A DNA stretch of 64,000 nt from Escherichia coli. GTDB taxonomy: Bacteria; Pseudomonadota; Gammaproteobacteria; Enterobacterales; Enterobacteriaceae. Each line of letters opens with the position of its first letter. Within the stretch, counting starts at the first letter, position 1. A model generated the notes under the pieces. That model searched no databases. It was not told where the DNA came from and saw nothing but the letters and a program-made list of their open reading frames with translations. Shown one piece after another: positions 1 to 64,000 of this stretch. Where the stretch lies: the NCBI RefSeq assembly GCF_016903815.1, contig NZ_CP069973.1. The stretch is one strand, 5' to 3'. The translations under genes were made by a program, and so were the position numbers.

Positions 1-219
1 GCTGGCGGACACTGTACCGGCAAAATCAATGCCTGGCACCATTGGAAAGTGCCGGACGATAGGCCCGCGGCCCGTAATAGCCAGTGCGTCTTTGTAGTTG
101 ATAGATGAACAGTCGACATTGACCTCCACATCCCCCTGTGGCAGCTCGCTTTCAGCGATTTCAGCAATTTGGGCACTGTGGCGGTCATCCATCTTACTGA
201 TTAATAATGATTTAAACAT
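1..219 (-). CDS. YhdH/AcuI-like NADPH-dependent oxidoreductase (MDR superfamily). Only the N-terminal 73 codons are present; the gene continues past the left window edge.
   Basis: Hand translation of the minus strand from ATG (complement of 217-219) stays open to base 1: MFKSLLISKMDDRHSAQIAEIAESELPQGDVEVNVDCSSINYKDALAITGRGPIVRHFPMVPGIDFAGTVSAS. The NYKDALAITG...PMVPGIDFAGTV stretch matches my recollection of E. coli YhdH. It is missing from the ORF track because the window truncates it. Confidence 0.6.
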   Translation of the reverse strand, partial: MFKSLLISKMDDRHSAQIAEIAESELPQGDVEVNVDCSSINYKDALAITGRGPIVRHFPMVPGIDFAGTVSAS

Positions 220-872
220 TTTTTTTCTCGTCTTTCTGGTTTGATGTCATTGAGCTATAAAGTAGTCAATAAACAATATTGACCGATCGTCTAATAATCA
301 ACGCTGATATCCCAGTGTTTGTCAGAAAACAAGAATTGCTTTTCTTTTCATCAGGTTAAATCTATCTTTTTTGATTTATATCAAACCAGATTCGGTCTTC
401 AATTATATAGGCATCAATGTTAGCGGTCCTACAAGATACGCAGTCGATGCTTCAGGGCGTACTGATGAAATAAAACAAGTAGGCTGAGATTAGTTGGTCT
501 GCTCATCGCTCACAGCGGACCTTCAGCTTCGTTAGCCAAGCGCTGACATAGTTACCGATGTAGCGTGTTAATCTGTCGGGAGCATAGCCGAAATCACTTA
601 ATCCATTAGACTTCACCTAAAACTGCAAAAATTACCGTCTTTGTCACACTCACCGAGTTTAATCAAACTAACACTGTACATAGTGCGAACAAGAGCCAAC
701 CAGAAAGACTGTTCAGCATCAACAGTGAAGTTTTTCCCCGCCACTTCCCCGCAATTCCTCCGCAGTTTTCCCACTAGAGAGTTCGACACATCCCTTGCAT
801 ACCAACGCTTTGATTCAAATCTCGGTAGTGCATCCAATTAGTAGAATATGTGTTTTTCGATAAATGCTCCGA

Positions 873-1232
873 TCACTTTTTCGTGGATCTCAACTGAGCG
901 TGAGAAGCAGATTGTTTACGAGCCAACCGCTTAATGTGGGTGCGTAGCGTCAGATTATTACGCTCAATGCGTTGGGTGAATATTTTGCCGGTCAGATGCT
1001 TATTCTTCGGCACCACCCGGCCATAGCTGTCCCAGTCATCGCTGGTGAGCATGCCGATGTTGAAGGGTGTAAGCAGTGCCAGTAGCTCCCGGCACGTTTG
1101 ATTGGTTCGGGGACCAAAAGTGTAGGCCAGTACACCGCCTGTTTTGGTGTTGTACGCGTACCAGAGCCAGTGTAGCCGGGCTTTACTGCCAACGTAGCTC
1201 CATTGCTCATCAAGCTCGCAGATAAGCGCCAC
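873..1232 (-). pseudogene. insB: IS1 InsB' reading frame with a 3' frameshift
   Basis: The ORF reads ELDEQWSYVGSKARLHWLWYAYN...QRIERNNLTLRTHIKRLARK, then KQSASHAQLRSTKK*. The +1 frame from the same point reads TICFSRSVEIHEKVIGAFIEKHIFY*, which is the expected InsB-type C-terminus. This implies a 1-nt loss in the A-run (plus strand TTT at ~915-917). Confidence 0.75.
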
Positions 1233-1258
1233 ATCAGCATGGGCAACAGGCGAAGAAG

Positions 1259-1531
1259 TTATTTGCGTTGGCGCGAGTTTTTTAAAGTCCGGATGATGGT
1301 GTTAATACCAATTTTCAGTGTCCTGGCGGTATCGCGAACCCCGGCACCATTAAAGGCCATTTCAGTGATCATCTCTTTCATACCCGGCTTACGTGCTTGA
1401 TAAGTATAAGTGAGCTGAAACACACGGTGGCAGTCACGGCAGCGAAATCTGTCACGGCCTTTAGGGTTCTGACCATGGCGGTAAACCTGAGCTGACTGAC
1501 AACGGGGACAATGAATATTAACGCTGGCCAT
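1259..1531 (-). CDS. insA: IS1 InsA-like protein (divergent isoform)
   Basis: The 90-aa ORF MASVNIHCPRCQSAQVYRHGQNPKGRDRFRCRDCHRVFQLTYTYQARKPG... has the zinc-finger CxxC...CxxC plus HTH layout of IS1 InsA. It sits ~55 nt inside the IS end, as in IS1. Confidence 0.85.
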   Translation of the reverse strand: MASVNIHCPRCQSAQVYRHGQNPKGRDRFRCRDCHRVFQLTYTYQARKPGMKEMITEMAFNGAGVRDTARTLKIGINTIIRTLKNSRQRK

Positions 1532-1783
1532 GAGATAACCTCAAAAGCCCGTATTATACATCAGATTCAACCAATTAGAGGCATCACCCTTTCCTACATT
1601 CGTAGGACTTTGATTACATATAGCAAGGGTTAATTCTTATATACATAGAATAAATTAGGAATATAATGAATTTTATCGTGACGACCTTATTTATAATTAA
1701 TTTATATCGTCAGAGAAATTAGTGTCCACAACATGAAGCCTTACAAAGAGATTCTATGATTTAAAAAAAATAAGAGCCAGCTT

Positions 1784-3253
1784 ATGCATATCGATTCGAC
1801 TGAAAAAAATAATAAACAAAAGTTGGGCTTGCTTGCGCTAACATCCATTGTCGTGAGCTCGATGATCGGCAGCGGCGTTGACGGACTCCCCCAGAATATG
1901 GCGGAGAATTCTGCCGTGGGCCCGGTGGCGATAGCATGGATAGTCTGTGGTATCGGCATGTTTTTCATCTCCAGAACTTTTATCGTGCTGTCAAACATTA
2001 GACCTGATCTCCAGTCAGGAGTTTATATGTATGCCCGGGAAGGGTTCGGCCGATTTACGGCATTTAACGTCGCCTGGGGCTACTGGCTGATGACTATATT
2101 CAGCAACGTCGCCTTTGCCATTATGGTGATGGATACGCTGAATTATTTCTTACCAGGTGATTTCAAGGGAGGGAACAATATTCCTTCCGTTATCGGTGCC
2201 TCTTTGCTGATATGGGGATTCAACTTTTTAGTCCTCTCCGGTACCCGCATTGCCGGGTCGATTAACATCGTCGGCACGCTGGCCAAACTGATCCCGCTGG
2301 TGGCCTTTATTATTATTCTCATGCTGTTTATGAAGTACACCACGTTCGCAGATAACGTCTGGGGGCACAGCGCGAGTAAGGCCAGTCAGGACCTAGGCTC
2401 TATTTTCTCACAGGTAACTTCACCGCTTAGCGTGGCACTCTGGAGCTTCATCGGCGTTGAGGGGGCTGTCGCTCTTTCCGGTCGGGCCAAAAATAAACGC
2501 GACGTGGGTAAAGCCACATTCATTGGCTTCGTTGTATCACTGATTATCTGTCTGCTGGTCTCCATCCTGCCGTTTGGCGTGCTGACTCAACATGAGCTCA
2601 GCGCAATTCCAACCCCATCCACCGCCGGTATTCTGAAGATTGTTGTCGGTGAATGGGGGAAGATTATGATTATCTTGGGGGTGCTGATTTCGGTGCTTAC
2701 CAGCTGGCTGGCGTGGACCATCATCTGCGCCGAACTGCCTATGGTGGCCGCGCAGAACGGCACATTCCCGAAACCGTTCAGCAAAAAAAATGTGAAGGGT
2801 TCGGCCTCGGTTTCGCTTTATATAAGCAGTGCGTTTATGCAAATCGTCGTACTTCTGGTCTACTTTTCTAACGATGCCTGGCTTGCAATGCTGGCTATCT
2901 CTACCCTGACCGTTTTACCTGCGTATTTAATGACCACGGCATACCTGTTTAAACTATGTATTAGCGGCGAGTATGCCAGCTATACCACGAATCACAGCCG
3001 CAGCGCCGCGCTGGTCAGCAGTATTATCGGCTTTGTATTCTGCCTGTTTATGTTCTACGCCAGTGAAATCAAATATCTGGCGATGGTTCCGGTGCTGCTT
3101 ACGCTGGGCGTGCCCCTGTTTATCTGGGCAAGAAAAAAAGACGATCGCGCAGATAAAATATTTACGCTACGCGAACTGGCATTTTTTATTTTACTGCTGG
3201 TCCTCGACATCATTGTTTTTATTCTACTGCATTATAAAACGATACATTTTTAG
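1784..3253 (+). CDS. APC-superfamily basic amino acid/polyamine antiporter, ArcD/YdgI-like (paralog 1)
   Basis: A 489-aa polytopic hydrophobic protein. The motifs KLGLLALTSIVVSSMIGSGV.GLPQN, GVYMYAREGFG and LWSFIGVEGAVALSGRAKNKRDVGKAT closely parallel E. coli YdgI / ArcD as I recall them. It is co-directional with the decarboxylase 104 nt downstream. Confidence 0.85.
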   Translation: MHIDSTEKNNKQKLGLLALTSIVVSSMIGSGVDGLPQNMAENSAVGPVAIAWIVCGIGMFFISRTFIVLSNIRPDLQSGVYMYAREGFGRFTAFNVAWGYWLMTIFSNVAFAIMVMDTLNYFLPGDFKGGNNIPSVIGASLLIWGFNFLVLSGTRIAGSINIVGTLAKLIPLVAFIIILMLFMKYTTFADNVWGHSASKASQDLGSIFSQVTSPLSVALWSFIGVEGAVALSGRAKNKRDVGKATFIGFVVSLIICLLVSILPFGVLTQHELSAIPTPSTAGILKIVVGEWGKIMIILGVLISVLTSWLAWTIICAELPMVAAQNGTFPKPFSKKNVKGSASVSLYISSAFMQIVVLLVYFSNDAWLAMLAISTLTVLPAYLMTTAYLFKLCISGEYASYTTNHSRSAALVSSIIGFVFCLFMFYASEIKYLAMVPVLLTLGVPLFIWARKKDDRADKIFTLRELAFFILLLVLDIIVFILLHYKTIHF

Positions 3254-3357
3254 TCCAGATTAATTCACAGCAAGTTAAGGTGACGATAATGTCTGTTTCT
3301 TGGGCATGACATCCTCACAGTTAAATACTATCTGAACAGTAACAGTGGAGACACCTA

Positions 3358-5727
3358 ATGAAATTTAACCACAATCTTTTATTTATTTCCTCACAATATC
3401 TTGATGGCGACAACCCTTCGCAGCAGGTACTGGAAGAGCTTCAAACCGAACTCGCGGAACGCGGTTTTAAAATTCATATCACGCACCAGATCTCTGATGG
3501 ATTAAAAATCATCGAAAAAAGCCCCCAATACAGCGGGATTGGTTTTTACTGGGAGCCAGACAATCCGACCTTTGCAGAAGAGCTACAGCACTTTATCAGC
3601 ATATTCCGCAAAAGAAATGCCACGACGCCGCTGATAATTTTCTCAGAACAGAATATTACCGATCGTATCCCACTCGACGTCTTAAAAGAGGTCAGCGAAT
3701 ATGTTTATCTGTTCTCTGAATCCGCAGCCTTCACTGCCAATCGACTGTACTCCTTAGTCCACCGCTATGCGGATAAGCTTCTTCCTCCCTACTTTAAAAC
3801 CCTTAAGGACTTTACCGAGGACGGTGACTATTACTGGGACTGCCCGGGGCATATGGGGGGAATGGCCTATCTGAAACATCCTGTTGGCATTGAGTTCATT
3901 AACTTCTTTGGCGAAAACATGATGCGCGCTGATATTGGCGTGGCTACCGCGGAGATGGGGGATTATCTGATCCACGCCGGACCGCCTAAAAAATCGGAAG
4001 AAATTGCGGCCCGACTGTTTGGCTCTGATTGGACCTTCTACGGTGTTTCCGGCTCATCGGGGTCGAACCGTATTGTGGCCCAGGCTGCGGTTGGCGCAGA
4101 TGAAATTGCCATTATTGACCGAAATTGCCACAAGTCACTTAATCATGGCCTGACCTTGTCTCAGGCAAGGCCGGTTTACCTGAAACCTACCCGCAACGCG
4201 TGGGGGCTGATTGGGCCTATCCCGACCGGACGCCTGAAGAAGGCCAGTATTGATGCGCTGGTGGCAAACAGCCGACTGGCATCTGGTGCGGTCAGCCAGT
4301 CCCCGTCCTACGCCGTGGTAACCAACTGCACCTATGATGGCTTCTGTTATAACGTGAACGATGTAGTCAGACACCTGGGTGAAAGCGCACCGCGCATCCA
4401 TTTTGATGAAGCATGGTATGCCTATGCGCGTTTCCATCCGCTATACCAGAGTCGCTATGCAATGGACGCGGAGGAAACGCCAAATCGTCCAACCCTATTC
4501 GCCGTACAGTCCACCCATAAAATGCTGCCCTCACTCTCCATGGCCTCAATGATTCATGTGAAGAAAAGCGATCGCGCGCCGCTTAATTTCGATGACTTTA
4601 ACGATGCCTTTATGATGCACGGCACGACCTCACCCTACTACCCGATCATTGCATCAATTGATGTGGCAGTAAGCATGATGGAGGGTGAATCCGGTTATTC
4701 GCTTGTGCAGGAGTCAATTGAAGAAGCGATTGCCTTCCGTAAAGCCGTGGTCAGCGTCAAGCGCCAGCTCCAGGAGCAGGAAGGTGGTGACGCCTGGTTC
4801 TTCGATGTGCTTCAGCCAACCGAAGTGCAGGACAGCGATTCTGGGCAGCGATACAGTTTTGAAGAGGCACCCGTATCGCTGCTGAGCCACAGCGCCGACT
4901 GCTGGTCGCTGCGCTCCGGTGAGCGCTGGCACGGTTTTGCCGATGATGATCTGGTCGAAACCAACAGTATGCTCGATCCAGTAAAAGTGACCCTGACTTG
5001 TCCAGGGATCGGCCCGAAGGGAGAATACCAGAAAAACGGTATTCCGGGATATTTGCTGACCCGTTTTCTCGATGACCGTCGCATTGAAATTGCCCGTACT
5101 GGTGACTACACCGTGCTGATCCTGTTCTCCGTCGGCATCACCAAAGGCAAATGGGGAACTCTGATTGAAAGCCTGCTGGCCTTTAAAAAGCATTACGACA
5201 ATGACGATCTGGCCACAGATGCTATCCCGTCGCTGAAAGCGCATTCTCCACACTACGACACGCTAACCCTCAAGGAGCTATGTCAGATAATGCATGAAAA
5301 AATGGATGAGCTGGAGCTGATGTCGCATATCAACGACGCGGTAAACACCGATCCGGAACCAGTTATGACCCCGGCAGAAGCCTATCAGAAAGTCGTACGC
5401 TACAAAACCGAGCATATCCGGCTGGATGATTTTAGCGGCAGAATTGCCGCCAGCATGCTCGTCCCATATCCCCCAGGCATTCCTGTACTGATGCCGGGCG
5501 AACGGATGCCGCAAGGTAACAAGGGCATTATTGGCTATCTGCGCGCCCTGCAGGAATTCGATAAGCAATTCCCAGGTTTTGAACATGAGATCCAGGGCGT
5601 TAACGTCGATGAAGACGGGGACTTCTGGGTCAGAGCGATTGTGGAAGAAGAACGCGATGGGCAGTCGCTACCCGGCCACATAACCTTTAAACGCCAGGTC
5701 TCTGGTATTAAAAAGGGCCGCCAGTAG
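3358..5727 (+). CDS. Wing-domain PLP-dependent Orn/Lys/Arg decarboxylase (fold type I), AdiA-like; substrate unknown
   Basis: A 789-aa ORF with a GGAG SD 9 nt upstream. Family motifs are DRNCHKS, VVTNCTYDG, IHFDEAWYAYARF, QSTHKML (PLP lysine), VPYPPGIP and FPGFEHE. Overall colinearity with AdiA (755 aa) is from memory, and the C-terminus is ~25 aa longer. Confidence 0.9.
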   Translation: MKFNHNLLFISSQYLDGDNPSQQVLEELQTELAERGFKIHITHQISDGLKIIEKSPQYSGIGFYWEPDNPTFAEELQHFISIFRKRNATTPLIIFSEQNITDRIPLDVLKEVSEYVYLFSESAAFTANRLYSLVHRYADKLLPPYFKTLKDFTEDGDYYWDCPGHMGGMAYLKHPVGIEFINFFGENMMRADIGVATAEMGDYLIHAGPPKKSEEIAARLFGSDWTFYGVSGSSGSNRIVAQAAVGADEIAIIDRNCHKSLNHGLTLSQARPVYLKPTRNAWGLIGPIPTGRLKKASIDALVANSRLASGAVSQSPSYAVVTNCTYDGFCYNVNDVVRHLGESAPRIHFDEAWYAYARFHPLYQSRYAMDAEETPNRPTLFAVQSTHKMLPSLSMASMIHVKKSDRAPLNFDDFNDAFMMHGTTSPYYPIIASIDVAVSMMEGESGYSLVQESIEEAIAFRKAVVSVKRQLQEQEGGDAWFFDVLQPTEVQDSDSGQRYSFEEAPVSLLSHSADCWSLRSGERWHGFADDDLVETNSMLDPVKVTLTCPGIGPKGEYQKNGIPGYLLTRFLDDRRIEIARTGDYTVLILFSVGITKGKWGTLIESLLAFKKHYDNDDLATDAIPSLKAHSPHYDTLTLKELCQIMHEKMDELELMSHINDAVNTDPEPVMTPAEAYQKVVRYKTEHIRLDDFSGRIAASMLVPYPPGIPVLMPGERMPQGNKGIIGYLRALQEFDKQFPGFEHEIQGVNVDEDGDFWVRAIVEEERDGQSLPGHITFKRQVSGIKKGRQ

Positions 5728-5801
5728 GCGGGGGAAAGAACAATACCGTCGGATCGCCTGCAATCCGACGGCAATATTATAGAATAGCTGAGGGAAACGT
5801 T

Positions 5802-7301
5802 ATGGCAGAGCAATCTTCAGATGTAAAAAATAGTGACAATAGCGCCGGAGGACATAAGCTGGGGCTTATATCCCTCATCGCTATTGTCGTTAGCTCCATG
5901 CTGGGAGGCGGCGTTTTCAGTCTGCCGCAAAACACGGCGGCCTCTTCTGCACTAGGGCCAGTAATCATTGCATGGATTATTGCCGGGATCGGTATTTATT
6001 TTATCGCAAACTCCTTTCGCGTACTATCAGATCTGCGCCCGGACCTTCAGGCTGGAGTGTATATGTATGCCCAGGAAGGTTTTGGTTCCTTTATTGGCTT
6101 TAACGTCGCCTGGGGCTACTGGCTGATGACCGCATTTGGCAACGTTGCCTTTGCGGTAATTTTAATGGATGCTTTTAATCAGTTTATGCCGGGGGTTTTT
6201 ACGGATGGTAATAATCTGAACTCCATTATCTGCGGCTCAGTGCTGATCTGGGGCTATAATTTTCTTGTTCTGTCCGGGACGAAAGTGGCCGGATTTGTTA
6301 ACACCTTGGGAACCATCGCCAAGCTCGTCCCTCTGATCCTATTCGTATTACTGCTGGGTGTGCTGATCGATTATTCGGACCTGTTTAAAAACTTTTGGGG
6401 AGAATCACCCGCGATCCTCAGTGGCAACGGAAATGACGCCGCACCAGTATCGCTGCTGTCTCAGATTCTGGCACCGATGACCGTAACGCTCTGGGCCTTT
6501 ATTGGCGTCGAGGGAGCGGTTGTTCTATCCGGACGTGCCAAAAATAAACAGGACGTAGGGAAAGCCACACTGATCGGCTTTCTGCTGGCGCTAATTATTT
6601 ATATGTTAATGTCCATTCTGCCGTTCGGTGTAATGCCTCAGGCAGAACTAGCGCAGGTCAGTAACCCCTCTACCGCAGGCGTGCTCGCCCACGTTGTCGG
6701 TCAGTGGGGCGACTGGCTGATGAGCGCGGGGCTGATTATTTCTGTTCTGGCCGGCTGGCTTGCCTGGACCATGCTATGCGCTGAAATACCGATGGTAGCA
6801 GGACAGAAAGGCGCTTTCCCGCGCGCGTTTGCCCGAACGAACAGTAAACAGGCGGCCAATGTGTCACTGTGGGTTAGTAGCTTTGTGATGCAGGCGGCCA
6901 TGTTACTTGTTTATTTTTCAAATAATGCTTGGACCACCATGTATAATATCAGTGCGCTGATGGTTGTTCCGGCCTATATTACCACCACGCTGTATCTGAC
7001 CAGTATTTGCAGAAACGGAAAATATGATCAGTATGCAAAAAAAGGCCGCAGGCTGGCTTTGTCCAGCGGTGTTTTAGGCTCGCTATTCTGTCTGTTTATT
7101 CTTTACGCCAGCCAGATTGAGTATGTTGCATTAATTCCTATCCTGTTGACCTGTGGTCTGCCGGTCTTTATCTGGTCAAGAAAAGAAAAAAATGATGGTC
7201 AGCCGATATTTACCAAAAAAGAGCTGATTTATCTGATTATGCTGTTGCTGTGCGATATTATCGTCGTTGCCCTGTTTATTGGTGGATATTTAAAGGTATA
7301 A
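5802..7301 (+). CDS. APC-superfamily basic amino acid/polyamine antiporter, ArcD/YdgI-like (paralog 2)
   Basis: A 499-aa polytopic protein with a GAGGGA SD. It has the canonical KLGLISLIAIVVSSMLGGGVFSLPQN TM1 motif and LWAFIGVEGAVVLSGRAKNKQDVGKAT. By eye it is clearly paralogous to the 1784-3253 product but well diverged. Confidence 0.85.
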   Translation: MAEQSSDVKNSDNSAGGHKLGLISLIAIVVSSMLGGGVFSLPQNTAASSALGPVIIAWIIAGIGIYFIANSFRVLSDLRPDLQAGVYMYAQEGFGSFIGFNVAWGYWLMTAFGNVAFAVILMDAFNQFMPGVFTDGNNLNSIICGSVLIWGYNFLVLSGTKVAGFVNTLGTIAKLVPLILFVLLLGVLIDYSDLFKNFWGESPAILSGNGNDAAPVSLLSQILAPMTVTLWAFIGVEGAVVLSGRAKNKQDVGKATLIGFLLALIIYMLMSILPFGVMPQAELAQVSNPSTAGVLAHVVGQWGDWLMSAGLIISVLAGWLAWTMLCAEIPMVAGQKGAFPRAFARTNSKQAANVSLWVSSFVMQAAMLLVYFSNNAWTTMYNISALMVVPAYITTTLYLTSICRNGKYDQYAKKGRRLALSSGVLGSLFCLFILYASQIEYVALIPILLTCGLPVFIWSRKEKNDGQPIFTKKELIYLIMLLLCDIIVVALFIGGYLKV

Positions 7302-7443
7302 GTCCGAGTTAAATCTTTACTGGGCTAGTAATGCCGCCTTTTAAACAAGAAGGGCGGCAATCTTACTGAAATTAGTATGCTGCAAATCGGTAATGCTGCC
7401 AACTTACTGATTTAGTGTATGATGGTGATTTTAAGGTGCTTGC

Positions 7444-7719
7444 GTGGCTTCCATTTCCATCAGATGTCCTTCCTGCTCCGCTACTGAAGGCGTGGTGCGT
7501 AACGGCAAAAGCACTGCCGGACATCAGCGCTATCTCTGCTCTCACTGCCGTAAAACATGGCAACTGCAGTTCACTTACACCGCTTCTCAACCCGGTACGC
7601 ACCAGAAAATCATTGATATGGCCATGAATGGCGTTGGATGCCGGGCAACTGCCCGCATTATGGGCGTTGGCCTCAACACGATTTTACGTCACTTAAAAAA
7701 CTCAGGCCGCAGTCGGTAA
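7444..7719 (+). CDS. insA: IS1 InsA
   Basis: The 91-aa [94 protein letters not shown] is canonical InsA apart from two N-terminal substitutions. Confidence 0.95.
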
Positions 7720-8141
7720 CCTCGCGCATACAGCCGGGCAGTGACGTCATCGTCTGCGCGGAAATGGGCGAACAGTGGGGCTATGTCGGGGCTAAATCGC
7801 GCCAGCGCTGGCTGTTTTACGCGTATGACAGGCTCCGGAAGACGGTTGTTGCGCACGTATTCGGTGAACGCACGATGGCGACGCTGGGGCGTCTTATGAG
7901 CCTGCTGTCACCCTTTGACGTGGTGATATGGATGACGGATGGCTGGCCGCTGTATGAATCCCGCCTGAAGGGAAAGCTGCACGTAATCAGCAAGCGATAT
8001 ACGCAGCGAATTGAGCGGCATAACCTGAATCTGAGGCAGCACCTGGCACGGCTGGGACGGAAGTCGCTGTCGTTCTCAAAATCGGTGGAGCTGCATGACA
8101 AAGTCATCGGGCATTATCTGAACATAAAACACTATCAATAA
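7638..8141 (+). CDS. insB: IS1 InsB' frame (expressed as the InsAB' transposase by -1 frameshifting)
   Basis: The 167-aa ORF contains ...[48 protein letters not shown]...[13 protein letters not shown]. It overlaps the insA 3' end in the -1 frame. Confidence 0.95.
7695..7701 (+). promoter_or_regulatory. IS1 programmed -1 ribosomal frameshift heptamer (A6C)
   Basis: AAAAAAC lies within TTAAAAAACTCAGG at the insA/insB' overlap. This is the established IS1 frameshift signal. The same motif is present in copy B (complement of 10574-10580). Confidence 0.8.
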
Positions 8142-8156
8142 GTTGGAGTCATTATC

Positions 8157-8966
8157 TAACCGTAGCGTTTATTACGCGCAGGTGACGCGTCCTGTTAATG
8201 TGCAAAGAATTGACTTACGAAGTCGGGTGAGGGCTTTCCATGCTCTCAGTCGTGGCGCAGCCGGTAGCCGTGCAATCAGTCAGATGTTGCGCCAGAGTAG
8301 CGTTGATGCAGGCCGGTGGCTGGCACGACGACTGATGCGGGAATGCGGGCTGACAAGTCGACAGATGGTTAAACATCACTACCGGGTCAACGAAGACAAA
8401 AGTCCGCCATTGCCAAATTTACTGAACCGGCAATTTCACCCCGCCGCACCAGACCGCGTCTGGTGCGGCGACATCAGTTTTATTCGCCTGCATGACAAAT
8501 GGTGTTAGCTCGCGCTCGTTGTTGATTTATATTCACGGCGGATTACCGGTTCAGCCCTCTCATTAACCGCTGATGCTGAGTTGGTGTGTAGGGCTTTGCG
8601 TAATGCACTGGAAACACGATCACGTGATGGCCGTCTGCTGTTTCATTCAGATCAAGGTGTTCAGTATAAAAGCAATAAATACAGAAAGTTACTCTGGCGT
8701 TATGGGGTAATGCAAAGTATGAGTTGCAGAGGGAATGGCCTGGATAATTCGCCGATGGAAAGAGTCTTTCGCAGCCTTAAAAATGAATGGCTTCCGAAAG
8801 GTGGTTATGGTGATTTTATCCATGCGGTACGTGATATAAACCAGTGGATTAATGGTTATTACAACGTTTATCGACCTCACACGAACAACGATGGTTTACC
8901 GCCTTGCTTACATGAAGAAAAGTGGAAACAGGTTATTCCGGTGTCCTGATTTTGTGAACCACTACA
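8157..8966 (+). pseudogene. IS3-family (IS911-like end) transposase OrfB remnant, 5'-truncated by IS1 copy A and carrying an in-frame TAG
   Basis: A single frame reads ...[31 protein letters not shown]...[52 protein letters not shown]...[15 protein letters not shown] (rve/DDE integrase core), with a stop at 8506-8508. No OrfA or left IR is present. The right end TGTAGTGGTTCACAAAATCAGGACACC (complement from 8966) resembles IS911-type TG...CA termini. Confidence 0.75.
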
Positions 8967-9115
8967 ATAATCCTTTTTCACAGACTTGTCAGCAGCCAGC
9001 ATTTATGTTCTTTTACCTGCGGGAATTTATCCGTCTGCCTGTCGGGACTACTCTGTCATACAGAAATCAGGTAGGAATAAATTGTAGTGGAAAGTCGATG
9101 TTTACCGGATGACTG

Positions 9116-9667
9116 ATGCGCGCTTGTACACAGACAGTGTGTTTCAGTAATATGGAGAATAATGAAATGAATAACACAGACACATTAGAAAAAATAATCA
9201 GACACCAAAAAAACAAAGACCCCGCATATCCCTTTCGGGAACATTTGTTGATGCAGCTCTGTATTCGCACAAATAAAAGAATGCAGGATAATATATCTGA
9301 ATTTCTGGGGGCGTATGGAATAAATCACTCAGCATATATGGTTCTCACCACATTATTCGCAGCGGAGAACCATTGTCTGTCACCTTCAGAGATAAGCCAG
9401 AAACTTCAGTTTACCAGAACTAATATTACCCGCATTACAGATTTTTTAGAAAAAGCCGGATATGTAAAAAGGACGGATAGCAGGGAGGATCGCCGTGCTA
9501 AAAAAATCAGTCTGACATCTGAAGGTATGTTTTTTATTCAGAGGCTCACTCTTGCACAAAGCATGTATCTGAAAGAAATCTGGGATTATCTGACTCATGA
9601 TGAACAGGAACTGTTTGAAGTCATTAATAAAAAATTACTGGCACATTTTTCTGATGCCAGCTCATAA
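9116..9667 (+). CDS. MarR-family transcriptional regulator, MprA(EmrR)/PapX-SfaX-like
   Basis: The ORF-track protein is 183 aa. The winged-helix region SPSEISQKLQFTRTNITRITDFLEKAGYVKRTDSREDRRAKKISLTSEG parallels MprA [49 protein letters not shown] (from memory). Alternative in-frame starts are at 9152 and 9167. The 9167 start has GGAG 9 nt upstream and gives 166 aa. Confidence 0.8.
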   Translation: MRACTQTVCFSNMENNEMNNTDTLEKIIRHQKNKDPAYPFREHLLMQLCIRTNKRMQDNISEFLGAYGINHSAYMVLTTLFAAENHCLSPSEISQKLQFTRTNITRITDFLEKAGYVKRTDSREDRRAKKISLTSEGMFFIQRLTLAQSMYLKEIWDYLTHDEQELFEVINKKLLAHFSDASS

Positions 9668-10133
9668 AGTGCGAAATATCTGAGGATGCTGGATAGCTTC
9701 AGGCAAGAGAATAATGATTCTTGCAGATGTGTTTTTCCGGATACAAAAACAAAAGTAAAAAATTGCAGCGCCAGGCCACCTTTCAAAGCAGGGAGGCTTG
9801 TACCGCGTCGAAAATTTCAGCCAGTTAATGTAATTGTCTGAACCAGGCACTTCGCCCGGGCAGGAGAAGGAGCGTGGTTGCGGTCATCCTGTATACTGAA
9901 GTCGTTATGAAGGAATAATACAAATAATTGCCCGTTTTCTCTGTACGATAGAGGCAGGTGTGTATGATTGCATCACTATGTTTTTGTGATATAAAAAACT
10001 AAATGGTGAGATATGCATTTTAAAATATAACAAAAATCACCATGAAATAAGAATAATTATCCACGGAGAACATAAACTGCAGACTGTTACAATGCATGCT
10101 GTTCATCTTGACAATGTCGGTAATGACTCCAAC

Positions 10134-10637
10134 TTATTGATAGTGTTTTATGTTCAGATAATGCCCGATGACTTTGTCATGCAGCTCCACCGATTTTGAG
10201 AACGACAGCGACTTCCGTCCCAGCCGTGCCAGGTGCTGCCTCAGATTCAGGTTATGCCGCTCAATTCGCTGCGTATATCGCTTGCTGATTACGTGCAGCT
10301 TTCCCTTCAGGCGGGATTCATACAGCGGCCAGCCATCCGTCATCCATATCACCACGTCAAAGGGTGACAGCAGGCTCATAAGACGCCCCAGCGTCGCCAT
10401 CGTGCGTTCACCGAATACGTGCGCAACAACCGTCTTCCGGAGCCTGTCATACGCGTAAAACAGCCAGCGCTGGCGCGATTTAGCCCCGACATAGCCCCAC
10501 TGTTCGCCCATTTCCGCGCAGACGATGACGTCACTGCCCGGCTGTATGCGCGAGGTTACCGACTGCGGCCTGAGTTTTTTAAGTGACGTAAAATCGTGTT
10601 GAGGCCAACGCCCATAATGCGGGCAGTTGCCCGGCAT
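10134..10637 (-). CDS. insB: IS1 InsB' frame
   Basis: A 167-aa ORF identical in protein sequence to the copy A InsB' ORF. Confidence 0.95.
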
Positions 10638-10831
10638 CCAACGCCATTCATGGCCATATCAATGATTTTCTGGTGCGTACCGGGTTGAGAAGCGGTGTAA
10701 GTGAACTGCAGTTGCCATGTTTTACGGCAGTGAGAGCAGAGATAGCGCTGATGTCCGGCAGTGCTTTTGCCGTTACGCACCACGCCTTCAGTAGCTGAAC
10801 AGGAGGGACAGCTGATAGAAACAGAAGCCAC
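10556..10831 (-). CDS. insA: IS1 InsA
   Basis: A 91-aa canonical InsA ([21 protein letters not shown]...). Confidence 0.95.
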
Positions 10832-11360
10832 TGGAGCACCTCAAAAACACCATCATACACTAAATCAGTAAGTTGGCAGCATCACCCAATCTGCTGACAG
10901 ACGAAGATAATGAACCCGTTATGGTTTTTAACGGAGAGAGGAATGTACTGGCAGACAGTCTGAAACCACAGCCTCTGATTCTTCCGGTCAAGGGAAAATA
11001 AGCGTAATGTTCATCACCAGATTATGTACGATGAGTTTTCCACTGTTTATAGCAATTATCTTGCTAATAACCAGACAGGAGTAACCAGACCAACCGAAAA
11101 CACCGGGAAGGTGATTACCCGCTGGCAGAGGAAATCCGGTTTTTTTTGATGTCAGCCATAACGTGTTTGACAATAAAGCATCATGAAAGGGTGTTAATGA
11201 GTCCATGGGATAATTCATAAAAATAATTTACTGTGTTATCCTTTTCAAAAGAAATATTCAGAAGATAACCCCTGGCTGACAACCAGGGGAAGGGGGCATT
11301 AACAGTGTTATTATTGGTGAATAAATTATTACTTGTGTGCAGGATACACTAATGCAATAT

Positions 11361-12434
11361 CTACTGATACTGTATGCCAGTATGTTTCATGCCTGCCGCT
11401 GAAAACGGCAATATCCAGGGCCAGACATATTCACCATTCATATTTCTGCATTTCTGTACAATTTTCTCAGAAAGCGTCTCATCAATTCTTTCACGCAACT
11501 TCTCCTGCTGTCTTAAAATACTTTCGCATATTTCGAAATCATCTTCCTGCATCAGCATTTCGGCGCATTTAATGATTTCTGCCCGTTCATGCAGCACAGA
11601 GGAATGATTATAGAGCCAGTTTACAAACAGCAATGCTTCCGGATATTGCCCCCATAACGGGTGGTATGTGGCATAATAATCTTCGGCAGTATCCGGACCG
11701 CCTGAAAAGTTATGCCATACAGCAAGTGGAAATGGATGCAGATTTCCGCACAGTATTTCTGCGATGTAAGTATTTGCCGCAAAGCCGCGACGAAATGCAG
11801 TTGCAGCTTTTACCAGTTCCCCATTAAGAAAATGCAGAAGGCCGAGTTCATACCAGTAAGGTGAAAATTCATCTGCATGTTCCTGCAGTATATGGCGTGC
11901 CTGTTCATGAGCGCCAGTGCGTAACAGTTCCGGTCCCAGTAGCCAGCGTGCACCATGATTATCTTCGGGATTGTAATCCAGTATTTTTTCAATGAGCATG
12001 ATGGCATCCTGATGACGCCGTAAATGTGCATTTGCCAGGATTGCCGCATAGAGGGCACGAAGAAAAGGTCGGTTGTCAGGATGTATCCAGATGATTCTGC
12101 CACTGAAACCTTCAGGGATAAGACGATTGCCAACTGCCAGCCCTTTAAGGGCAGCATTCAGCGCCTTACGCGGGGCATTCTGCTCCAGAAATACGTATGC
12201 CAAGTGAGCGTGTACATCAATAAAGTCATTCTCCTGTCGGGCAAGGCGCCTGAGTTTGTTGATGTAACTTGTTTCGCTGATTTCATCCGCATCGTATGCA
12301 TCAATCAGTTCTTCAAACTCATCCAGCAACGAGCCAAACCAGGTTTCCGGAAATATGAAACAGCCCTGGTTATCGTTCACTTCAAAGCGTAATTTGCCAG
12401 TCATATTCTGAACCTGTAAAAAAGGATGGACCAT
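11361..12434 (-). CDS. Hypothetical helical-repeat (TPR-like) protein, island cargo next to the integrase
   Basis: A 357-aa ORF. Its A/L-rich amphipathic repeats (e.g. AHLAYVFLEQNAPRKALNAALKGL, RALYAAILANAHLRRHQDAIMLIEKILDYNPEDNHGARWLLG, YWYELGLLHFLNGELVKAATAFRRG) look TPR-like. I recognised no catalytic motif. The more likely start is ATG at 12404 (AGG ~10 nt upstream). Confidence 0.6.
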   Translation of the reverse strand: MVHPFLQVQNMTGKLRFEVNDNQGCFIFPETWFGSLLDEFEELIDAYDADEISETSYINKLRRLARQENDFIDVHAHLAYVFLEQNAPRKALNAALKGLAVGNRLIPEGFSGRIIWIHPDNRPFLRALYAAILANAHLRRHQDAIMLIEKILDYNPEDNHGARWLLGPELLRTGAHEQARHILQEHADEFSPYWYELGLLHFLNGELVKAATAFRRGFAANTYIAEILCGNLHPFPLAVWHNFSGGPDTAEDYYATYHPLWGQYPEALLFVNWLYNHSSVLHERAEIIKCAEMLMQEDDFEICESILRQQEKLRERIDETLSEKIVQKCRNMNGEYVWPWILPFSAAGMKHTGIQYQ

Positions 12435-12659
12435 AACCTGCAGGCTATAAAAATTGTGATGCCTGGCATCGGTGTCCTTTTATTGTCCGGGATTAACGTT
12501 GCCCATGATAATACAGTGAATTCTGTTCTGTGGTAAGACGTTGAGTTATTGAATGAGAACCTCAGCCTGGCTGATGGTTCCGCCGGCATAAAAAAGAAAT
12601 TGATTGAGGCGGGTGCTCTTCCCCTTAAGAGGAAGAGCATGTGTGTAAATGGCGTTCAG

Positions 12660-13925
12660 TCACCTTTTCAGTGGATTGTTAACTTTTGCATATTCAAACG
12701 GACTGATACACTCCTCCCTGTTTGCATCCAGAAAATCTGCCCACCATTGCAGCATAAGCCGACGTTCTTCCAGATGTTCTGCTTTATGAATATACGCGGC
12801 ACGTACTCCGTTGCGCTCCTGATGACTCATCTGACGTTCAACCGCATCTCTTGACCATAAGCCGGATTCAATCAATGCACTGCACGCCATCGCCCGGAAT
12901 CCATGGCCACAGACTTCCTTGGTTGTGTCATACCCCATCACCCTCAGGGCTTTATTTACAGTATTTTCACTGATTGGTTTACGCGGGTCATGTGCACCCG
13001 TAAATATCAGACCATTTTCACCTGCCCATGTCTGAAGTTCTGTCAGTATGGCTACAGCCTGTTTACTGAGTGGCACAAGATGTGGTGTCCGCATCTTGGA
13101 GCCCCGGTGTGAGAATTTTACGCCAGGCAGAGGTTCGCGTTCGGCTGGAATAGTCCACATGGCATTGTCAATATCAATTTCAGACCAGCGGGCATATCTG
13201 AGTTCACTGGAACGAATAAAAACCAGTAAATTCAGCATAACGGCAAGCCGGGTGACAGGCTGGCCTTTATAACCGTCAATACGCGACAGAAGTTCAGGCA
13301 GGCGTGAAAGATTCAGAGCGGGGCGATGCTGGCGTTTTACCGTGGTCAATGCACCAGCCATATCCAGAGCCGGGTTATATCTGATGATGCCAGACTGTAC
13401 GGCGTAACGCATTACAGCAGATATTCTTTGCTGCAGACGACTAGCGATTTCATAAATTTGTTTTGCTTCTGCAGCACGAACAGGGATAAGCAGGTCCGGG
13501 GTATTGAGTGTTGTGATATCCCGGTTGCCGATAAAGGGGAAAACGTGTGTCTCGAGGCTTTTGAGTACTTTATCGCTGTGTGATTGTGCCCATTGTTTAT
13601 TACTGGCATGCCAGCGTCGTGCAATATGTTCAAAAGAGAGCTGTAAATCAGGGACTACTTTTTTAACTCTTTTCTGTTCGCAAGGGTCAATCCCCTCTGA
13701 AATCAGTTTTCGGGCCTCATCCCGTTTTGTACGAGCTTCGGAGAGAGAAACTTCTGGATACACACCAAGTGCCAGAGTCTTCTCCTTACCCAGAATACGA
13801 TAACGGAGACGCCAGTAACGGGAACCATTAGGATGAACCAGCAGGAACATGCCGGCCCCGTCAGTGAGTTTATAAGCCTTGTCAGTGGGCTTTGCAGCCC
13901 GGATTTTTGCGTCAGTCAGTGCCAT
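12660..13925 (-). CDS. int: P4/CP4-57-type tyrosine integrase
   Basis: A 421-aa ORF MALTDAKIRAAKPTDKAYKLTDGAGMFLLVHPNGSRYWRLRYR... (typical P4-integrase N-terminus). The C-terminal catalytic region has HGFRAMA...RAAYIH. It lies directly beside the 3' end of tRNA-Phe in the same orientation. Confidence 0.92.
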   Translation of the reverse strand: MALTDAKIRAAKPTDKAYKLTDGAGMFLLVHPNGSRYWRLRYRILGKEKTLALGVYPEVSLSEARTKRDEARKLISEGIDPCEQKRVKKVVPDLQLSFEHIARRWHASNKQWAQSHSDKVLKSLETHVFPFIGNRDITTLNTPDLLIPVRAAEAKQIYEIASRLQQRISAVMRYAVQSGIIRYNPALDMAGALTTVKRQHRPALNLSRLPELLSRIDGYKGQPVTRLAVMLNLLVFIRSSELRYARWSEIDIDNAMWTIPAEREPLPGVKFSHRGSKMRTPHLVPLSKQAVAILTELQTWAGENGLIFTGAHDPRKPISENTVNKALRVMGYDTTKEVCGHGFRAMACSALIESGLWSRDAVERQMSHQERNGVRAAYIHKAEHLEERRLMLQWWADFLDANREECISPFEYAKVNNPLKR

Positions 13926-14084
13926 AGTTCAGCCTTCTGAATGCGTTAAAGAGGGTATAAATTCTGTCGAACTGGGGTATGCCCACAATTATACCCACAC
14001 AATGAGGTTGATGTGGGGGGAATCTGGTTGAGTTCGGTAGAATTGATTTGGAGGCAGGACGCTTAAATCGTGGCGTCCTGGAAT

Positions 14085-14111
14085 GAAAAACGGACCTCCG
14101 TGGAGGTCCGT
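14085..14111 (-). terminator. Rho-independent terminator downstream of tRNA-Phe
   Basis: On the minus strand, the hairpin CGGACCTCCACGGAGGTCCG is followed by TTTTT, 12 nt after the tRNA 3' end. Confidence 0.7.
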
Positions 14112-14122
14112 TGATATGAATT

Positions 14123-14198
14123 TGGTGCCCGGACTCGGAATCGAACCAAGGACACGGGGATTTTCAATCCCCTGCTCTACCGACTGAGCTATCCGGGC
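14123..14198 (-). tRNA. pheU: tRNA-Phe (GAA)
   Basis: The minus strand reads GCCCGGATAGCTCAGTCGGTAGAGCAGGGGATTGAAAATCCCCGTGTCCTTGGTTCGATTCCGAGTCCGGGCACCA, which is E. coli tRNA-Phe with encoded CCA. Its position next to yjdC-dsbD identifies it as pheU. Confidence 0.97.
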
Positions 14199-14304
14199 AA
14201 CGGGGCGCATTAAACCGTAATCTGCACATCTCGTCAACCTAATTTCAGTAAAAGCGATTCAACTGCTTAAGATTGCGGCAAATCGCTTCTTTTCTGTGTT
14301 TCTG

Positions 14305-14904
14305 TCAGGTCAAAGCACCACCCTGGCGGCAGCGGGCGAAGCGCAGGATATCTTCCGCCAGCCGATGTGCGGTGTCGACATCCGCCTGGCTACGATTCAC
14401 CAGCATTCGGCTTAAACAGCCTTCCAGCACCAGTTCCATCTGCTTTGCTACCATCGCCGGATCGTCAACTTCCAGTGTGGTTAACAGTTCGTGGGTGAAA
14501 TCGTAGGCCGCGCTTTTTTGCTGATCGGCCAGTTGATGAATAGGGTGGCCAGGATCGGGATAAAACGTACAGGCAGCGATAAACAGACAGCCCGGATAGC
14601 GGTTGTTTTTAACGCACTCCGATAACGCCTGATAACGTGCCAGCAACTTTTGTTCGGCGGTTTGCGTTTCGTCCAGCATCAGCTGACGACGCCAGACATC
14701 TATCTGTTGGCTAAGATAACGCAGCGCATCGTAGAGGATTGCCTCTTTGTCTGGCCAGAAGCGGCGTAGCTCGTCCAGTGGATAATCCACACGTTCAGCA
14801 ACCATCTCCAGCGTGGTGTTGGCAATCCCTTGTAATTCTAATAATTTCAGGGCTTCTCCCAGTACATCTTCACGTTGCACGCTATTTTCCTCCGTCTTTC
14901 CCAC
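14305..14904 (-). CDS. yjdC: TetR-family transcriptional regulator YjdC
   Basis: The ORF-track protein ...[53 protein letters not shown]... matches K-12 YjdC. The K-12-type GTG start is at 14880 (191 aa). Confidence 0.9.
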
Positions 14905-14916
14905 TGCAAGTGTCGT

Positions 14917-16614
14917 TCACGGTTGGCGATCGCGCAAATGTGCGCTGAAGGTTTCAGCATCCATAAAGCCCGTGACGCGTGCTTGTGGATGCTCCTGGCC
15001 TTGTCCGTCAAAAAAGAGAATTGTCGGTAGGCCAAGGACATTAAGATGCTTTAACAGCGCCACATCTTGTGCGTCGTTGGCAGTGACGTTGGCCTGAAGT
15101 AATACCGTGTCTGCTAACGCTTTTTGCACCTGCGGGTCGCTGAAGGTGTATTTCTCAAACTCTTTACAGGCGACGCACCAGTCGGCATAGAGATCTAACA
15201 TCACTGGTTTGCCTTTGGCTTCAACGAGCGCCTGATTTAACTCATCTACCGTTTTGATTTGTGTAAAGTTGAGATGCGTCTGAGTTTGCGCGGTATGCGT
15301 CGCACCAAATGCCCAATCCTGAAGTGGGCGCACGCTAACCAATGCCGCTGCCAGCAGGATTATTTGCACCACGCGCATCCAGCCGCGTTTGGCCTGTAGG
15401 CTGGTGATAAAGGCCCAGCCAAAGAATGCGACACCAAGCGCCGACCACAAGCGTAATCCCCATATATCACCAATCACTCGCTCCAGCAGGAAGACCGGCA
15501 GTGCGAGGATCACAAAACCAAACGCGGTTTTGACTTGTTCCATCCACGGGCCGCTTTTCGGCAGCAAGCGGTTACCAAAGACGGTAATTAGCATCAGCGG
15601 CAGGCCCATGCCCAACGCATAGAGATAAAGCGTGCCGCCCCCCAGCCACATGTTCCCGCTTTGGGCGATATACAGCAGAATCGCGCTAAGCGGTGCGGTG
15701 GTGCATGGTGAACAGATCAGTCCGGCAATCGCCCCCATAACAAACACACCGCCAGGTGAGCCGCCCTGTTGGCGATTGCTCATCAGCGTGAGACGTGTTT
15801 GCAGCGAAGAGGGGAGTTGCAGAGTAAACAAGCCAAACATTGACATCGCCAGCAAGGTAAAGACGATAGCGAGGCCAATGAGCACGTATGGGTGCTGTAG
15901 CGCCGCCTGGAACTGTAACCCTGCGGCGGCAACCACCAGACCCAGTGCCGTGTAAGTCAGCGCCATCCCCTGCACATAAATAAAGGTCAGCAACAATGCT
16001 CTGGCAGTGGAGAGCCGCTGTTTACCGCCCAGCACGATACCAGAAATCAGTGGGTACATTGGCAGCACGCATGGCGTAAAGGCGATACCAATACCGATCA
16101 ACAACGCCCAGAGCGCGGAAAAGGGCAATTGCGCGGTGGGCTGCTCTTGCTGCGGAACAGACACAGGCTGTGACGCTGCGTTGTTGGCGACCACTTCGCT
16201 TAACGGAACGGTTTTGGTTTCTGGCGGATAACAGAAACCGGCATCAGCACAGCCCTGGTAGGTGATAGTTAACGTCGCTCCCGCACTCGCCTGGTTGATG
16301 GTGACGGGAAGCGTCAGCCGATCGCGGTAAATCTCGCTTTTGCCGTAAAACTCATCTTCATGCCAGACGCCTTGCGGCAGCTGCACGTCGGCAATTTTCG
16401 CGTGTTCCGGCGTAATGCGGATCTGTTTACGGTAGAGGTAGTAACCGTCTTTGATCTGCCAGGTCAGATTCAGGTCATGTTGGTTTTGCTGAAAATCAAA
16501 AGCAAAGGCTTGATCCGCGGGGACAAATTGTGAACGTCCCGGCGCGTCGAATAATCCGGCAAAAACGGAAGTGCTGCAAAGTAGCAGGATCAGCGTAAAG
16601 ATGCGTTGAGCCAT
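14917..16614 (-). CDS. dsbD: Thiol:disulfide interchange protein DsbD
   Basis: Matches K-12 DsbD from [20 protein letters not shown] (565 aa). The ORF-track start 81 nt further upstream was rejected. The gene overlaps the cutA 3' end by 25 nt. Confidence 0.95.
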
Positions 16615-16928
16615 GAGAGGTAATCTGTGTCTCCGTGTGTAACAGGTAAAACCAGAAGTTCCGGGGTTTGATATGGATGATGAGACTTCAGGCATTCCAG
16701 CAGTGCCTGCTGGTGAGATACGGTAGTTTTTAAAATCATCTGCACTTCGTATTCTTGCTCCAGCTTACCTTCCCAGTAATAGAGAGAGGTAGCGCCGGGG
16801 ATCAAGGTCGCGCAGGCCGCCAGTTTTTCCGCCAGCACTTTGGCGGCTAAATCCTGGGCTGTCGCTTCATCCGGTGCCGTACATAGCACCACGACAGACG
16901 CGGTATTCGAACTTTTTTCATCAAGCAT
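16590..16928 (-). CDS. cutA: Divalent-cation tolerance protein CutA
   Basis: [45 protein letters not shown]... is K-12 CutA (112 aa). Confidence 0.95.
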
Positions 16929-17042
16929 AAACACCTCGCAAGAACAGATGGAACCGCAAGAGAGAGGTCACTATACAACGGACGGGGGAAGGATGTTAGT
17001 CGGCGGGAAAGAAAGCGGGGCCTGAAGCCCCGCGATTGGTCA

Positions 17043-18344
17043 TTACAGCATGAAGCTACCCAGCACGAAGCCGAAGCAAACGGCAAGGGCAACACCCAGA
17101 GTACCCGGGATGAAGAACGGATGGTTGAAGACGAATTTACCGATACGGGTAGTACCCGTGTCATCCATCTGTACCGCAGCAACCAGCGTCGGGTAGGTTG
17201 GCAGAATGAACAGACCAGACACCGCAGCGAAAGAAGCAACAGCGGTCAGCGGAGAAACGTTCAGTGCCAGAGCCATCGGCATCAGTGCTTTTGCGGTTGC
17301 AGCCTGAGAGTACAGCAGAGCAGAAGCAAAGAAGAAGATGACGGCCAGCAGCCACGGATGACCCTGAATCACTTCACCAGCGGTATCTTTGATCCAGTCG
17401 ATGTTGTTGGAAACGAAAGTATCGCCCAGCCATGCAACACCCAGGATACAAATACAGGCGCTCATACCTGCTTTGAAGGTGCTGGAGTTGAGGATGTTGT
17501 CGGTATCGACTTTACAGATAACGGTGGTCAGAGTTGCAACGCTGAGCATGATGATCAGGATTGCGTTGGTGGTGTTCATCAGCGGTTTTTCAACCAGACC
17601 CATGCTTGGGCTGTTGATGATTGCATAGATAACAACGCCAACTACGCCCAGCAGGAACAGCCAGACGGACGTTTTTGCACCGGATTTGATTTCAATCTGC
17701 TTTTCACCGCGCAGTTCAACCAGGCCTTCTTCCAGACGCTTGCGATAAATCGGATCGTCAGAGAGTTTGGAGTTGAACAGCATAGTGACCAGGAAGGACA
17801 TCACCAGAACCGCCAGCAGGGTGGACGGGATGACCACGGAGAGCAGATGGAGGTAGCTGATGCCATGACCTTCCATTACGGAAGACATGTAAACCACTGC
17901 CGCTGAGATTGGCGATGCGGTGATCGCAATCTGCGCGGATACCACTGCAGTAGACAGCGGACGGCAAGGTTTAACGCCTTGTTCCTTCGCAACTTCAGCG
18001 ATAACTGGCAGTGTCGCCAGAGAGATGTTGCCAGTACCAGCAAAGATAGTCAGGAAATAGGTCACGATCGGTGCGAGGATCGTGATGTATTTCGGGTTAC
18101 GGCGCAGCAGCTTTTCTGTCTGATGAACCAGATAGTCCAGACCGCCAGCAACCTGCATGGCAGAAATAGCGGCGATAACCGCCATGATAATGGAAATGAC
18201 ATCGAACGGGATGTTACCGGGTTTAACGCCAATAGCGGCAAGAACCAGCACCCCCAATCCGCCTGCAAAACCAATACCTATTCCCCCCAATCTGGCGCCC
18301 AAGAAGATCGCCAGCAAAACTATGATGAGTTCTACAACTAGCAT
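17043..18344 (-). CDS. dcuA: Anaerobic C4-dicarboxylate transporter DcuA
   Basis: A 433-aa polytopic protein in the conserved aspA-dcuA arrangement. Confidence 0.95.
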   Translation of the reverse strand: MLVVELIIVLLAIFLGARLGGIGIGFAGGLGVLVLAAIGVKPGNIPFDVISIIMAVIAAISAMQVAGGLDYLVHQTEKLLRRNPKYITILAPIVTYFLTIFAGTGNISLATLPVIAEVAKEQGVKPCRPLSTAVVSAQIAITASPISAAVVYMSSVMEGHGISYLHLLSVVIPSTLLAVLVMSFLVTMLFNSKLSDDPIYRKRLEEGLVELRGEKQIEIKSGAKTSVWLFLLGVVGVVIYAIINSPSMGLVEKPLMNTTNAILIIMLSVATLTTVICKVDTDNILNSSTFKAGMSACICILGVAWLGDTFVSNNIDWIKDTAGEVIQGHPWLLAVIFFFASALLYSQAATAKALMPMALALNVSPLTAVASFAAVSGLFILPTYPTLVAAVQMDDTGTTRIGKFVFNHPFFIPGTLGVALAVCFGFVLGSFML

Positions 18345-18408
18345 ATTAGCCTTCCTTGTTTTTTAACAAGTTGATATTAGATTGTTATTTTTAAGTTACT
18401 GCTCACAA

Positions 18409-18442
18409 GAAAAAAGGCACGTCATCTGACGTGCCTTTTTTA
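18409..18442 (-). terminator. Bidirectional rho-independent terminator after aspA
   Basis: The hairpin AGGCACGTCAGATGACGTGCCT is flanked by an A-run and a T-run (AAAAAAGGCACG...CGTGCCTTTTTT). Confidence 0.75.
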
Positions 18443-18461
18443 TTTGTACTACCCTGTACGA

Positions 18462-19898
18462 TTACTGTTCGCTTTCATCAGTATAGCGTTTTGCTTTGTA
18501 AGCCGGGTGCATCAGATTCTGTACGGAGAAAATATCGTCAAGTTCCGCTTCAGTCAACAGACCGCGTTCCAGAACGACTTCACGTACACTCTTACCGGTT
18601 TCGGCACAGATTTTACCCACGATGTCACCGTTGTGGTGACCGATGAACGGGTTCAGGTAAGTAACGATACCGATAGAGTTGTAAACGTAACCTTCGCACA
18701 CTTCTTTGTTAGCAGTGATGCCGTTAATGCATTTTTCCAGCAGGTTGTAGCAAGCGTTGGTCAGAATGTGAACGGATTCGAACATAGCCTGGCCAATGAC
18801 CGGCTCCATAACGTTCAACTGCAGCTGACCTGCTTCTGCTGCCATGGTAACAGTGGTGTCGTTACCGATGACTTTGAAGCATACCTGGTTAACCACTTCC
18901 GGAACAACCGGGTTTACTTTAGCTGGCATGATGGAAGAGCCCGCCTGCAGTTCCGGCAGGTTGATCTCGTTCAGGCCGGCACGTGGACCAGAAGAGAGCA
19001 AGCGCAGGTCGTTACAGATTTTGGACATCTTCACAGCCAGGCGTTTCAGCGCGCCGTGAACCATTACATAAGCGCCGCAGTCAGAGGTCGCTTCGATCAG
19101 GTCTTCAGCCGGTACGCATGGGAAGCCAGTGACTTCAGCCAGTTTTTTCACTGCCAGCGGAGAGTACTCTTTCGGCGTGTTCAGACCAGTACCGATTGCT
19201 GTTGCGCCAAGGTTAACTTCCAGCAGCAGTTCAGCGGTACGTTGGATATTTTTCACTTCTTCTTTCAGCAGGATGCTGAAAGCGCGGAATTCCTGACCGA
19301 GGGTCATCGGTACTGCGTCCTGCAGCTGGGTACGACCCATTTTCAGGATGTCCTGGAATTCGACAGCTTTACGTTCAAAGCCTTCACGCAGTTGGTTAAT
19401 CGCATCTACCAGCTTAATCAGGGAAGAGTAAACTGCGATACGGAAACCGGTCGGGTAGGCGTCGTTAGTGGACTGACATTTGTTAACATGGTCGTTCGGG
19501 TTCAGGTACTGATATTCACCTTTCTGGTGACCCATCAGTTCCAGACCGATATTGGCCAGCACTTCGTTGGTGTTCATGTTTACGGAAGTACCTGCGCCGC
19601 CCTGGTAGACGTCTACCGGGAACTGATCCATGCATTTTCCGTTGTTCAGGACTTCATCACATGCGGCAATGATGGCATTCGCTACACTTTTAGGAATGGT
19701 TTGCAGCTCTTTGTTTGCCATAGCTGCGGCTTTTTTAACCATTACCATACCGCGAACAAATTCAGGAATATCACTGATTTTGTTGTTGCTGATATAGAAG
19801 TTTTCAATCGCTCTCAGAGTGTGAACACCATAGTAGGCATCAGCTGGAACTTCCCTGGTACCCAACAGATCTTCTTCGATACGAATGTTGTTTGACAT
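18462..19898 (-). CDS. aspA: Aspartate ammonia-lyase
   Basis: Matches K-12 AspA from [34 protein letters not shown] (478 aa). The ORF track starts 45 nt too far upstream. Confidence 0.97.
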
Positions 19899-20085
19899 GT
19901 GAACCTTCTTTTTCAAGCTGCCAATGATTTGCTTTAAACACACAGAATATATGTGGTTTCGAATGTTTTTCGACCGACGATTATCCCCTGCATCGACCGA
20001 ATACCCGAGATCATATGCTGCTTGAGGATTTCTACCGTAATCTGGATCACTTTAAGTGTCGGTTTTTACCCCTTAATTATTAATT

Positions 20086-20101
20086 TGTGAAATAGATCAC
20101 C
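20086..20101. promoter_or_regulatory. CRP-like binding site upstream of aspA
   Basis: TGTGAAATAGATCACC fits TGTGA-N6-TCACA, ~190 nt upstream of the aspA start. aspA is known to be CRP-activated. Confidence 0.4.
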
Positions 20102-20234
20102 GCTTTGGGATTACTACCAAAAATAGTTGCGCAAACATCTTGAAATTTTGCTAATGACCACAATATAAGCTGAACGCGATTCGCAACCCATTCAGGTAGC
20201 CGGGGTTAACCGGCTGCTATTACAGGAGAAACCT

Positions 20235-20711
20235 TTGCGCTGGTTACCTTTTATTGCCATTTTCCTTTATGTCTATATTGAGATTTCAATCTTTATTCAG
20301 GTTGCCCATGTATTGGGGGTATTGCTGACCCTCGTGCTGGTTATATTCACGTCAGTTATCGGTATGTCACTGGTACGTAACCAGGGCTTTAAGAATTTCG
20401 TGCTGATGCAGCAAAAAATGGCGGCGGGTGAAAACCCAGCGGCGGAGATGATTAAAAGTGTTTCGCTGATCATTGCCGGTTTGCTGCTTTTATTACCGGG
20501 CTTTTTCACCGACTTCCTTGGTCTTCTGCTTTTATTACCGCCGGTGCAAAAGCATCTGACAGTGAAGTTGATGCCACATTTGCGCTTTTCTCGCATGCCA
20601 GGCGGCGGTTTTAGCGCCGGGACCGGTGGCGGTAATACTTTTGATGGTGAGTACCAGCGAAAGGATGATGACCGCGACCGCCTTGATCATAAAGACGATC
20701 GCCAGGATTAA
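20235..20711 (+). CDS. fxsA: Inner-membrane protein FxsA
   Basis: 158 aa, MRWLPFIAIFLYVYIEISIFIQVAHVLG..., with a TTG start preceded by AGGAGA. Confidence 0.93.
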   Translation: MRWLPFIAIFLYVYIEISIFIQVAHVLGVLLTLVLVIFTSVIGMSLVRNQGFKNFVLMQQKMAAGENPAAEMIKSVSLIIAGLLLLLPGFFTDFLGLLLLLPPVQKHLTVKLMPHLRFSRMPGGGFSAGTGGGNTFDGEYQRKDDDRDRLDHKDDRQD

Positions 20712-20726
20712 TGTCGAAACGCCGGA

Positions 20727-21983
20727 TTATGTGGTTATGCCATTTTCCGGCGTTTTTCGTTTTGGCAGAAACAGCCATAACCCCGCCAGCATGATCAGCG
20801 CATAGAGACTTTTCCAGCCGACCATTGCCAGTAACAGAACGCATAACAGCCCGCCAACCACCGCCAGTAGTCGATAACGTCCTTGCAATAATTTACAGCC
20901 TGCCAGCATGCATAACAGATAAATCATAATAAAGATGCCATTGGCATAGATGATAAGTGCGTCCAGATTGATCTCTAAAGCATGAATCACCAACGTGCTC
21001 ACCACGCAGCAGCCGAGCACCGCATTGAGGGCATTATTCGGGATATGACGAGAAGAGAGGCGTGCCAGGTAGTGGTCAGGATTATGTTGCGCCTGCGACC
21101 AGACCAGGCGGGCGAAGCTCTGTATATAAATGTTGAGGCTGGCAAAGCAGGCCAGATAGCCAATCACGCAGGCAATCCATAACGCTCCTACACCGAACAA
21201 CTGCACTACAATTTTTGGAAGCGATGCTGCTGCCGCCATTTGTTCACCATAGGCGTCGAAGTGTAAGACGACTACCGTACAGCCCCAGTAGACTAATCCT
21301 GCCAGCAGCAGACCAATCATCAAAGCACGAGGAAAATCACGCTCTGGATTTTTAAATTCCGAGGCAAGATGGGCAAATGCTTCCAGACCGACAAAGCACC
21401 AGAACATCACTGATAACGCAGCAAATAACCCGGTAAGTTCGATATTACCAGGTGCAGGGAAGGGGATATTCGCAGGTTTGATATCGCCCGCCCACCAGAT
21501 AGCGACAATCAGCGCGACGATAAGTCCGGCAATAACTGTTTGTAGATTAGCACTGGAACTAGCACCGCGAGTACCGATATACCACACCAGCGCCAGCGTA
21601 CCGAGTTCTGCCAACAACAGTTGCCAGCTATGCCAGCCAAACATTGCCTGGCCGAACCCGGCGGCAATTTGTAGCGCGGCAGGCAAACCCACGGGAATGA
21701 CCGATAAAAACAACCAGCCGGTGACTCGCTCAAGCCGCGAACCAAACGCCATACCGACGAAGTGCGCGACACCGCCTGCGCTGGGATAGTGGCGACCCAG
21801 AATCGCAAACACAATCGCAATCGGGAACACTAAGATAATCAAAACGGGCCACGCCCACAGGCTGTTATTGCCCGCTACCAGCGCAGCTAACGCAGGAACG
21901 GCAAACACGCCAGTGCCTAATAATGACGTCGATAGCAGGCCAATGCCCTGGGCCAGCCCCAGTTCTTGTTTGAGTCTACTCAT
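20727..21983 (-). CDS. yjeH: L-methionine/branched-chain amino acid exporter YjeH
   Basis: Matches K-12 YjeH from MS(R)LKQELGLAQGIGLLSTSLLGTGVFAVPALAA (418 aa). Confidence 0.93.
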   Translation of the reverse strand: MSRLKQELGLAQGIGLLSTSLLGTGVFAVPALAALVAGNNSLWAWPVLIILVFPIAIVFAILGRHYPSAGGVAHFVGMAFGSRLERVTGWLFLSVIPVGLPAALQIAAGFGQAMFGWHSWQLLLAELGTLALVWYIGTRGASSSANLQTVIAGLIVALIVAIWWAGDIKPANIPFPAPGNIELTGLFAALSVMFWCFVGLEAFAHLASEFKNPERDFPRALMIGLLLAGLVYWGCTVVVLHFDAYGEQMAAAASLPKIVVQLFGVGALWIACVIGYLACFASLNIYIQSFARLVWSQAQHNPDHYLARLSSRHIPNNALNAVLGCCVVSTLVIHALEINLDALIIYANGIFIMIYLLCMLAGCKLLQGRYRLLAVVGGLLCVLLLAMVGWKSLYALIMLAGLWLFLPKRKTPENGITT

Positions 21984-22145
21984 GGGTTGATGTCCGATTG
22001 CGCCCAAATTATGGGCAACTGCGTAGATTTTCGATGGTAGCACAATCAGATTCGCTTATGACGGTGATGAAGAAATTGCGATGAAATGTGAGGTGAATCA
22101 GGGTTTTCACCCGATTTTGTGCTGATCAGAATTTTTTTTCTTTTT

Positions 22146-22179
22146 CCCCCTTGAAGGGGCGAAGCCTCATCCCCATTTC
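22146..22179 (+). promoter_or_regulatory. sigma32 heat-shock promoter of groSL
   Basis: CCCCCTTGAA-N15-CCCCATTTC matches the sigma32 consensus (CTTGAA / CCCCATNT), ~80 nt upstream of groS. Confidence 0.8.
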
Positions 22180-22207
22180 TCTGGTCACCAGCCGGGAAAC
22201 CACGTAA

Positions 22208-22552
<345 letters not shown>

Positions 22553-22583
22553 TCCGCGCACGACACTGAACATACGAATTTAA

Positions 22584-24242
<1,659 letters not shown>

Positions 24243-24271
24243 TTGCCCTGCACCTCGCAGAAATAAACAAA

Positions 24272-24302
24272 CCCCCGGGCAGAAATGTCTGGGGGTTTTT
24301 CT
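24272..24302 (+). terminator. groSL rho-independent terminator
   Basis: The stem CCCCCGG...CTGGGGG is followed by a T-run. Confidence 0.8.
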
Positions 24303-24379
24303 TTTGGTCATCTTTCTAGTATAAGATTCAGACACGGACGACGCGAGTGGCGTCCAGCTCATTGATTATGGGGAATAAC

Positions 24380-24733
24380 ATGCACGTAAAATACTTAGCA
24401 GGGATTGTCGGTGCCGCGCTACTGATGGCGGGTTGTAGCTCCAGCAACGAATTGAGTGCTGCCGGTCAGAGTGTACGCATTGTGGACGAGCAGCCAGGCG
24501 CAGAGTGCCAGCTGATTGGTACTGCGACAGGTAAGCAAAGCAACTGGCTTTCCGGGCAACACGGTGAAGAGGGCGGTTCTATGCGCGGCGCAGCAAACGA
24601 TCTGCGCAACCAGGCGGCTGCAATGGGCGGTAACGTGATTTATGGCATCAGCAGCCCGTCGCAGGGGATGTTGTCCAGTTTTGTCCCGACGGATAGCCAG
24701 ATTATCGGCCAGGTATATAAGTGCCCGAACTGA
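24380..24733 (+). CDS. yjeI: Lipoprotein YjeI (DUF4156)
   Basis: MHVKYLAGIVGAALLMAGCSSSNE contains a lipobox (117 aa). Matches K-12 YjeI. Confidence 0.9.
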   Translation: MHVKYLAGIVGAALLMAGCSSSNELSAAGQSVRIVDEQPGAECQLIGTATGKQSNWLSGQHGEEGGSMRGAANDLRNQAAAMGGNVIYGISSPSQGMLSSFVPTDSQIIGQVYKCPN

Positions 24734-24782
24734 TGGGATCCAGAGGCTGGATACTTCCAGCCTCGTAGTAAAACAGATGGGA

Positions 24783-25652
24783 TTATTTCGCCTGTGGTGC
24801 AGTTTTGCTGGTGGATTGAACACGTAAGTGATGCAGCGCGCGTAAGCATTGATCCTGGGTTAGCGGTTGGGCGTTATTTGCCGCTACGGTGCGAACATAG
24901 ACCTGACATGGTACACCCGCGAGTTTTTTCAGTCGTGGGCTGAAATCAAGCATTCGGCGAGTGATCGCCTCCACTTCTTTACCCGGCGTTGCTTCACGCG
25001 TTTTCACCACTGCGCCGCTAAATTGTTCTTTGCCACTTTCATCTTTAAAGCGGTAAAGCACCGCCAGATAATGGTTGAACAAGTTATGTTTCCATTCCGG
25101 TTGGGAATAGGTGTCATATTCCAGATTGCCATTGTCCTGGCAGTCAACGTCGTATAACGGCAGGAAATCTAACAGTGAAGTAATACGTAATGCCAGTTCA
25201 CGCATTTCCGCATTATTAATTGCATGAATGATTGCTCGCGCCAGCATTTCAATCTGCAATTCATTGATGACTAACTCACATTTGCTACTGTCATGTAGCG
25301 TTAATACGAAGGTAAGATTTTCACCCTGATTATCGGTAAGTTCCAGCGTGTTAACCCGACGATTAATATCGGCATTTTTAAGCTCATCAACCAGAATTTC
25401 TGGTATATTTTCTGCCATTTTCTTAATGACTTTATCGCGAGCTTGCTCATACTGAAGGCGTGCAGCAGCATCCAGTTTATGCTTTTGATGCAGACGGCTT
25501 TCCAGCGCAATCAGAAGGTCGCGCAGTTCCATGACAGACAGAAAGAACAACGATTCTTTATTGCGAGGCTCTTTAATTTTCAGCGCCAGTGCAATGAAAT
25601 TATTACTCTTGCGAATAACACCGGTATTAACACCCTTGATGCTTATGGCCAT
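24783..25652 (-). CDS. yjeJ: Uncharacterised protein YjeJ
   Basis: A 289-aa ORF at the K-12 yjeJ position. The gene and its upstream region are AT-rich. Confidence 0.85.
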   Translation of the reverse strand: MAISIKGVNTGVIRKSNNFIALALKIKEPRNKESLFFLSVMELRDLLIALESRLHQKHKLDAAARLQYEQARDKVIKKMAENIPEILVDELKNADINRRVNTLELTDNQGENLTFVLTLHDSSKCELVINELQIEMLARAIIHAINNAEMRELALRITSLLDFLPLYDVDCQDNGNLEYDTYSQPEWKHNLFNHYLAVLYRFKDESGKEQFSGAVVKTREATPGKEVEAITRRMLDFSPRLKKLAGVPCQVYVRTVAANNAQPLTQDQCLRALHHLRVQSTSKTAPQAK

Positions 25653-25886
25653 GTAGGTTCTCCCTAACCATTTCTCAATTCAATAATTAATTTTAATTTA
25701 TAAGCCAGATAAATGGGCTTGGTAGTAATAGTTGTTAAAATAACATAAATAGCCGTGCTCACTCTATATAAACAGAAAAGAAAGGTTAATTATTGGTGTT
25801 GGTTATATAAAAAGTAATAACAGCAATGTATATGAATAATTAAAGGTTATGCAACGTGCAAAGATTAAACTTCCCTGTTTAATCAG

Positions 25887-26915
25887 TTACTGCTGGCGTA
25901 GCTGGAGATCCAGCGGCGTTTTGCTGGGTTCGCCGCCAATTTCTCGCGCCAGTTTAGGCACCAGATATCCCGACACCAGTGTCAGCAACTCACGCATAAT
26001 CTGCCGTGCTTCGTCATCACTCACCATAAAATGCGCCGCGCCCTGTACTTTATCGAGCACATGCAGGTAATACGGCATCACGCCGGCATCGAACAACGCA
26101 TTACTCAGGTTTGCCAGCGTTTGTGCGTTATCGTTCACGCCACGTAACAGAACGCTCTGGTTGAGCAAAGTAACGCCTACCCGGCGCAACTTAGCCATCG
26201 CCTGACGGAATGTTTCATCTATCTCATTGGCATGGTTGATGTGATTCACCAGCAAGATTTGCAGCGTAGAATGTGAAAAGCGTTCAACCAGCGCATCTGT
26301 GATGCGTGCCGGGATCACAATCGGCAGACGGCTGTGAATCCGCAGACGTTTGATATGCGGGATGGCTTCCAGTTGTGTGAGCAACCAGTCCAGCTCGTGA
26401 TCTTTCGCCATCAGCGGATCGCCGCCGGAGAAAATCATCTCGTCCAGTTCCGGATGCGCAGCAACATACTCAAGTGCAGTCTGCCAGTTACGCTTGTTGC
26501 CCTGATTTTCGGCATAGGGGAAGTGGCGACGGAAGCAATAGCGGCAATTTACCGCGCAGCCGCCTTTGACCAGCAAAAGCGCCCGGTTGTGGTATTTATG
26601 CAACAAACCTGGCACTACGCTGTGCTGTTCTTCCAGCGGGTCGGTGGAGAATCCGGGCGCGACGACAAACTCATCTTGCGAGGTAATTACCTGACGCAAA
26701 AGCGGATCGTTCGGATTGCCTTTCTCCATGCGATCGATAAATGAGCGGGGCACACGCAGGGCAAACAGCTTTTTGGCGCTGCATCCGGCCAACAGTTTTT
26801 CGTCCGCGTCTATATTCAAAAGACGCAGAAGTTCATCAGGATCGGTCACAACATCGGCAAGTTGCGTTAACCAATCTTCTCTGGATGGGGTATTTAGGGT
26901 TACAATATGCGCCAT
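25887..26915 (-). CDS. epmB: EF-P beta-lysylation: L-lysine 2,3-aminomutase EpmB (YjeK)
   Basis: 342 aa, with the radical-SAM motif CAVNCRYCFRR. It is divergent from efp. Confidence 0.95.
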   Translation of the reverse strand: MAHIVTLNTPSREDWLTQLADVVTDPDELLRLLNIDADEKLLAGCSAKKLFALRVPRSFIDRMEKGNPNDPLLRQVITSQDEFVVAPGFSTDPLEEQHSVVPGLLHKYHNRALLLVKGGCAVNCRYCFRRHFPYAENQGNKRNWQTALEYVAAHPELDEMIFSGGDPLMAKDHELDWLLTQLEAIPHIKRLRIHSRLPIVIPARITDALVERFSHSTLQILLVNHINHANEIDETFRQAMAKLRRVGVTLLNQSVLLRGVNDNAQTLANLSNALFDAGVMPYYLHVLDKVQGAAHFMVSDDEARQIMRELLTLVSGYLVPKLAREIGGEPSKTPLDLQLRQQ

Positions 26916-26956
26916 TTTGTGGCTTAGCTACCAATTAACAAATTTCAGAGGGCCTT

Positions 26957-27523
26957 ATGGCAACGTACTATAGCAACGATTTTCGTGCTGGTCTTAAAAT
27001 CATGTTAGACGGCGAACCTTACGCGGTTGAAGCGAGTGAATTCGTAAAACCGGGTAAAGGCCAGGCATTTGCTCGCGTTAAACTGCGTCGTCTGCTGACC
27101 GGTACTCGCGTAGAAAAAACCTTCAAATCTACTGATTCCGCTGAAGGTGCTGATGTTGTCGATATGAACCTGACTTACCTGTACAACGACGGTGAGTTCT
27201 GGCACTTCATGAACAACGAAACTTTCGAGCAGCTGTCTGCTGATGCAAAAGCAATTGGCGACAACGCCAAATGGTTGCTGGATCAGGCAGAGTGTATCGT
27301 AACTCTGTGGAATGGTCAGCCGATCTCCGTTACTCCGCCGAACTTCGTTGAACTGGAAATCGTGGATACCGATCCGGGCCTGAAAGGTGATACCGCAGGT
27401 ACTGGCGGCAAACCGGCTACCCTGTCTACTGGCGCTGTGGTTAAAGTTCCGCTGTTTGTACAAATCGGCGAAGTCATCAAAGTGGATACCCGCTCTGGTG
27501 AATACGTCTCTCGCGTGAAGTAA
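26957..27523 (+). CDS. efp: Elongation factor P
   Basis: 188 aa, [46 protein letters not shown]... Confidence 0.98.
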
Positions 27524-27574
27524 TGCGGTTGTGGTGCGGCCTGCAGGCTGCACCATCACTTATTCAGGTCAGAG

Positions 27575-27700
27575 ATGATGAAACGCCTTATCGTTCTTGT
27601 TTTGCTTGCCAGTGCGCTGCTCACGGGCTGTAACACCGCTCGCGGTTTTGGTGAAGACATTAAACATCTCGGTAATTCCATCTCCCGCGCTGCCAGCTAA
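27575..27700 (+). CDS. ecnA: Entericidin A lipoprotein (antidote)
   Basis: Hand-translated 41 aa, MMKRLIVLVLLASALLTGCNTARGFGEDIKHLGNSISRAAS, with a lipobox LTGC. It is below the ORF-track size cutoff. Confidence 0.9.
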   Translation: MMKRLIVLVLLASALLTGCNTARGFGEDIKHLGNSISRAAS

Positions 27701-27810
27701 TTTTTCTTCTCTTCCGAAAAATCATCAGATTTCCATCATTTTTGGTGATGTTGTCTATTATTAATTTGCTATAGGCAAACATAAATAACATTACCTAAAA
27801 GGAAGACGTT

Positions 27811-27957
27811 ATGGTGAAGAAGACAATTGCAGCGATCTTTTCTGTTCTGGTGCTTTCAACAGTATTAACTGCCTGCAACACCACGCGTGGCGTTGGTGAA
27901 GACATTTCTGATGGCGGTAACGCGATTTCTGGCGCAGCAACGAAAGCGCAGCAGTAA
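27811..27957 (+). CDS. ecnB: Entericidin B lipoprotein (toxin)
   Basis: Hand-translated 48 aa, [48 protein letters not shown], with an AAGGAAG SD upstream. Confidence 0.9.
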
Positions 27958-27993
27958 GCAATAACGGTACGACAGTTATGTCGTGCCGTTTGT

Positions 27994-28705
27994 TGTGCAC
28001 AGAAAACCCCCAGCTAGGCTGGGGGTTCCGGAAAGCTTTCAGCTTTGAGCCAGTTATTAAAACCCCTTTTGATTTGTTAAAACACCTTGCGGTCTGGCAA
28101 CTGCAAGTGTCAAACAAGAAATCAAAAGGGGGTCCCAATGGGGAACGAAAAGAGCTTAGCGCACACCCGATGGAACTGTAAATATCACATAGTTTTTGCG
28201 CCAAAATACCGAAGACAGGTGTTCTACAGAGAGAAGCGTAGAGCAATAGGCAGTATTTTGAGAAAGCTGTGTGAGTGGAAAAGCGTACGGATTCTGGAAG
28301 CTGAATGCTGTGCAGATCATATCCATATGCTTGTGGAGATCCCGCCCAAAATGAGCGTATCCGGGTTTATGGGATATCTGAAAGGGAAAAGCAGTCTGAT
28401 GCTTTACGAGCAGTTTGGTGATTTGAAATTCAAATACAGGAACAGGGAGTTCTGGTGCAGAGGGTACTACGTCGATACAGTGGGTAAGAACACGGCGAAG
28501 ATACAGGATTACATAAAGCACCAGCTTGAAGAGGATAAAATGGGAGAGCAGTTATCGATTCCCTATCCGGGCAGCCCGTTTACGGGCCGTAAGTAACGAA
28601 GTTGGATGCAAATGTCAGATCGTGTGCGCCTGTTAGGGCGCGGCTGGTAAGAGAGCCTTATAGGCGCATTTGAAAAACCTCCGGCTATGCCGGAGGATAT
28701 TTATT
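27994..28705 (+). mobile_element. IS200 (IS200/IS605 family); ends approximate (+/- ~15 bp)
   Basis: It contains a Y1 (HUH) TnpA gene. A left-end hairpin AACCCCCAGC-TAG-GCTGGGGGTT lies at 28005-28027. A long 5'-UTR stem (CCCCTTTTGATTTGTT 28063-28078 pairing with AACAAGAAATCAAAAGGGG 28113-28131) occludes the SD. A right-end hairpin CCTCCGGCTATGCCGGAGG lies at 28678-28696. All of this matches the described IS200 architecture (~0.7 kb). Confidence 0.85.
28138..28596 (+). CDS. tnpA: IS200 transposase TnpA (Y1 HUH)
   Basis: 152 aa, MGNEKSLAHTRWNCKYHIVFAPKYRRQVFYREKRRAIGSILRKLCEWKSVRILEAECCADHIHMLVEIPPK..., with the HUH motif HIH and a downstream catalytic Tyr region. The ORF-track start 51 nt upstream was rejected. 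Confidence 0.93.
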   Translation: MGNEKSLAHTRWNCKYHIVFAPKYRRQVFYREKRRAIGSILRKLCEWKSVRILEAECCADHIHMLVEIPPKMSVSGFMGYLKGKSSLMLYEQFGDLKFKYRNREFWCRGYYVDTVGKNTAKIQDYIKHQLEEDKMGEQLSIPYPGSPFTGRK

Positions 28706-28778
28706 TTTTTGCGATAGTCACAAAGGTAATAGTTGAAATTCCCCTGCCACCTGGCAAAATATCCGTTCAACCATCAGC

Positions 28779-28824
28779 TTTGCAGGACGACCTGCAAACG
28801 CCTCTTTTCACCGGGGACGGCCCC
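28779..28824 (+). promoter_or_regulatory. Guanidine-II riboswitch (mini-ykkC) in the gdx leader
   Basis: There are two hairpins, each with an ACGR tetraloop: TTGCAGG-ACGA-CCTGCAA (28779-28797) and GGGG-ACGG-CCCC (28813-28824). They are followed by CTCCGGAG containing the SD, 8 nt before the gdx ATG. Confidence 0.8.
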
Positions 28825-28842
28825 AATTCTCCGGAGCCTGAT

Positions 28843-29160
28843 ATGTCCTGGATTATCTTAGTTATTGCTGGTCTGCTGGAAGTGGTATGGGCCGTTGGCC
28901 TGAAATATACCCACGGCTTTAGTCGTTTGACGCCAAGTGTTATTACCGTGACGGCGATGATTGTCAGTATGGCGCTACTTGCCTGGGCGATGAAATCGTT
29001 ACCAGTAGGGACGGCTTATGCCGTGTGGACGGGTATTGGCGCAGTCGGCGCGGCCATCACCGGCATTGTGCTGCTCGGCGAGTCCGCTAACCCGATGCGC
29101 CTGGCGAGTCTGGCGTTAATCGTATTGGGGATTATTGGTCTGAAACTCAGCACTCACTAA
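28843..29160 (+). CDS. gdx: SMR-family guanidinium exporter Gdx (SugE)
   Basis: 105 aa, [66 protein letters not shown]... The ORF-track N-terminal extension runs through the riboswitch and was rejected. Confidence 0.95.
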
Positions 29161-29690
29161 CTACCGGGCTGCTGTACCCAAATAAACTTACTGACATCAA
29201 ACCCTTCCTGGGTCGCGACTGCCAGCATCTCCTGTTTCACTTCGTCAGAAATGGTTGGTGTGCGGGAGAGTATCCACAGGTAGTCGCGGTCCGGGCCGCA
29301 AACCAGCGCATGGCGGTATTCCCGATCGAGTGCAATAACGTTATAACCGCCATAGAAAGGACCAAAGAATGACACTTTCAGCGCAGCGCGAGTTGGTGCG
29401 CCGGTAAAGTACGCTTTCCCTTCACTCTGCTGCCACATTTCTCTGTCAGGGTTATAGCCTTTATTAATGACATTCAGGCCGCCGTCATCCCGCAGGCTGT
29501 ATGTTGCGGTGACTTTTTCCAGTCCACGTTCAAAGCGGTGATCAAAACGGGCAATCTCATACCAGGTACCGAGATAGCGTTTAGCATCGAAATTATTCAC
29601 TACGGTCACGCCACGGGGCGGCGTAGGAGAACTGCAGGCAACGACCAGAAATGCAGCTGTCGCTGCGGCAACGAGAGGGAGCAGGCGCAT
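29157..29690 (-). CDS. blc: Outer-membrane lipocalin Blc
   Basis: 177 aa, [56 protein letters not shown]... Confidence 0.95.
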
Positions 29691-29777
29691 AAATGTTTCC
29701 TTACTGGTTTTTTCTAAGTGTAGATGACAGCAAGGAAAAGCGCAGAAAAGGTCCGAAAATTCGGACCCGATGAAATT

Positions 29778-31333
<1,556 letters not shown>

Positions 31334-31343
31334 CTCAGGCTCC

Positions 31344-32476
<1,133 letters not shown>

Positions 32477-32484
<8 letters not shown>

Positions 32485-34285
32485 TCGCCTTCTCCTTCTT
32501 ATTGGCTGCTTCCGCCTTATCGGCTGCATCCGCTTCGCCACCGTAGACGCGTTTAGCTGGCGGCAGCGTAGTAATCTTCACGTCGCTGTACTCCAGGCGA
32601 GTTGTGCCATCAGCATCGCGGAAGGCGAGGGTGTGTTTGAGGAAGTTGACGTCGTCACGCTCGGTGCAACCTTCGTCCAGACGCTGGTGCGCGCCGCGGG
32701 ACTCTTTACGTGCCATTGCGGAGTGCGCCATACATTCAGCAACGTTCAGACCGTGACCCAGTTCAATGGTGTAGAGCAGGTCGGTGTTGAACACGCTGGA
32801 GGTGTCGGTGATGCGCACGCGCTTGAAGCGTTCCTGCAGCTCAGCCAGCTTGTCGATGGTTTTCTGCATCAGTTCCGGCGTACGGTAGATACCGCAACCT
32901 TCTTCCATAGCCAGGCCCATTTTGTCGCGGATCTTCGCCCAGTTTTCGCCGCCATCCTGGTTAACCAGATCTTTCAGACGTTGTTCAACGCCAGCTGCCT
33001 GCGCTTCAATTGCCGCTTCGTTGCCATTACCGGCAGTTGCTGCACGCTCTGTCGCTTGTTCACCGGCCAGACGGCCGAAGACCACCAGTTCCGCCAGGGA
33101 GTTGGAGCCCAGACGGTTTGCACCGTGCAGACCAACAGAGGAACATTCACCCACGGCGAACAGACCTTTAATGCGGGTTTCACAGTTCTGATCGGTTTCG
33201 ATACCGCCCATGGTGTAGTGTGCGGTCGGACGTACCGGAATCGGTTCTTTAACCGGATCGACGCCAACGTACGCTTTCGCCAGTTCGCAGATGAACGGCA
33301 GACGTTCATGCAGTTTTTTCTCGCCGAGGTGACGCAGGTCGAGATAAACCACATCGCCACGCGGCGTGGAGATGGTGTTGCCTTTACGCCATTCGTGCCA
33401 GAAGGCCTGAGAAACTTTGTCGCGTGGACCCAGTTCCATATATTTGTTTTTCGGCTCGCCCAGCGGAGTTTCCGGGCCCATGCCGTAATCTTGCAGATAA
33501 CGGTAGCCATTTTTGTTGACCAGAATACCACCTTCACCGCGGCAGCCTTCTGTCATCAGGATACCGGAACCTGGCAGACCGGTTGGGTGATACTGAACGA
33601 ATTCCATGTCACGCAGCGGAACGCCGTGGCTTAGCGCCATACCCATACCGTCACCGGTAACGATGCCGCCGTTGGTGTTGTAACGATAAACGCGACCCGC
33701 ACCGCCGGTAGCCATAACGACCGCGTTAGCACGGATCTGCACCAGCGTGCCTTCCATCATGTTCATTGCTACCAGGCCGCGAACATGACCATCATCAACC
33801 AGAATATCCAGCACGAAATGTTCGTCAAAACGCTGGATCTGCGGGAATTGCAGAGAGGTCTGGAACAGCGTGTGCAGCATATGGAAGCCGGTCTTATCGG
33901 CGGCGAACCAGGTACGCTCGATTTTCATGCCGCCGAAGCGACGTACGTTGACGCTACCATCCGGGCGACGGCTCCATGGGCATCCCCACAGTTCCAGTTG
34001 GGTCATTTCGGTTGGGCAGTGGTGGACGAAATAATCCACGACATCCTGCTCACACAACCAGTCGCCACCCGCTACTGTATCGTGAAAGTGATATTCGAAG
34101 CTGTCATGATCCTGCGCGACAGCGGCGGAGCCCCCTTCTGCAGCAACGGTATGGCTACGCATCGGGTATACTTTTGAGATTAGTGCGATTTTTGCATTTG
34201 GATTTGCCTGCGCGGCAGCAATTGCAGCACGTAATCCCGCGCCACCGGCGCCTACAATGGCAAGATCGGCTTGAAAGGTTTGCAC
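32477..34285 (-). CDS. frdA: Fumarate reductase flavoprotein subunit
   Basis: 602 aa with a GTG start, [29 protein letters not shown]... Confidence 0.97.
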
Positions 34286-34417
34286 GACATTCCTCCAGAT
34301 TGTTTTTATCCCACAGCCCCGTACTTCAGGGTAAGTGCCTGAAAGTTACGGTCTGCGAACGCTATTCCACTGCTCCTTTATAGGTACAACAGTATAGTCT
34401 GATGGATAAGTCTGAAA

Positions 34418-34431
34418 TTTGACGAGATCGA
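34418..34431 (-). promoter_or_regulatory. FNR box of the frdA promoter
   Basis: The minus strand TCGATCTCGTCAAA (within AAAAATCGATCTCGTCAAATTT) approximates TTGAT-N4-ATCAA. Its location and sequence match my recollection of the frdA promoter. Confidence 0.5.
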
Positions 34432-34609
34432 TTTTTTTAGTGCGCAAGAGGGCTAAATTATCACTGAAGATGATTAATTTAATTACTAAACCATCAGATC
34501 GTGCTTTTTTTAGTCACTGCCCACCCTTGTTTGATTCCTGCGTAAAATTTGTCTCGCCGTCGCGTTGCGAGTAGACTTCGTGCCCTTGTCAAAAACTGGA
34601 GATTTAACT

Positions 34610-35587
34610 ATGAGCGAAACGGCATCCTGGCAGCCGAGCGCATCCATTCCTAACTTATTAAAACGCGCGGCGATTATGGCGGAGATCCGTCGTTTCTTTG
34701 CCGATCGTGGAGTGCTGGAGGTGGAGACGCCTTGTATGAGCCAGGCGACGGTAACCGATATTCATTTGGTCCCGTTTGAGACACGTTTCGTTGGCCCTGG
34801 GCATTCGCAGGGGATGAATCTCTGGTTAATGACCAGCCCGGAATACCATATGAAGCGCCTGCTGGTTGCCGGTTGTGGGCCGGTATTCCAGCTGTGCCGC
34901 AGCTTCCGTAATGAAGAGATGGGGCGTTATCACAACCCTGAGTTCACTATGCTTGAGTGGTATCGACCGCACTATGATATGTACCGGTTGATGAACGAGG
35001 TGGACGATCTCTTACAACAAGTGCTGGACTGCCCGGCAGCAGAAAGCCTTTCTTATCAACAAGCTTTCTTGCGTTATCTGGAAATTGACCCGCTCTCTGC
35101 CGACAAAACGCAACTGCGGGAAGTGGCAGCGAAACTGGATTTAAGCAACGTTGCTGATACCGAAGAAGACCGCGACACGTTGCTACAATTGCTGTTTACC
35201 TTTGGCGTAGAGCCAAATATTGGCAAAGAAAAACCGACCTTTGTGTACCACTTTCCAGCCAGCCAGGCATCACTGGCGCAAATCAGTACCGAAGATCATC
35301 GGGTCGCTGAACGCTTTGAGGTTTATTATAAAGGTATTGAGCTGGCGAATGGTTTCCATGAATTGACGGATGCCCGTGAGCAGCAACAACGCTTTGAACA
35401 AGATAACCGTAAGCGCGCGGCGCGCGGTTTGCCGCAGCACCCCATTGACCAGAATCTGATTGAAGCCTTGAAAGTCGGTATGCCTGACTGTTCCGGCGTG
35501 GCATTAGGTGTTGATCGTCTGGTGATGTTGGCGCTGGGCGCGGAGACACTGGCTGAAGTCATCGCCTTTAGCGTTGACCGGGCATAA
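34610..35587 (+). CDS. epmA: EF-P-lysine lysyltransferase EpmA (PoxA/GenX)
   Basis: 325 aa from [41 protein letters not shown]. Confidence 0.95.
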
Positions 35588-35805
35588 TTCTGAAAAATTA
35601 CTGAATTAACCGCGAAGAATGGCGTGATAAGCGCCATTCTGTAGCATATGTTTTCATTTTTCCGCTAAAGGCCACAATTTAAGACTGGATATTTGATATC
35701 ATCCAGGTATCAATTCTGTATTGGTTTTTACGCTGCCCGCTCAATGTTGGGCAGTGCAGTTCAGTGGGCGCGTTTTATACACGCGCTGAAATGAAGGATG
35801 GTTTC

Positions 35806-37308
35806 ATGCCTCACACGATAAAAAAGATGAGTCTGATAGGACTCATATTGATGATCTTTACTTCCGTATTTGGATTTGCCAATAGCCCATCGGCTTATTA
35901 CTTAATGGGTTATAGTGCGATTCCCTTTTATATATTTTCTGCATTGTTATTCTTTATTCCATTCGCCTTAATGATGGCTGAAATGGGAGCTGCTTATCGC
36001 AAAGAAGAAGGCGGTATCTATTCCTGGATGAATAATAGTGTCGGACCACGTTTTGCCTTCATTGGCACATTTATGTGGTTTTCCTCTTATATCATCTGGA
36101 TGGTGAGTACCTCCGCGAAAGTTTGGGTACCGTTCTCAACATTCCTCTATGGTAGCGACATGACCCAGCACTGGCGTATTGCCGGACTGGAGCCTACGCA
36201 GGTGGTTGGTCTGCTGGCAGTGGCATGGATGATTCTGGTCACCGTCGTTGCTTCAAAGGGGATTAATAAAATTGCCCGCATTACTGCGGTGGGCGGTATT
36301 GCAGTAATGTGTCTGAATTTAGTATTGCTGTTAGTAAGCATTACTATTTTGTTATTAAATGGTGGGCATTTCGCGCAGGATATTAATTTCCTTGCATCAC
36401 CGAACCCAGGTTATCAGTCCGGTCTGGCAATGCTATCGTTTGTGGTATTTGCTATTTTTGCCTATGGCGGAATTGAAGCGGTTGGTGGTCTGGTCGATAA
36501 AACGGAAAATCCAGAAAAGAACTTTGCCAAAGGTATTGTTTTTGCCGCTATTGTTATTTCAATCGGTTATTCGCTGGCAATATTTTTATGGGGCGTCAGC
36601 ACAAACTGGCAGCAGGTATTAAGTAATGGTTCCGTTAACCTCGGCAATATTACCTATGTGCTGATGAAGAGCCTCGGGGTGACGCTGGGTAACGCACTGC
36701 ATTTGTCACCAGAAGCGTCATTGTCGCTGGGCGTATGGTTTGCGCGTATTACCGGACTTTCGATGTTCCTCGCTTATACCGGTGCGTTCTTTACGCTTTG
36801 CTATTCACCGCTGAAAGCCATCATCCAGGGAACGCCGAAAGCATTGTGGCCGGAACCGATGACGCGCCTGAATGCGATGGGGATGCCGTCTATCGCCATG
36901 TGGATGCAGTGCGGGCTGGTTACTGTCTTCATCCTGCTGGTTTCGTTTGGTGGCGGTACCGCATCGGCGTTCTTTAACAAGCTGACGCTGATGGCGAACG
37001 TGTCTATGACGCTTCCTTACTTGTTCCTCGCGCTGGCTTTCCCATTCTTTAAAGCACGTCAGGATCTCGACAGACCGTTTGTGATTTTCAAAACGCGTAT
37101 GTCGGCAATGATTGCGACGGTGGTTGTCGTTCTGGTGGTGACATTTGCGAACGTCTTCACCATTATTCAGCCTGTGGTTGAAGCCGGAGACTGGGACAGC
37201 ACATTGTGGATGATTGGCGGCCCTGTCTTCTTCTCGCTGTTAGCGATGGCGATTTACCAGAACTATTGCAGTCGCATGGCGAATAAACCTGAGTTAGCTC
37301 TCGACTGA
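35806..37308 (+). CDS. yjeM: APC-family inner-membrane transporter YjeM
   Basis: 500 aa from MPHTIKKMSLIGLILMIFTSVFGFANSP. Confidence 0.9.
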   Translation: MPHTIKKMSLIGLILMIFTSVFGFANSPSAYYLMGYSAIPFYIFSALLFFIPFALMMAEMGAAYRKEEGGIYSWMNNSVGPRFAFIGTFMWFSSYIIWMVSTSAKVWVPFSTFLYGSDMTQHWRIAGLEPTQVVGLLAVAWMILVTVVASKGINKIARITAVGGIAVMCLNLVLLLVSITILLLNGGHFAQDINFLASPNPGYQSGLAMLSFVVFAIFAYGGIEAVGGLVDKTENPEKNFAKGIVFAAIVISIGYSLAIFLWGVSTNWQQVLSNGSVNLGNITYVLMKSLGVTLGNALHLSPEASLSLGVWFARITGLSMFLAYTGAFFTLCYSPLKAIIQGTPKALWPEPMTRLNAMGMPSIAMWMQCGLVTVFILLVSFGGGTASAFFNKLTLMANVSMTLPYLFLALAFPFFKARQDLDRPFVIFKTRMSAMIATVVVVLVVTFANVFTIIQPVVEAGDWDSTLWMIGGPVFFSLLAMAIYQNYCSRMANKPELALD

Positions 37309-37458
37309 TCCTATGAAATCCTGCAACTCATCGTCTCTCCGACGATGAGTTGTCAGGAAGTAATGCGTATGGATGATACTCTCCAGGGCCGGTGATAACT
37401 GAAGATGATGTTAAGCTGCTAAATGAGCCACGTTGACATCATTTGGCAGCTTCATGCA

Positions 37459-40400
37459 TTACAAACTTCCCGCCTGACGACCTTTGCCCGCAGACGTCAG
37501 CGTTCTCCCCGTTTGTTTACCGTTGAGGCTTTCCAGACGCATCTGGAAGGGCGGGAATGGCATATCGATACCGTGGGCGTGGAAGCCTGCCAGAATTAGC
37601 TGGTGGATCTCATGGCGTAGCGGCATACGGTGACCCATCTCAGCGGCGTAAATACGCAGCTCGAAAATCTGAATCCCCTGTTGCAGATCCACCAGGAAGA
37701 CTTCCGGTGCCGGGTTGTCGATCACCAGCGAGCAGCGACGCGCTGCGGTGAGCAGGATTTCCGTCACTTCTTCACTGTTGGCATCGGCAGGGGCCGGAAT
37801 CGTCAACACCACGCGCGTGACCGAGTCAGAGAGCGACCAGTTGATAAACTGCTCGGTAATAAATGCCTTGTTCGGCACGATTATCTCTTTACGGTCCCAG
37901 TCGCTGATGGTGGTGGCACGGGTGTTAATTTTCGTCACGCTACCAGTAAGATCGCGGATCGTTACCGTATCGCCAATGCGAATCGGTTTTTCGAACAGGA
38001 TGATCAGGCCAGAGATAAAGTTGGCGAAAATTTCCTGCAAACCAAAACCGAGACCAACACCGAGCGCGGCAACCAACCACTGCAATTTCGACCACTCAAT
38101 ACCAATCATTGAGAAGCCGACCAGCCCGCCAATCAGCATCAGCAGATATTTGGTGATGGTGGTGATGGCGTAGCCCGTACCCGGCGTTAAATCCAGGTGC
38201 TGCAAAATCGCCAGTTCCAGCAGCGCGGGCAGGTTGCGCACCAGCTGCGTGGTGATGATAAATACCAGAATGGCAATCAGCACCGCACCGAGGGTAATCG
38301 GCTCCAGACTTTCCACGCCCTGTACCGTGGAAGTGACATCCCACAGCGAAATATTTTCAAGGAAGCCGAAAGCGGAATGGATTTCTGACCACAGCACAAT
38401 GACCGAAAGCAGGGCGATCAACATCAAAATTGAGCGCACCAGCCGCAAGGATTGCGCACTGATGGCATCGAGATCGACTTCGCTTTCATCGACTTCAATT
38501 GCCCCTTCGGGGCTACTGTGATGATGCGCTTCCTCTTCGCCACGCGCACGTTGCGCTAACATCTCTGCCCGGCGATGCTTCGCCCGGTCAAACGCCAGTC
38601 TGCGTCGCTGGATCAGCATCCAGCGGCGGATAACGTGATAAACCACCAGTAGCAGGAACCAGATGGCAACCGAGGTTTCAAGCCTCGCTAACAGCGCCTG
38701 CGCCGTTGCCAGATAACCCACCGCCGACGCCAGAATGGCAACCAGCGGTGCGCCAATCATCATGTTCCACAGCATATGGTTGGTAATGTTGTCGCCGCTG
38801 CCTTCTTTGTTGAGATACAGCGGGATCCCGGCCTTTTTCAGACTGAGGGTGACTACTGCCAGTGCACCGCAAATGAGGATAAAGCAAAGCCGTCCCAGCG
38901 AACCGGAGAATTCACGGTCGTCGAGATTATCGAACATCATCAGCGCCATAATCAGCGGCACGATAAGCCCAATGCTCATCAGGTAGTAGCGCATCCCACG
39001 GGAAACCCGTTCGCGCGGCCAGCCAAAATGAGCGATAAACAAGCCGTTCGGGCGGGCAAAGGTAGCGCAAATCATCACTACCCATAGCAGCGGTACGGTG
39101 GCTGTTACGCCATCACCAATCGCTACCGCCAGCGGATAAGGCCACGCCTCGCGCAAGCCGTAACCCAGCGTCATCCACAGCACCGGGAGCGGTGACGCGA
39201 CGAGAATCGACCAGAAAAGAGTGCGCAACGTCAGCCAAAAGTGATCCTGAGTCACTTTGCCGACTTTCGCCGCCGAACGTTCAAGAAAACGGGTGAAATA
39301 GCGGCGCGAGTAAATACTGCAACCGACCAGAATCAACGCGCCAAACAGCGGCAAAATTGTCTCTTTGCTGGTCAGCATCATCACACTGGCTTTGCCCAAC
39401 TGACTGAAGGTGTCCAGCGAAATGAGACGACGCAGATCCTGGGCGATCTCCAGCGGCCAGGCGATGGTCATCGGGCGCACGTCAGAGGTCCAGAACAGAT
39501 AGCGGTGCGTCGCTTCGTTCACCTCTTTCAGCGCATCCTCCAGTTGCCCGTTGGAGACTTTCAGCTTGGTCAGTTCCAGCAGTAGCGTGTCGCCACCCTG
39601 CAACAATGAGTTCAGCAACTCACGCTGAGTGCGTAGCTGTGCTTCCAGAATACGGTTTTGCTCGGCGGTCAGCGGCTGACCGTCGGCCTGATGGATTTGC
39701 CTTAGCAGCGGCTGTTTATTTAGCAGATCCTCATAACGTAACCGTTGCACACGCAACTGCGCCATTTCGGTATCAAGCTGTTGTGGTTTTGGCATTTCCG
39801 GTAGCCGTGCCACCTGCGCCCGCAACGCTTCACCGAGCAGGTTGGACGATCCCAGCCATTGCGACTGTTCACGCAGCGTATTCAACGCCTGCCGGACCTG
39901 TAACGTCTGGCTGGCAGCCTGACGCTGTTGCGAGGCAACGAGATCCATCCGCTGCGCCTGTTGATTCAGCGCCGCCGATAGTTCGCGGTTAATTTTGAAT
40001 TGCGCGACGATATCTTTCGGCAAATCGGCGCTGTTTTCTGCCAGCAATTCGGTACTTTCCAGCGCCCGCTCCGCCTCAAGCTGACGTTGGCTGTTCAACT
40101 GATTACGTAAGGCCTGCAAATACGCATCCAGTTGCTGGCTCTCTTTTTCCGCCAGCTCTGAGCGTAAGCGCGCTAATTCCTGGCGGTTATTGGCGGACAG
40201 CTGCGCCAGTTCCAGTTCATCGACGAGCGCTTTCAGGCGTGCGGAGTCAGACTGCAACGCGAAATTTTGTGCCTGATTGAGCGGGGAATTGCCGGTAAGC
40301 GTCCCCAGGCGGCGCTCGATTTCATTTAACTGACGGCGGGCATCGGTTTGCTGTTGCGGCAGTTGATTCAGCGAATCGGCAATCTCGCGGGCGCGTTCCT

Positions 40401-40782
40401 GCTCTTGCTGGGCCTGACGGCTTTTATCCAGCAACTGGCTGCTGACCTGGAGAATTTCCTGATTCAGCGCGTCGGTAGACATTCCCGGTGACACGCTGCG
40501 CGGCTCGTCACGCATGTTGTTTAATTGCGCGCGCAGAGTAGCGGAGAGTTTCGGATAATTATCAATGACTTCTTGATATTGCTTGATGCGCTCAAGGGAA
40601 CCTTTCCGTTCCTCAAGCGCATTTAAGGCAGACTGGAGCGCCTCTACGACTTCCGGTTGCGCGGGTTTCGCCGCTTTTGCCTGCTCCAGTTCTTGTGAGA
40701 TTTGTTTGCTATCGGGGGCCGTCGCGGCGTACGCCCCCCAACTGAGGCACCAGGCCATCAGAAAAGTGATAATCAGGCGCAC
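37459..40782 (-). CDS. mscM: Miniconductance mechanosensitive channel MscM (YjeP)
   Basis: 1107 aa, with an N-terminal signal, a long Q/L-rich coiled-coil, multiple TM segments and a C-terminal MscS-like domain. Confidence 0.95.
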   Translation of the reverse strand: MRLIITFLMAWCLSWGAYAATAPDSKQISQELEQAKAAKPAQPEVVEALQSALNALEERKGSLERIKQYQEVIDNYPKLSATLRAQLNNMRDEPRSVSPGMSTDALNQEILQVSSQLLDKSRQAQQEQERAREIADSLNQLPQQQTDARRQLNEIERRLGTLTGNSPLNQAQNFALQSDSARLKALVDELELAQLSANNRQELARLRSELAEKESQQLDAYLQALRNQLNSQRQLEAERALESTELLAENSADLPKDIVAQFKINRELSAALNQQAQRMDLVASQQRQAASQTLQVRQALNTLREQSQWLGSSNLLGEALRAQVARLPEMPKPQQLDTEMAQLRVQRLRYEDLLNKQPLLRQIHQADGQPLTAEQNRILEAQLRTQRELLNSLLQGGDTLLLELTKLKVSNGQLEDALKEVNEATHRYLFWTSDVRPMTIAWPLEIAQDLRRLISLDTFSQLGKASVMMLTSKETILPLFGALILVGCSIYSRRYFTRFLERSAAKVGKVTQDHFWLTLRTLFWSILVASPLPVLWMTLGYGLREAWPYPLAVAIGDGVTATVPLLWVVMICATFARPNGLFIAHFGWPRERVSRGMRYYLMSIGLIVPLIMALMMFDNLDDREFSGSLGRLCFILICGALAVVTLSLKKAGIPLYLNKEGSGDNITNHMLWNMMIGAPLVAILASAVGYLATAQALLARLETSVAIWFLLLVVYHVIRRWMLIQRRRLAFDRAKHRRAEMLAQRARGEEEAHHHSSPEGAIEVDESEVDLDAISAQSLRLVRSILMLIALLSVIVLWSEIHSAFGFLENISLWDVTSTVQGVESLEPITLGAVLIAILVFIITTQLVRNLPALLELAILQHLDLTPGTGYAITTITKYLLMLIGGLVGFSMIGIEWSKLQWLVAALGVGLGFGLQEIFANFISGLIILFEKPIRIGDTVTIRDLTGSVTKINTRATTISDWDRKEIIVPNKAFITEQFINWSLSDSVTRVVLTIPAPADANSEEVTEILLTAARRCSLVIDNPAPEVFLVDLQQGIQIFELRIYAAEMGHRMPLRHEIHQLILAGFHAHGIDMPFPPFQMRLESLNGKQTGRTLTSAGKGRQAGSL

Positions 40783-40803
40783 GTCAGCGTTTCCTTTGAT
40801 GGA

Positions 40804-41772
40804 TTAGACCTGGTCTTTTTTGTCGTCAACCAATGGGCTGGCGTCGTGTTCTGCTTCGATCTCTTCAGCAGGAAGCGGGGCGGGTTCAGCGTCTGGCGTA
40901 ACAAAGGTTTCGGTAGATACTGCCAGCGGCTGACCAATTTTCGTAACAGACAGGCTTTCCAGTTGCTCAACCAGATTCACTTTACCTGGTGCAAACAGGT
41001 TGATAACGGTAGAGCCAAGTTTAAAGCGGCCCATTTCTTGGCCTTTCAGCAGTGCCACAGAACCGTCGTTTTCCCCGGCAGGCCAGGTCCAGCGCTTGAT
41101 GATGCCTTCGCGCGGCGGCGTAATGGTGCCCGCCCAGACCGTCTCAATGCTGCCAACAATCGTCGCCCCGACCAGAATCTGCGCCATTGGGCCAAATTCG
41201 GTATCGAACAGGCAGATCACGCGTTCGTTACGGGCAAACAGATTCGGCACGTTCTGAGCGGTGAGATGGTTAACGGAGAAGAGATCGCCTGGCACGTAGA
41301 TCATCTCACGCAGAATACCGTTGCACGGCATGTGTACGCGGTGGTAGTCACGCGGGGAGAGGTAAGTGGTCACAAACGTACCGTTGCGGAACAGGTCCGC
41401 CATCAGATAGTTGCCTGCCAGCAGGGCTTCGAGGCTGTAGTTGTGGCCTTTGGCTTGCAGGATTTTATCTTCTTCGATTTTACCCAACTGGCTGATAACG
41501 CCATCGGCAGGCATAACCAGGACATTCGGATCGGTATCGATTGGGCGTACTTCGTCACGCAGCGGACGGACAAAGAATTCGTTAAAGGTGCGGTAGCTGG
41601 CGGTATCCGGCTTTTGCGCCTCTTTCATGTCGACCTTGTAGTATTTAACGAACAGATCGATAACCAGTTTTGTCAGCCATCCTGCCCGCTTGCTTGCGCC
41701 CCAACCCGCCAGGCGAGTAAGCCATAGTTTCGGCAGAATGTACTGTAGCGAAAGTTTAAATGAATTTAACAA
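40804..41772 (-). CDS. psd: Phosphatidylserine decarboxylase proenzyme
   Basis: 322 aa, [53 protein letters not shown]..., with an LGST self-cleavage motif (KLGSTV). Confidence 0.96.
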
Positions 41773-41868
41773 GGTAGCCTCCAGGCCATTGTTTTGTCGT
41801 TCCTGATCCGGCCTACATGCCGGATCCTGAAAAAAAGGGGACGATTCTAACGACGGTTAGCTTAATTG

Positions 41869-42921
41869 TCAGTCATCCGTATCAGAAAAGTTTTTACGCG
41901 TTTTTACCTGCGCCATGCTTTCCAGAATACGGTGATAGTTTTCGAAACGGGTTTCCGCGATTTTTCCTTCCTCAACCGCTTCCCGGATAGCGCAGCCCGG
42001 ATCGGTATCGTGTTTGCAATCGCGATATTTACACAGACCTAAGTAGTCATGGAATTCGACAAAGCCCTGAGTGATTTGTTCCGGCTCCAGGTGCCAGAGG
42101 CCGAACTCACGCACTCCTGGGGAGTCAATCACATCACCGCCGTGCGGGAAGTGATACAGCCGAGCGGCGGTCGTGGTGTGCTGACCGAGCCCCGAGTTGT
42201 CAGAGACATCGTTGGTCAGGATCTCTTTTTGCAGCCCCAGCAACGCGTTCAGCAGGCTGGATTTACCAACGCCAGACTGGCCGGCAAAAATGCTGATGCG
42301 CCCGGTCAACGCCTCTTCCAGCGGTTTCAGCCCATCCTGAGTATGGCTGGAAACCATCAATACGCGATAACCGATATTGCGGTAGATATCCATCTGCTCG
42401 TTGACGAACTCCATACCTTCGTCGTCCAGCAGGTCTATCTTGTTGAGCACAATAATCGGCTCAATCTGTAAGGTTTCGCAGGCCACCAGGTAACGGTCGA
42501 TAATATTGAGCGACAGCTCCGGCAAAATGGCGGAGACAATGACAATCTGATCGATGTTGGCGGCAATAGGTTTCACGCCGTCGTAGAAATCCGGACGCGT
42601 CAACACCGAGGTGCGCTCATGCACCGCTTCCACGATCCCTTTGACATTTACGCCTTCCGCCGCCGGTTTACCCGGACGCCAGACTACGCGGTCGCCGGTC
42701 ACCAGCGAACGGATGGTACGGCGAATATTGCAGCGGTGAACGTCGCCATCTGCGGATTCCACATCAGCGTGCATACCAAAGCGGCTGATGACGATACCTT
42801 CATCAGGCTCGCCAAACAGATTGTCGTCGTAGTCGGGCTTCTCCTTAGACGTTTTAAGACGACGCTGGTGATTGGCGTTCACGCGGCGCTGCTGGCCTTT
42901 GGAGAGTTTATTTTTACTCAA
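41869..42921 (-). CDS. rsgA: Ribosome small-subunit biogenesis GTPase RsgA (YjeQ)
   Basis: 350 aa if started at TTG (L12 of the ORF-track protein), giving (M)[22 protein letters not shown] as in K-12. Contains the G-motif GQSGVGKSS. Confidence 0.92.
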
Positions 42922-43015
42922 TCGTACAGACTCCTGGTCGCCCCTGATGGGCAAAACATCTATGATACACGCAATTGTGGATCAATATAGTCACTGTGAA
43001 TGGGTGGAAAATAGC

Positions 43016-43561
43016 ATGAGTGCCAATGAAAACAACCTGATTTGGATCGATCTTGAGATGACCGGTCTGGATCCCGAGCGCGATCGCATTATTGAGATTG
43101 CCACGCTGGTGACCGATGCCAACCTGAATATTCTGGCAGAAGGGCCGACCATTGCAGTACACCAGTCTGATGAACAGCTGGCGCTGATGGATGACTGGAA
43201 CGTGCGCACCCATACCGCCAGCGGGCTGGTAGAGCGCGTGAAAGCGAGCACGATGGGCGATCGTGAAGCTGAACTGGCAACACTCGAATTTTTAAAACAG
43301 TGGGTGCCTGCGGGAAAATCGCCGATTTGCGGTAACAGCATCGGCCAGGATCGTCGCTTCCTGTTTAAATACATGCCGGAGCTGGAAGCCTACTTCCACT
43401 ACCGTTATCTTGATGTCAGCACCCTGAAAGAGCTGGCGCGCCGCTGGAAGCCGGAAATTCTTGATGGTTTTACCAAGCAGGGGACGCATCAGGCGATGGA
43501 TGATATTCGTGAATCGGTGGCGGAGCTGGCTTACTACCGCGAGCATTTTATCAAGCTGTAA
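43016..43561 (+). CDS. orn: Oligoribonuclease
   Basis: 181 aa from [34 protein letters not shown]. Confidence 0.96.
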
Positions 43562-43686
43562 ATTATTTCCTGGTCACGTAAGCGTCGGAATCCACTTGCG
43601 GTGGCGTGATTTTGACGCTAAATTGAACGCCTTGCTGATAATTTCAGCACTTGAGATAAAAACTCAAAAAAAATTTTTTAGGGGGG

Positions 43687-43714
43687 TTGCAGAGGGAAAG
43701 ATTTCTCGTATAAT
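43687..43714 (+). promoter_or_regulatory. Probable glyVXY promoter (-35 TTGCAG, -10 TATAAT, GC-rich discriminator)
   Basis: TTGCAG-N16-TATAAT is followed by GCGCCTCCC, ~55 nt upstream of the first tRNA-Gly. Confidence 0.6.
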
Positions 43715-43771
43715 GCGCCTCCCGTAACGACGCAGAAATGCGAAAATTACGAAAGCAAAATTAAGTAGTAC

Positions 43772-43847
<76 letters not shown>

Positions 43848-43883
43848 AAATTTGAAAAGTGCTGCAAAGCACAGACCACCCAA

Positions 43884-44004
43884 TCGCAGTATTTCGAATT
43901 GCGACAAGGCGGCAACTGAACGAATCCTTGGGAGCTTACAAAAGTAAGTGACTAAGGTGAGTGAAGGCAGCCAAGGCAGTAGCGGTTCGAAAGACGAAGA
44001 TTAA
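43884..44004. repeat. ERIC (IRU) intergenic repeat element inside the glyV-glyX spacer
   Basis: ...GAATCCTTGGGAGCTTACAAAAGTAAGTGACTAAGGTGAGTGAAGGCAGCCAAGGCAGTAGCGGTTCGAAAGACGAAG... matches the ERIC core (GAATCCCCAGGAGCTTACAT / AAGTAAGTGACTGGGGTGAGCG, i.e. the ERIC1R/ERIC2 primer regions). It is an imperfect palindrome centred at ~43940. Confidence 0.8.
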
Positions 44005-44080
<76 letters not shown>

Positions 44081-44115
44081 AAATTTGAAAGTGCTGTAAA
44101 GCACAGACCACCCAA

Positions 44116-44191
<76 letters not shown>

Positions 44192-44460
44192 AATTCTTCT
44201 CTCAATAAAATATCCACAGCGACGCGATGCGTTATTGCTGGTTTTTGTTGTCTCTGACAAACTCTTGTAAACAGAGTTATCCACAGTCTCAGGCTGTAAT
44301 CTTAATTTCAAAGAAACTTCGCACGGTGAATAGTATTTTTTTAACCTATTGATAGATAAGTTAAAAATTAAGATTTCGTTTTGTCGTATCGATCACTTGA
44401 CGATTTTTTCCGGCTTGAATTGCAATGCGTTTTTATTTTTATTCACAAGCTGTGGATGAA

Positions 44461-45598
44461 TCAGGCGTCACGCGGTAACCCTTTTTCAATCACCCGAACC
44501 AGACGCTGTTTTTTCGGTAATTGCACTTCGACCACGCACGCATTTCGCCTCTCGATTTGCTGCGCAATCGCCCACGCTATGTGCTCATCGAGAAGTGGGT
44601 GCTCACCTTTACGACTTTCCAGCGCTGTCAAAATCGTTTCATCCCAGGGGGCATTGCCTAATGCTACGGCGATATTACGCAGCCAACGCAGGTGACCTAT
44701 ACGGCGAATCGCCGAACCTTCCGTGACTTTTAAAAACTTCTCTTCACTCCAGGCGAATAACTCAATGAGTTCCGGTGCGTGTAGCGGCTTACGCGGGCTG
44801 AAATCGTCTTCTGTAGTGAGTTGCGAATAGCGATTCCACGGGCAGATAAGCTGGCAGTCATCGCAACCGTAAATACGGTTTCCCATTAACGGTCGCAACT
44901 CTTCCGGGATCGCCCCCTCCAGTTCGATGGTGAGATAAGAGATACAGCGGCGAGCATCGACGGTATATGGCTCGACGATGGCTCCGGTCGGGCAAATCGT
45001 CATACAGGCCACGCATTTACCGCATCCTTCCTCGACTGGTTGATCCACGGGCAGAGGAATATCGACCAGCAATTCGCCTAAAAAGAAGAATGAACCGGCC
45101 TCGCGATTGAGGATAAGTGAGTGCTTACCTGTCCAGCCAAGTCCTGCTTTTTCAGCTAACGGGCGCTCGAGAATAGGCGCAGAATCGACAAACGGTCTAA
45201 AATTCAGCGAAACACAATGTTGCTGAATCATCTCGCCCAGCTTTTTGAGTCGGTTGCGCAGAAGCTTGTGATAGTCACGGCCCAGCGCATAACGGCTAAC
45301 ATAGCCGAGTTTGGGATTTTTCAGCGTGCTGGCAAATGCGGCGTTAGCAGGAAGGTAATTCATCCGCACGCTGATCACGCGCAGCGTACCGGGCAATAAT
45401 TCGTGAGGACGAGCACGCAGCATACCGTGACGCGCCATCCAGTCCATTTCGCCGTGGTATTGTTTGTCCAGCCATGCTTGCAGTTTGGGCTCGGACGCGC
45501 TGAGATCGGTATCGGTAATACCTACCTGCTGAAAGCCCAGTTCCAGCCCCCACTGTTTAATTTTTTGCGCTAACTGATTGAGATCGAGGGGCTCTGAC

Positions 45599-45600
<2 letters not shown>
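44461..45600 (-). CDS. queG: Epoxyqueuosine reductase QueG (YjeS)
   Basis: 379 aa from MSEPLDLNQLAQKIKQWGLELGFQQVGITD, with the 4Fe-4S motifs CGKCVACMTICP and CDDCQLICP. Confidence 0.94.
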
Positions 45601-47579
<1,979 letters not shown>

Positions 47580-47597
47580 CCTTTGAAAGGTGGCGGG

Positions 47598-48935
47598 ATG
47601 ATGTATCGCATCAGAAATTGGTTGGTAGCGACGTTGCTGCTGCTGTGCGCGCCGGTGGGTGCCGCGACGCTCTCTGATATTCAGGTTTCTAACGGCAACC
47701 AACAGGCGCGGATAACGTTGAGTTTTATTGGCGATCCTGATTATGCGTTTAGCCATCAAAGCAAACGCACCGTGGCGCTCGATATCAAACAAACGGGCGT
47801 GATTCAGGGACTGCCGTTGTTGTTCAGCGGCAATAATCTGGTGAAGGCGATTCGCTCTGGAACGCCTAAAGATGCACAAACGCTACGGCTGGTGGTCGAT
47901 CTTACCGAAAATGGTAAAACCGAAGCGGTGAAGCGGCAGAATGGCAGCAATTACACTGTCGTCTTTACGATTAACGCCGATGCGCCGCCACCGCCTCCTC
48001 CGCCGCCTGTGGTTGCGAAACGCGTTGAAACGCCTGCGGTTGTCGCACCGCGCGTCAGCGAACCGGCGCGCAATCCGTTTAAAACGGAAAGTAACCGCAC
48101 TACGGGTGTTATCAGCAGTAATACGGTAACGCGTCCGGCAGCGCGTGCGACGGCTAACACAGGCGATAAAATTATCATCGCTATTGATGCCGGACACGGC
48201 GGTCAGGATCCTGGCGCTATCGGCCCCGGTGGTACGCGGGAGAAAAATGTCACCATCGCCATCGCGCGTAAATTGCGTACTTTGCTCAATGACGATCCGA
48301 TGTTTAAAGGCGTTTTAACTCGTGATGGGGATTACTTTATTTCGGTGATGGGGCGCAGCGATGTGGCACGTAAGCAAAACGCCAATTTCCTCGTGTCGAT
48401 TCACGCTGATGCCGCACCAAACCGCAGTGCGACTGGCGCTTCCGTATGGGTGCTCTCTAACCGTCGTGCAAACAGCGAGATGGCAAGCTGGCTGGAACAG
48501 CATGAGAAACAGTCGGAGCTATTGGGCGGAGCGGGCGATGTGCTGGCGAACAGTCAGTCTGACCCCTATTTAAGCCAGGCGGTGCTGGATTTACAGTTCG
48601 GTCATTCCCAGCGGGTAGGGTATGATGTAGCGACCAGTATGATCAGTCAGTTGCAACGCATTGGCGAAATACATAAACGTCGGCCAGAACATGCCAGCCT
48701 TGGTGTTCTGCGTTCGCCGGATATCCCGTCAGTACTGGTCGAAACCGGTTTTATCAGCAACAACAGCGAAGAACGTTTGCTGGCGAGCGACGATTACCAA
48801 CAACAGCTGGCAGAAGCCATTTACAAAGGCCTGCGCAATTATTTCCTTGCGCATCCGATGCAATCTGCGCCGCAGGGTGCAGCGGCACAAACGGCCAGTA
48901 CGGTGACGACGCCAGATCGCACGCTGCCAAACTAA
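47598..48935 (+). CDS. amiB: N-acetylmuramoyl-L-alanine amidase AmiB
   Basis: 445 aa from [30 protein letters not shown], with a poly-Pro linker and an Amidase_3 domain. Confidence 0.95.
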
Positions 48936-48944
48936 GGATTATTG

Positions 48945-50792
48945 ATGCCAATTCAGGTCTTACCGCCACAACTGGCGAACCAGATTGCCGCAGGTGAGGT
49001 GGTCGAGCGACCTGCGTCGGTAGTCAAAGAACTGGTGGAAAACAGCCTCGATGCAGGTGCGACGCGTATCGATATTGATATCGAACGCGGTGGGGCGAAA
49101 CTTATCCGCATTCGTGATAACGGCTGCGGTATCAAAAAAGATGAGCTGGCGCTGGCGCTGGCTCGTCATGCCACCAGTAAAATCGCCTCTCTGGACGATC
49201 TCGAAGCCATTATCAGCCTTGGCTTTCGCGGTGAGGCGCTGGCGAGTATCAGTTCGGTTTCGCGCCTGACGCTCACTTCACGCATCGCAGAACAGCAGGA
49301 AGCCTGGCAGGCCTATGCCGAAGGGCGCGATATGGACGTAACGGTTAAACCGGCGGCGCATCCGGTGGGAACGACGCTGGAGGTGCTGGATCTGTTCTAC
49401 AACACCCCGGCGCGGCGCAAATTCCTGCGCACCGAGAAAACCGAATTTAACCATATCGATGAAATTATTCGCCGCATTGCGCTGGCGCGTTTCGACGTCA
49501 CGATCAACCTGTCGCATAACGGTAAAATTGTGCGTCAGTACCGCGCAGTGCCGGAAGGCGGGCAAAAAGAACGGCGCTTAGGCGCGATTTGCGGCACCGC
49601 TTTTCTCGAACAAGCGCTGGCGATTGAATGGCAACACGGCGATCTTACGCTGCGCGGCTGGGTGGCAGATCCGAATCACACCACGCCCGCACTGGCGGAA
49701 ATTCAGTATTGCTATGTGAATGGTCGCATGATGCGCGATCGCCTGATCAATCACGCGATCCGCCAGGCCTGTGAAGACAAACTGGGGGCCGATCAGCAAC
49801 CGGCATTTGTGCTGTATCTGGAGATCGACCCACATCAGGTGGACGTCAACGTGCACCCTGCCAAACACGAAGTGCGTTTCCATCAGTCGCGTCTGGTGCA
49901 TGATTTTATCTATCAGGGCGTGCTGAGCGTGCTACAACAGCAACTGGAAACGCCGCTACCGCTGGACGATGAACCACAACCTGCACCGCGCGCCATCCCG
50001 GAAAACCGCGTGGCGGCGGGGCGCAATCATTTTGCTGAACCGGCAGTTCGTGAGCCAGTAGCTCCGCGTTACACTCCTGCGCCCGCCTCAGGCAGTCGTC
50101 CGGCTGCCCCTTGGCCGAATGCGCAGCCAGGTTACCAGAAACAGCAAGGTGAAGTGTATCGCCAGCTTTTGCAAACGCCCGCGCCGATGCAAAAACCAAA
50201 AGCGCCAGAACCGCAGGAACCTGCACTTGCGGCGAACAGTCAGAGTTTTGGTCGGGTACTGACTATCGTCCATTCCGACTGTGCGTTGCTGGAGCGCGAC
50301 GGCAACATTTCACTTTTAGCCTTGCCAGTGGCAGAACGTTGGCTGCGTCAGGCGCAACTGACGCCGGGTGAAGCGCCAGTTTGCGCCCAGCCGTTGCTGA
50401 TTCCGCTGCGGCTAAAAGTTTCTGGTGAAGAAAAATCGGCATTAGAAAAAGCGCAGTCTGCCCTGGCGGAATTGGGTATTGATTTCCAGTCCGATGCGCA
50501 GCATGTGACCATCAGGGCCGTGCCTTTACCCTTACGCCAACAAAATTTACAAATCTTGATTCCTGAACTGATAGGCTACCTGGCGAAGCAGTCCGTATTC
50601 GAACCTGGCAATATTGCGCAGTGGATTGCACGAAATCTGATGAGCGAACATGCGCAGTGGTCAATGGCACAGGCCATAACCCTGCTGGCGGACGTGGAAC
50701 GGTTATGTCCGCAACTTGTGAAAACGCCGCCGGGTGGTCTGTTACAATCTGTTGATTTACATCCGGCGATAAAAGCCCTGAAAGATGAGTGA
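48945..50792 (+). CDS. mutL: DNA mismatch repair protein MutL
   Basis: 615 aa from [40 protein letters not shown]. Confidence 0.97.
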
Positions 50793-51735
50793 TATCAGTA
50801 AGGCGAGCCTGCCTAAGGCGATTTTTTTGATGGGGCCGACGGCCTCCGGTAAAACGGCGTTAGCCATTGAGCTGCGTAAAATTTTACCAGTAGAGTTGAT
50901 AAGCGTTGATTCTGCCCTTATTTACAAAGGGATGGATATCGGGACGGCGAAGCCGAACGCTGAAGAGTTACTCGCCGCGCCGCACCGATTGCTGGATATT
51001 CGCGATCCGTCGCAGGCTTACTCGGCTGCTGATTTTCGCCGCGATGCGCTGGCGGAAATGGCCGATATCACCGCGGCGGGGCGGATCCCACTGTTAGTGG
51101 GCGGTACTATGTTGTATTTCAAGGCATTGCTGGAAGGGTTGTCGCCGCTACCGTCGGCAGACCCGGAAGTGCGGGCCAGAATTGAGCAACAGGCGGCAGA
51201 GCAAGGTTGGGAGTCATTGCATCGTCAACTTCAGGAGATCGATCCGGTTGCGGCAGCAAGGATTCATCCAAATGATCCACAAAGGCTTTCCCGGGCACTG
51301 GAAGTTTTTTTCATTTCGGGTAAAACTTTAACGGAACTGACGCAAACGTCAGGAGACGCTCTACCGTATCAGGTGCATCAGTTCGCCATCGCCCCGGCGA
51401 GCCGTGAACTGCTCCATCAACGAATTGAGCAGCGTTTTCATCAGATGTTGGCTTCAGGTTTTGAAGCAGAAGTCCGGGCGCTTTTTGCCCGAGGAGATTT
51501 GCATACGGACTTGCCTTCCATTCGTTGCGTGGGTTATCGCCAGATGTGGTCTTACCTTGAAGGCGAAATCTCATACGATGAAATGGTTTATCGAGGTGTT
51601 TGCGCCACGAGACAGTTGGCGAAGCGGCAGATAACCTGGCTGCGTGGTTGGGAAGGGGTTCACTGGCTTGACAGTGAAAAACCAGAACAAGCGCGTGACG
51701 AAGTATTACAGGTTGTTGGTGCTATCGCAGGCTGA
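50785..51735 (+). CDS. miaA: tRNA dimethylallyltransferase MiaA
   Basis: 316 aa with the P-loop GPTASGKT. It overlaps the mutL stop by 8 nt. Confidence 0.97.
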
Positions 51736-51808
51736 ATGTGTACAATTGAGACGTATCGTGCGCAATTTTTTCAGAATCGAAAGGTTCAAAGTACAAATAA
51801 GCATATAA

Positions 51809-52148
<340 letters not shown>

Positions 52149-52204
52149 ACACGGGGAGCCAGCGATCCTGCGTTCCCCGCTGATCTATTTAGAGGGTTAT
52201 ACGC

Positions 52205-53485
52205 TTGTTTGACCGTTATGATGCTGGTGAGCAGGCGGTACTGGTACACATCTATTTTACGCAAGACAAAGATATGGAAGACCTCCAGGAGTTTGAATCT
52301 CTGGTCTCTTCCGCCGGTGTCGAAGCATTGCAGGTGATTACCGGTAGCCGTAAAGCGCCGCACCCAAAGTATTTTGTAGGTGAAGGTAAAGCAGTTGAAA
52401 TTGCGGAAGCTGTCAAAGCGACGGGTGCTTCGGTCGTTCTTTTTGACCATGCCCTGAGCCCGGCGCAAGAGCGTAACCTGGAGCGTTTGTGCGAGTGTCG
52501 TGTCATCGACCGCACCGGCCTTATTTTAGATATTTTCGCCCAACGTGCCCGTACCCATGAGGGTAAGTTGCAGGTTGAGCTGGCGCAGCTGCGCCATCTG
52601 GCTACGCGCCTGGTGCGTGGCTGGACCCACCTTGAAAGACAGAAAGGCGGGATAGGTTTGCGTGGTCCGGGTGAAACCCAGCTCGAAACCGACCGTCGTT
52701 TGTTGCGTAATCGCATCGTGCAGATACAGTCGCGCCTGGAAAGAGTTGAAAAGCAGCGTGAGCAGGGGCGGCAATCGCGTATCAAAGCCGACGTTCCTAC
52801 TGTTTCGCTGGTGGGATATACCAACGCCGGTAAATCTACCCTTTTCAATCGCATCACCGAAGCGCGGGTCTACGCGGCAGACCAGTTGTTTGCCACCCTC
52901 GACCCGACGTTGCGGCGTATTGACGTCGCAGATGTCGGTGAAACCGTGTTGGCAGATACCGTAGGGTTTATTCGCCACCTGCCGCACGATCTGGTGGCGG
53001 CATTTAAAGCCACGTTACAAGAGACGCGGCAAGCCACATTGCTGCTGCACGTCATTGATGCGGCGGATGTACGTGTACAAGAAAACATCGAAGCGGTGAA
53101 TACGGTTCTTGAAGAGATCGACGCTCACGAGATCCCAACCCTGCTGGTGATGAACAAGATCGATATGCTGGAAGATTTCGAACCGCGTATTGATCGGGAC
53201 GAAGAGAACAAACCGATCCGTGTCTGGCTTTCCGCACAGACCGGAGCGGGGATACCACAGCTTTTTCAGGCTTTGACGGAGCGGCTTTCCGGCGAGGTGG
53301 CGCAGCATACATTGCGTCTGCCACCGCAGGAAGGGCGTCTGAGAAGTCGTTTTTATCAGCTTCAGGCAATAGAAAAAGAGTGGATGGAGGAGGACGGCAG
53401 CGTAAGTCTGCAAGTTCGTATGCCGATCGTTGACTGGCGTCGCCTCTGTAAACAAGAACCGGCGTTGATCGATTACCTGATCTAA
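52205..53485 (+). CDS. hflX: Ribosome-associated GTPase HflX
   Basis: 426 aa with a TTG start, [30 protein letters not shown]..., and the G1 motif GYTNAGKST. Confidence 0.96.
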
Positions 53486-53570
53486 CGGCGTAGCGTCTGA
53501 AGCGTGGAGTCATATCCTCTGGCGTCGAAAGACAACAGGGATCACCGCATAACAAATATGGAGCACAAAC

Positions 53571-54830
53571 ATGGCGTGGAATCAGCCCGGTAATAACGGA
53601 CAAGACCGCGACCCGTGGGGAAGCAGCAAACCTGGCGGCAACTCTGAGGGAAATGGAAACAAAGGCGGTCGCGATCAAGGGCCACCTGATTTAGATGATA
53701 TCTTCCGCAAGCTGAGCAAAAAGCTCGGTGGTCTGGGCGGCGGTAAAGGCACCGGATCTGGCGGTGGCAGTTCATCGCAAGGCCCGCGCCCGCAGCTTGG
53801 CGGTCGTGTCGTTACCATCGCAGCGGCAGCGATTGTCATTATCTGGGCGGCCAGTGGTTTCTATACCATTAAAGAAGCCGAACGTGGCGTGGTAACACGC
53901 TTTGGTAAATTCAGCCATCTGGTTGAGCCGGGTCTGAACTGGAAACCGACGTTTATTGACGAAGTCAAACCGGTGAACGTGGAAGCCGTGCGTGAACTGG
54001 CAGCTTCTGGTGTGATGCTGACGTCGGACGAGAACGTAGTGCGCGTTGAGATGAACGTGCAGTACCGCGTCACCGATCCGGAAAAATATCTGTATAGCGT
54101 GACCAGCCCGGATGACAGCCTGCGTCAGGCTACCGACAGCGCCCTACGCGGGGTTATCGGTAAATACACCATGGACCGCATTCTGACGGAAGGTCGTACC
54201 GTGATTCGTAGCGATACTCAGCGCGAACTGGAAGAGACGATTCGTCCGTATGACATGGGTATCACGCTGCTGGACGTCAACTTCCAGGCTGCTCGTCCGC
54301 CGGAAGAAGTAAAAGCGGCGTTTGACGATGCGATTGCCGCGCGTGAAAACGAACAGCAATACATTCGTGAAGCAGAAGCGTATACCAACGAAGTTCAGCC
54401 GCGTGCGAACGGTCAGGCGCAACGTATCCTCGAAGAGGCGCGTGCGTACAAGGCCCAGACCATCCTGGAAGCTCAGGGTGAAGTGGCGCGCTTTGCTAAA
54501 CTTCTGCCGGAATATAAAGCCGCGCCGGAAATTACTCGCGAGCGTCTGTATATCGAGACGATGGAAAAAGTGTTGGGCAACACCCGCAAAGTGCTGGTTA
54601 ACGATAAAGGTGGCAACCTGATGGTTCTGCCATTAGACCAGATGCTGAAAGGTGGTAACGCCCCTGCGGCGAAGAGCGATAACGGTGCCAGCAATCTGCT
54701 GCGTCTGCCGCCAGCCTCTTCCACCACAACCAGTGGAGCAAGCAACACGTCGTCCACCAGTCAGGGCGATATTATGGACCAACGCCGCGCCAACGCGCAG
54801 CGTAACGACTACCAGCGTCAGGGGGAATAA
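53571..54830 (+). CDS. hflK: FtsH modulator HflK
   Basis: 419 aa with a Gly-rich N-terminus and an SPFH domain. Confidence 0.96.
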   Translation: MAWNQPGNNGQDRDPWGSSKPGGNSEGNGNKGGRDQGPPDLDDIFRKLSKKLGGLGGGKGTGSGGGSSSQGPRPQLGGRVVTIAAAAIVIIWAASGFYTIKEAERGVVTRFGKFSHLVEPGLNWKPTFIDEVKPVNVEAVRELAASGVMLTSDENVVRVEMNVQYRVTDPEKYLYSVTSPDDSLRQATDSALRGVIGKYTMDRILTEGRTVIRSDTQRELEETIRPYDMGITLLDVNFQAARPPEEVKAAFDDAIAARENEQQYIREAEAYTNEVQPRANGQAQRILEEARAYKAQTILEAQGEVARFAKLLPEYKAAPEITRERLYIETMEKVLGNTRKVLVNDKGGNLMVLPLDQMLKGGNAPAAKSDNGASNLLRLPPASSTTTSGASNTSSTSQGDIMDQRRANAQRNDYQRQGE

Positions 54831-54832
54831 CG

Positions 54833-55837
54833 ATGCGTAAGTCAGTTATCGCGATTATCATCATCGTGCTGGTAGTGCTTTACATGTCTGTCTTTGTCGT
54901 CAAAGAAGGTGAACGCGGTATTACGCTGCGTTTTGGTAAGGTACTGCGTGACGATGACAACAAACCTCTGGTTTATGAGCCGGGTCTGCATTTCAAGATA
55001 CCGTTCATTGAAACGGTGAAAATGCTCGACGCACGTATTCAGACCATGGACAACCAGGCCGACCGCTTTGTGACCAAAGAGAAGAAAGACCTGATCGTCG
55101 ACTCTTACATCAAATGGCGCATCAGCGATTTCAGCCGTTACTACCTGGCAACGGGTGGTGGCGACATTTCGCAAGCGGAAGTGCTGTTGAAACGTAAGTT
55201 CTCTGACCGTCTGCGTTCTGAAATTGGTCGCCTGGACGTGAAAGACATCGTCACCGATTCCCGTGGTCGTCTGACCCTCGAAGTACGTGACGCGCTGAAC
55301 TCCGGTTCTGCGGGTACAGAAGATGAAGTTACTACCCCGGCAGCAGATAACGCCATTGCCGAAGCGGCAGAGCGCGTAACGGCTGAGACGAAGGGTAAAG
55401 TTCCGGTCATCAACCCGAACAGTATGGCGGCGCTGGGTATTGAAGTTGTCGATGTGCGTATTAAGCAGATCAACCTGCCGACCGAAGTGTCTGAAGCGAT
55501 CTACAACCGTATGCGCGCCGAGCGTGAAGCGGTAGCGCGTCGTCACCGTTCACAAGGTCAGGAAGAAGCGGAAAAACTGCGTGCGACTGCCGACTATGAA
55601 GTGACCAGAACGCTGGCAGAAGCTGAGCGTCAGGGCCGCATCATGCGTGGTGAAGGCGATGCAGAAGCAGCCAAACTGTTTGCTGATGCATTCAGTAAAG
55701 ATCCGGACTTCTACGCATTTATCCGTAGCCTGCGTGCTTATGAGAACAGCTTCTCTGGCAATCAGGACGTGATGGTCATGAGCCCGGATAGCGATTTCTT
55801 CCGCTACATGAAGACGCCGACTTCCGCAACGCGTTAA
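54833..55837 (+). CDS. hflC: FtsH modulator HflC
   Basis: 334 aa with an SPFH domain. It starts 2 nt after the hflK stop. Confidence 0.96.
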   Translation: MRKSVIAIIIIVLVVLYMSVFVVKEGERGITLRFGKVLRDDDNKPLVYEPGLHFKIPFIETVKMLDARIQTMDNQADRFVTKEKKDLIVDSYIKWRISDFSRYYLATGGGDISQAEVLLKRKFSDRLRSEIGRLDVKDIVTDSRGRLTLEVRDALNSGSAGTEDEVTTPAADNAIAEAAERVTAETKGKVPVINPNSMAALGIEVVDVRIKQINLPTEVSEAIYNRMRAEREAVARRHRSQGQEEAEKLRATADYEVTRTLAEAERQGRIMRGEGDAEAAKLFADAFSKDPDFYAFIRSLRAYENSFSGNQDVMVMSPDSDFFRYMKTPTSATR

Positions 55838-55918
55838 TATAACGACTGCGGTACAGGTCAATAAAGCCACCGCATCCTCAGGGATGTCGGTGGTTTTCTT
55901 TTTCTATAAGGATAATGA

Positions 55919-56116
55919 ATGAATTCGACAATCTGGCTGGCGCTTGCCCTGGTTTTGGTACTGGAAGGTTTAGGGCCGATGCTTTACCCGAAGGCATGGA
56001 AGAAGATGATCTCTGCGATGACCAATTTGCCCGATAATATTTTACGTCGTTTTGGCGGTGGACTTGTGGTTGCGGGCGTTGTGGTCTACTACATGTTGAG
56101 GAAAACGATTGGCTGA
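55919..56116 (+). CDS. yjeT: Small membrane protein YjeT (DUF2065)
   Basis: 65 aa, MNSTIWLALALVLVLEGLGPMLYPKAWKKMISAMTNLPDNILRRFGGGLVVAGVVVYYMLRKTIG. Confidence 0.9.
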   Translation: MNSTIWLALALVLVLEGLGPMLYPKAWKKMISAMTNLPDNILRRFGGGLVVAGVVVYYMLRKTIG

Positions 56117-56216
56117 ACAAAAAACAGACTGATCGAGGTCATTTTTGAGTGCAAAAAGTGCTGTAACTCTGAAAAAGCGATGGTAGAATCCATTTTTAAG
56201 CAAACGGTGATTTTGA

Positions 56217-57518
<1,302 letters not shown>

Positions 57519-57722
57519 TTCTGGTACGCCTGGCAGATATTTTGCCTGCCGGGCTAACAGTGTGATACATTGCTGTGTCGGGTAAGCCATTACGCTATCC
57601 GACACAGTGTTAAATCCTCGCTTTTTTCCTTCCCCGAACTGAAATAAATTAGCGACACAGCTTGTGGCTGGTTTATCATCAATATAAATGTATTTTTTCC
57701 CGATTTCCCTTTTGAGGTTGAT

Positions 57723-58148
57723 GTGCAGTTAACGAGTTTCACTGATTACGGATTACGTGCGCTGATCTACATGGCGTCATTGCCAGAAGGGCGGATGACC
57801 AGTATTTCTGAAGTGACTGACGTCTACGGCGTCTCCCGTAATCATATGGTCAAAATAATCAATCAACTTAGTCGTGCCGGCTACGTGACTGCTGTTCGTG
57901 GAAAAAATGGCGGCATTCGTCTGGGTAAACCGGCGAGTGCGATACGTATTGGTGATGTGGTGCGCGAGCTGGAGCCCTTATCGCTGGTGAATTGCAGCAG
58001 TGAGTTTTGCCACATTACACCTGCCTGTCGGTTGAAACAGGCACTTTCTAAGGCCGTGCAAAGTTTTCTTACGGAACTGGATAACTACACGCTTGCCGAT
58101 TTGGTTGAAGAGAATCAACCGCTTTATAAATTATTGCTGGTGGAGTGA
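57723..58148 (+). CDS. nsrR: NO-sensing Rrf2-family repressor NsrR
   Basis: 141 aa with a GTG start, [55 protein letters not shown]... Confidence 0.96.
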
Positions 58149-58186
58149 CGAAAATCTTCATCAGAGATGACAACGGAGGAACCGAG

Positions 58187-60628
58187 ATGTCACAAGATCC
58201 TTTCCAGGAACGCGAAGCTGAAAAATACGCGAATCCCATCCCTAGTCGGGAATTTATCCTCGAACATTTAACCAAACGTGAAAAACCGGCCAGCCGTGAT
58301 GAGCTGGCGGTAGAACTGCACATTGAAGGCGAAGAGCAGCTTGAAGGCCTGCGTCGCCGCCTGCGCGCGATGGAGCGCGATGGTCAACTGGTCTTCACTC
58401 GTCGTCAGTGCTATGCGCTGCCGGAACGCCTCGACCTGGTGAAAGGTACCGTTATTGGCCACCGTGATGGCTACGGCTTTCTACGGGTTGAAGGACGTAA
58501 AGATGATTTGTATCTCTCCAGCGAGCAGATGAAAACCTGCATTCATGGCGATCAGGTGCTGGCGCAACCGCTGGGCGCTGACCGTAAAGGTCGTCGTGAA
58601 GCGCGTATTGTCCGCGTACTGGTGCCAAAAACCAGCCAGATTGTTGGTCGCTACTTTACCGAAGCGGGCGTCGGCTTTGTGGTTCCTGACGACAGTCGTT
58701 TGAGCTTCGATATCTTAATCCCGCCCGATCAGATCATGGGCGCGCGGATGGGCTTTGTGGTGGTGGTTGAACTGACCCAACGCCCGACTCGCCGTACCAA
58801 AGCGGTGGGTAAAATCGTCGAAGTACTTGGCGACAATATGGGCACCGGCATGGCGGTTGATATCGCTCTGCGTACCCATGAAATTCCGTACATCTGGCCG
58901 CAGGCTGTTGAGCAACAGGTTGCCGGGCTGAAAGAAGAAGTGCCGGAAGAAGCAAAAGCGGGCCGTGTTGATCTGCGCGATTTACCGCTGGTCACCATTG
59001 ATGGCGAAGACGCCCGTGACTTTGACGATGCAGTTTACTGCGAGAAAAAACGCGGCGGCGGCTGGCGTTTATGGGTCGCGATTGCCGACGTCAGCTACTA
59101 TGTGCGTCCGCCAACACCGCTGGACAGAGAAGCGCGTAACCGTGGTACGTCGGTGTACTTCCCTTCGCAGGTTATCCCGATGCTGCCGGAAGTGCTCTCT
59201 AACGGTCTGTGTTCGCTTAACCCGCAGGTAGACCGCCTGTGTATGGTGTGCGAGATGACGGTTTCGTCGAAAGGCCGCCTGACTGGCTACAAATTCTATG
59301 AAGCGGTAATGAGCTCTCACGCACGTCTGACCTACACCAAAGTCTGGCATATTCTGCAGGGCGATCAGGATCTGCGCGAGCAGTACGCCCCGCTGGTTAA
59401 GCATCTCGAAGAGTTGCATAACCTCTATAAAGTGCTGGATAAAGCCCGTGAAGAACGTGGCGGGATCTCATTTGAGAGCGAAGAAGCGAAGTTCATTTTC
59501 AACGCCGAACGCCGTATTGAGCGTATCGAACAGACTCAGCGTAACGACGCACACAAGTTAATTGAAGAGTGCATGATTCTGGCGAATATCTCGGCGGCGC
59601 GTTTCGTTGAGAAAGCCAAAGAACCAGCACTGTTCCGTATTCACGACAAGCCGAGCACCGAAGCGATTACCTCTTTCCGTTCAGTGCTGGCGGAGCTGGG
59701 GCTGGAATTGCCGGGCGGTAACAAGCCGGAACCGCGTGACTACGCGGAGCTGCTGGAGTCGGTTGCCGATCGTCCTGATGCAGAAATGCTGCAAACCATG
59801 CTGCTGCGCTCGATGAAACAGGCGATTTACGATCCGGAAAACCGTGGTCACTTCGGTCTGGCATTGCAGTCCTATGCGCACTTCACTTCGCCGATTCGTC
59901 GTTATCCTGACCTGACGCTGCACCGCGCCATTAAGTATCTGCTGGCGAAAGAGCAGGGGCATCAGGGCAATACCACTGAAACCGGTGGTTACCATTATTC
60001 GATGGAAGAGATGCTGCAACTGGGTCAGCACTGTTCGATGGCGGAACGTCGTGCCGACGAAGCAACACGCGATGTAGCTGACTGGCTGAAGTGTGACTTC
60101 ATGCTCGACCAGGTAGGTAACGTCTTTAAAGGCGTAATTTCCAGCGTCACTGGCTTTGGCTTCTTCGTCCGTCTGGACGACTTGTTCATTGATGGTCTGG
60201 TCCATGTCTCTTCGCTGGACAATGACTACTATCGCTTTGACCAGGTAGGGCAACGCCTGATGGGTGAATCCAGCGGCCAGACTTATCGCCTGGGCGATCG
60301 CGTGGAAGTTCGCGTCGAAGCGGTTAATATGGACGAGCGTAAAATCGACTTTAGCCTGATCTCCAGCGAACGCGCACCGCGCAACGTCGGTAAAACGGCG
60401 CGCGAGAAAGCGAAAAAAGGCGATGCTGGCAAAAAAGGCGGCAAGCGTCGTCAGGTCGGTAAAAAGGTAAACTTTGAGCCAGACAGTGCCTTCCGCGGCG
60501 AGAAAAAACCGAAGCCGAAAGCGGCGAAGAAAGACGCGAGAAAAGCGAAAAAGCCATCGGCTAAAACGCAGAAAATAGCCGCAGCGACCAAAGCGAAGCG
60601 TGCGGCGAAGAAAAAAGTGGCAGAGTGA
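58187..60628 (+). CDS. rnr: Ribonuclease R
   Basis: 813 aa from [28 protein letters not shown], with an RNB domain, an S1 domain and a Lys-rich C-terminal tail. Confidence 0.97.
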
Positions 60629-60718
60629 TCATAACCCTCTTCAAACAGAAGAGGGTGAATTATCCGTAGGCCGGGCAAGCGTGGCGCTCCCGGCAAAACG
60701 TAAACAACGAGTACATTA

Positions 60719-61450
60719 ATGAGCGAAATGATTTACGGCATCCACGCAGTGCAGGCCCTGCTGGAGCGCGCCCCTGAACGTTTTCAGGAAGTCTTTATTT
60801 TAAAAGGCCGTGAAGATAAACGTCTGTTACCGCTGATTCACGCCCTTGAGTCCCAGGGCGTGGTTATCCAGTTGGCGAACCGTCAGTATCTCGACGAGAA
60901 AAGCGACGGTGCCGTGCATCAGGGCATTATCGCCCGTGTGAAGCCAGGACGGCAGTATCAGGAAAACGATCTGCCGGATCTGATCGCTTCGCTCAATCAA
61001 CCGTTCCTGCTGATCCTCGACGGCGTAACCGATCCGCACAACCTCGGCGCGTGCCTGCGTAGCGCGGACGCCGCTGGTGTTCATGCGGTGATTGTGCCGA
61101 AAGATCGCTCCGCACAGCTCAACGCCACGGCGAAAAAAGTGGCCTGTGGTGCGGCAGAAAGCGTTCCGCTGATTCGGGTGACTAATCTGGCGCGCACCAT
61201 GCGTATGTTGCAGGAAGAGAATATCTGGATCGTCGGTACGGCAGGTGAGGCGGATCATACACTTTATCAGAGCAAAATGACCGGACGGCTGGCACTGGTG
61301 ATGGGCGCGGAAGGTGAAGGTATGCGTCGCCTGACTCGTGAACATTGCGACGAGTTGATCAGCATCCCAATGGCAGGAAGCGTTTCTTCCCTGAACGTTT
61401 CGGTTGCGACAGGGATTTGCTTATTTGAAGCGGTGCGACAGCGCAGCTAG
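60719..61450 (+). CDS. rlmB: 23S rRNA Gm2251 2'-O-methyltransferase RlmB
   Basis: 243 aa, [47 protein letters not shown]... Confidence 0.96.
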
Positions 61451-61466
61451 TTCCTCTGAATTATGA

Positions 61467-61497
61467 AAAGCCATCCAGATTTGGATGGTTTTTTTTT
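61467..61497 (+). terminator. rlmB rho-independent terminator
   Basis: AAAAGCCATCCA-GATT-TGGATGG is followed by T9. Confidence 0.85.
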
Positions 61498-61576
61498 GTG
61501 TTTAGCTGGTAAGATAATTACGTACTGCAAATATTCATTTTGTTAATATTTAAACTAAATCTATATGGAATAATAT

Positions 61577-61978
61577 ATGACATGGAATCCGTTGGCGCTG
61601 GCGACGGCGCTGCAAACTGTACCTGAACAAAATATTGATGTAACAAATAGCGAGAACGCATTAATTATTAAAATGAATGATTATGGCGATTTGCAAATCA
61701 ATATTCTTTTTACTTCCCGCCAAATGATTATCGAAACCTTTATTTGTCCGGTGAGTAGTATCAGCAATCCAGATGAATTTAATACCTTCTTATTAAGAAA
61801 TCAGAAGATGATGCCGTTGTCATCGGTAGGGATCTCCAGCGTACAACAGGAAGAGTATTACATTGTTTTCGGGGCGTTATCGCTTAAATCTTCTCTTGAA
61901 GATATCCTGCTTGAGATAACCTCGCTGGTAGATAACGCATTGGATCTGGCTGAAATTACAGAAGAATATTCACACTAA
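61577..61978 (+). CDS. yjfI: Uncharacterised protein YjfI (DUF2170)
   Basis: A 133-aa ORF at the K-12 yjfI position. It is the first gene of a tightly spaced cluster. Confidence 0.88.
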   Translation: MTWNPLALATALQTVPEQNIDVTNSENALIIKMNDYGDLQINILFTSRQMIIETFICPVSSISNPDEFNTFLLRNQKMMPLSSVGISSVQQEEYYIVFGALSLKSSLEDILLEITSLVDNALDLAEITEEYSH

Positions 61979-61996
61979 TTACAAGGACGGGTATTT

Positions 61997-62695
61997 ATGG
62001 GAATTTTAAAAAGTTTATTTACGCTGGGGAAATCGTTTATCTCCCAGGCGGAAGAATCCATTGAAGAAACCCAGGGCGTGCGCATGCTGGAACAGCATAT
62101 TCGTGACGCTAAAGCTGAACTCGATAAAGCCGGAAAATCTCGCGTTGATCTGCTGGCGCGGGTGAAATTAAGTCACGATAAGCTGAAAGATTTACGTGAG
62201 CGCAAAGCCAGTCTGGAAGCTCGTGCGCTGAAAGCGTTAAGCAAGAACGTTAATCCGTCGTTGATTAACGAAGTTGCTGAAGAAATCGCGCGCCTTGAGA
62301 ATCTCATTACCGCTGAAGAGCAAGTGTTGTCGAATCTGGAAGTCTCTCGTGATGGCGTGGAAAAAGCAGTTACAGCGACAGCGCAGCGTATCGCTCAGTT
62401 TGAGCAGCAAATGGAAGTCGTTAAAGCCACTGAAGCCATGCAGCGTGCACAACAGGCTGTAACGACCTCTACCGTTGGCGCATCTTCCAGCGTTTCGACA
62501 GCGGCAGAATCCTTAAAACGCCTGCAAACGCGTCAGGCCGAACGTCAGGCTCGTCTGGATGCTGCTGCACAGTTGGAAAAAGTCGCAGACGGTCGCGATC
62601 TTGATGAAAAGCTGGCGGAAGCCGGAATAGGCGGTAGCAATAAAAGTAGCGCCCAGGATGTATTAGCAAGACTGCAACGCCAACAGGGCGAGTAA
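61997..62695 (+). CDS. yjfJ: PspA/IM30-family protein YjfJ
   Basis: A 232-aa coiled-coil protein, MGILKSLFTLGKSFISQAEESIEETQGVRMLEQHIRDAKAELDKAGKSRVDLLARVK..., typical of PspA/IM30. Confidence 0.9.
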   Translation: MGILKSLFTLGKSFISQAEESIEETQGVRMLEQHIRDAKAELDKAGKSRVDLLARVKLSHDKLKDLRERKASLEARALKALSKNVNPSLINEVAEEIARLENLITAEEQVLSNLEVSRDGVEKAVTATAQRIAQFEQQMEVVKATEAMQRAQQAVTTSTVGASSSVSTAAESLKRLQTRQAERQARLDAAAQLEKVADGRDLDEKLAEAGIGGSNKSSAQDVLARLQRQQGE

Positions 62696-62745
62696 TTTTT
62701 TTGCCAGCCTCACTGCAAGGCTGGCAACTATTTTAAGGATAAAAT

Positions 62746-63405
62746 ATGTCTGGTTTTTTCCAGCGTCTGTTTGGCAAGGATAATAAGCCTGCTATCGCTC
62801 GCGGTCCGCTGGGTCTGCATCTCAATAGTGGTTTTACGCTCGACACGTTAGCGTTTCGTTTGCTGGAAGATGAATTGCTGATTGCGCTGCCGGGTGAGGA
62901 ATTTACGGTAGCCGCCGTCAGTCACATCGATCTGGGCGGCGGTAGCCAGATTTTCCGCTACTACACTTCGGGCGATGAATTTCTGCAAATCAATACCACC
63001 GGCGGCGAAAATATTGATGACATTGATGATATTAAGCTCTTTGTCTATGAAGAGAGCTACGGTATCAGTAAAGAGAGTCACTGGCGCGAGACGATCAATG
63101 CCAAAGCGATGGGGGCAATGACCTTAAACTGGCAGGAAAAACGCTGGCAGCGATTTTTTAACAGCGAAGAACCGGGAAATATCGAACCCGTCTACATGCT
63201 GGAAAAAGTAGAAAATCAAAACCATGCCAAATGGGAAGTACATAATTTTACCATGGGCTACCAACGGCAAGTAACCGAAGATACTTACGAATATTTGCTG
63301 CTAAATGGTGAGGAATCTTTTAACGATCTCGGCGAGCCAGAGTGGTTATTTTCGCGCGCGTTGGGTGTCGATATCCCGCTGACATCACTTCATATTATTG
63401 GTTAA
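62746..63405 (+). CDS. yjfK: Uncharacterised protein YjfK (DUF2491)
   Basis: A 219-aa ORF at the K-12 yjfK position. Confidence 0.88.
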   Translation: MSGFFQRLFGKDNKPAIARGPLGLHLNSGFTLDTLAFRLLEDELLIALPGEEFTVAAVSHIDLGGGSQIFRYYTSGDEFLQINTTGGENIDDIDDIKLFVYEESYGISKESHWRETINAKAMGAMTLNWQEKRWQRFFNSEEPGNIEPVYMLEKVENQNHAKWEVHNFTMGYQRQVTEDTYEYLLLNGEESFNDLGEPEWLFSRALGVDIPLTSLHIIG

Positions 63406-63422
63406 TTACAAGGACGTTTACA

Positions 63423-63821
63423 ATGCATATACTGGATTCAATTCTTGCCTTTAGTGCCTATTTTTTTATTGGCGTGGCTATGGTGATTATTTTTCTGTTT
63501 ATCTATTCTAAAATTACACCGCACAACGAATGGCAGTTAATCAAAAACAATAATACCGCGGCGTCCCTGGCGTTCAGCGGTACATTGTTGGGTTACGTGA
63601 TCCCGTTATCCAGTGCGGCAATCAATGCGGTGAGTATTCCAGACTATTTCGCCTGGGGCGGGATCGCACTGGTGATTCAGTTACTCGTTTTTGCTGGCGT
63701 CAGACTTTATATGCCCGCATTAAGCGAAAAAATTATTAATCACAATACCGCAGCAGGAATGTTTATGGGAACCGCCGCACTGGCTGGCGGTATTTTTAAC
63801 GCAGCTTGTATGACATGGTAA
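63423..63821 (+). CDS. yjfL: Inner-membrane protein YjfL (DUF350)
   Basis: 132 aa from MHILDSILAFSAYFFIGVAMVIIFLFIYSKITPHNEW. The ORF-track extension overlapping yjfK was rejected. Confidence 0.88.
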   Translation: MHILDSILAFSAYFFIGVAMVIIFLFIYSKITPHNEWQLIKNNNTAASLAFSGTLLGYVIPLSSAAINAVSIPDYFAWGGIALVIQLLVFAGVRLYMPALSEKIINHNTAAGMFMGTAALAGGIFNAACMTW

Positions 63822-63830
63822 TGGACGATC

Positions 63831-64000
63831 ATGGCCAGAAAACGCAAATCAAGAAATAACAGTAAAATTGGTCACGGAGCGATCAGTCGCATTGGTAGAC
63901 CGAATAATCCTTTTGAACCGCGTCGCAATCGTTACGCACAAAAATACTTAACGTTGGCGCTAATGGGCGGTGCCGCTTTTTTCGTATTGAAAGGTTGTGG
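63831..64000 (+). CDS. yjfM: Uncharacterised protein YjfM (DUF1190), N-terminal part; runs off the right window edge
   Basis: Hand translation from ATG 63831 gives MARKRKSRNNSKIGHGAISRIGRPNNPFEPRRNRYAQKYLTLALMGGAAFFVLKGC..., open to the window end. Confidence 0.8.
   Translation, partial: MARKRKSRNNSKIGHGAISRIGRPNNPFEPRRNRYAQKYLTLALMGGAAFFVLKGC

Follow-up and report, generated by a model that had tools for sequence, protein, structure and literature searches.

Three IS1-family elements as probable seams of a mosaic tRNA-Phe island in Escherichia coli

The stretch of DNA analysed here (the window; 64,000 nucleotides of E. coli contig NZ_CP069973.1) contains the integrase-proximal end of a tRNA-Phe (pheU) island. 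Annotation, protein domains and tRNA detection place the conserved end of this island at 10887-14198 on the minus strand, where it comprises a small ORF (10988-11218), a TPR protein (11361-12434), a P4-type integrase (12660-13925) and the tRNA-Phe gene pheU itself (14123-14198). To its left stand three IS1-family elements: a divergent, frameshifted element (824-1588, minus strand), an IS1 that we call copy A (7389-8156, plus strand) and a second IS1, copy B (10119-10886, minus strand). This same island end follows copy B in CE10, ST131, ST648, S88 and other genomes. Comparisons were made against 5,426 complete E. coli genomes and a collection of 72,556 plasmids.

The divergent element and copy A enclose a module of 5,800 bp (1589-7388, plus strand) that, by its Pfam domains, encodes an antiporter (1784-3253), an Orn/Lys/Arg-family decarboxylase of 789 aa (3358-5727) and a second antiporter paralogous to the first (5802-7301). 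Among NCBIfam models the decarboxylase scores best against that for arginine decarboxylase, with 740 bits versus a cut-off of 1167, and none of the three module proteins reaches an NCBIfam equivalog cut-off. The module is present in 494-510 of the 5,426 complete genomes (about 9%) and has no match among the 72,556 plasmids. Its gene order is kept in Klebsiella, Citrobacter, Providencia, Serratia, Commensalibacter and Bordetella, with no IS1 within 6 kb.

Between copies A and B lies a segment of 1,962 bp (8157-10118, shown here on the plus strand). It opens with the 3' part of an IS3-family element (8157-8949, plus strand; rve and HTH_21 domains) whose 5' end is cut off by copy A, and continues with a MarR-family regulator gene (9116-9667, plus strand) that is named papX in related genomes. 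An earlier note on this DNA had described a MarR segment bracketed by inverted IS1 copies; the bracketing stands, and the gene can now be specified as papX. This gene usually lies at the end of a pap fimbrial operon, and in the window it is an orphan. In CE10 the order is papG, an intact IS3 element, papX, copy B and then the remaining genes up to the tRNA; the IS3 element is full length there, with GGTAT preceding TAACCGTAG in mid-element. A scan for promoters and terminators around papX returned nothing decisive.

The divergent element, which forms the left boundary of the module, is 765 bp long. Alignment of four independent insertions of this one IS species shows homology beginning at GGTAGTGCATCC and stopping at GAGGCATCACC. 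It belongs to the IS1 family by its insA/insB' organisation, its IS1-type terminal repeats, a conserved A6C motif and matches of both of its frames to the IS1 family transposase model NF033558, but it is only ~53% identical to copies A and B and gives no blastn cross-hit with them. Relative to the 766-bp copies of its species, two of which are annotated as intact, it carries a 1-nt deletion near 918 and a few substitutions. Its transposase is accordingly not intact, and its RefSeq label is 'IS1 family transposase, frameshifted'. The earlier description of this element as decayed is thus right about its coordinates and its broken frame, and the decay amounts to that one deletion and those few substitutions.

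Copies A and B are each 768 bp long, with IS1A-type ends GGTGATGCTGCCAACTTACTGAT and ...AAGTTGGAGTCATTACC (the ends of both copies were read directly) and imperfect terminal inverted repeats of ~23 bp. In copy A the insA and insB' ORFs occupy 7444-7719 and 7638-8141, with mirror images in copy B; both frames match NF033558, the A6C frameshift motif TTAAAAAAC, at which a -1 frameshift joins insA and insB', is conserved, and RefSeq annotates both copies as carrying an intact transposase with a programmed frameshift. The terminal repeats of copy A bear two changes, G4A on the left and C767T on the right (a T at window position 8155). Together the two copies form an inverted repeat whose detected arms, 766 nt long and 98% complementary, stand 1,966 nt apart.

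A simple IS1 insertion leaves an 8-9-bp direct duplication of its target. The flanks in the window are TCAAATCTC and CTTTCCTAC for the divergent element, CTGCAAATC and TAACCGTAG for copy A, and GACAATGTC and CAATCTGCT for copy B; all six, like the coordinates of the elements, are as the earlier note gave them. When either end was allowed to shift by up to 3 nt and repeat lengths of 7-10 were considered, none of the three elements showed a direct repeat with fewer than two mismatches in 7, and no reverse-complement pairing of the flanks exceeded 5 nt. The absence of 8-9-bp duplications, also claimed earlier, persisted after the ends were redefined by alignment of four divergent insertions and ten IS1 copies, which left the ends unchanged. 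The divergent element and copy A do share six nucleotides, CAAATC, in their left flanks, but the geometry is wrong for any duplication and the match was treated as chance. Rearrangement explains why copies A and B lack the duplication, and its absence is therefore no evidence against their identity as IS1.

A four-way alignment, tables of diagnostic sites and RefSeq annotation together reveal how copy A is built. It differs from copy B at 14 positions, of which 13 fall within the first 91 bp and the fourteenth is the penultimate base; such clustering is evidently the signature of a hybrid and not of general divergence. The first 127 bp (7389-7515) correspond to an IS1 variant that sits at the same module junction in CFT073 and 1303, between CTGCAAATC and GGTAATG, and copy A agrees with this CFT073/1303 element at 16 of 16 diagnostic sites between positions 4 and 127. 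After an exchange interval at 7516-7544, the remainder (7545-8156; element positions 157-768) is IS1A-type and agrees with copy B at each diagnostic site until position 767, where copy A alone has T. The module-linked variant in CFT073 and 1303 is decayed, ~10% diverged from IS1A and ~90% identical to copy B, and the right flank of the IS1 adjacent to the module differs among the window, CFT073 and 1303. The proposal that IS1-IS1 recombination remodelled the island is therefore supported by copy A, a chimera that joins the module to the middle of an IS3 element still intact in CE10, and this is stronger evidence than the missing duplications.

Copy B is not the reciprocal product of this exchange. 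Outside a 28-bp patch of A alleles at element positions 100, 103 and 127 (window 10760-10787) it is wholly IS1A-type, so the hybrid is not the product of a single crossover between A and B. Depending on the genome, the module-type alleles of copy B cover no site, position 127 only, 100-127, 64-157 or 40-157, while the partner A copies keep the same alleles throughout. Because B copies thus bear A-type tracts of five different lengths, A and B have exchanged short tracts non-reciprocally, that is, by gene conversion; the A/B mosaic patterns cannot be derived from each other by one crossover, and several steps are needed. Both junctions of copy B are identical in CE10 and ST131, which are without the module, and homology to a foc/sfa-linked papX region stops exactly at the B junction.

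To count orientations of the papX segment we used junction-spanning queries, the inverse one being synthetic and spanning 1,968 bp (600 + 768 + 600). With the query fully covered, the window orientation occurs in 89 of the 5,426 genomes and the inverse orientation in 174, of which 72 carry it at pheU. A 12-kb query matched 166 genomes, a count that is not specific for orientation since coverage of at least 80% persists when the segment is inverted. An IS1 right end is joined to TAACCGTAG in 272 genomes. In ST648 the inversion is clean and exact, with both junctions read base by base and the segment differing from that of the window by one substitution and one 1-nt gap, and each orientation is seen at both tRNA sites, pheU and pheV. 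These junctions show that at least one inversion of the 1,962-bp segment has taken place and that each orientation is common among natural strains. The T at 8155 was considered as a marker of all window-orientation genomes and rejected: at most 62 genomes carry it, compared with 89 in the window orientation.

The earlier note had proposed that the A/B pair can still invert the segment. Both orientations do exist, but the distribution of SNPs speaks for import and not for ongoing flipping. Left of 4230 the window has 10 SNPs in common with inverse-type islands, and from 5614 to 12134 it has 6 markers in common with window-type islands; the adjacent core chromosome differs from that of FDAARGOS_1279 by 1 SNP in 11.3 kb. 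On this pattern, the orientation block of the window strain seems to have arrived by allelic (homologous) replacement and not by a flip in place. A block so imported would begin somewhere from 4231 to 5614 and extend at least to 12134, possibly to 14121. The window and FDAARGOS_1279, near-identical and of opposite orientation, were set aside as proof of recent flipping, as the SNP mosaic points to import.

We consider it highly probable, as one joint account, that a mosaic tRNA-Phe island has its seams at the three IS1-family elements: that copy A is a hybrid, that the papX segment has inverted, that A and B have exchanged tracts, and that the missing duplications record rearrangements and not simple insertions. 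Originally the decarboxylase operon lay between the frameshifted divergent element and a second IS1 variant ~10% off IS1A. In the window lineage this module-side variant recombined with an IS1A-type copy inside the IS3 element upstream of papX, the outcome being a hybrid copy A that fuses the module to a pap-type island tail (IS3 fragment, papX, copy B, two ORFs and the integrase). The IS1A-type partner may have come from a simple insertion into the IS3 element or from duplicative inversion starting at copy B. The fusion itself was probably a deletion between direct repeats, from which more complex routes are not separable. The missing duplication of copy B may go back to an older IS1-adjacent deletion downstream of papX; the junction downstream of papX at copy B is common to islands without the module. 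The orientation block of the window would be a homologous replacement of an island segment.

It is possible, though somewhat improbable, that the chemistry of IS1 transposition (copy B causing a duplicative inversion or an adjacent deletion), and not RecA-type recombination, made the cassette and its orientation. If copy B of a CE10-like island underwent a single intramolecular replicative transposition into TAACCGTAG, a second, inverted IS1 and an inverted IS3-papX segment would result, with no direct duplication at either copy, and this predicted product matches the inverse-type junctions read in ST648. Further, IS1-adjacent deletions are found nearby: in ST131 the papA-side IS1 abuts the equivalent of window position 8860, and the same IS1 precedes papEFG in CE10. 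However, a chimeric IS is beyond transposition; homologous exchange is required for hybrid copy A as well as for the tracts of varying length in copy B. The expected intermediate, which is also the parental arrangement for the hybrid (the 5' part of IS3, TAACCGTAG, then IS1), is found in none of the 5,426 genomes; in nine of them an unrelated IS1 lies ~518 bp deeper in the IS3 element. Transposition chemistry could thus account for how the cassette arose, at most, and for neither the fusion of the module nor the A/B mosaics.

That the module was moved into the island as a unit by its two bracketing elements, as in a composite transposon, is very unlikely. The divergent element always lies to the left of the module (494 records at ≥99% identity, against 496 for the module), an IS1 occupies the identical position at the right junction in every genome examined, and the occurrence of the operon with no nearby IS1 in other genera implies that its IS neighbours were acquired in or near E. 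coli. Nevertheless, the brackets are different IS species with different terminal repeats, on both of which one transposase is unlikely to act. The left bracket is frameshifted and the ancestral right bracket decayed, both being decayed in the oldest-looking arrangements. The outer flanks show no duplication, whether TCAAATCTC is set against AACGGTAAA in CFT073, TGGTTTTTG in 1303 or TAACCGTAG in the window. The right flank varies among islands, but the left outer flank is constant, a fragment of an alcohol-dehydrogenase gene in each of the 7 full-length islands inspected. The unit 824-8156 is absent from unrelated chromosomal and plasmid sites in the complete genomes and plasmids searched. A matched IS pair, an outer duplication and occurrence at unrelated sites or on plasmids are therefore all lacking for 824-8156, and the suggestion that the module arrived as a composite-transposon-like unit is not sustained.

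Composite transposons built on IS1 are well known: Tn9 has direct IS1 copies, and Tn1681 has inverted copies around a heat-stable toxin gene. Like Tn1681, the unit made of copy A, the IS3 fragment, papX and copy B is an inverted, annotated-intact IS1 pair around a short payload, and its outer ends are usable, with the left-end repeats of both copies facing outward. By contrast with Tn1681, the inner end of copy A carries a terminal-repeat mutation in this strain. The unit is flanked by no duplication (CTGCAAATC and CAATCTGCT differ), and in 8 of 8 genomes read that carry it, its neighbours are the module on one side and one and the same small ORF on the other.

Programmed invertible switches, such as fimS with FimB/FimE and the hin and gin systems, are likewise short segments, carrying or controlling a regulator, that exist in two orientations. 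They differ from the papX segment in that the repeats here are whole IS1 elements and not short specific sequences, and in that there is no dedicated invertase, the A-B segment encoding only the IS3 transposase fragment and papX. Further, the 2.7 kb upstream of papX are the same in both orientations, and the two orientations are known from different strains. It is extremely unlikely, on our estimate, that the segment is a slow recombination-driven switch with both states kept by niche-dependent selection. In the window orientation papX lies downstream of the decarboxylase/antiporter operon on the same strand, and in the inverse orientation downstream of the integrase-side genes instead; if the segment were a switch, read-through in the window orientation could couple motility repression to induction of the operon.

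Three independent simple insertions, whose duplications mutated away or were never made, almost certainly do not account for the flanks. The other three aligned insertions of the divergent species also have no obvious duplication, which means that the rule may be weak for that species or that those copies were rearranged as well. But copy A has unrelated DNA on its two sides, the last part of an operon on the left and mid-element IS3 sequence on the right; the left flank of copy B continues differently in the foc/sfa-type papX region, and its right flank is contiguous with the left in no relative; and since the flanks otherwise show 99-100% conservation across genomes, mutation of nine bases is not credible. 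The two orientations are, with equal confidence, not assembly artefacts: short-read and hybrid assemblies are unreliable at orienting a 2-kb segment between 768-bp repeats, but orientation co-segregates with the SNP at 5614 in 7 of 8 sampled genomes (the S88 locus stops short of 5614) and with T at 8155 in 8 of 8 (present in 4 of 4 in the window orientation, 0 of 4 in the inverse), it goes together with how long the mosaic tracts within the IS copies are, the inverse form is present in Sanger-finished genomes such as S88 and APEC O1, and a split of 89 to 174 with consistent lineage structure is unlike random orientation.

The tRNA-Phe (pheV/pheU) islands of E. coli have been described as mosaics in which insertion sequences separate the gene modules (PMC11537424). 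The island in the window resembles them in its P4-type integrase beside tRNA-Phe, its IS-delimited modules and its partial pap cluster with papX, and also in having modules of differing history, as shown here by the SNP mosaic. The terms 'decarboxylase' and 'inversion' do not occur in that paper, and the module, the hybrid IS1 and the inversion polymorphism of the papX segment are apparently not described there. Homologous recombination between IS copies, leading to inversions and deletions, is documented in E. coli and Shigella genomes (for example PMC8072062). As in this general phenomenon, inverted IS copies have served here as portable homology, and inverted intervening DNA, a chimeric IS and lost duplications are the result. 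The scale differs, at 2 kb instead of tens to hundreds of kb, as does the base-resolution tracking, which is feasible here because one partner is a diverged IS1 variant.

Together, these observations make the case a further example of a known process, ordinary IS-driven remodelling of an island, here documented rather than inferred, and they leave knowledge of IS1 or of island evolution unchanged. An absence of target duplications is a hint only, but a diverged IS1 variant acts as a natural marker that makes crossover and conversion tracts readable. The orientation of the 2-kb segment is a lineage marker only where long reads support it, because a short-read assembly could place it either way. 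The uncharacterised decarboxylase operon is probably more interesting biology in this region than its remodelling by IS1. As for the islands themselves, strains swap tRNA-Phe island modules through homologous replacement, and such exchange also connects the pheU and pheV sites.

Positions 1-14198 of the window are the integrase-proximal end of a genomic island at the tRNA-Phe gene beside dicD (the pheU site), as assigned from the annotation of the E. coli strain 7/2 record, domain scans and tRNA scans; the remainder of the window, after 14198, is core chromosome. The first 12 kb show 100% identity to the strain 7/2 chromosome and to those of numerous further clinical isolates. In strain 7/2, the 12,000 nt directly upstream of the window are island interior, a dense patchwork of IS2, IS3 and IS30 fragments, a group II intron with reverse transcriptase, truncated type VI secretion genes, and a PAPS-reductase/IbrB-like gene pair.

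We rechecked the three IS1-family elements that the earlier note had described in this island end, and all of its coordinates hold. Copy A (7389-8156, plus strand) and copy B (10119-10886, minus strand) are each 768 bp long and enclose 1,962 bp of DNA, the papX segment (8157-10118); papX is the gene that had been called 'MarR'. The third, divergent element (824-1588, minus strand), whose ends were set by aligning four independent insertions, belongs to another IS1-family species, with ~53% identity to A and B and no blastn cross-hit; it lacks one base found in the 766-bp copies, and its annotation gives it as frameshifted. The window holds no further IS1-family copies. The six flank strings read as quoted, and the reported lack of target duplications persists when the ends are moved by up to 3 nt: neither a direct repeat of 7-10 bp nor a reverse-complement pairing emerges. 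Three more copies of the divergent element, one on a katP plasmid and two on chromosomes, are likewise without an obvious 8-9-bp duplication.

Copy A proved to be a hybrid. Of the 14 positions that distinguish it from B, 13 fall within the leading 91 bp and one is the penultimate base. CFT073 and strain 1303 carry an IS1 at the same junction of the decarboxylase module (1589-7388) as the window (CTGCAAATC followed directly by GGTAATG), and this module-linked variant is decayed, with ~90% identity to B, small deletions and a stop codon. Between positions 4 and 127, all 16 diagnostic sites of A agree with the module-linked variant; from 157 onward, each such site agrees with B until the penultimate base (767), a T unique to A. 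The exchange therefore occurred within window 7516-7544. On its right side, the IS1 at this junction borders the mid-part of an IS3-family element in the window, a block of ykgR, glycosidase, MFS and LacI genes in CFT073, and a phosphoethanolamine-transferase fragment in 1303. The chimeric A, linking unrelated stretches of DNA, shows directly that two IS1 copies recombined; it bears out the IS1-IS1 remodelling that the earlier note had proposed, and is stronger evidence than the missing duplications on which that proposal relied.

Two further features of the right end of A were observed. The T at window 8155, in the penultimate position of the right terminal repeat (ATTATC, not ATTACC), is present in 4/4 sampled genomes with the window's orientation of the papX segment (window type) and 0/4 with the opposite orientation (inverse type), is carried by at most 62 genomes, and might reduce use of that end. 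The adjoining TAACCGTAG (8157-8165) resembles AACGGTAAA at the same place in CFT073 (AAC-GTA, with a one-base offset) amid unrelated surrounding DNA, a likeness that probably reflects chance or IS1 target preference.

The DNA on the papX side can be traced to a pap-type island end, as carried by CE10 and ST131 at the other tRNA-Phe site, pheV. CE10 has the order papI, papB, papA, IS1, papE-like gene, papF, papG, followed by a full-length IS3-family element, papX, a minus-strand IS1, a small ORF, a TPR protein, the integrase and tRNA-Phe. TAACCGTAG occurs once in CE10, in the middle of the IS3 element and directly preceded by GGTAT. The last IS1 in CE10 has both junctions in common with window copy B, and ST131 carries the same copy B; thus B and its duplication-free junctions are older than the fusion in A, and B is part of the pap-type island end. 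Homology to a foc/sfa-linked papX region ends precisely at the junction with B; the DNA that once lay downstream of papX was thus replaced by B. An extra IS1 right after papA is found in the pap-type pheV islands of both CE10 and ST131. In ST131 this IS1 meets sequence equivalent to window 8860, 256 bp upstream of papX, which indicates an IS1-adjacent deletion with loss of the remaining pap genes and of the IS3 element. Nine genomes (e.g. E. coli VR50 and DLI.6n) have another IS1 in the same IS3-family element, ~518 bp (in one case ~930 bp) past the TAACCGTAG site, so IS1 has repeatedly inserted into this short element.

Both orientations of the papX segment occur among 5,426 complete E. coli genomes. 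An inverse-type query, built from the final 600 bp of the module and the reverse complement of 9519-10118, meets its two halves joined on the same strand only where the segment lies inverted; 174 genomes cover it completely, spanning 1,968 bp, and 89 cover a window-type control query. An earlier count of 166 genomes, obtained with a 12-kb query, mixes the two orientation classes. The junction of an IS1 right end with TAACCGTAG is present in 272 genomes, and the two junctions in ST648 show an exact inversion. A third query placed the inverse type at pheU in 72 genomes. Sampling recovered all four combinations of orientation and tRNA site: window type at pheU (the window, EcPF7) and pheV (TUM1586, 1000C-3), and inverse type at pheU (FDAARGOS_1279, S88) and pheV (ST648, MS6198).

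A table of diagnostic sites in A and B of these eight genomes reveals module-type tracts in both copies and gene conversion between them. The module-type tract of A extends to position 127 in the window, EcPF7 and TUM1586, to 157 in FDAARGOS_1279, MS6198, S88 and 1000C-3, and to 293, plus position 380, in ST648. Depending on the genome, B has module-type alleles at no sites, at 127 only, at 100-127 (the window, 10760-10787), at 64-157 (1000C-3) or at 40-157 (S88). Because the partner A retains the alleles also present in B, the transfers were non-reciprocal, several times over. Single crossovers cannot connect these mosaic patterns.

Although the neighbouring 11.3 kb of core chromosome show just 1 SNP between the window and FDAARGOS_1279, the papX segment is oriented oppositely in the two. 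At ten sites from 184 to 4230 the window sides with inverse-type islands; at 5614, 8155, 8943, 12019, 12134 and position 127 of the B element it sides with other window-type islands. The integrase gene and attachment-site region (12942-14121) add 45 SNPs between the two strains and have the appearance of a recombination patch that stops at the tRNA. On the simplest reading of this mosaic, a block starting between 4231 and 5614 and reaching toward the tRNA would have been imported by homologous replacement. The window integrase allele (WP_029701734.1) differs from one common to CE10, ST131, ST648, S88 and TUM1586. With the SNP mosaic pointing to import, inversion between A and B is shown only as a past event. 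That the pair can still invert the segment, as had been suggested, is plausible, the two being apparently intact 768-bp repeats with ~610 bp identical.

The module itself is present in ~494-510 of the 5,426 genomes (~9%). Its operon (1784-7301) encodes a 789-aa Orn/Lys/Arg-family decarboxylase, flanked by paralogous antiporters with ~55% mutual identity; the decarboxylase falls below every NCBIfam equivalog cut-off, the best match being the arginine decarboxylase model (740 bits vs 1167). Gene order is kept in Klebsiella, Citrobacter, Providencia, Serratia, Commensalibacter and Bordetella, and the same three-gene operon occurs without IS1 at 77-81% protein identity in other Enterobacterales and Commensalibacter, and at 68-69% in Bordetella. 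The constant link of the module with both IS neighbours is the sole point in favour of its having moved as a unit, the composite-transposon delivery that had been entertained. That reading is not supported: the neighbours are different IS species with unlike terminal repeats, neither is active in the oldest-looking arrangements, the unit has no duplication at its outer ends, the module is on no plasmid of the collection, and variation is confined to the right side, with an alcohol-dehydrogenase fragment constant on the left.

Inversion, deletion and the formation of chimeric elements driven by insertion sequences are textbook processes. The tRNA-Phe islands of E. coli are already known as mosaics of modules with insertion sequences between them and ancestry differing by module (PMC11537424). 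The locus in the window is not a new mechanism, a composite transposon or a programmed switch, but a well-resolved instance of known IS processes.

Follow-up and report, generated by a model that had tools for sequence, protein, structure and literature searches.

Decarboxylases of the OKR fold in Escherichia coli are usually counted as five, AdiA, CadA, LdcC, SpeC and SpeF, each with a known substrate. Enzymes and exchangers need not occur in equal numbers, and Lactococcus lactis has two exchangers, ArcD1 and ArcD2, in one arginine deiminase pathway. In the three-component lysine/ornithine system of Lactobacillus saerimneri 30a, two decarboxylases share one exchanger (cited in PMC6257575). 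The gene order of the locus described here is also that of the hdcT1-hdc-hdcT2(-hisRS) cluster of Morganella and other Gram-negative bacteria, a transporter-decarboxylase-transporter arrangement with two putative antiporters (PMC12072131).

Here we analyze a 64,000-nucleotide stretch of E. coli DNA (contig NZ_CP069973.1; hereafter the window) in which a pyridoxal phosphate (PLP) decarboxylase gene, DC, lies between two exchanger genes, T1 and T2. We found no published characterization of this cassette in the literature searched, and it appears to be uncharacterized to date. We put at roughly 60% the probability that the cassette is a real decarboxylation/antiport module, with a substrate that is probably not lysine, ornithine or arginine and with two exchangers that divide the labor between them.

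Layout of the locus

The ORF listing of the window has the three co-directional reading frames and the two short gaps exactly as the first-pass annotation had described them (Table 1). Neither gap yields significant RNA structure (z = +0.8 between T1 and DC; z = -1.4, below significance, between DC and T2), and the hairpin downstream of T2, which is without a clear T-run, was equaled by 1 of 200 shuffles. Given the short, unstructured internal gaps and the strong hairpin 3' of T2, T1-DC-T2 has the layout of a single operon. The promoter candidate is the best of its region, in which the total of such sites is no greater than shuffle expectation. It sits in the AT-rich stretch, native to the cassette and about 195 nt long, that precedes T1.

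IS1 elements border the cassette on both sides. The transposase on the left is annotated by PGAP as a frameshifted IS1 family transposase in a genome with an identical module; the terminal inverted repeat of this element was read ending near 1588, and its outer end at about 821 is an estimate from IS1 length. The integrase was placed from the annotation of an identical genome, with coordinates shifted by a fixed offset of 13301. Beyond it lie yjdC/dicD-dsbD-cutA-dcuA-aspA, matching K-12 at pheU. The earlier assignment of the island to pheU is borne out by the tRNA-Phe and integrase beside it, but the cassette itself is not tied to pheU, since the corresponding block of CFT073 lies in the selC island. 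Similarly, cadCBA is indeed absent from the window, as had been remarked, but this reflects the extent of the window only: in a genome with an identical module, cadC is found beyond the opposite end of an island of about 75 kb.

Table 1. Coordinates in the window of the cassette, its putative signals, its borders and selected DC codons
Feature	Position	Strand	Description
Left-border IS1-family element	821..1588	-	Frameshifted transposase; ORFs 873-1232, 1259-1531
Promoter candidate	1640..1667	+	Sigma-70-like TATACA-16-TATAAT, 10/12 match
T1	1784..3253	+	APA-family exchanger, diverged paralogue, 489 aa; AA_permease_2 domain
T1-DC gap	3254..3357	+	104 nt; 3' end is Shine-Dalgarno-like GGAGA
DC	3358..5727	+	Wing-domain AAT-fold PLP decarboxylase, distinct subfamily, 789 aa
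DC pocket codons	3841..3945	+	C162 (3841-3843), G194 (3937-3939), A196 (3943-3945); align with LdcI T149, S181, S183
DC K388 codon	4519..4521	+	PLP-binding lysine, within QSTHK; aligned with CadA K367, AdiA K386
DC A579 codon	5092..5094	+	Ala at the position of the Lys/Orn pocket Glu (CadA E526), AdiA T571
DC C-terminal tail	5647..5724	+	Basic, residues 764-789 ending KKGRQ; clade-specific
DC-T2 gap	5728..5801	+	74 nt; 13-bp palindrome 5744-5773 and Shine-Dalgarno-like GAGGGA
T2	5802..7301	+	APA-family exchanger, conserved core paralogue, 499 aa
Terminator-like hairpin	7326..7368	+	3' of T2; MFE -27.3 kcal/mol, z = -3.85
Right-border IS1	7389..8164	+	Inverted repeat read at 7389; insA/insB ORFs 7444-8141
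Island integrase and tRNA-Phe	12660..14198	-	pheU at 14123-14198; attachment end of island

DC belongs to a separate clade of the OKR fold

As predicted from its motifs, DC matches the Pfam domains OKR_DC_1_N, OKR_DC_1 and OKR_DC_1_C in that order, scoring 58.9 (cutoff 29.3), 483.6 (27) and 157.4 bits (24.2). With E = 6e-145 for OKR_DC_1, chance is no explanation for the match. Its translation contains DRNCHKS, TNCTYDG, HFDEAWYAYARF, QSTHKML, PYPPGIP and FPGFEHE. Residues H258, D350 and K388 align with CadA H245, D330 and K367, the stacking His, the pyridine-N Asp and the PLP lysine, and this catalytic HDK set is kept in 117/117 DC homologues.

The view that DC resembles AdiA most holds in part. 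AdiA is its best match in both NCBIfam and the PDB, and the DC clade joins AdiA at a deep node of the neighbor-joining tree, but global identity to AdiA (39%) is no higher than to LdcC (39%) and close to that for CadA (37%; SpeF, 30%), and the pocket is unlike that of AdiA. DC scored 740.3 bits on the AdiA equivalog model NF011603 (cutoff 1167) and 622, 562 and 429 bits on the models for lysine and ornithine decarboxylases, LdcI/LdcC/LdcA and SpeC/SpeF (cutoffs 968, 1056 and 794). With all NCBIfam equivalog cutoffs missed and no match in the literature searched, the module does not qualify as orthologous to a characterized system, as the first reading of the locus had supposed.

Members of the DC clade, which is separate from the known enzymes, are 56-87% identical and come from Enterobacterales (the Proteus vulgaris group, P. 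mirabilis and Providencia among the carriers), Alcaligenaceae, Commensalibacter and others. The C-terminal tail of DC is missing from AdiA, CadA and SpeF; its terminal KKGRQ is nearly invariant across the clade and reads KKGRS in the Methanosarcina sister. Judged by its sequence, DC is the founder of its own subfamily within the OKR fold.

The side-chain pocket of DC contains no acidic residue

In LdcI, the epsilon-ammonium group of the substrate is held by T149/S181/S183/E526 (PMC12091041). We assigned the corresponding positions of DC by alignment to this one ligand-bound LdcI structure, and the resulting four-letter pocket is CGAA in 109 of 117 DC homologues, CGSA in 4 and AGSA in 4, with an acidic residue at the four positions in none (0/117). 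The same positions read TSSE in lysine enzymes of three lineages, CCAE in ornithine enzymes and AGET in three AdiAs. Comparing A159/G191/E193/T571 of AdiA with C162/G194/A196/A579 of DC, only the Gly is common to both, and the two acidic positions (E526 of Ldc/Odc and E193 of AdiA) are Ala in 17/17 clade members aligned. We know of no ligand-bound AdiA structure, and the role given here to AdiA E193 is itself inferred. A signature for Lys, Orn or Arg is found in 37 of 53 family-wide representatives, and elsewhere in the family the pocket signature follows substrate more closely than does overall similarity. An acid-free pocket also occurs in a 945-aa protein of the Mycobacterium tuberculosis glutamate-decarboxylase type.

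Because its side-chain pocket is without an acidic residue, DC probably acts on something other than lysine, ornithine or arginine, and the basic substrate expected by the first-pass annotation becomes doubtful. Most likely, the side chain of its amino acid substrate would be uncharged or weakly basic.

The cassette could instead be a second system, likewise gained horizontally, for one of the canonical basic amino acids; it would then most likely convert arginine to agmatine, or else act on ornithine or lysine, with the cation held by other acidic residues. We regard this as unlikely, if still a serious contender. Conserved acidic residues near the DC pocket (D161, E199 and D202) could hold a cationic group. 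G194 is common with AdiA; C162, A196, D161 and an MGD motif are common with ornithine decarboxylases, and the pocket segment scores highest against the L30a Odc. Given these shared residues, it is possible that DC holds a basic substrate in another manner, and the standing of AdiA as best match and tree neighbor, along with the membership of T1 and T2 in a basic amino acid/polyamine antiporter subfamily, points the same way. Against it stand the non-acidic pocket positions throughout the clade, the family-wide tie of pocket signature to substrate and the AdiA equivalog score far under its cutoff. Weakly in line with a non-canonical substrate, Moeller tests for lysine, ornithine and arginine typically come out negative in two carriers of the cassette, Providencia and the Proteus vulgaris group.

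More speculatively, the cassette may turn a neutral or weakly basic amino acid into an amine that is not a polyamine; in the most striking case, the DC clade would be the Proteus leucine/valine decarboxylase, EC 4.1.1.14. That enzyme is known from the biochemistry of the 1950s-60s as PLP-dependent and thiol-sensitive and is not known to have been cloned. We consider this proposal a long shot. If it were true, trace amines such as isoamylamine or isobutylamine could be produced in the gut and urinary tract by some 9% of E. coli, CFT073 among them, and the fold would gain its second case of a non-basic amino acid substrate, after the M. tuberculosis glutamate decarboxylase.

The cassette is mobile and keeps its three genes intact

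Of the complete E. coli genomes, about 9% carry the cassette, among them that of the uropathogen CFT073. Positions 1-8164 of the window are 99.07% identical to the CFT073 selC island, and the shared block (8.2 kb) stops at the outer end of the right IS1. Relatives are also found on plasmids, for example in Salmonella and P. rettgeri. Across several classes we found 17 loci with DC and an adjacent co-oriented exchanger; the order T1-DC-T2 is present in 12 loci, from Enterobacterales, Alcaligenaceae and Commensalibacter, and more distant lineages have DC-T-T or DC-T. The cassette is horizontally mobile, and the intact trio, its synteny across bacterial classes and its IS1-bounded position on the pheU island agree with the earlier description of a self-contained, horizontally acquired module.

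A porin gene lies 3' of T2 in Providencia, in Bordetella and on the P. rettgeri plasmid. Two circumstantial links to acid were seen: a DUF308/HdeD-like gene directly upstream of the cassette in Serratia, and acid-stress-type genes beside a related plasmid exchanger linked to a PSD-family decarboxylase. No conserved linked regulator or leader was found at the cassette loci.

Expression of the cassette in E. coli is uncertain, since IS1 trims its native upstream region to about 195 nt. This truncation, the IS1 copies on both sides, the missing regulator and the pseudogenes and IS remnants in which the surroundings are rich would fit a silent cargo, an IS-bounded fragment cut from its native regulation and without a role in fitness. 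We find this improbable: 494 genomes and two different islands preserve all three ORFs intact, at 99% identity or more, and the promoter-like site and terminator have been kept. Purifying selection across genera is also strong (dN/dS 0.02-0.05 for all three genes; 0.048 for T1 and 0.022 for T2), although this is not proof of selection within E. coli.

T1 and T2, two diverged exchanger paralogues

Both permeases carry the expected AA_permease_2 domain (Pfam, E about 1e-46 each) and pass TIGR00905, the model for basic amino acid/polyamine antiporters (T1 486.7 bits, T2 493.0 bits; cutoff 409.05). Both miss the ArcD equivalog TIGR03810 (441.3 and 449.8 bits; cutoff 591), and T1 also misses the AdiC equivalog cutoff. 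We rejected them as histidine/histamine antiporters, as they miss the cutoff of NF040512, histam_anti_2 (T1 437.3 bits, T2 415.5 bits; cutoff 725), and the adjoining enzyme has the OKR fold and is not Hdc. The motifs quoted in the first-pass annotation all occur in the translations, and GVEGAV(A/V)LSGRAKNK(R/Q)DVGKAT is common to both permeases, but SSMLGGGVFSLPQN is present in T2 only, T1 having SSMIGSGVDGLPQN at the same motif.

The assignment of the permeases to the ArcD/YdgI type did not survive the phylogeny. YdgI groups with the arc-operon ArcDs (Staphylococcus, Azospirillum), and T1 and T2 lie on another branch with HdcC and exchangers paired with pyruvoyl (PSD-family) decarboxylases; the latter are their nearest relatives outside the cassette (42-44% identity, sister bootstrap 94.5). 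They stand apart from the housekeeping ArcD/YdgI.

T1 and T2 are 55% identical, in keeping with their description as diverged paralogs, and each has its own orthologue clade (bootstrap 95 for T1, 93.5 for T2) that mirrors the enzyme tree. On these trees, they are old paralogues kept as separate orthologue groups, and the duplication is older than the spread of the cassette across classes. At AdiC positions, T1 has the invariant derived residues 26 S, 29 D, 100 S, 239 C and 289 S; its changes touch the carboxylate-binding Ser26 position and include a unique Asp29 and a Cys at the otherwise universal Tyr239. The T2 binding site looks ancestral. In both, the distal pocket M96/T97/F104 has a lower polarity than its counterparts in ArcD, HdcC and the PSD-linked relatives. 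Where there is just one exchanger, as in the DC-T loci and the Salmonella plasmid, it is of the T2 type. That T1 and T2 are merely redundant isoforms, performing the same exchange for extra capacity, is barely credible: 152 positions are invariant in both groups, which also agree in the majority of AdiC-site columns, but both copies of this old duplication have been kept with 19 fixed T1 differences, several on the site-lining helices TM1/3/8/10, and T1 changes faster (orthologue identity 61-78%, against 72-85% for T2) and is missing from some loci, T2 from none.

Discussion

In the decarboxylation/antiport cycle that we infer for the cassette, an exchanger would bring the amino acid into the cytoplasm, where the PLP decarboxylase would swap its alpha-carboxylate for a proton and release CO2; the more positively charged amine would then exit in exchange for fresh substrate. 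The net consumption of protons and export of charge could provide acid protection and/or proton-motive force. DC and the T2-type exchanger would form the working core. T1 would be an old duplicate whose remodeled binding site serves a new transport job; it may, for instance, differ in affinity, in direction or in the pH range at which it works, or handle a second substrate/product pair. The route through the outer membrane may be completed in some genera by a FomA-type porin.

DC is a sixth E. coli enzyme of the OKR fold, carried by about 1 genome in 11, the standard uropathogen CFT073 included, with an intact catalytic center, a pocket unlike any characterized one and its own pair of exchangers. 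Knowledge of its substrate would bring to light either a new pathway, for acid resistance or for energy, or a new microbial amine in E. coli, Proteus, Providencia, Hafnia, Serratia and Bordetella of the gut and urinary tract. The pocket code TSSE/CCAE/AGET/CGAA offers a cheap way to re-annotate relatives now called 'arginine decarboxylase' on similarity alone, and T1 and T2 provide a natural experiment on binding-site divergence after the duplication of an exchanger.

Among known systems, AdiA-AdiC (AR3 of E. coli) shares with the cassette the fold, domain order and catalytic His/Asp/Lys of the enzyme and the pairing of a decarboxylase with an APC-superfamily exchanger. It differs in its AGET pocket, where DC has CGAA, and in lacking the conserved C-terminal tail of DC, which belongs to a separate clade at 39% identity; AdiC is 23-27% identical to T1 and T2, of which the cassette has two, and neither an AdiY-type or AraC-type regulator nor adiC is among the neighbors. 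CadA-CadB and SpeF-PotE likewise combine the enzyme fold with an operon-borne exchanger, but the pocket Glu of these more distant enzymes (E526/E532) is Ala in DC, CadB and PotE are 20-25% identical to T1 and T2, and no CadC or SpeFL-type leader was found at the cassette. ArcD and YdgI belong to the same APA subfamily (TIGR00905) at 34-40% identity, but differ in the ArcD cutoff that T1 and T2 miss and in their branch of the tree, and no arc genes lie near the cassette. On plasmids of Photobacterium damselae and Enterobacter cancerogenus, an APA exchanger sits beside a PSD-family (pyruvoyl) gene, adjacent to a decarboxylase as T1 and T2 are; these uncharacterized pairs have a single exchanger and a different decarboxylase fold. 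Enzyme and exchanger numbers are also unequal in L. saerimneri 30a, but in the reverse of the cassette arrangement, and in L. lactis ArcD1/ArcD2, like the cassette, but in an arginine deiminase rather than a decarboxylase pathway.

The Morganella hdc cluster has the same layout. Its histidine decarboxylase, of the group II PLP type, is unrelated to DC, and it has hisRS, which the cassette does not. Its exchangers are of the same APA subfamily, the histam_anti_2 and ArcD models score T1 and T2 about equally, and the likeness of the two layouts is one of gene order. Two exchangers per enzyme, the feature singled out in the first-pass annotation, are real in the cassette but have a precedent in the hdcT1-hdc-hdcT2 of Morganella (PMC12072131).

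An uncharacterised decarboxylase between two exchangers

The first-pass annotation had proposed an uncharacterised, horizontally acquired decarboxylase/antiport module, in which a PLP decarboxylase of the wing-domain Orn/Lys/Arg fold (DC) lies between two APA-family exchangers (T1 and T2). This core claim holds, as the proteins miss the equivalog cutoffs and no paper on them was found. The cassette is a variant of a well-known system type and a real finding; it occurs in organisms that have been studied very thoroughly, and it can be tested directly. Its three co-directional ORFs lie exactly where they had been placed, separated by gaps of 104 and 74 nt, and have the expected Pfam domains (OKR_DC_1_N/OKR_DC_1/OKR_DC_1_C in DC, AA_permease_2 in T1 and T2). 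The quoted motifs are all present, with a single exception: T1 has SSMIGSGVDGLPQN versus SSMLGGGVFSLPQN in T2.

None of the NCBIfam equivalog models accepts T1, DC or T2. DC scores 740 bits against a cutoff of 1167 for AdiA, 622 against 968 for LdcC, 562 against 1056 for the lysine decarboxylase model NF011929 and 429 against 794 for Odc. T1 and T2 score 441 and 450 for ArcD (cutoff 591), 437 and 415 for the Gram-negative histidine/histamine antiporter (725) and 145 and 155 for AdiC (574), and the sole model that they pass is TIGR00905, a broad APA subfamily (487 and 493, cutoff 409). PGAP gives these proteins generic names only, in every genome, and labels such as 'arginine decarboxylase' and 'amino acid permease', under which the protein collection lists them, are similarity-based. 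We found no characterisation in the literature for the protein accession, the island context, the presumed CFT073 locus tags c4497-c4501 or the enzyme subfamily, and the candidate papers make no mention of the genes. Carriel et al. (PMC6257575) note a lysine decarboxylase that branches inside a group described by them, and according to a 2026 paper on an M. tuberculosis glutamate decarboxylase of DC's fold, most family sequence clusters are without annotation.

Between the left IS1 and T1 lie about 195 nt of native, AT-rich DNA with a candidate promoter. Each internal gap has a Shine-Dalgarno-like sequence at its 3' end and folds no better than its shuffles (z = +0.8 and -1.4), with no attenuator seen, and a strong hairpin lies within the 87 nt after T2 (z = -3.85 versus shuffles). 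This arrangement is consistent with the three genes being transcribed together and ending at a terminator of their own. Sequences upstream of T1, compared in 13 loci, could not be aligned across genera and match no Rfam family; they thus offer no hint of the substrate such as a SpeFL-like leader or a riboswitch would give. The DC-T2 gap also holds a perfect palindrome, terminator-like on the - strand, in a gap whose overall fold is not significantly better than that of shuffles.

Features of the window and of the comparison loci (L numbers; coordinates per locus)
Feature	Location	Strand	Remark
Left IS1-family element	end near 1588		frameshifted transposase
Sigma-70-like candidate site	1640-1667		10/12 match; within ~195 nt upstream of T1
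T1	1784-3253	+	ORF, 489 aa
DC	3358-5727	+	ORF, 789 aa
Basic C-terminal tail of DC	5647-5724		residues 764-789 (~26), ending KKGRQ; conserved in clade
Palindrome	5744-5773		13 bp
T2	5802-7301	+	ORF, 499 aa
Right IS1, inverted repeat start	7389
Right IS1, whole element	~7389-8164	+
IS3 remnant	8143-8949
MarR-family regulator gene	9116-9667		intact
IS1 copy	~10119-10886	-
TPR-protein region	10960-12421
tRNA-Phe (pheU)	14123-14198	-
Three tandem tRNA-Gly(GCC) genes	43772-44191
Porin genes	L004:10085-11137, L007:10100-11122, L010:10062-11120, L012:9990-11012, L095:10044-11093
Commensalibacter intestini A911 T1 orthologue	L079:4597-5889		430 aa
Methanothrix second decarboxylase paralogues	L078:1533-3824, L080:2602-4902
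Exchanger/PSD-family gene pair, Photobacterium damselae	L089:1795-4657
Exchanger/PSD-family gene pair, Enterobacter cancerogenus	L090:5992-8792

DC belongs to a subfamily of its own

DC had been thought to resemble AdiA most. The likeness is not specific, with the same global identity of 39% to AdiA and LdcC, 37% to CadA and 30-31% to SpeF/SpeC; in a neighbor-joining tree its clade and a sister clade meet AdiA only at a deep node. The clade is compact (787-795 aa, 56-87% identity to DC), with members in Klebsiella sp., Citrobacter sp., Providencia, Proteus, Hafnia, Serratia fonticola, Salmonella diarizonae, Bordetella avium/holmesii/trematum, Alcaligenes, Commensalibacter, Acinetobacter, Orbus, Ignatzschineria, Photobacterium, Shewanella and others. 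Its basic C-terminal tail has no counterpart in AdiA, CadA or SpeF; in sister proteins from Methanosarcina the tail ends KKGRS. On these sequence comparisons, DC is best placed in its own subfamily. The sister clade (~50% identity; Acidobacteria, Methanosarcina, Methanothrix) has no transporter neighbours, and an exchanger is adjacent in none of its loci. Two Methanothrix MAG loci encode a second decarboxylase paralogue (38-39% to DC) a few kb upstream of the first. Two full-length relatives, P0166 and P0169 (42% and 38% to DC), lack the PLP lysine, with the triads HDE and EDS, and may be pseudoenzymes of the DC fold.

The predicted substrate pocket

Cryo-EM of Hafnia alvei LdcI with a lysine analogue placed the epsilon-ammonium pocket at T149, S181, S183 and E526 (PMC12091041); we transferred these positions to other enzymes by alignment alone. 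They read T-S-S-E in CadA, LdcC and an independent LdcA lineage, C-C-A-E in SpeC and SpeF (C-C-A in the segment visible of Lactobacillus 30a Odc), and A-G-E-T in AdiA of E. coli, Salmonella and P. stuartii, the role of AdiA E193 being putative. The wider family, sampled with 53 full-length representatives, has T-S-S-E in 29, C-C/P-A-E in 6 and A-G-E-T/P in 2. Several T-S-S-E proteins are nearer overall to AdiA than to CadA, and one family representative, a 945-aa protein with the acid-free pocket A-S-T-N, looks from its length and architecture to be of the mycobacterial glutamate-decarboxylase type. Both observations argue that pocket residues follow substrate better than overall similarity does.

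The DC clade has the pocket C162-G194-A196-A579: 109 of 117 full-length homologues read this way, 4 others have C-G-S-A, and a last 4, from the sister clade, have A-G-S-A. An acidic residue occurs at the four positions in none of the 117, all of which retain the catalytic H-D-K. As read from the alignment, this is a new, small-residued and uncharged pocket. A substrate other than lysine, ornithine or arginine (neutral or hydrophobic, histidine, or citrulline-like) is therefore our preferred reading, with a probability of about 0.6 on a rough split. The basic substrate first expected is probably wrong, since the aligned positions carry no acid. Conserved D161, E199 or D202 near the pocket might be a source of charge. 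Our rough split makes arginine an unlikely substrate and ornithine or lysine slightly less likely again. For a substrate outside these three, a possible lead is the leucine/valine decarboxylase of Proteus vulgaris (EC 4.1.1.14), a PLP-dependent orphan enzyme, for which, as a lead for DC, we found no supporting literature.

Two diverged exchangers

The permeases had been called ArcD/YdgI-type, a label that does not hold. In a tree that included genuine arc-operon ArcDs, pyruvoyl-type HdcC and two plasmid relatives, YdgI grouped with the ArcDs (43-48% identity) and T1 and T2 fell outside that group. The exchangers linked to DC group together (bootstrap 87.5), and their sister (bootstrap 94.5) is a pair of plasmid-encoded exchangers, from Photobacterium damselae and Enterobacter cancerogenus, linked to phosphatidylserine-decarboxylase-family (PSD, pyruvoyl) genes; HdcC is the next branch out. 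In both plasmids the exchanger lies directly upstream of the PSD-family gene, and on the Enterobacter IncF plasmid the pair adjoins DUF308/HdeD-like, YfdX and EmrKY-like genes. The exchanger and PSD-family pair looks like another uncharacterised decarboxylase/antiporter module.

We compared the exchangers at the columns that line the AdiC substrate site in AdiC-arginine structures. T2 has G26, F/Y29, G100, Y239 and G289, and its site looks ancestral, while T1 has the invariant derived residues S26, D29, S100, C239 and S289. M96/T97/F104 are common to T1 and T2, where ArcD, HdcC and the PSD-linked exchangers have small or polar residues and Tyr. Across their length, T1 and T2 have 152 common invariant positions and 19 fixed differences. 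The overall pattern agrees more closely with functional divergence than with redundancy. An attempt to infer the substrate from the binding site did not succeed: the columns are unlike those of AdiC, ArcD and HdcC, yet indicate no particular substrate.

Core and accessory genes

The T1-DC-T2 order recurs across classes: of the loci fetched, 12 have it, and these come from Enterobacterales, Alcaligenaceae (Betaproteobacteria) and Commensalibacter (Alphaproteobacteria). Orthologues of T1 (61-78% identical, bootstrap 95) and T2 (72-85%, bootstrap 93.5) each form their own clade, with the same Enterobacterales/Alcaligenaceae split as DC. Where calculable, and with synonymous sites saturated, dN/dS is 0.048 for T1, 0.032 for DC and 0.022 for T2. 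The T1 orthologue of Commensalibacter intestini A911 appears truncated at its N terminus, starting inside TM2, beside intact DC and T2; candidate explanations are a pseudogene, a frameshift and an assembly error.

Other orders are DC-T-T (Ignatzschineria, one alphaproteobacterial MAG) and DC-T (Crenobacter, a Lentisphaeria MAG and another MAG), and a conjugative Salmonella plasmid carries DC-T2 only. Flanking genes vary by genome (ABC transporter, LysR, AraC or AsnC regulators, amidohydrolase). No conserved downstream amine-metabolising enzyme was found across the compared loci; only a FomA-family porin recurs (NCBIfam NF049910, 405 bits versus a cutoff of 125; no Pfam match). It lies directly after T2 in Providencia rustigianii, three Bordetella species and a P. 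rettgeri plasmid, giving a four-gene form, and is missing from the E. coli, Klebsiella sp., Citrobacter sp. and Serratia loci. The Salmonella plasmid, the DC-T loci and the patchy porin argue that the core is DC plus a T2-type exchanger, to which T1 and the porin are additions.

Islands and mobility

A tyrosine recombinase adjoins tRNA-Phe, followed by the K-12 pheU neighbours yjdC/dicD, dsbD, cutA, dcuA and aspA, which places the cassette on a pheU island, as had been claimed. It is not tied to pheU, as CFT073 carries it in a selC island. Among 5426 complete E. coli genomes, 494 carry the module at 99% identity or more. Window positions 1-8164 match the CFT073 selC island as a single block (8.2 kb, 99.07% identity) that stops at the right IS1's outer end and continues past the window start. 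The absence of cadCBA from the window, noted earlier, is uninformative, because cadC lies ~75 kb away, on the far side of the island, in a genome that carries the identical module at pheU.

A composite IS1 transposon around the cassette was not established: the flanking IS1s are different isoforms in opposite orientation, and the block runs beyond the window start. Separately, the inverted IS1 copies bracketing the IS3 remnant and the MarR-family gene make 7389-10886 look like a composite transposon; the MarR gene is unlinked to the cassette in CFT073. The TPR-protein region is ~90% identical to its CFT073 selC counterpart, beside differing integrases. Near the cassette, the selC island (L088) also carries a Qat anti-phage system and a SLATT/nucleotide-binding pair. 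The cassette-bearing pheU island (~75 kb) of strain 7/2 (L087) also has, outside the window, a complete grp glycyl-radical propanediol microcompartment locus, pseudouridine-utilisation genes, a CbtA/YeeU toxin-antitoxin pair and T6SS remnants. The tRNA-Gly genes of the window were taken as the ordinary core-chromosome glyVXY cluster.

Comparison with known systems

The best-supported reading of the cassette is a precursor/product exchange cycle that would be driven by proton-consuming decarboxylation; DC and T2 would be its engine and T1 a specialised second carrier. By analogy, this would be the cycle logic of AdiA-AdiC, CadA-CadB, SpeF-PotE and the histidine systems. The two-carrier layout of T1-DC-T2 has a precedent in hdcT1-hdc-hdcT2, which is alike in gene order.

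Follow-up and report, generated by a model that had tools for sequence, protein, structure and literature searches.

The pheU-integrase junction of Escherichia coli ST405 as the probable attL end of a 74.9-kb mosaic genomic island

The interval from 12660 to 14198 of the window, a 64,000-nt stretch of Escherichia coli DNA (contig NZ_CP069973.1), is very probably the attL and integrase end of a 74.9-kb mosaic GI-pheU in E. coli ST405, a member of the P4-integrase tRNA-Phe family. The sequence-only reading had described an intact tRNA-Phe gene, its own terminator, and an intact P4-type integrase on one strand and had taken their junction for one end of a P4-integrase island at pheU; all of this was confirmed, the end being the integrase/attL end. 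The locus was recognized as pheU from its right-hand neighbors, dicD-dsbD-cutA-dcuA-aspA. The junction is composed of the following features.

14305-14880, minus strand: dicD (yjdC), the first core-genome gene right of pheU
14123-14198, minus strand: pheU, intact tRNA-Phe(GAA) gene (ARAGORN; 76/76 nt identical to K-12 pheU)
14123-14145, minus strand: attL core, the final 23 nt of the tRNA gene, TTCGATTCCGAGTCCGGGCACCA
14084-14112, minus strand: pheU intrinsic terminator, with a 10-bp stem, a 4-nt loop, and TTTTTC
13978-13999, minus strand: two tandem arm-type repeats with a 12-nt period, TGTGGGTATA and TGTGGGCATA, upstream of int
12660-13925, minus strand: int, full-length P4-family tyrosine recombinase of 421 aa (Pfam, P4 Int alignment)
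12846-12945, no strand: homologous-recombination breakpoint within int (differences per 100-nt bin in a three-way alignment)

The terminator hairpin has a ΔG of −17.6 kcal/mol (z = −4.06), and none of 200 shuffles was as good. This copy of the terminator is contiguous with the island integrase, and a further copy follows attR at the far end; the 114 nt downstream of the two cores agree at 103 positions. The region from 14009 to 14122, which comprises the terminator and the integrase-promoter arm, is identical at 109 of 114 positions to the K-12 sequence downstream of pheU. The earlier statement that all DNA left of 14122 is foreign to K-12 was thus slightly overstated, and IS1 and IS3 are likewise families that K-12 has. 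K-12 derivatives match the window at 14009 to 14320 only. The GC content ranges from 0.40 to 0.54 in 1-14000 and from 0.46 to 0.54 in 14001-24000; the mean of the former is lower, and the ranges overlap.

The start codon of int (13925) lies 197 nt from the tRNA end (14123), and both genes are on the minus strand. The encoded protein contains the domains Arm-DNA-bind_3 (PF13356, E = 1e-29), Phage_int_M (PF22022, E = 1.2e-27), and Phage_integrase (PF00589, E = 1.3e-17), all with scores above the gathering thresholds. It shares 226 of 410 residues (55%; E = 4e-174) with Int of phage P4, and all six catalytic residues (R238, K277, H341, R344, H368, and Y378) are present and align with identical residues in P4 Int. 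The identity is 99% (416/420) to the integrase at pheU of enteroaggregative E. coli (EAEC) 042 and 42% to the selC integrase of CFT073. Judged by its architecture, full-length homology, and catalytic residues, the predicted protein can be classified as a P4-family (Arm-DNA-bind_3/DUF4102-type) integrase. Its predicted recombinase activity is supported indirectly, in that one island is found at both pheU and pheV, each time bounded by clean junctions.

The arrangement of the putative att sites resembles that of satellite phage P4, in which Int is of the same length class, the core is likewise the 3′ end of a tRNA gene, and tandem 12-bp arm repeats flank the core on both sides at nearly the same distances. 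The integrase-side repeats are 124 nt from the core, compared with 113 nt for the P4 attP repeats TTGGGGGCATAA TTGGGGGCATCT, and at the far end of the island a matching tandem pair lies 53 nt past attR, compared with 54 nt in P4. The arm-type motif was derived from the sites themselves, so that its statistics are weak (5 matches in the window versus 1.96 expected), and the case therefore rests on the tandem spacing and position. No sigma-70-like site emerged from a promoter scan of the stretch from the arm repeats to the ATG of int, and no int promoter is claimed. As in P4, which has a small AlpA/Vis-type helix-turn-helix (HTH) protein, an AlpA-family HTH protein is encoded within the island and is a candidate excisionase. 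However, P4 uses leuX, whereas the present island targets tRNA-Phe. The annotation of the 75 kb in strain 7/2 lists neither alpha, sid, psu, delta, cI, or epsilon of P4 nor any genes for conjugation or for P4 replication or packaging. With its 75 kb of metabolic and accessory cargo, the element is a genomic island rather than a satellite phage.

Within 1-14122, the sequence-only reading had spotted no repeat of the tRNA 3′ end, and this held in both a search of the window allowing up to three mismatches and an indel-tolerant local alignment: the best same-strand alignment within 1-14122 scored 12.5, compared with 20.5 for the true attR outside the window. Two weak att-like alignments were discarded, one at 1318-1349 of the window (plus strand) inside IS1, which has the wrong orientation, and one at L001 7071-7108, which sits inside IS2. 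The left part of the island lies outside the window and was deduced from public genomes of identical sequence. Positions 1-14400 have 100% matches in at least 18 complete E. coli chromosomes; the best 25 complete genomes are 99.9 to 100% identical, 18 of them listed at full score, and a single base differs between strain 7/2 and positions 1-31400. AR_0015, which is among the 100% matches, is the reference genome of ST405, a multidrug-resistant lineage. In strain 7/2, the att repeats are 74,928 bp apart, which bears out the proposal that the island runs past the left edge of the window, and window position 1 corresponds to coordinate 60,807 of the 74,951 of the island. The attR, about 74.9 kb to the left, is 22 nt long and equals the tRNA 3′ end without one G (22 of 23 nt). 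Because it differs by a deletion, a mismatch-only search over the neighboring 98 kb of strain 7/2 returned no match, and the site was located by reading the cadC-proximal sequence and by indel-tolerant alignment. Past attR, strain 7/2 carries a K-12-type terminator, the integrase relic yjdQ, and cadC, and this junction aligns with K-12. The island size was about 74.9 kb in 25/25 of the best-matching complete genomes, and in the same 25 the span from cadA to dicD was 80,964 to 81,027 bp.

The site is variably occupied. In K-12, cadC adjoins pheU, as had been stated, at a distance of 616 nt with the yjdQ relic in between, and EAEC 042 carries a different, 117-kb island. Considering the integrase 3′ of the tRNA gene, the direct repeat (with attR taken from the identical genomes), and the variable site, the element appears to belong to the GI-pheU/pheV islands. 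Among 5426 complete genomes, int plus tRNA-Phe is covered to at least 80% in 3334, and the int-pheU-dicD junction is at least 99% identical in 115 genomes, which is the better estimate of the number of pheU copies; the 162 genomes that cover at least 80% of positions 1-14400 may include pheV copies and were left out of this estimate. The finding is an ordinary one, a textbook island end from an established kind of element at an established hotspot, in the well-sequenced clinical lineage ST405.

The part of the cargo within the window is arranged as follows.

10988-12434, minus strand: tetratricopeptide-repeat (TPR) protein and 76-aa ORF, the conserved integrase-proximal module
7444-10831, no strand: IS-rich stretch (strain 7/2 annotation)
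10134-10831, minus strand: IS1A
9116-9667, plus strand: MarR-family regulator (Pfam match)
8158-8949, plus strand: IS3 fragment
7444-8141, plus strand: IS1
1784-7301, plus strand: cargo module of antiporter, decarboxylase, and antiporter
5802-7301, plus strand: antiporter
3358-5727, plus strand: Orn/Lys/Arg-family decarboxylase, 789 aa
1784-3253, plus strand: antiporter
838-1531, minus strand: frameshifted IS1
1-219, minus strand: alcohol-dehydrogenase gene fragment

In the integrase-proximal module, the TPR protein is annotated at 11361-12404, with the ORF extending to 12434, and the 76-aa ORF lies at 10988-11218. This module is covered to at least 80% in 1721 genomes and adjoins tyrosine recombinases in most of the rows that match the integrase end of the query; in CFT073 it adjoins the selC integrase. 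The IS-rich stretch runs in the opposite orientation to its counterpart in the pheV copies, and IS elements and pseudogenes are heavy across the whole island. The decarboxylase/antiporter module is found at 99% identity or more in 494 of 5426 genomes (about 9%), at several island loci, and the literature search yielded nothing specific on it.

According to the descriptions of known systems, the island shares features with several of them. The GI-pheV islands (PMC11537424) likewise carry the integrase directly 3′ of tRNA-Phe, a 23-bp direct repeat of the tRNA end, modular IS-bounded cargo, and a far-end yee/CP4-44-like module, and they are also about 75 kb in size; the attR variant TTCGATTCCGAGTCCGG-CACCA is listed for many of them (PMC11537424). 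However, the present island is at the paralogous pheU, the 5′ three quarters of its recombinant int and its attL arm are of the pheU-resident (042) type, and its cargo (the grp microcompartment, psuKG, and the decarboxylase/antiporters) is outside the modules discussed in that work. Our initial expectation was a variant of the pheU pathogenicity island of EAEC 042, a 117-kb element with the aai/Sci type VI secretion system (T6SS) and pic, as reported by Dudley et al. (2006; cited in PMC2808357). The two have in common the insertion site, the 22-nt attR, the yjdQ relic on the cadC side, the int-tRNA spacer (196/197 identical), and collinear backbone blocks with the yee module, a 3′-5′ exonuclease, ImpA/VasL relics, ibrAB-like genes, and PerC. 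However, only 17.7 kb (24%) is common to both, with identities of 86 to 99%, and both T6SS clusters and pic of EAEC 042 are absent from the present island, which contains relics only and different cargo instead.

Closer matches to the cargo were found in GI-selC of CFT073 and in GI-pheV of TCM3e1. In the former (about 68 kb), 47.3 kb (63%) of the present island is collinear, mostly at about 99% identity, including the grp microcompartment locus and the IS1-bounded decarboxylase module (window 1-8164), and the TPR module is in common at 90% identity. This island differs in being at tRNA-Sec with a distant, selC-type integrase, and its arrangement was found in only 6 genomes. The match in TCM3e1 is nearly complete: the island at pheV matches 73.9 of the 74.95 kb at 99.7 to 99.97% identity and shares the 22-nt attR, with the identity beginning at the first base of attR. 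In 22AR0747, the 10 kb of the pheV island closest to the tRNA agree with the present island in gene order and in the integrase protein. It had been stated that the inference on the island extent would fail if related genomes carried the same DNA without the integrase at another locus. Formally this is the case, as the DNA does occur elsewhere, as a whole at pheV and for most of the cargo at selC, with an integrase each time; this shows mosaicism and mobility and leaves the claim on the island extent unrefuted.

The int gene itself is a recombinant. To the right of the breakpoint, on the tRNA side, it is of the EAEC 042 pheU type, with 6 differences from 042 between 14145 and about 12946, compared with 43 from the pheV island, whereas to the left it is identical to the pheV island copy, with no differences between 12845 and 12346, compared with 256 from 042 (differences were counted in 200-nt as well as 100-nt bins). 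The first approximately 330 codons and the attL arm are thus of the 042-pheU type and the rest of the pheV-island type; at the protein level, the parental integrases share about 98% identity. We infer that the island came by site-specific integration beside, or in place of, a 042-like pheU island and that a crossover in int followed, either as an int-int deletion within a tandem array or through a short imported recombination tract.

The integration itself can be pictured as follows. Int would bind the arm-type repeats and the core and recombine the attP core carried by the island (TTCGATTCCGAGTCCGG-CACCA) with a tRNA-Phe gene at its identical 3′ end. This would rebuild the tRNA gene, which would gain the island-borne copy of the terminator, and would leave the displaced core copy, attR, 75 kb off, where it adjoins the terminator of the ancestral site, the relic yjdQ, and the intact cadCBA operon. 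The predicted order left of the window is cargo, TTCGATTCCGAGTCCGGCACCA, terminator, yjdQ relic, and cadC-cadB-cadA, and the predicted attP reads ...GAAATT-TTCGATTCCGAGTCCGG-CACCA-AATTCATATC... The strand exchange probably took place within GCACCA, the last 5 to 6 nt of the tRNA, because the one-G deletion is always found on the side of the island and the flanks change over directly after CCA. A tentative and rather doubtful extension is that the chimeric int records an island replacement, in which the 74-kb island, excised from pheV or brought in by a donor, would have integrated site-specifically into a 042-like island already resident at pheU, using its attR, with the attP core lacking one G placing the exchange in GCACCA; recombination between the two directly repeated int genes would then have deleted the old cargo, so that the attL arm and the int 5′ part of the old island became joined to the int 3′ part and cargo of the new one.

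The boundaries drawn above compete with two readings of the cadC side. That a small island of at most 14 kb ends inside the window, with the DNA further left being a separate and unrelated insertion, could be argued from the three IS1 copies and the IS3 fragment in the 14 kb beside int, which could mark independent insertions, and from the decarboxylase module, which is IS1-bounded and found at other loci too. It is extremely improbable, however, since 1-14122 lacks an att repeat even when indels are allowed, the sole attR lies 74.9 kb off and directly abuts the K-12-type flank, and the whole 74-kb block recurs at pheV between the same two repeats. Nearly as improbable is the deletion or inactivation of cadCBA beside pheU as a pathoadaptive change of the Shigella/enteroinvasive E. 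coli (EIEC) type, which has in its favor that cad is missing from the window and nothing more. In strain 7/2, where intactness was judged by length and pseudogene flags, cadA, cadB, and cadC are 2148, 1335, and 1539 nt long, as in K-12, without a pseudogene flag; in the other 24 of the 25 best genomes under a match covering the whole cad/far-end query, where only gene names were read, all three are annotated. By these measures, neither deletion nor IS disruption nor a rearrangement inactivating cadA, cadB, or cadC (the cad "black hole") was found in strain 7/2 and these 24 genomes, and the intergenic region from cadC to the core is identical to K-12 at 595 of 616 positions. The annotation of cad in 25/25 of the best genomes, together with its full length in strain 7/2, indicates that cadCBA was most probably pushed about 75 kb away rather than deleted, and the Shigella/EIEC framing of the sequence-only reading is inapplicable to a sequence of the ST405 extraintestinal pathogenic E. 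coli (ExPEC) lineage in which the cad genes are present.

Two further alternatives concern how the 74.9-kb island arrived and whether it still moves. The cargo could have reached pheU by purely homologous replacement of a 042-like island without an Int step, through a double crossover in int and in the yee module at the far end. There is a clear homologous breakpoint inside int, and module exchange by recombination is common in such islands (PMC11537424). We nevertheless regard this route as unlikely. At the far end, the match to the pheV island sets in precisely with attR, from its first base on, without a difference over 500 nt, and the 042 island reaches an identity of only about 90% there, so that no second homologous breakpoint is visible inside the island. 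In addition, a donor island at pheV is without homology to the cadC-side flank. Somewhat more weight, though short of an even chance, can be given to a fossil junction, in which the island is now fixed and the full-length int no longer mediates excision and is without present function. In its favor, the span does not change across 25 genomes, int combines parts of two alleles, the load of IS elements and pseudogenes is heavy, and attR is one base shorter than attL, a single repeat mismatch having cut island deletion by orders of magnitude in a study as cited in PMC11537424. However, all catalytic residues and the three domains of int are intact, both arm-type repeat pairs are kept at the P4 spacing, and the parental integrases differ little in protein. 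Moreover, the same GG attR occurs in the pheV copy and in the 042 pheU island, so that it looks like a native attP core rather than decay, and an island 99.9% identical at two attB sites implies recent site-specific movement.

The analysis maps GI-pheU of ST405 precisely, including both of its att arms. The decarboxylase/antiporter module may deserve separate work as a candidate acid-resistance system. A single 74-kb island is found at pheU, at pheV, and, for most of its cargo, at selC in different lineages, and the breakpoint in int shows how cargo and integrase/att modules get reassorted. If the tentative replacement route were general, int-int recombination in tandem arrays would explain how tRNA-Phe islands exchange whole cargoes while each locus keeps its own integrase allele.

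At the integrase end of the island lie the following elements.

14123-14198, minus strand: tRNA-Phe(GAA), called by ARAGORN
14084-14112, minus strand: GC-rich 10-bp hairpin followed by TTTTTC, directly downstream of the tRNA on the same strand
13978-13999: tandem arm-type repeats TGTGGGTATA and TGTGGGCATA, upstream of int, with a 12-nt period, 124 nt from the core (the tRNA 3' end)
12660-13925, minus strand: int ORF, 421 aa, 197 nt from the tRNA end

The tRNA is identical to K-12 pheU at 76/76 positions, and its right-hand neighbors, dicD(yjdC)-dsbD-cutA-dcuA-aspA, stand in K-12 order, which identifies it as pheU rather than its twin pheV. The hairpin has a folding energy of −17.6 kcal/mol (z-score −4.06), a value that none of 200 shuffled sequences equalled. 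Int carries the Arm-DNA-bind_3, Phage_int_M, and Phage_integrase domains, is 55% identical to the phage P4 integrase over 410 residues (E 4e-174), and retains R238, K277, H341, R344, H368, and Y378. The tRNA, terminator, and integrase described at this place in the sequence-only reading are thus borne out by tRNA calling, hairpin folding, domain content, and P4 homology.

With up to 3 mismatches allowed, the 64-kb window has a single copy of the 23-nt tRNA 3' end, and indel-tolerant local alignment gave nothing convincing in 1-14122, in agreement with the earlier statement that no second copy lies there. The inference that the island continues past the left edge was also correct: in strain 7/2 (NZ_CP023820.1), which differs from window 1-31400 by one base, foreign DNA runs 74.9 kb leftward and ends at attR, TTCGATTCCGAGTCC-GGCACCA, the tRNA 3' end minus one G of GGG. 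Because attR differs by a deletion, it was missed by the mismatch search and was found by reading the sequence and by gapped alignment. Each of the 25 best-matching complete E. coli chromosomes shows 99.9-100% identity to window 1-14400, and 18 are listed with the full score. The genomes identical over this stretch include AR_0015 (CP024862), which serves as the ST405 reference (PMC9045447). This identity places the window in the ST405 (phylogroup D) extraintestinal lineage, not in Shigella/EIEC.

The sequence-only reading left undecided whether cadCBA had been displaced or deleted. Beyond attR in strain 7/2, the terminator region occurs a second time, followed in K-12 order by the yjdQ relic and then cadC, cadB, and cadA; from cadC to the core, 595 of 616 nt are identical to K-12, and each of the three cad genes matches its K-12 counterpart exactly in length and has no pseudogene flag. 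The cad/far-end block was matched at full length in all 25 best-matching genomes, with cadA, cadB, and cadC annotated and a cadA-to-dicD span of 80,964-81,027 bp. The cad genes have therefore been moved about 75 kb away and not lost in the ST405 lineage, and the parallel drawn earlier with cad loss in Shigella/EIEC does not apply.

The yjdQ relic, the remains of an older P4-like integrase, lies between cadC and the pheU core.

5460-5812 of L002 (strain 7/2): yjdQ relic
6192-6354 of L003 (K-12): yjdQ relic

In both K-12 and ST405 it is decayed and has a terminator of its own as well as a single arm-type repeat. Its presence in both indicates that pheU was used by a P4-like element before the present island came. 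The core and the 114 nt downstream of it (103/114 identical at the two ends) form an imperfect direct repeat of about 137 nt which, since the older relic was already present in K-12, in effect flanks the island. It is conceivable that the island could also be lost through this repeat in a RecA-dependent manner.

We compared attL and attR at pheU with the junctions of the TCM3e1 pheV and EAEC 042 pheU islands, with K-12 pheU as the unoccupied site. In the three islands, GGG is always on the tRNA side and GG always in the far-end repeat, and island-type flank gives way to chromosome-type flank directly after CACCA, most clearly at pheV, whose chromosomal flank is unrelated. The simplest reading of these alignments is that the attP core of the island is natively one G short and that strand exchange would occur within the last 5-6 nt, GCACCA. 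The same one-G-deleted attR has also been given for many pheV islands in a survey of GI-pheV (PMC11537424). Past attR, at a distance of 53 nt, the far end carries a second tandem arm-type pair. In phage P4, the tandem 12-bp arm repeats on the int side (TTGGGGGCATAA and TTGGGGGCATCT) stand 113 nt away from the core, and a further pair on the opposite side is 54 nt away from it; the island thus retains both arms of a P4-style attP. Encoded in mid-island is an AlpA-family protein that is a candidate for the role of excisionase or regulator of the P4-type integrase. The annotation of the island in strain 7/2 includes neither conjugation genes nor genes for P4 replication or packaging.

26620-26853 of L002 (strain 7/2), plus strand: AlpA-family HTH protein, 77 aa (PF05930, E 2e-10)

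Difference counts in 100-nt bins revealed a sharp switch within int. From the core to about 12946, covering the attL arm and the first ~330 int codons, there are 6 differences from 042 pheU against 43 from the near-identical island at pheV in TCM3e1, whereas the 500 nt leftward of 12845 show 0 differences from the pheV island and 256 from 042. At the other end, the match to the pheV island is perfect from the first attR base on (0 differences in 500 nt), and the flank outside attR is of the pheU/042 type. Hence the far junction is clean and site-specific, whereas the integrase-side one contains a homologous-recombination breakpoint within int, at about 12846-12945. Two histories fit. The element may have integrated at attR of a resident 042-like island, after which recombination between the two int genes deleted the old cargo; or it may have integrated into pheU, after which a short homologous import replaced dicD-pheU-arm-int 5'. 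In either case int has kept a full-length ORF, and its two parental proteins show about 98% identity.

Integrase and tRNA-Phe junctions of this family are very common: of 5426 complete E. coli genomes, 3334 cover the int-tRNA query to at least 80%, with ~92-100% identity and at either pheU or pheV; the exact junction at ≥99% identity is carried by only 115. The closest relative is the GI-pheV of TCM3e1 (73,598 bp), which is bounded by the same repeats and is 99.7-99.97% identical across 73.9 of 74.95 kb; besides substitutions, it is set apart by an inserted IS2 and by the inversion of a segment between two inverted IS1 copies. In 22AR0747, the 10 kb nearest pheV has the same gene order and integrase protein as the ST405 island. 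The EAEC 042 pheU island has a closely similar integrase (416/420 identical; int-tRNA spacer 196/197) and measures 117,181 bp between the repeats shared with the ST405 island, in agreement with the published 117 kb, but of the cargo the two have only 17.7 kb (24%) in common. The ST405 island lacks both T6SS clusters and pic of 042 and keeps only ImpA/VasL relics. The integrase-proximal ~15 kb of the 042 island (L004 3638-14148) encodes a DEAD/DEAH helicase, two DNA methyltransferases, an S8 peptidase, an AAA ATPase, and an SNF2 protein. This helicase/methyltransferase cluster, which the ST405 island does not have, looks like a phage-defence cassette. The CFT073 selC island is collinear with the ST405 island over 47.3 kb (63%), mostly at ~99% identity, including the grp glycyl-radical propanediol microcompartment locus and window 1-8164, but its integrase is only 42% identical to int. 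The sequence-only reading named the same DNA lying without the integrase at another locus as something that would refute its inference. The DNA does recur elsewhere, which formally answers to this, but integrase and att sites always accompany it, so that the recurrence indicates mobility and mosaicism rather than a wrong boundary.

To the left of int in the window lie the following segments.

1784-7301, plus strand: IS1-bounded module of an antiporter (489 aa), an Orn/Lys/Arg-family decarboxylase (789 aa), and a second antiporter (499 aa)
~7389-10886: IS1, IS3 fragment, MarR-family regulator (9116-9667), and IS1A, inverted relative to the pheV copies in TCM3e1 and 22AR0747
10988-12434, minus strand: conserved integrase-proximal module of a TPR-repeat protein and a 76-aa ORF with no Pfam match

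The decarboxylase is nearest to AdiA but, at 740 bits, stays far below the 1167-bit equivalog cut-off; among solved structures, AdiA chains match it best (E about 1e-190). The antiporters resemble ArcD (TIGR00905), with scores under every specific equivalog cut-off. Of 5426 complete E. coli genomes, 494 carry this module at ≥99% identity; the islands that contain it lie at pheU, pheV, and selC, and one lies beside phoH/efeUOB. A literature search found no paper on the module. The orientation of the second segment is consistent with inversion between its two oppositely oriented IS1 copies. The TPR module is at least 80% covered in 1721 complete genomes and adjoins pheV-, pheU-, and selC-type integrases; it may serve as a recombination "handle" for the exchange of cargo between islands.

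The part of the island outside the window was read in strain 7/2.

Within L002 30110-50000 and L001 1-846: complete grpA-S glycyl-radical propanediol microcompartment locus

The locus is broken by a reverse-transcriptase/maturase fragment. Also in these stretches are psuK/psuG, accompanied by a nucleoside transporter; ibrAB-like genes, accompanied by PerC; a group II intron (ltrA); and T6SS relics (ImpA and VasL), one of which IS2 interrupts. On the chromosomal side of the window, a tRNA trio is ordinary; it is the glyV-glyX-glyY cluster of K-12.

43772-44191, plus strand: three tandem tRNA-Gly(GCC) genes; the core genome of EAEC 042 has the same three-gene tRNA-Gly cluster at this position

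The island is well delimited and belongs to a familiar kind of element, at a hotspot that is equally well known. The GI-pheV-type family and its modular, recombination-driven evolution have already been described (PMC11537424), and the chimeric int and the inferred position of the crossover are minor additions to this known picture.

Follow-up and report, generated by a model that had tools for sequence, protein, structure and literature searches.

The window analyzed here, a stretch of 64,000 nucleotides from Escherichia coli (GCF_016903815.1, NZ_CP069973.1), carries an insertion sequence (IS) between ecnB and gdx. The genes in this part of the window follow the order efp, ecnA, ecnB, IS and gdx (also named sugE), with blc and ampC further downstream on the opposite strand (Table 1). 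The first-pass annotation had assigned the range 27994-28842 to the insertion. This range covers the IS together with the gdx leader, while the element itself occupies 27995-28705. The RefSeq accessions of the EcnB and Gdx proteins (WP_000239596.1 and WP_000118482.1) are the same in the IS-carrying and the IS-free genomes examined.

Table 1. Features of the efp-gdx region, numbered from the first nucleotide of the window.
Feature	Position	Strand	Evidence and remarks
efp	26957-27523		
ecnA	27575-27700		Pfam-confirmed
ecnB (entericidin B lipoprotein)	27811-27957	+	48-aa ORF; Pfam Entericidin E=4.3e-07; RefSeq WP_000239596.1
ecnB hairpin of predicted intrinsic terminator, ACGGTACGACA-GTTA-TGTCGTGCCGT	27964-27989	+	fold -23.5 kcal/mol, z=-6.2 (folded 27958-28000)
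Target hexamer TTTGTT, proximal part of ecnB terminator T-tract	27989-27994	+	empty-site comparison
IS200C, GTGCACAG...ATATTTATT	27995-28705	+	711 bp
Left-end perfect hairpin	28005-28027	+	fold -18.7 kcal/mol; element nt 11-33
art200 (STnc490), ~90-nt antisense RNA to tnpA 5'UTR and first three codons	28057-28146	-	expected position by homology only (PMC4513863)
SD-sequestering 5'UTR stem	28063-28131	+	fold -40.4 kcal/mol, z=-3.9 (folded 28034-28145)
tnpA, Y1 HUH transposase, intact, 152 aa	28138-28596	+	Pfam Y1_Tnp PF01797 E=3.8e-38, residues 11-129
Right-end hairpin, then terminal ATATTTATT ending the element	28678-28705 (hairpin 28678-28696)	+	fold -15.9 kcal/mol, z=-4.3
Distal T5 of ecnB terminator T-tract, now 3' of IS right-end hairpin	28706-28710	+	empty-site comparison
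Predicted gdx sigma-70 promoter: TTGAAA, 16-nt spacer, TG-extended CAAAAT	28733-28760	+	promoter scan
Guanidine-II (mini-ykkC) riboswitch, P1 loop ACGA, P2 loop ACGG	28779-28825	+	Rfam RF01068, 50.4 bits vs gathering score 32, E=2.4e-08
gdx (sugE), guanidinium exporter	28843-29160	+	Pfam Multi_Drug_Res E=1.9e-33; RefSeq WP_000118482.1; SD GGAG 28833-28836

The hairpin downstream of ecnB was also called by a separate test for terminator-like structures (hairpin plus T-run), and in IS-free genomes it is directly followed by TTTG-T7. Judging from the sequence, we predict that hairpin and T-tract together act as an intrinsic (Rho-independent) terminator. With the IS present, pairing in this terminator can be extended between the upstream GCAAUAAC and GUUUGUUGC, the latter including the first two bases of the IS (27958-27996); the A-tract/T-tract arrangement of this segment is typical of bidirectional terminators. 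On the other side of the IS, the gdx leader contains a guanidine-II riboswitch with two ACGR-loop hairpins, followed by the SD and gdx, and its Rfam score exceeds the gathering score.

The insertion is a complete, intact and ordinary IS200C, which is already annotated in public genomes. Its transposase carries the HUH motif at residues 61-63 (H61-I-H63) and the catalytic tyrosine Y125 within YIKHQ (125-129). Its TnpA has the RefSeq accession WP_000526135.1 in common with every other copy fetched, six further E. coli copies among them, and at the identical locus of other genomes RefSeq labels tnpA as 'IS200/IS605-like element IS200C family transposase'. The 709-bp core of the element (27995-28703) is 100% identical to copies annotated as IS200C that other E. 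coli genomes carry at different places. tnpA is the only ORF covering most of 27995-28705; the remaining frames are short and overlapping, and none is longer than an antisense one of 121 aa. An element of 711 bp leaves no room for tnpB, which is absent. Neither end, GTGCACAG or ATATTTATT, is an inverted copy of the other, so that the element has no terminal inverted repeats, and subterminal hairpins are found at both ends. The Y1 HUH transposase, the lack of tnpB, the subterminal hairpins, the absence of a target duplication, the site-specific insertion in one orientation and the near-identity to IS200C place the element in the IS200 group of the IS200/IS605 family.

The internal organization of the element corresponds to that described for IS200. 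The terminator hairpin of IS200 was reported at nt 12-34 and its SD-sequestering stem at nt 69-138 (PMC4513863). By analogy with the function published there, the hairpin at 28005-28027 would act as a bidirectional terminator that blocks incoming transcription. Rfam STnc490 (RF01405) matches 28005-28128 on the + strand over the full model (146.4 bits compared to a gathering score of 56, E=3e-31). This match is in the sense direction of the tnpA 5'UTR, whereas STnc490/art200 is described as an antisense RNA in PMC4513863; the Rfam model may therefore represent the opposite strand. In Salmonella IS200, the antisense RNA art200 represses translation of tnpA (PMC4513863). The right-end hairpin is terminator-like on both strands. 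An additional Rfam match to Ysr202 (28673-28724, - strand) was dismissed as similarity between terminator hairpins: the gathering score is 315, the match reached 26 bits, and the part of the model that it covered was confined to the 3'-terminal hairpin. The complete IS200 proposed in the first-pass annotation, with its 152-aa TnpA, left hairpin, SD-occluding stem and right hairpin, is thereby confirmed by Pfam, Rfam, folding and RefSeq.

Compared with IS200 of Salmonella enterica, we find no structural difference: the E. coli IS200C likewise has a single Y1 HUH gene, a length of ~707-711 bp, no inverted repeats and no target duplication, and it shares the left-end terminator hairpin, the SD-sequestering stem, the STnc490/art200 region and the right-end hairpin. 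The length of the copy next to ecnB is 711 bp by end mapping, whereas 707 bp is quoted for Salmonella IS200. IS1541 of Yersinia pestis and Y. pseudotuberculosis has exactly the same 24-nt left-end hairpin, and its loci in Y. pestis also follow a hairpin and T-run. It differs slightly in the first 10 nt (GTGCCCAGAA against GTGCACAGAA) and is a separately named element of a different host. The exact 24-nt left-end hairpin was additionally found in Yersinia, Vibrio, Serratia, Citrobacter and Phytobacter (loci L006-L125), as well as in metagenome-assembled genomes labeled Elusimicrobia, Desulfovibrionaceae/Mailhella, Clostridia and Bacilli. Among these loci (L006-L125), the element differs from group to group in its first 10 nt. 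The distribution can be read as very wide horizontal spread or as contaminated bins.

Comparison with empty sites placed the ends of the IS200C at 27995 and 28705, giving 711 bp and no target duplication. The empty site of strain 755 reads GTTTG-T7-GCG, and removal of 27995-28705 from the window reproduces it exactly, for 150 nt to the left and 150 nt to the right of the junction. A 709-bp boundary was rejected, as removing 27995-28703 does not reproduce this site. A length of 710 bp, arising from a one-T ambiguity in the comparison with strain 2012C-4221 (GTTTG-T8-GCG), was ruled out by strain 755, by three other sites and by a tandem arrangement at another locus (L099). When the IS200C copies downstream of pheP, deoD and guaA were compared to the respective empty sites of K-12, each consisted of the 709-bp core plus TT, again with no duplication. 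The tandem locus, read on the reverse strand, contains a perfect head-to-tail dimer of an IS200-type element (copies from ~2146 and ~2857, identical at 711 of 711 positions) with a period of 711 and the junction ...ATATTTATT|GTCTATGG... (ATTTATT|GTC), and its right flank begins with a G and not a T. The second copy appears to have used the right end of the first, ATTTATT, as its target.

The insertion point is thus located 3' of TTTGTT, and the original T7 was split into two Ts on the left and five Ts on the right of the IS. In K-12, where IS200 is absent from the ecnB-gdx spacer, in keeping with the first-pass annotation, the uninterrupted sequence reads ...GTCGTGCCGTTTGTTTTTTCTGCGATAG... The annotation had further expected an insertion 3' of a short specific sequence and no target duplication, and the IS-free alignment bears out both. 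Its placement of the element beside the ecnB terminator is also correct, but the IS does not start directly after the hairpin and lies inside the T-tract. As a consequence, the T-tract of ecnB was shortened from TTTGTTTTTTT to TTTGTT, followed by GTG, and the left-end hairpin of the IS begins 10 nt further on. The shortened T-tract may weaken the termination of ecnB transcription.

The same insertion was detected in 68 of 5426 complete E. coli genomes. Across the insertion and its flanks (1501 bp), the best 30 of the 68 carrier genomes are 100% identical, and the best 60 of the 68 share at least 99.98% identity over 10 kb, which points to a single event followed by clonal inheritance. Among the carriers, WCHEC96200 belongs to ST405, phylogroup D (PMC5762679), WCHEC4533 was included in an ST405 comparison (PMC9037040), and several records are named 'strain 405'. 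On the basis of these two named strains and the record names, the carrier clone is apparently ST405. The proposed use of the insertion as a lineage marker is consequently well founded, and the junctions 27994/27995 and 28705/28706 can serve to recognize the clone by PCR or in silico. One member of the clone, E. coli E597 (NZ_CP049197.1; H169), carries an extra IS4 within the region matching 23500-33500, by which the match is split in two and spans 11.4 kb.

Full-length IS200 is present in 2063 of the 5426 complete genomes, with a median of one place per genome, and 2330 of the 5426 gave no IS200 match. Carriers of the ecnB insertion, by comparison, have 17-35 IS200 places per genome, against a published E. 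coli average of 2.9 (PMC4513863), and the number differs between near-identical genomes. IS200 has clearly multiplied in the carrier clone. Transposition in this family proceeds via single-stranded DNA intermediates, and the range of places within the clone suggests that it has been recent or is continuing, despite the reputation of the element for dormancy. The earlier summary of IS200 biology (rare transposition, a left-end terminator and regulation by the 5'UTR and art200) agrees with PMC4513863 and PMC5435999, but the wording 'very rarely' needs to be qualified for a clone with this many places compared to a species median of one.

To the right of the insertion, the window and K-12 agree at every position from 28711 on. 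This identity takes in the predicted promoter, the riboswitch and the SD, and extends 58 nt into gdx, up to the end of the alignment at 28900. A promoter scan of 27500-29200 returned TTGAAA-N16-TGgCAAAAT (28733-28760) as the only promoter-like site. The first-pass annotation had pointed to the same site as TTGAAA-N17-AAAATA (~28733-28761), which was read one base off; the scan prefers TTGAAA-N16-CAAAAT with a TG-extended -10. An experimentally mapped start site or promoter of gdx was not found in the literature searched. The right end of the IS lies 27 nt upstream of the predicted -35 hexamer, at about -62 from the predicted gdx start, and 73 nt before riboswitch hairpin P1, in good agreement with the ~75 nt estimated before. 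The small ORF yjeV, which had been named as part of this spacer, is located ~16 kb away and adjoins orn and datA (PMC10950094, PMC12625342). The K-12 spacer itself is free of RefSeq annotations.

One could suppose that an element ending this close to the -35 hexamer changes gdx regulation, by insulating the gene from read-through, by altering basal promoter activity or both, and that IS-carrying strains consequently differ in guanidinium export. Two extra hairpin terminators now stand between ecnB and gdx, all DNA upstream of about -62 has been replaced, and the ecnB T-tract has been shortened. However, the ancestral spacer from the terminator hairpin to P1 measured only ~80 nt and was already located behind the ecnB terminator. 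Since the ancestor had this terminator and the same short spacer, the IS neither newly insulates gdx nor shortens its promoter region; the most it can contribute is a pair of consecutive hairpin terminators between the two genes. The earlier proposal that the IS insulates gdx is therefore not supported, and the ~70 nt that it was said to leave for the initiation of gdx transcription correspond to the already short spacer of the ancestor. An altered basal expression of gdx is likewise unsupported, given the K-12-like sequence from 28711 onward, including the core promoter, the region from -40 to -60, the riboswitch and the SD, the distance of the IS from the -35 hexamer and the unchanged Gdx protein. 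Additionally, the promoter scan found no outward promoter-like site in the right end of the IS, and the general target pattern of the element, described below, already explains its position. We consider such a change in gdx regulation unlikely. From the sequence comparison, the insertion would be close to neutral for ecnB and gdx, with room for a small effect on gdx; any regulatory site beyond about -62 would be displaced by 711 bp.

A different rearrangement of the same region was observed in E. coli UPEC129 (NZ_CP071522.1; L005, 2960-3080), which has lost ecnA and ecnB together with the terminator of ecnB and the predicted promoter of gdx. This deletion joins the sequence following efp straight to riboswitch hairpin P1 at a shared ACCATCAG, and transcription of gdx would have to come by read-through from efp in this strain.

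A benefit of the insertion could also be imagined, either as a repeat that aids amplification of the ampC-blc-gdx segment or through a higher dose of the regulatory RNAs of IS200. ampC is located ~1 kb beyond gdx, and ampC amplicons from laboratory evolution often end in ecnB or in the ecnB/sugE spacer, with sugE co-amplified (PMC12625342). The 17-35 IS200 places of the clone could recombine, and IS200 5'UTR RNAs regulate host genes in Salmonella (PMC5435999). Against this, the 64-kb window holds no second IS200 that could bracket ampC, no amplification was seen in any genome examined, and clonal hitch-hiking explains the distribution without a benefit. We regard retention of the insertion for such an advantage as very improbable.

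To place the ecnB site among other insertions, the exact 24-nt left-end hairpin was scanned in one genome per species, which yielded 117 distinct sites with enough upstream sequence. A GC-rich hairpin with T-run was located directly upstream of the element at 95 of the 117 sites (81%). Within these loci, such a structure preceded 0.9% of random positions (44 of 4998) and 9% of the TTTNTT motifs found elsewhere. Almost without exception, the six bases directly 5' of the left end were TTTNTT, and the element started at a constant position relative to the T-run. The six other E. coli copies follow the hairpin and T-run of pheP, cspB, deoD, guaA, icd and yfeX, and tnpA is oriented in the same direction as the terminated gene in all six. 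According to a survey from 2026, ISs are preceded by sequences resembling terminators, most strongly so in IS200/IS605 (PMC13548323). This was the only such report in the literature searched, which yielded no earlier paper explicitly naming terminators as the target of IS200 or IS1541. The residence of IS200 in terminator T-tracts, already reported statistically, is the sole point of wider interest in this locus.

By its sequence, the ecnB T-tract looks like a typical site of the element, and since a position at a terminator is typical of IS200-type elements in general, it can be explained without reference to gdx. We therefore conclude that a single IS200C insertion into the T-tract of the ecnB terminator, in the ancestor of one clone (apparently ST405), very probably accounts for the locus. 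The site would represent the usual target of the element and have nothing to do with gdx, and the insertion is expected to be nearly neutral.

How such sites come to be occupied can be explained in two ways. IS200-group transposases might actively recognize intrinsic terminators in single-stranded DNA. In that case, a host hairpin with TTTNTT at a set distance behind it would mimic the right end of the element itself (hairpin, 9 nt, ATTTATT). Alternatively, the link to terminators may reflect purifying selection and not target choice, if the element inserts at any T-rich site and only harmless, quiet copies behind terminators persist. The sample consists of fixed, surviving copies only, 22 of the 117 sites failed the terminator test, and IS200 was originally described from a polar insertion within hisD, so that intragenic insertions do occur (PMC4513863). 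The enrichment is nevertheless large (81% against 9% for TTTNTT elsewhere), the start position relative to the T-run is constant, and the orientation of the six E. coli copies is uniform. Distance and orientation are not obviously fixed so tightly by selection alone, and many other intergenic T-runs should be no less harmless. Selection as the full explanation thus appears doubtful to us, while survival of harmless insertions may contribute to the association. Active recognition of terminators is an attractive but still tentative idea, to which we would give somewhat less than even chances.

IS608 and ISDra2 offer a model for the underlying mechanism. Insertion of these elements is likewise confined to the 3' side of a short specific sequence, with a single orientation and without duplication. 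They have subterminal hairpins, and their right end resembles the target, as does ATTTATT in comparison to TTTNTT here. Unlike IS200, they also possess tnpB, and their targets are TTAC or TTGAT; pairing between guide and target in IS200 is presumed by analogy with them. To our knowledge, a requirement for a hairpin at the target is not part of the known IS608/ISDra2 mechanism. A comparable niche is occupied by group IIC introns, mobile elements that home just after intrinsic-terminator hairpins, oriented with the terminated gene. Being retroelements with a ribozyme and a reverse transcriptase, they share with IS200 this niche alone, and their mechanism is unrelated.

Returning to IS200C at the ecnB terminator, we propose that the element would move as a single strand by 'peel and paste', as in IS608/ISDra2, and would choose a site 3' of TTTNTT behind a GC-rich hairpin, with tnpA pointing in the direction of the terminated gene. 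In this model, the T-rich target would pair with A-rich bases located 5' of the end hairpins, which act as a guide, cleavage by the transposase would take place 3' of TTTGTT, and the end of the element, ATTTATT, would mimic this target. In the present order, the ecnB hairpin has a short T-tract and is followed by the left-end hairpin of the IS, a tightly repressed tnpA, the right-end hairpin with the leftover T-tract, and an unchanged gdx promoter, riboswitch and gdx. The main role of the insertion would be that of a marker for the clone, and it adds a further copy to a genome already rich in IS200.

The locus itself matters little, as the copy looks neutral, is annotated by RefSeq and is present in 68 complete genomes; in the clone, the ecnB-gdx spacer is 711 bp longer than in K-12, and the gdx control region is unchanged. 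For the family, active recognition of terminators, if true, would mean that the element homes in one orientation to harmless sites that are shielded from transcription, with the ecnB insertion as a textbook instance, and it would account for how a 'dormant' element can reach 20-40 copies without damage. The occupancy of terminator T-tracts, co-oriented with the terminated gene, helps to explain why IS200 is tolerated at high copy number.
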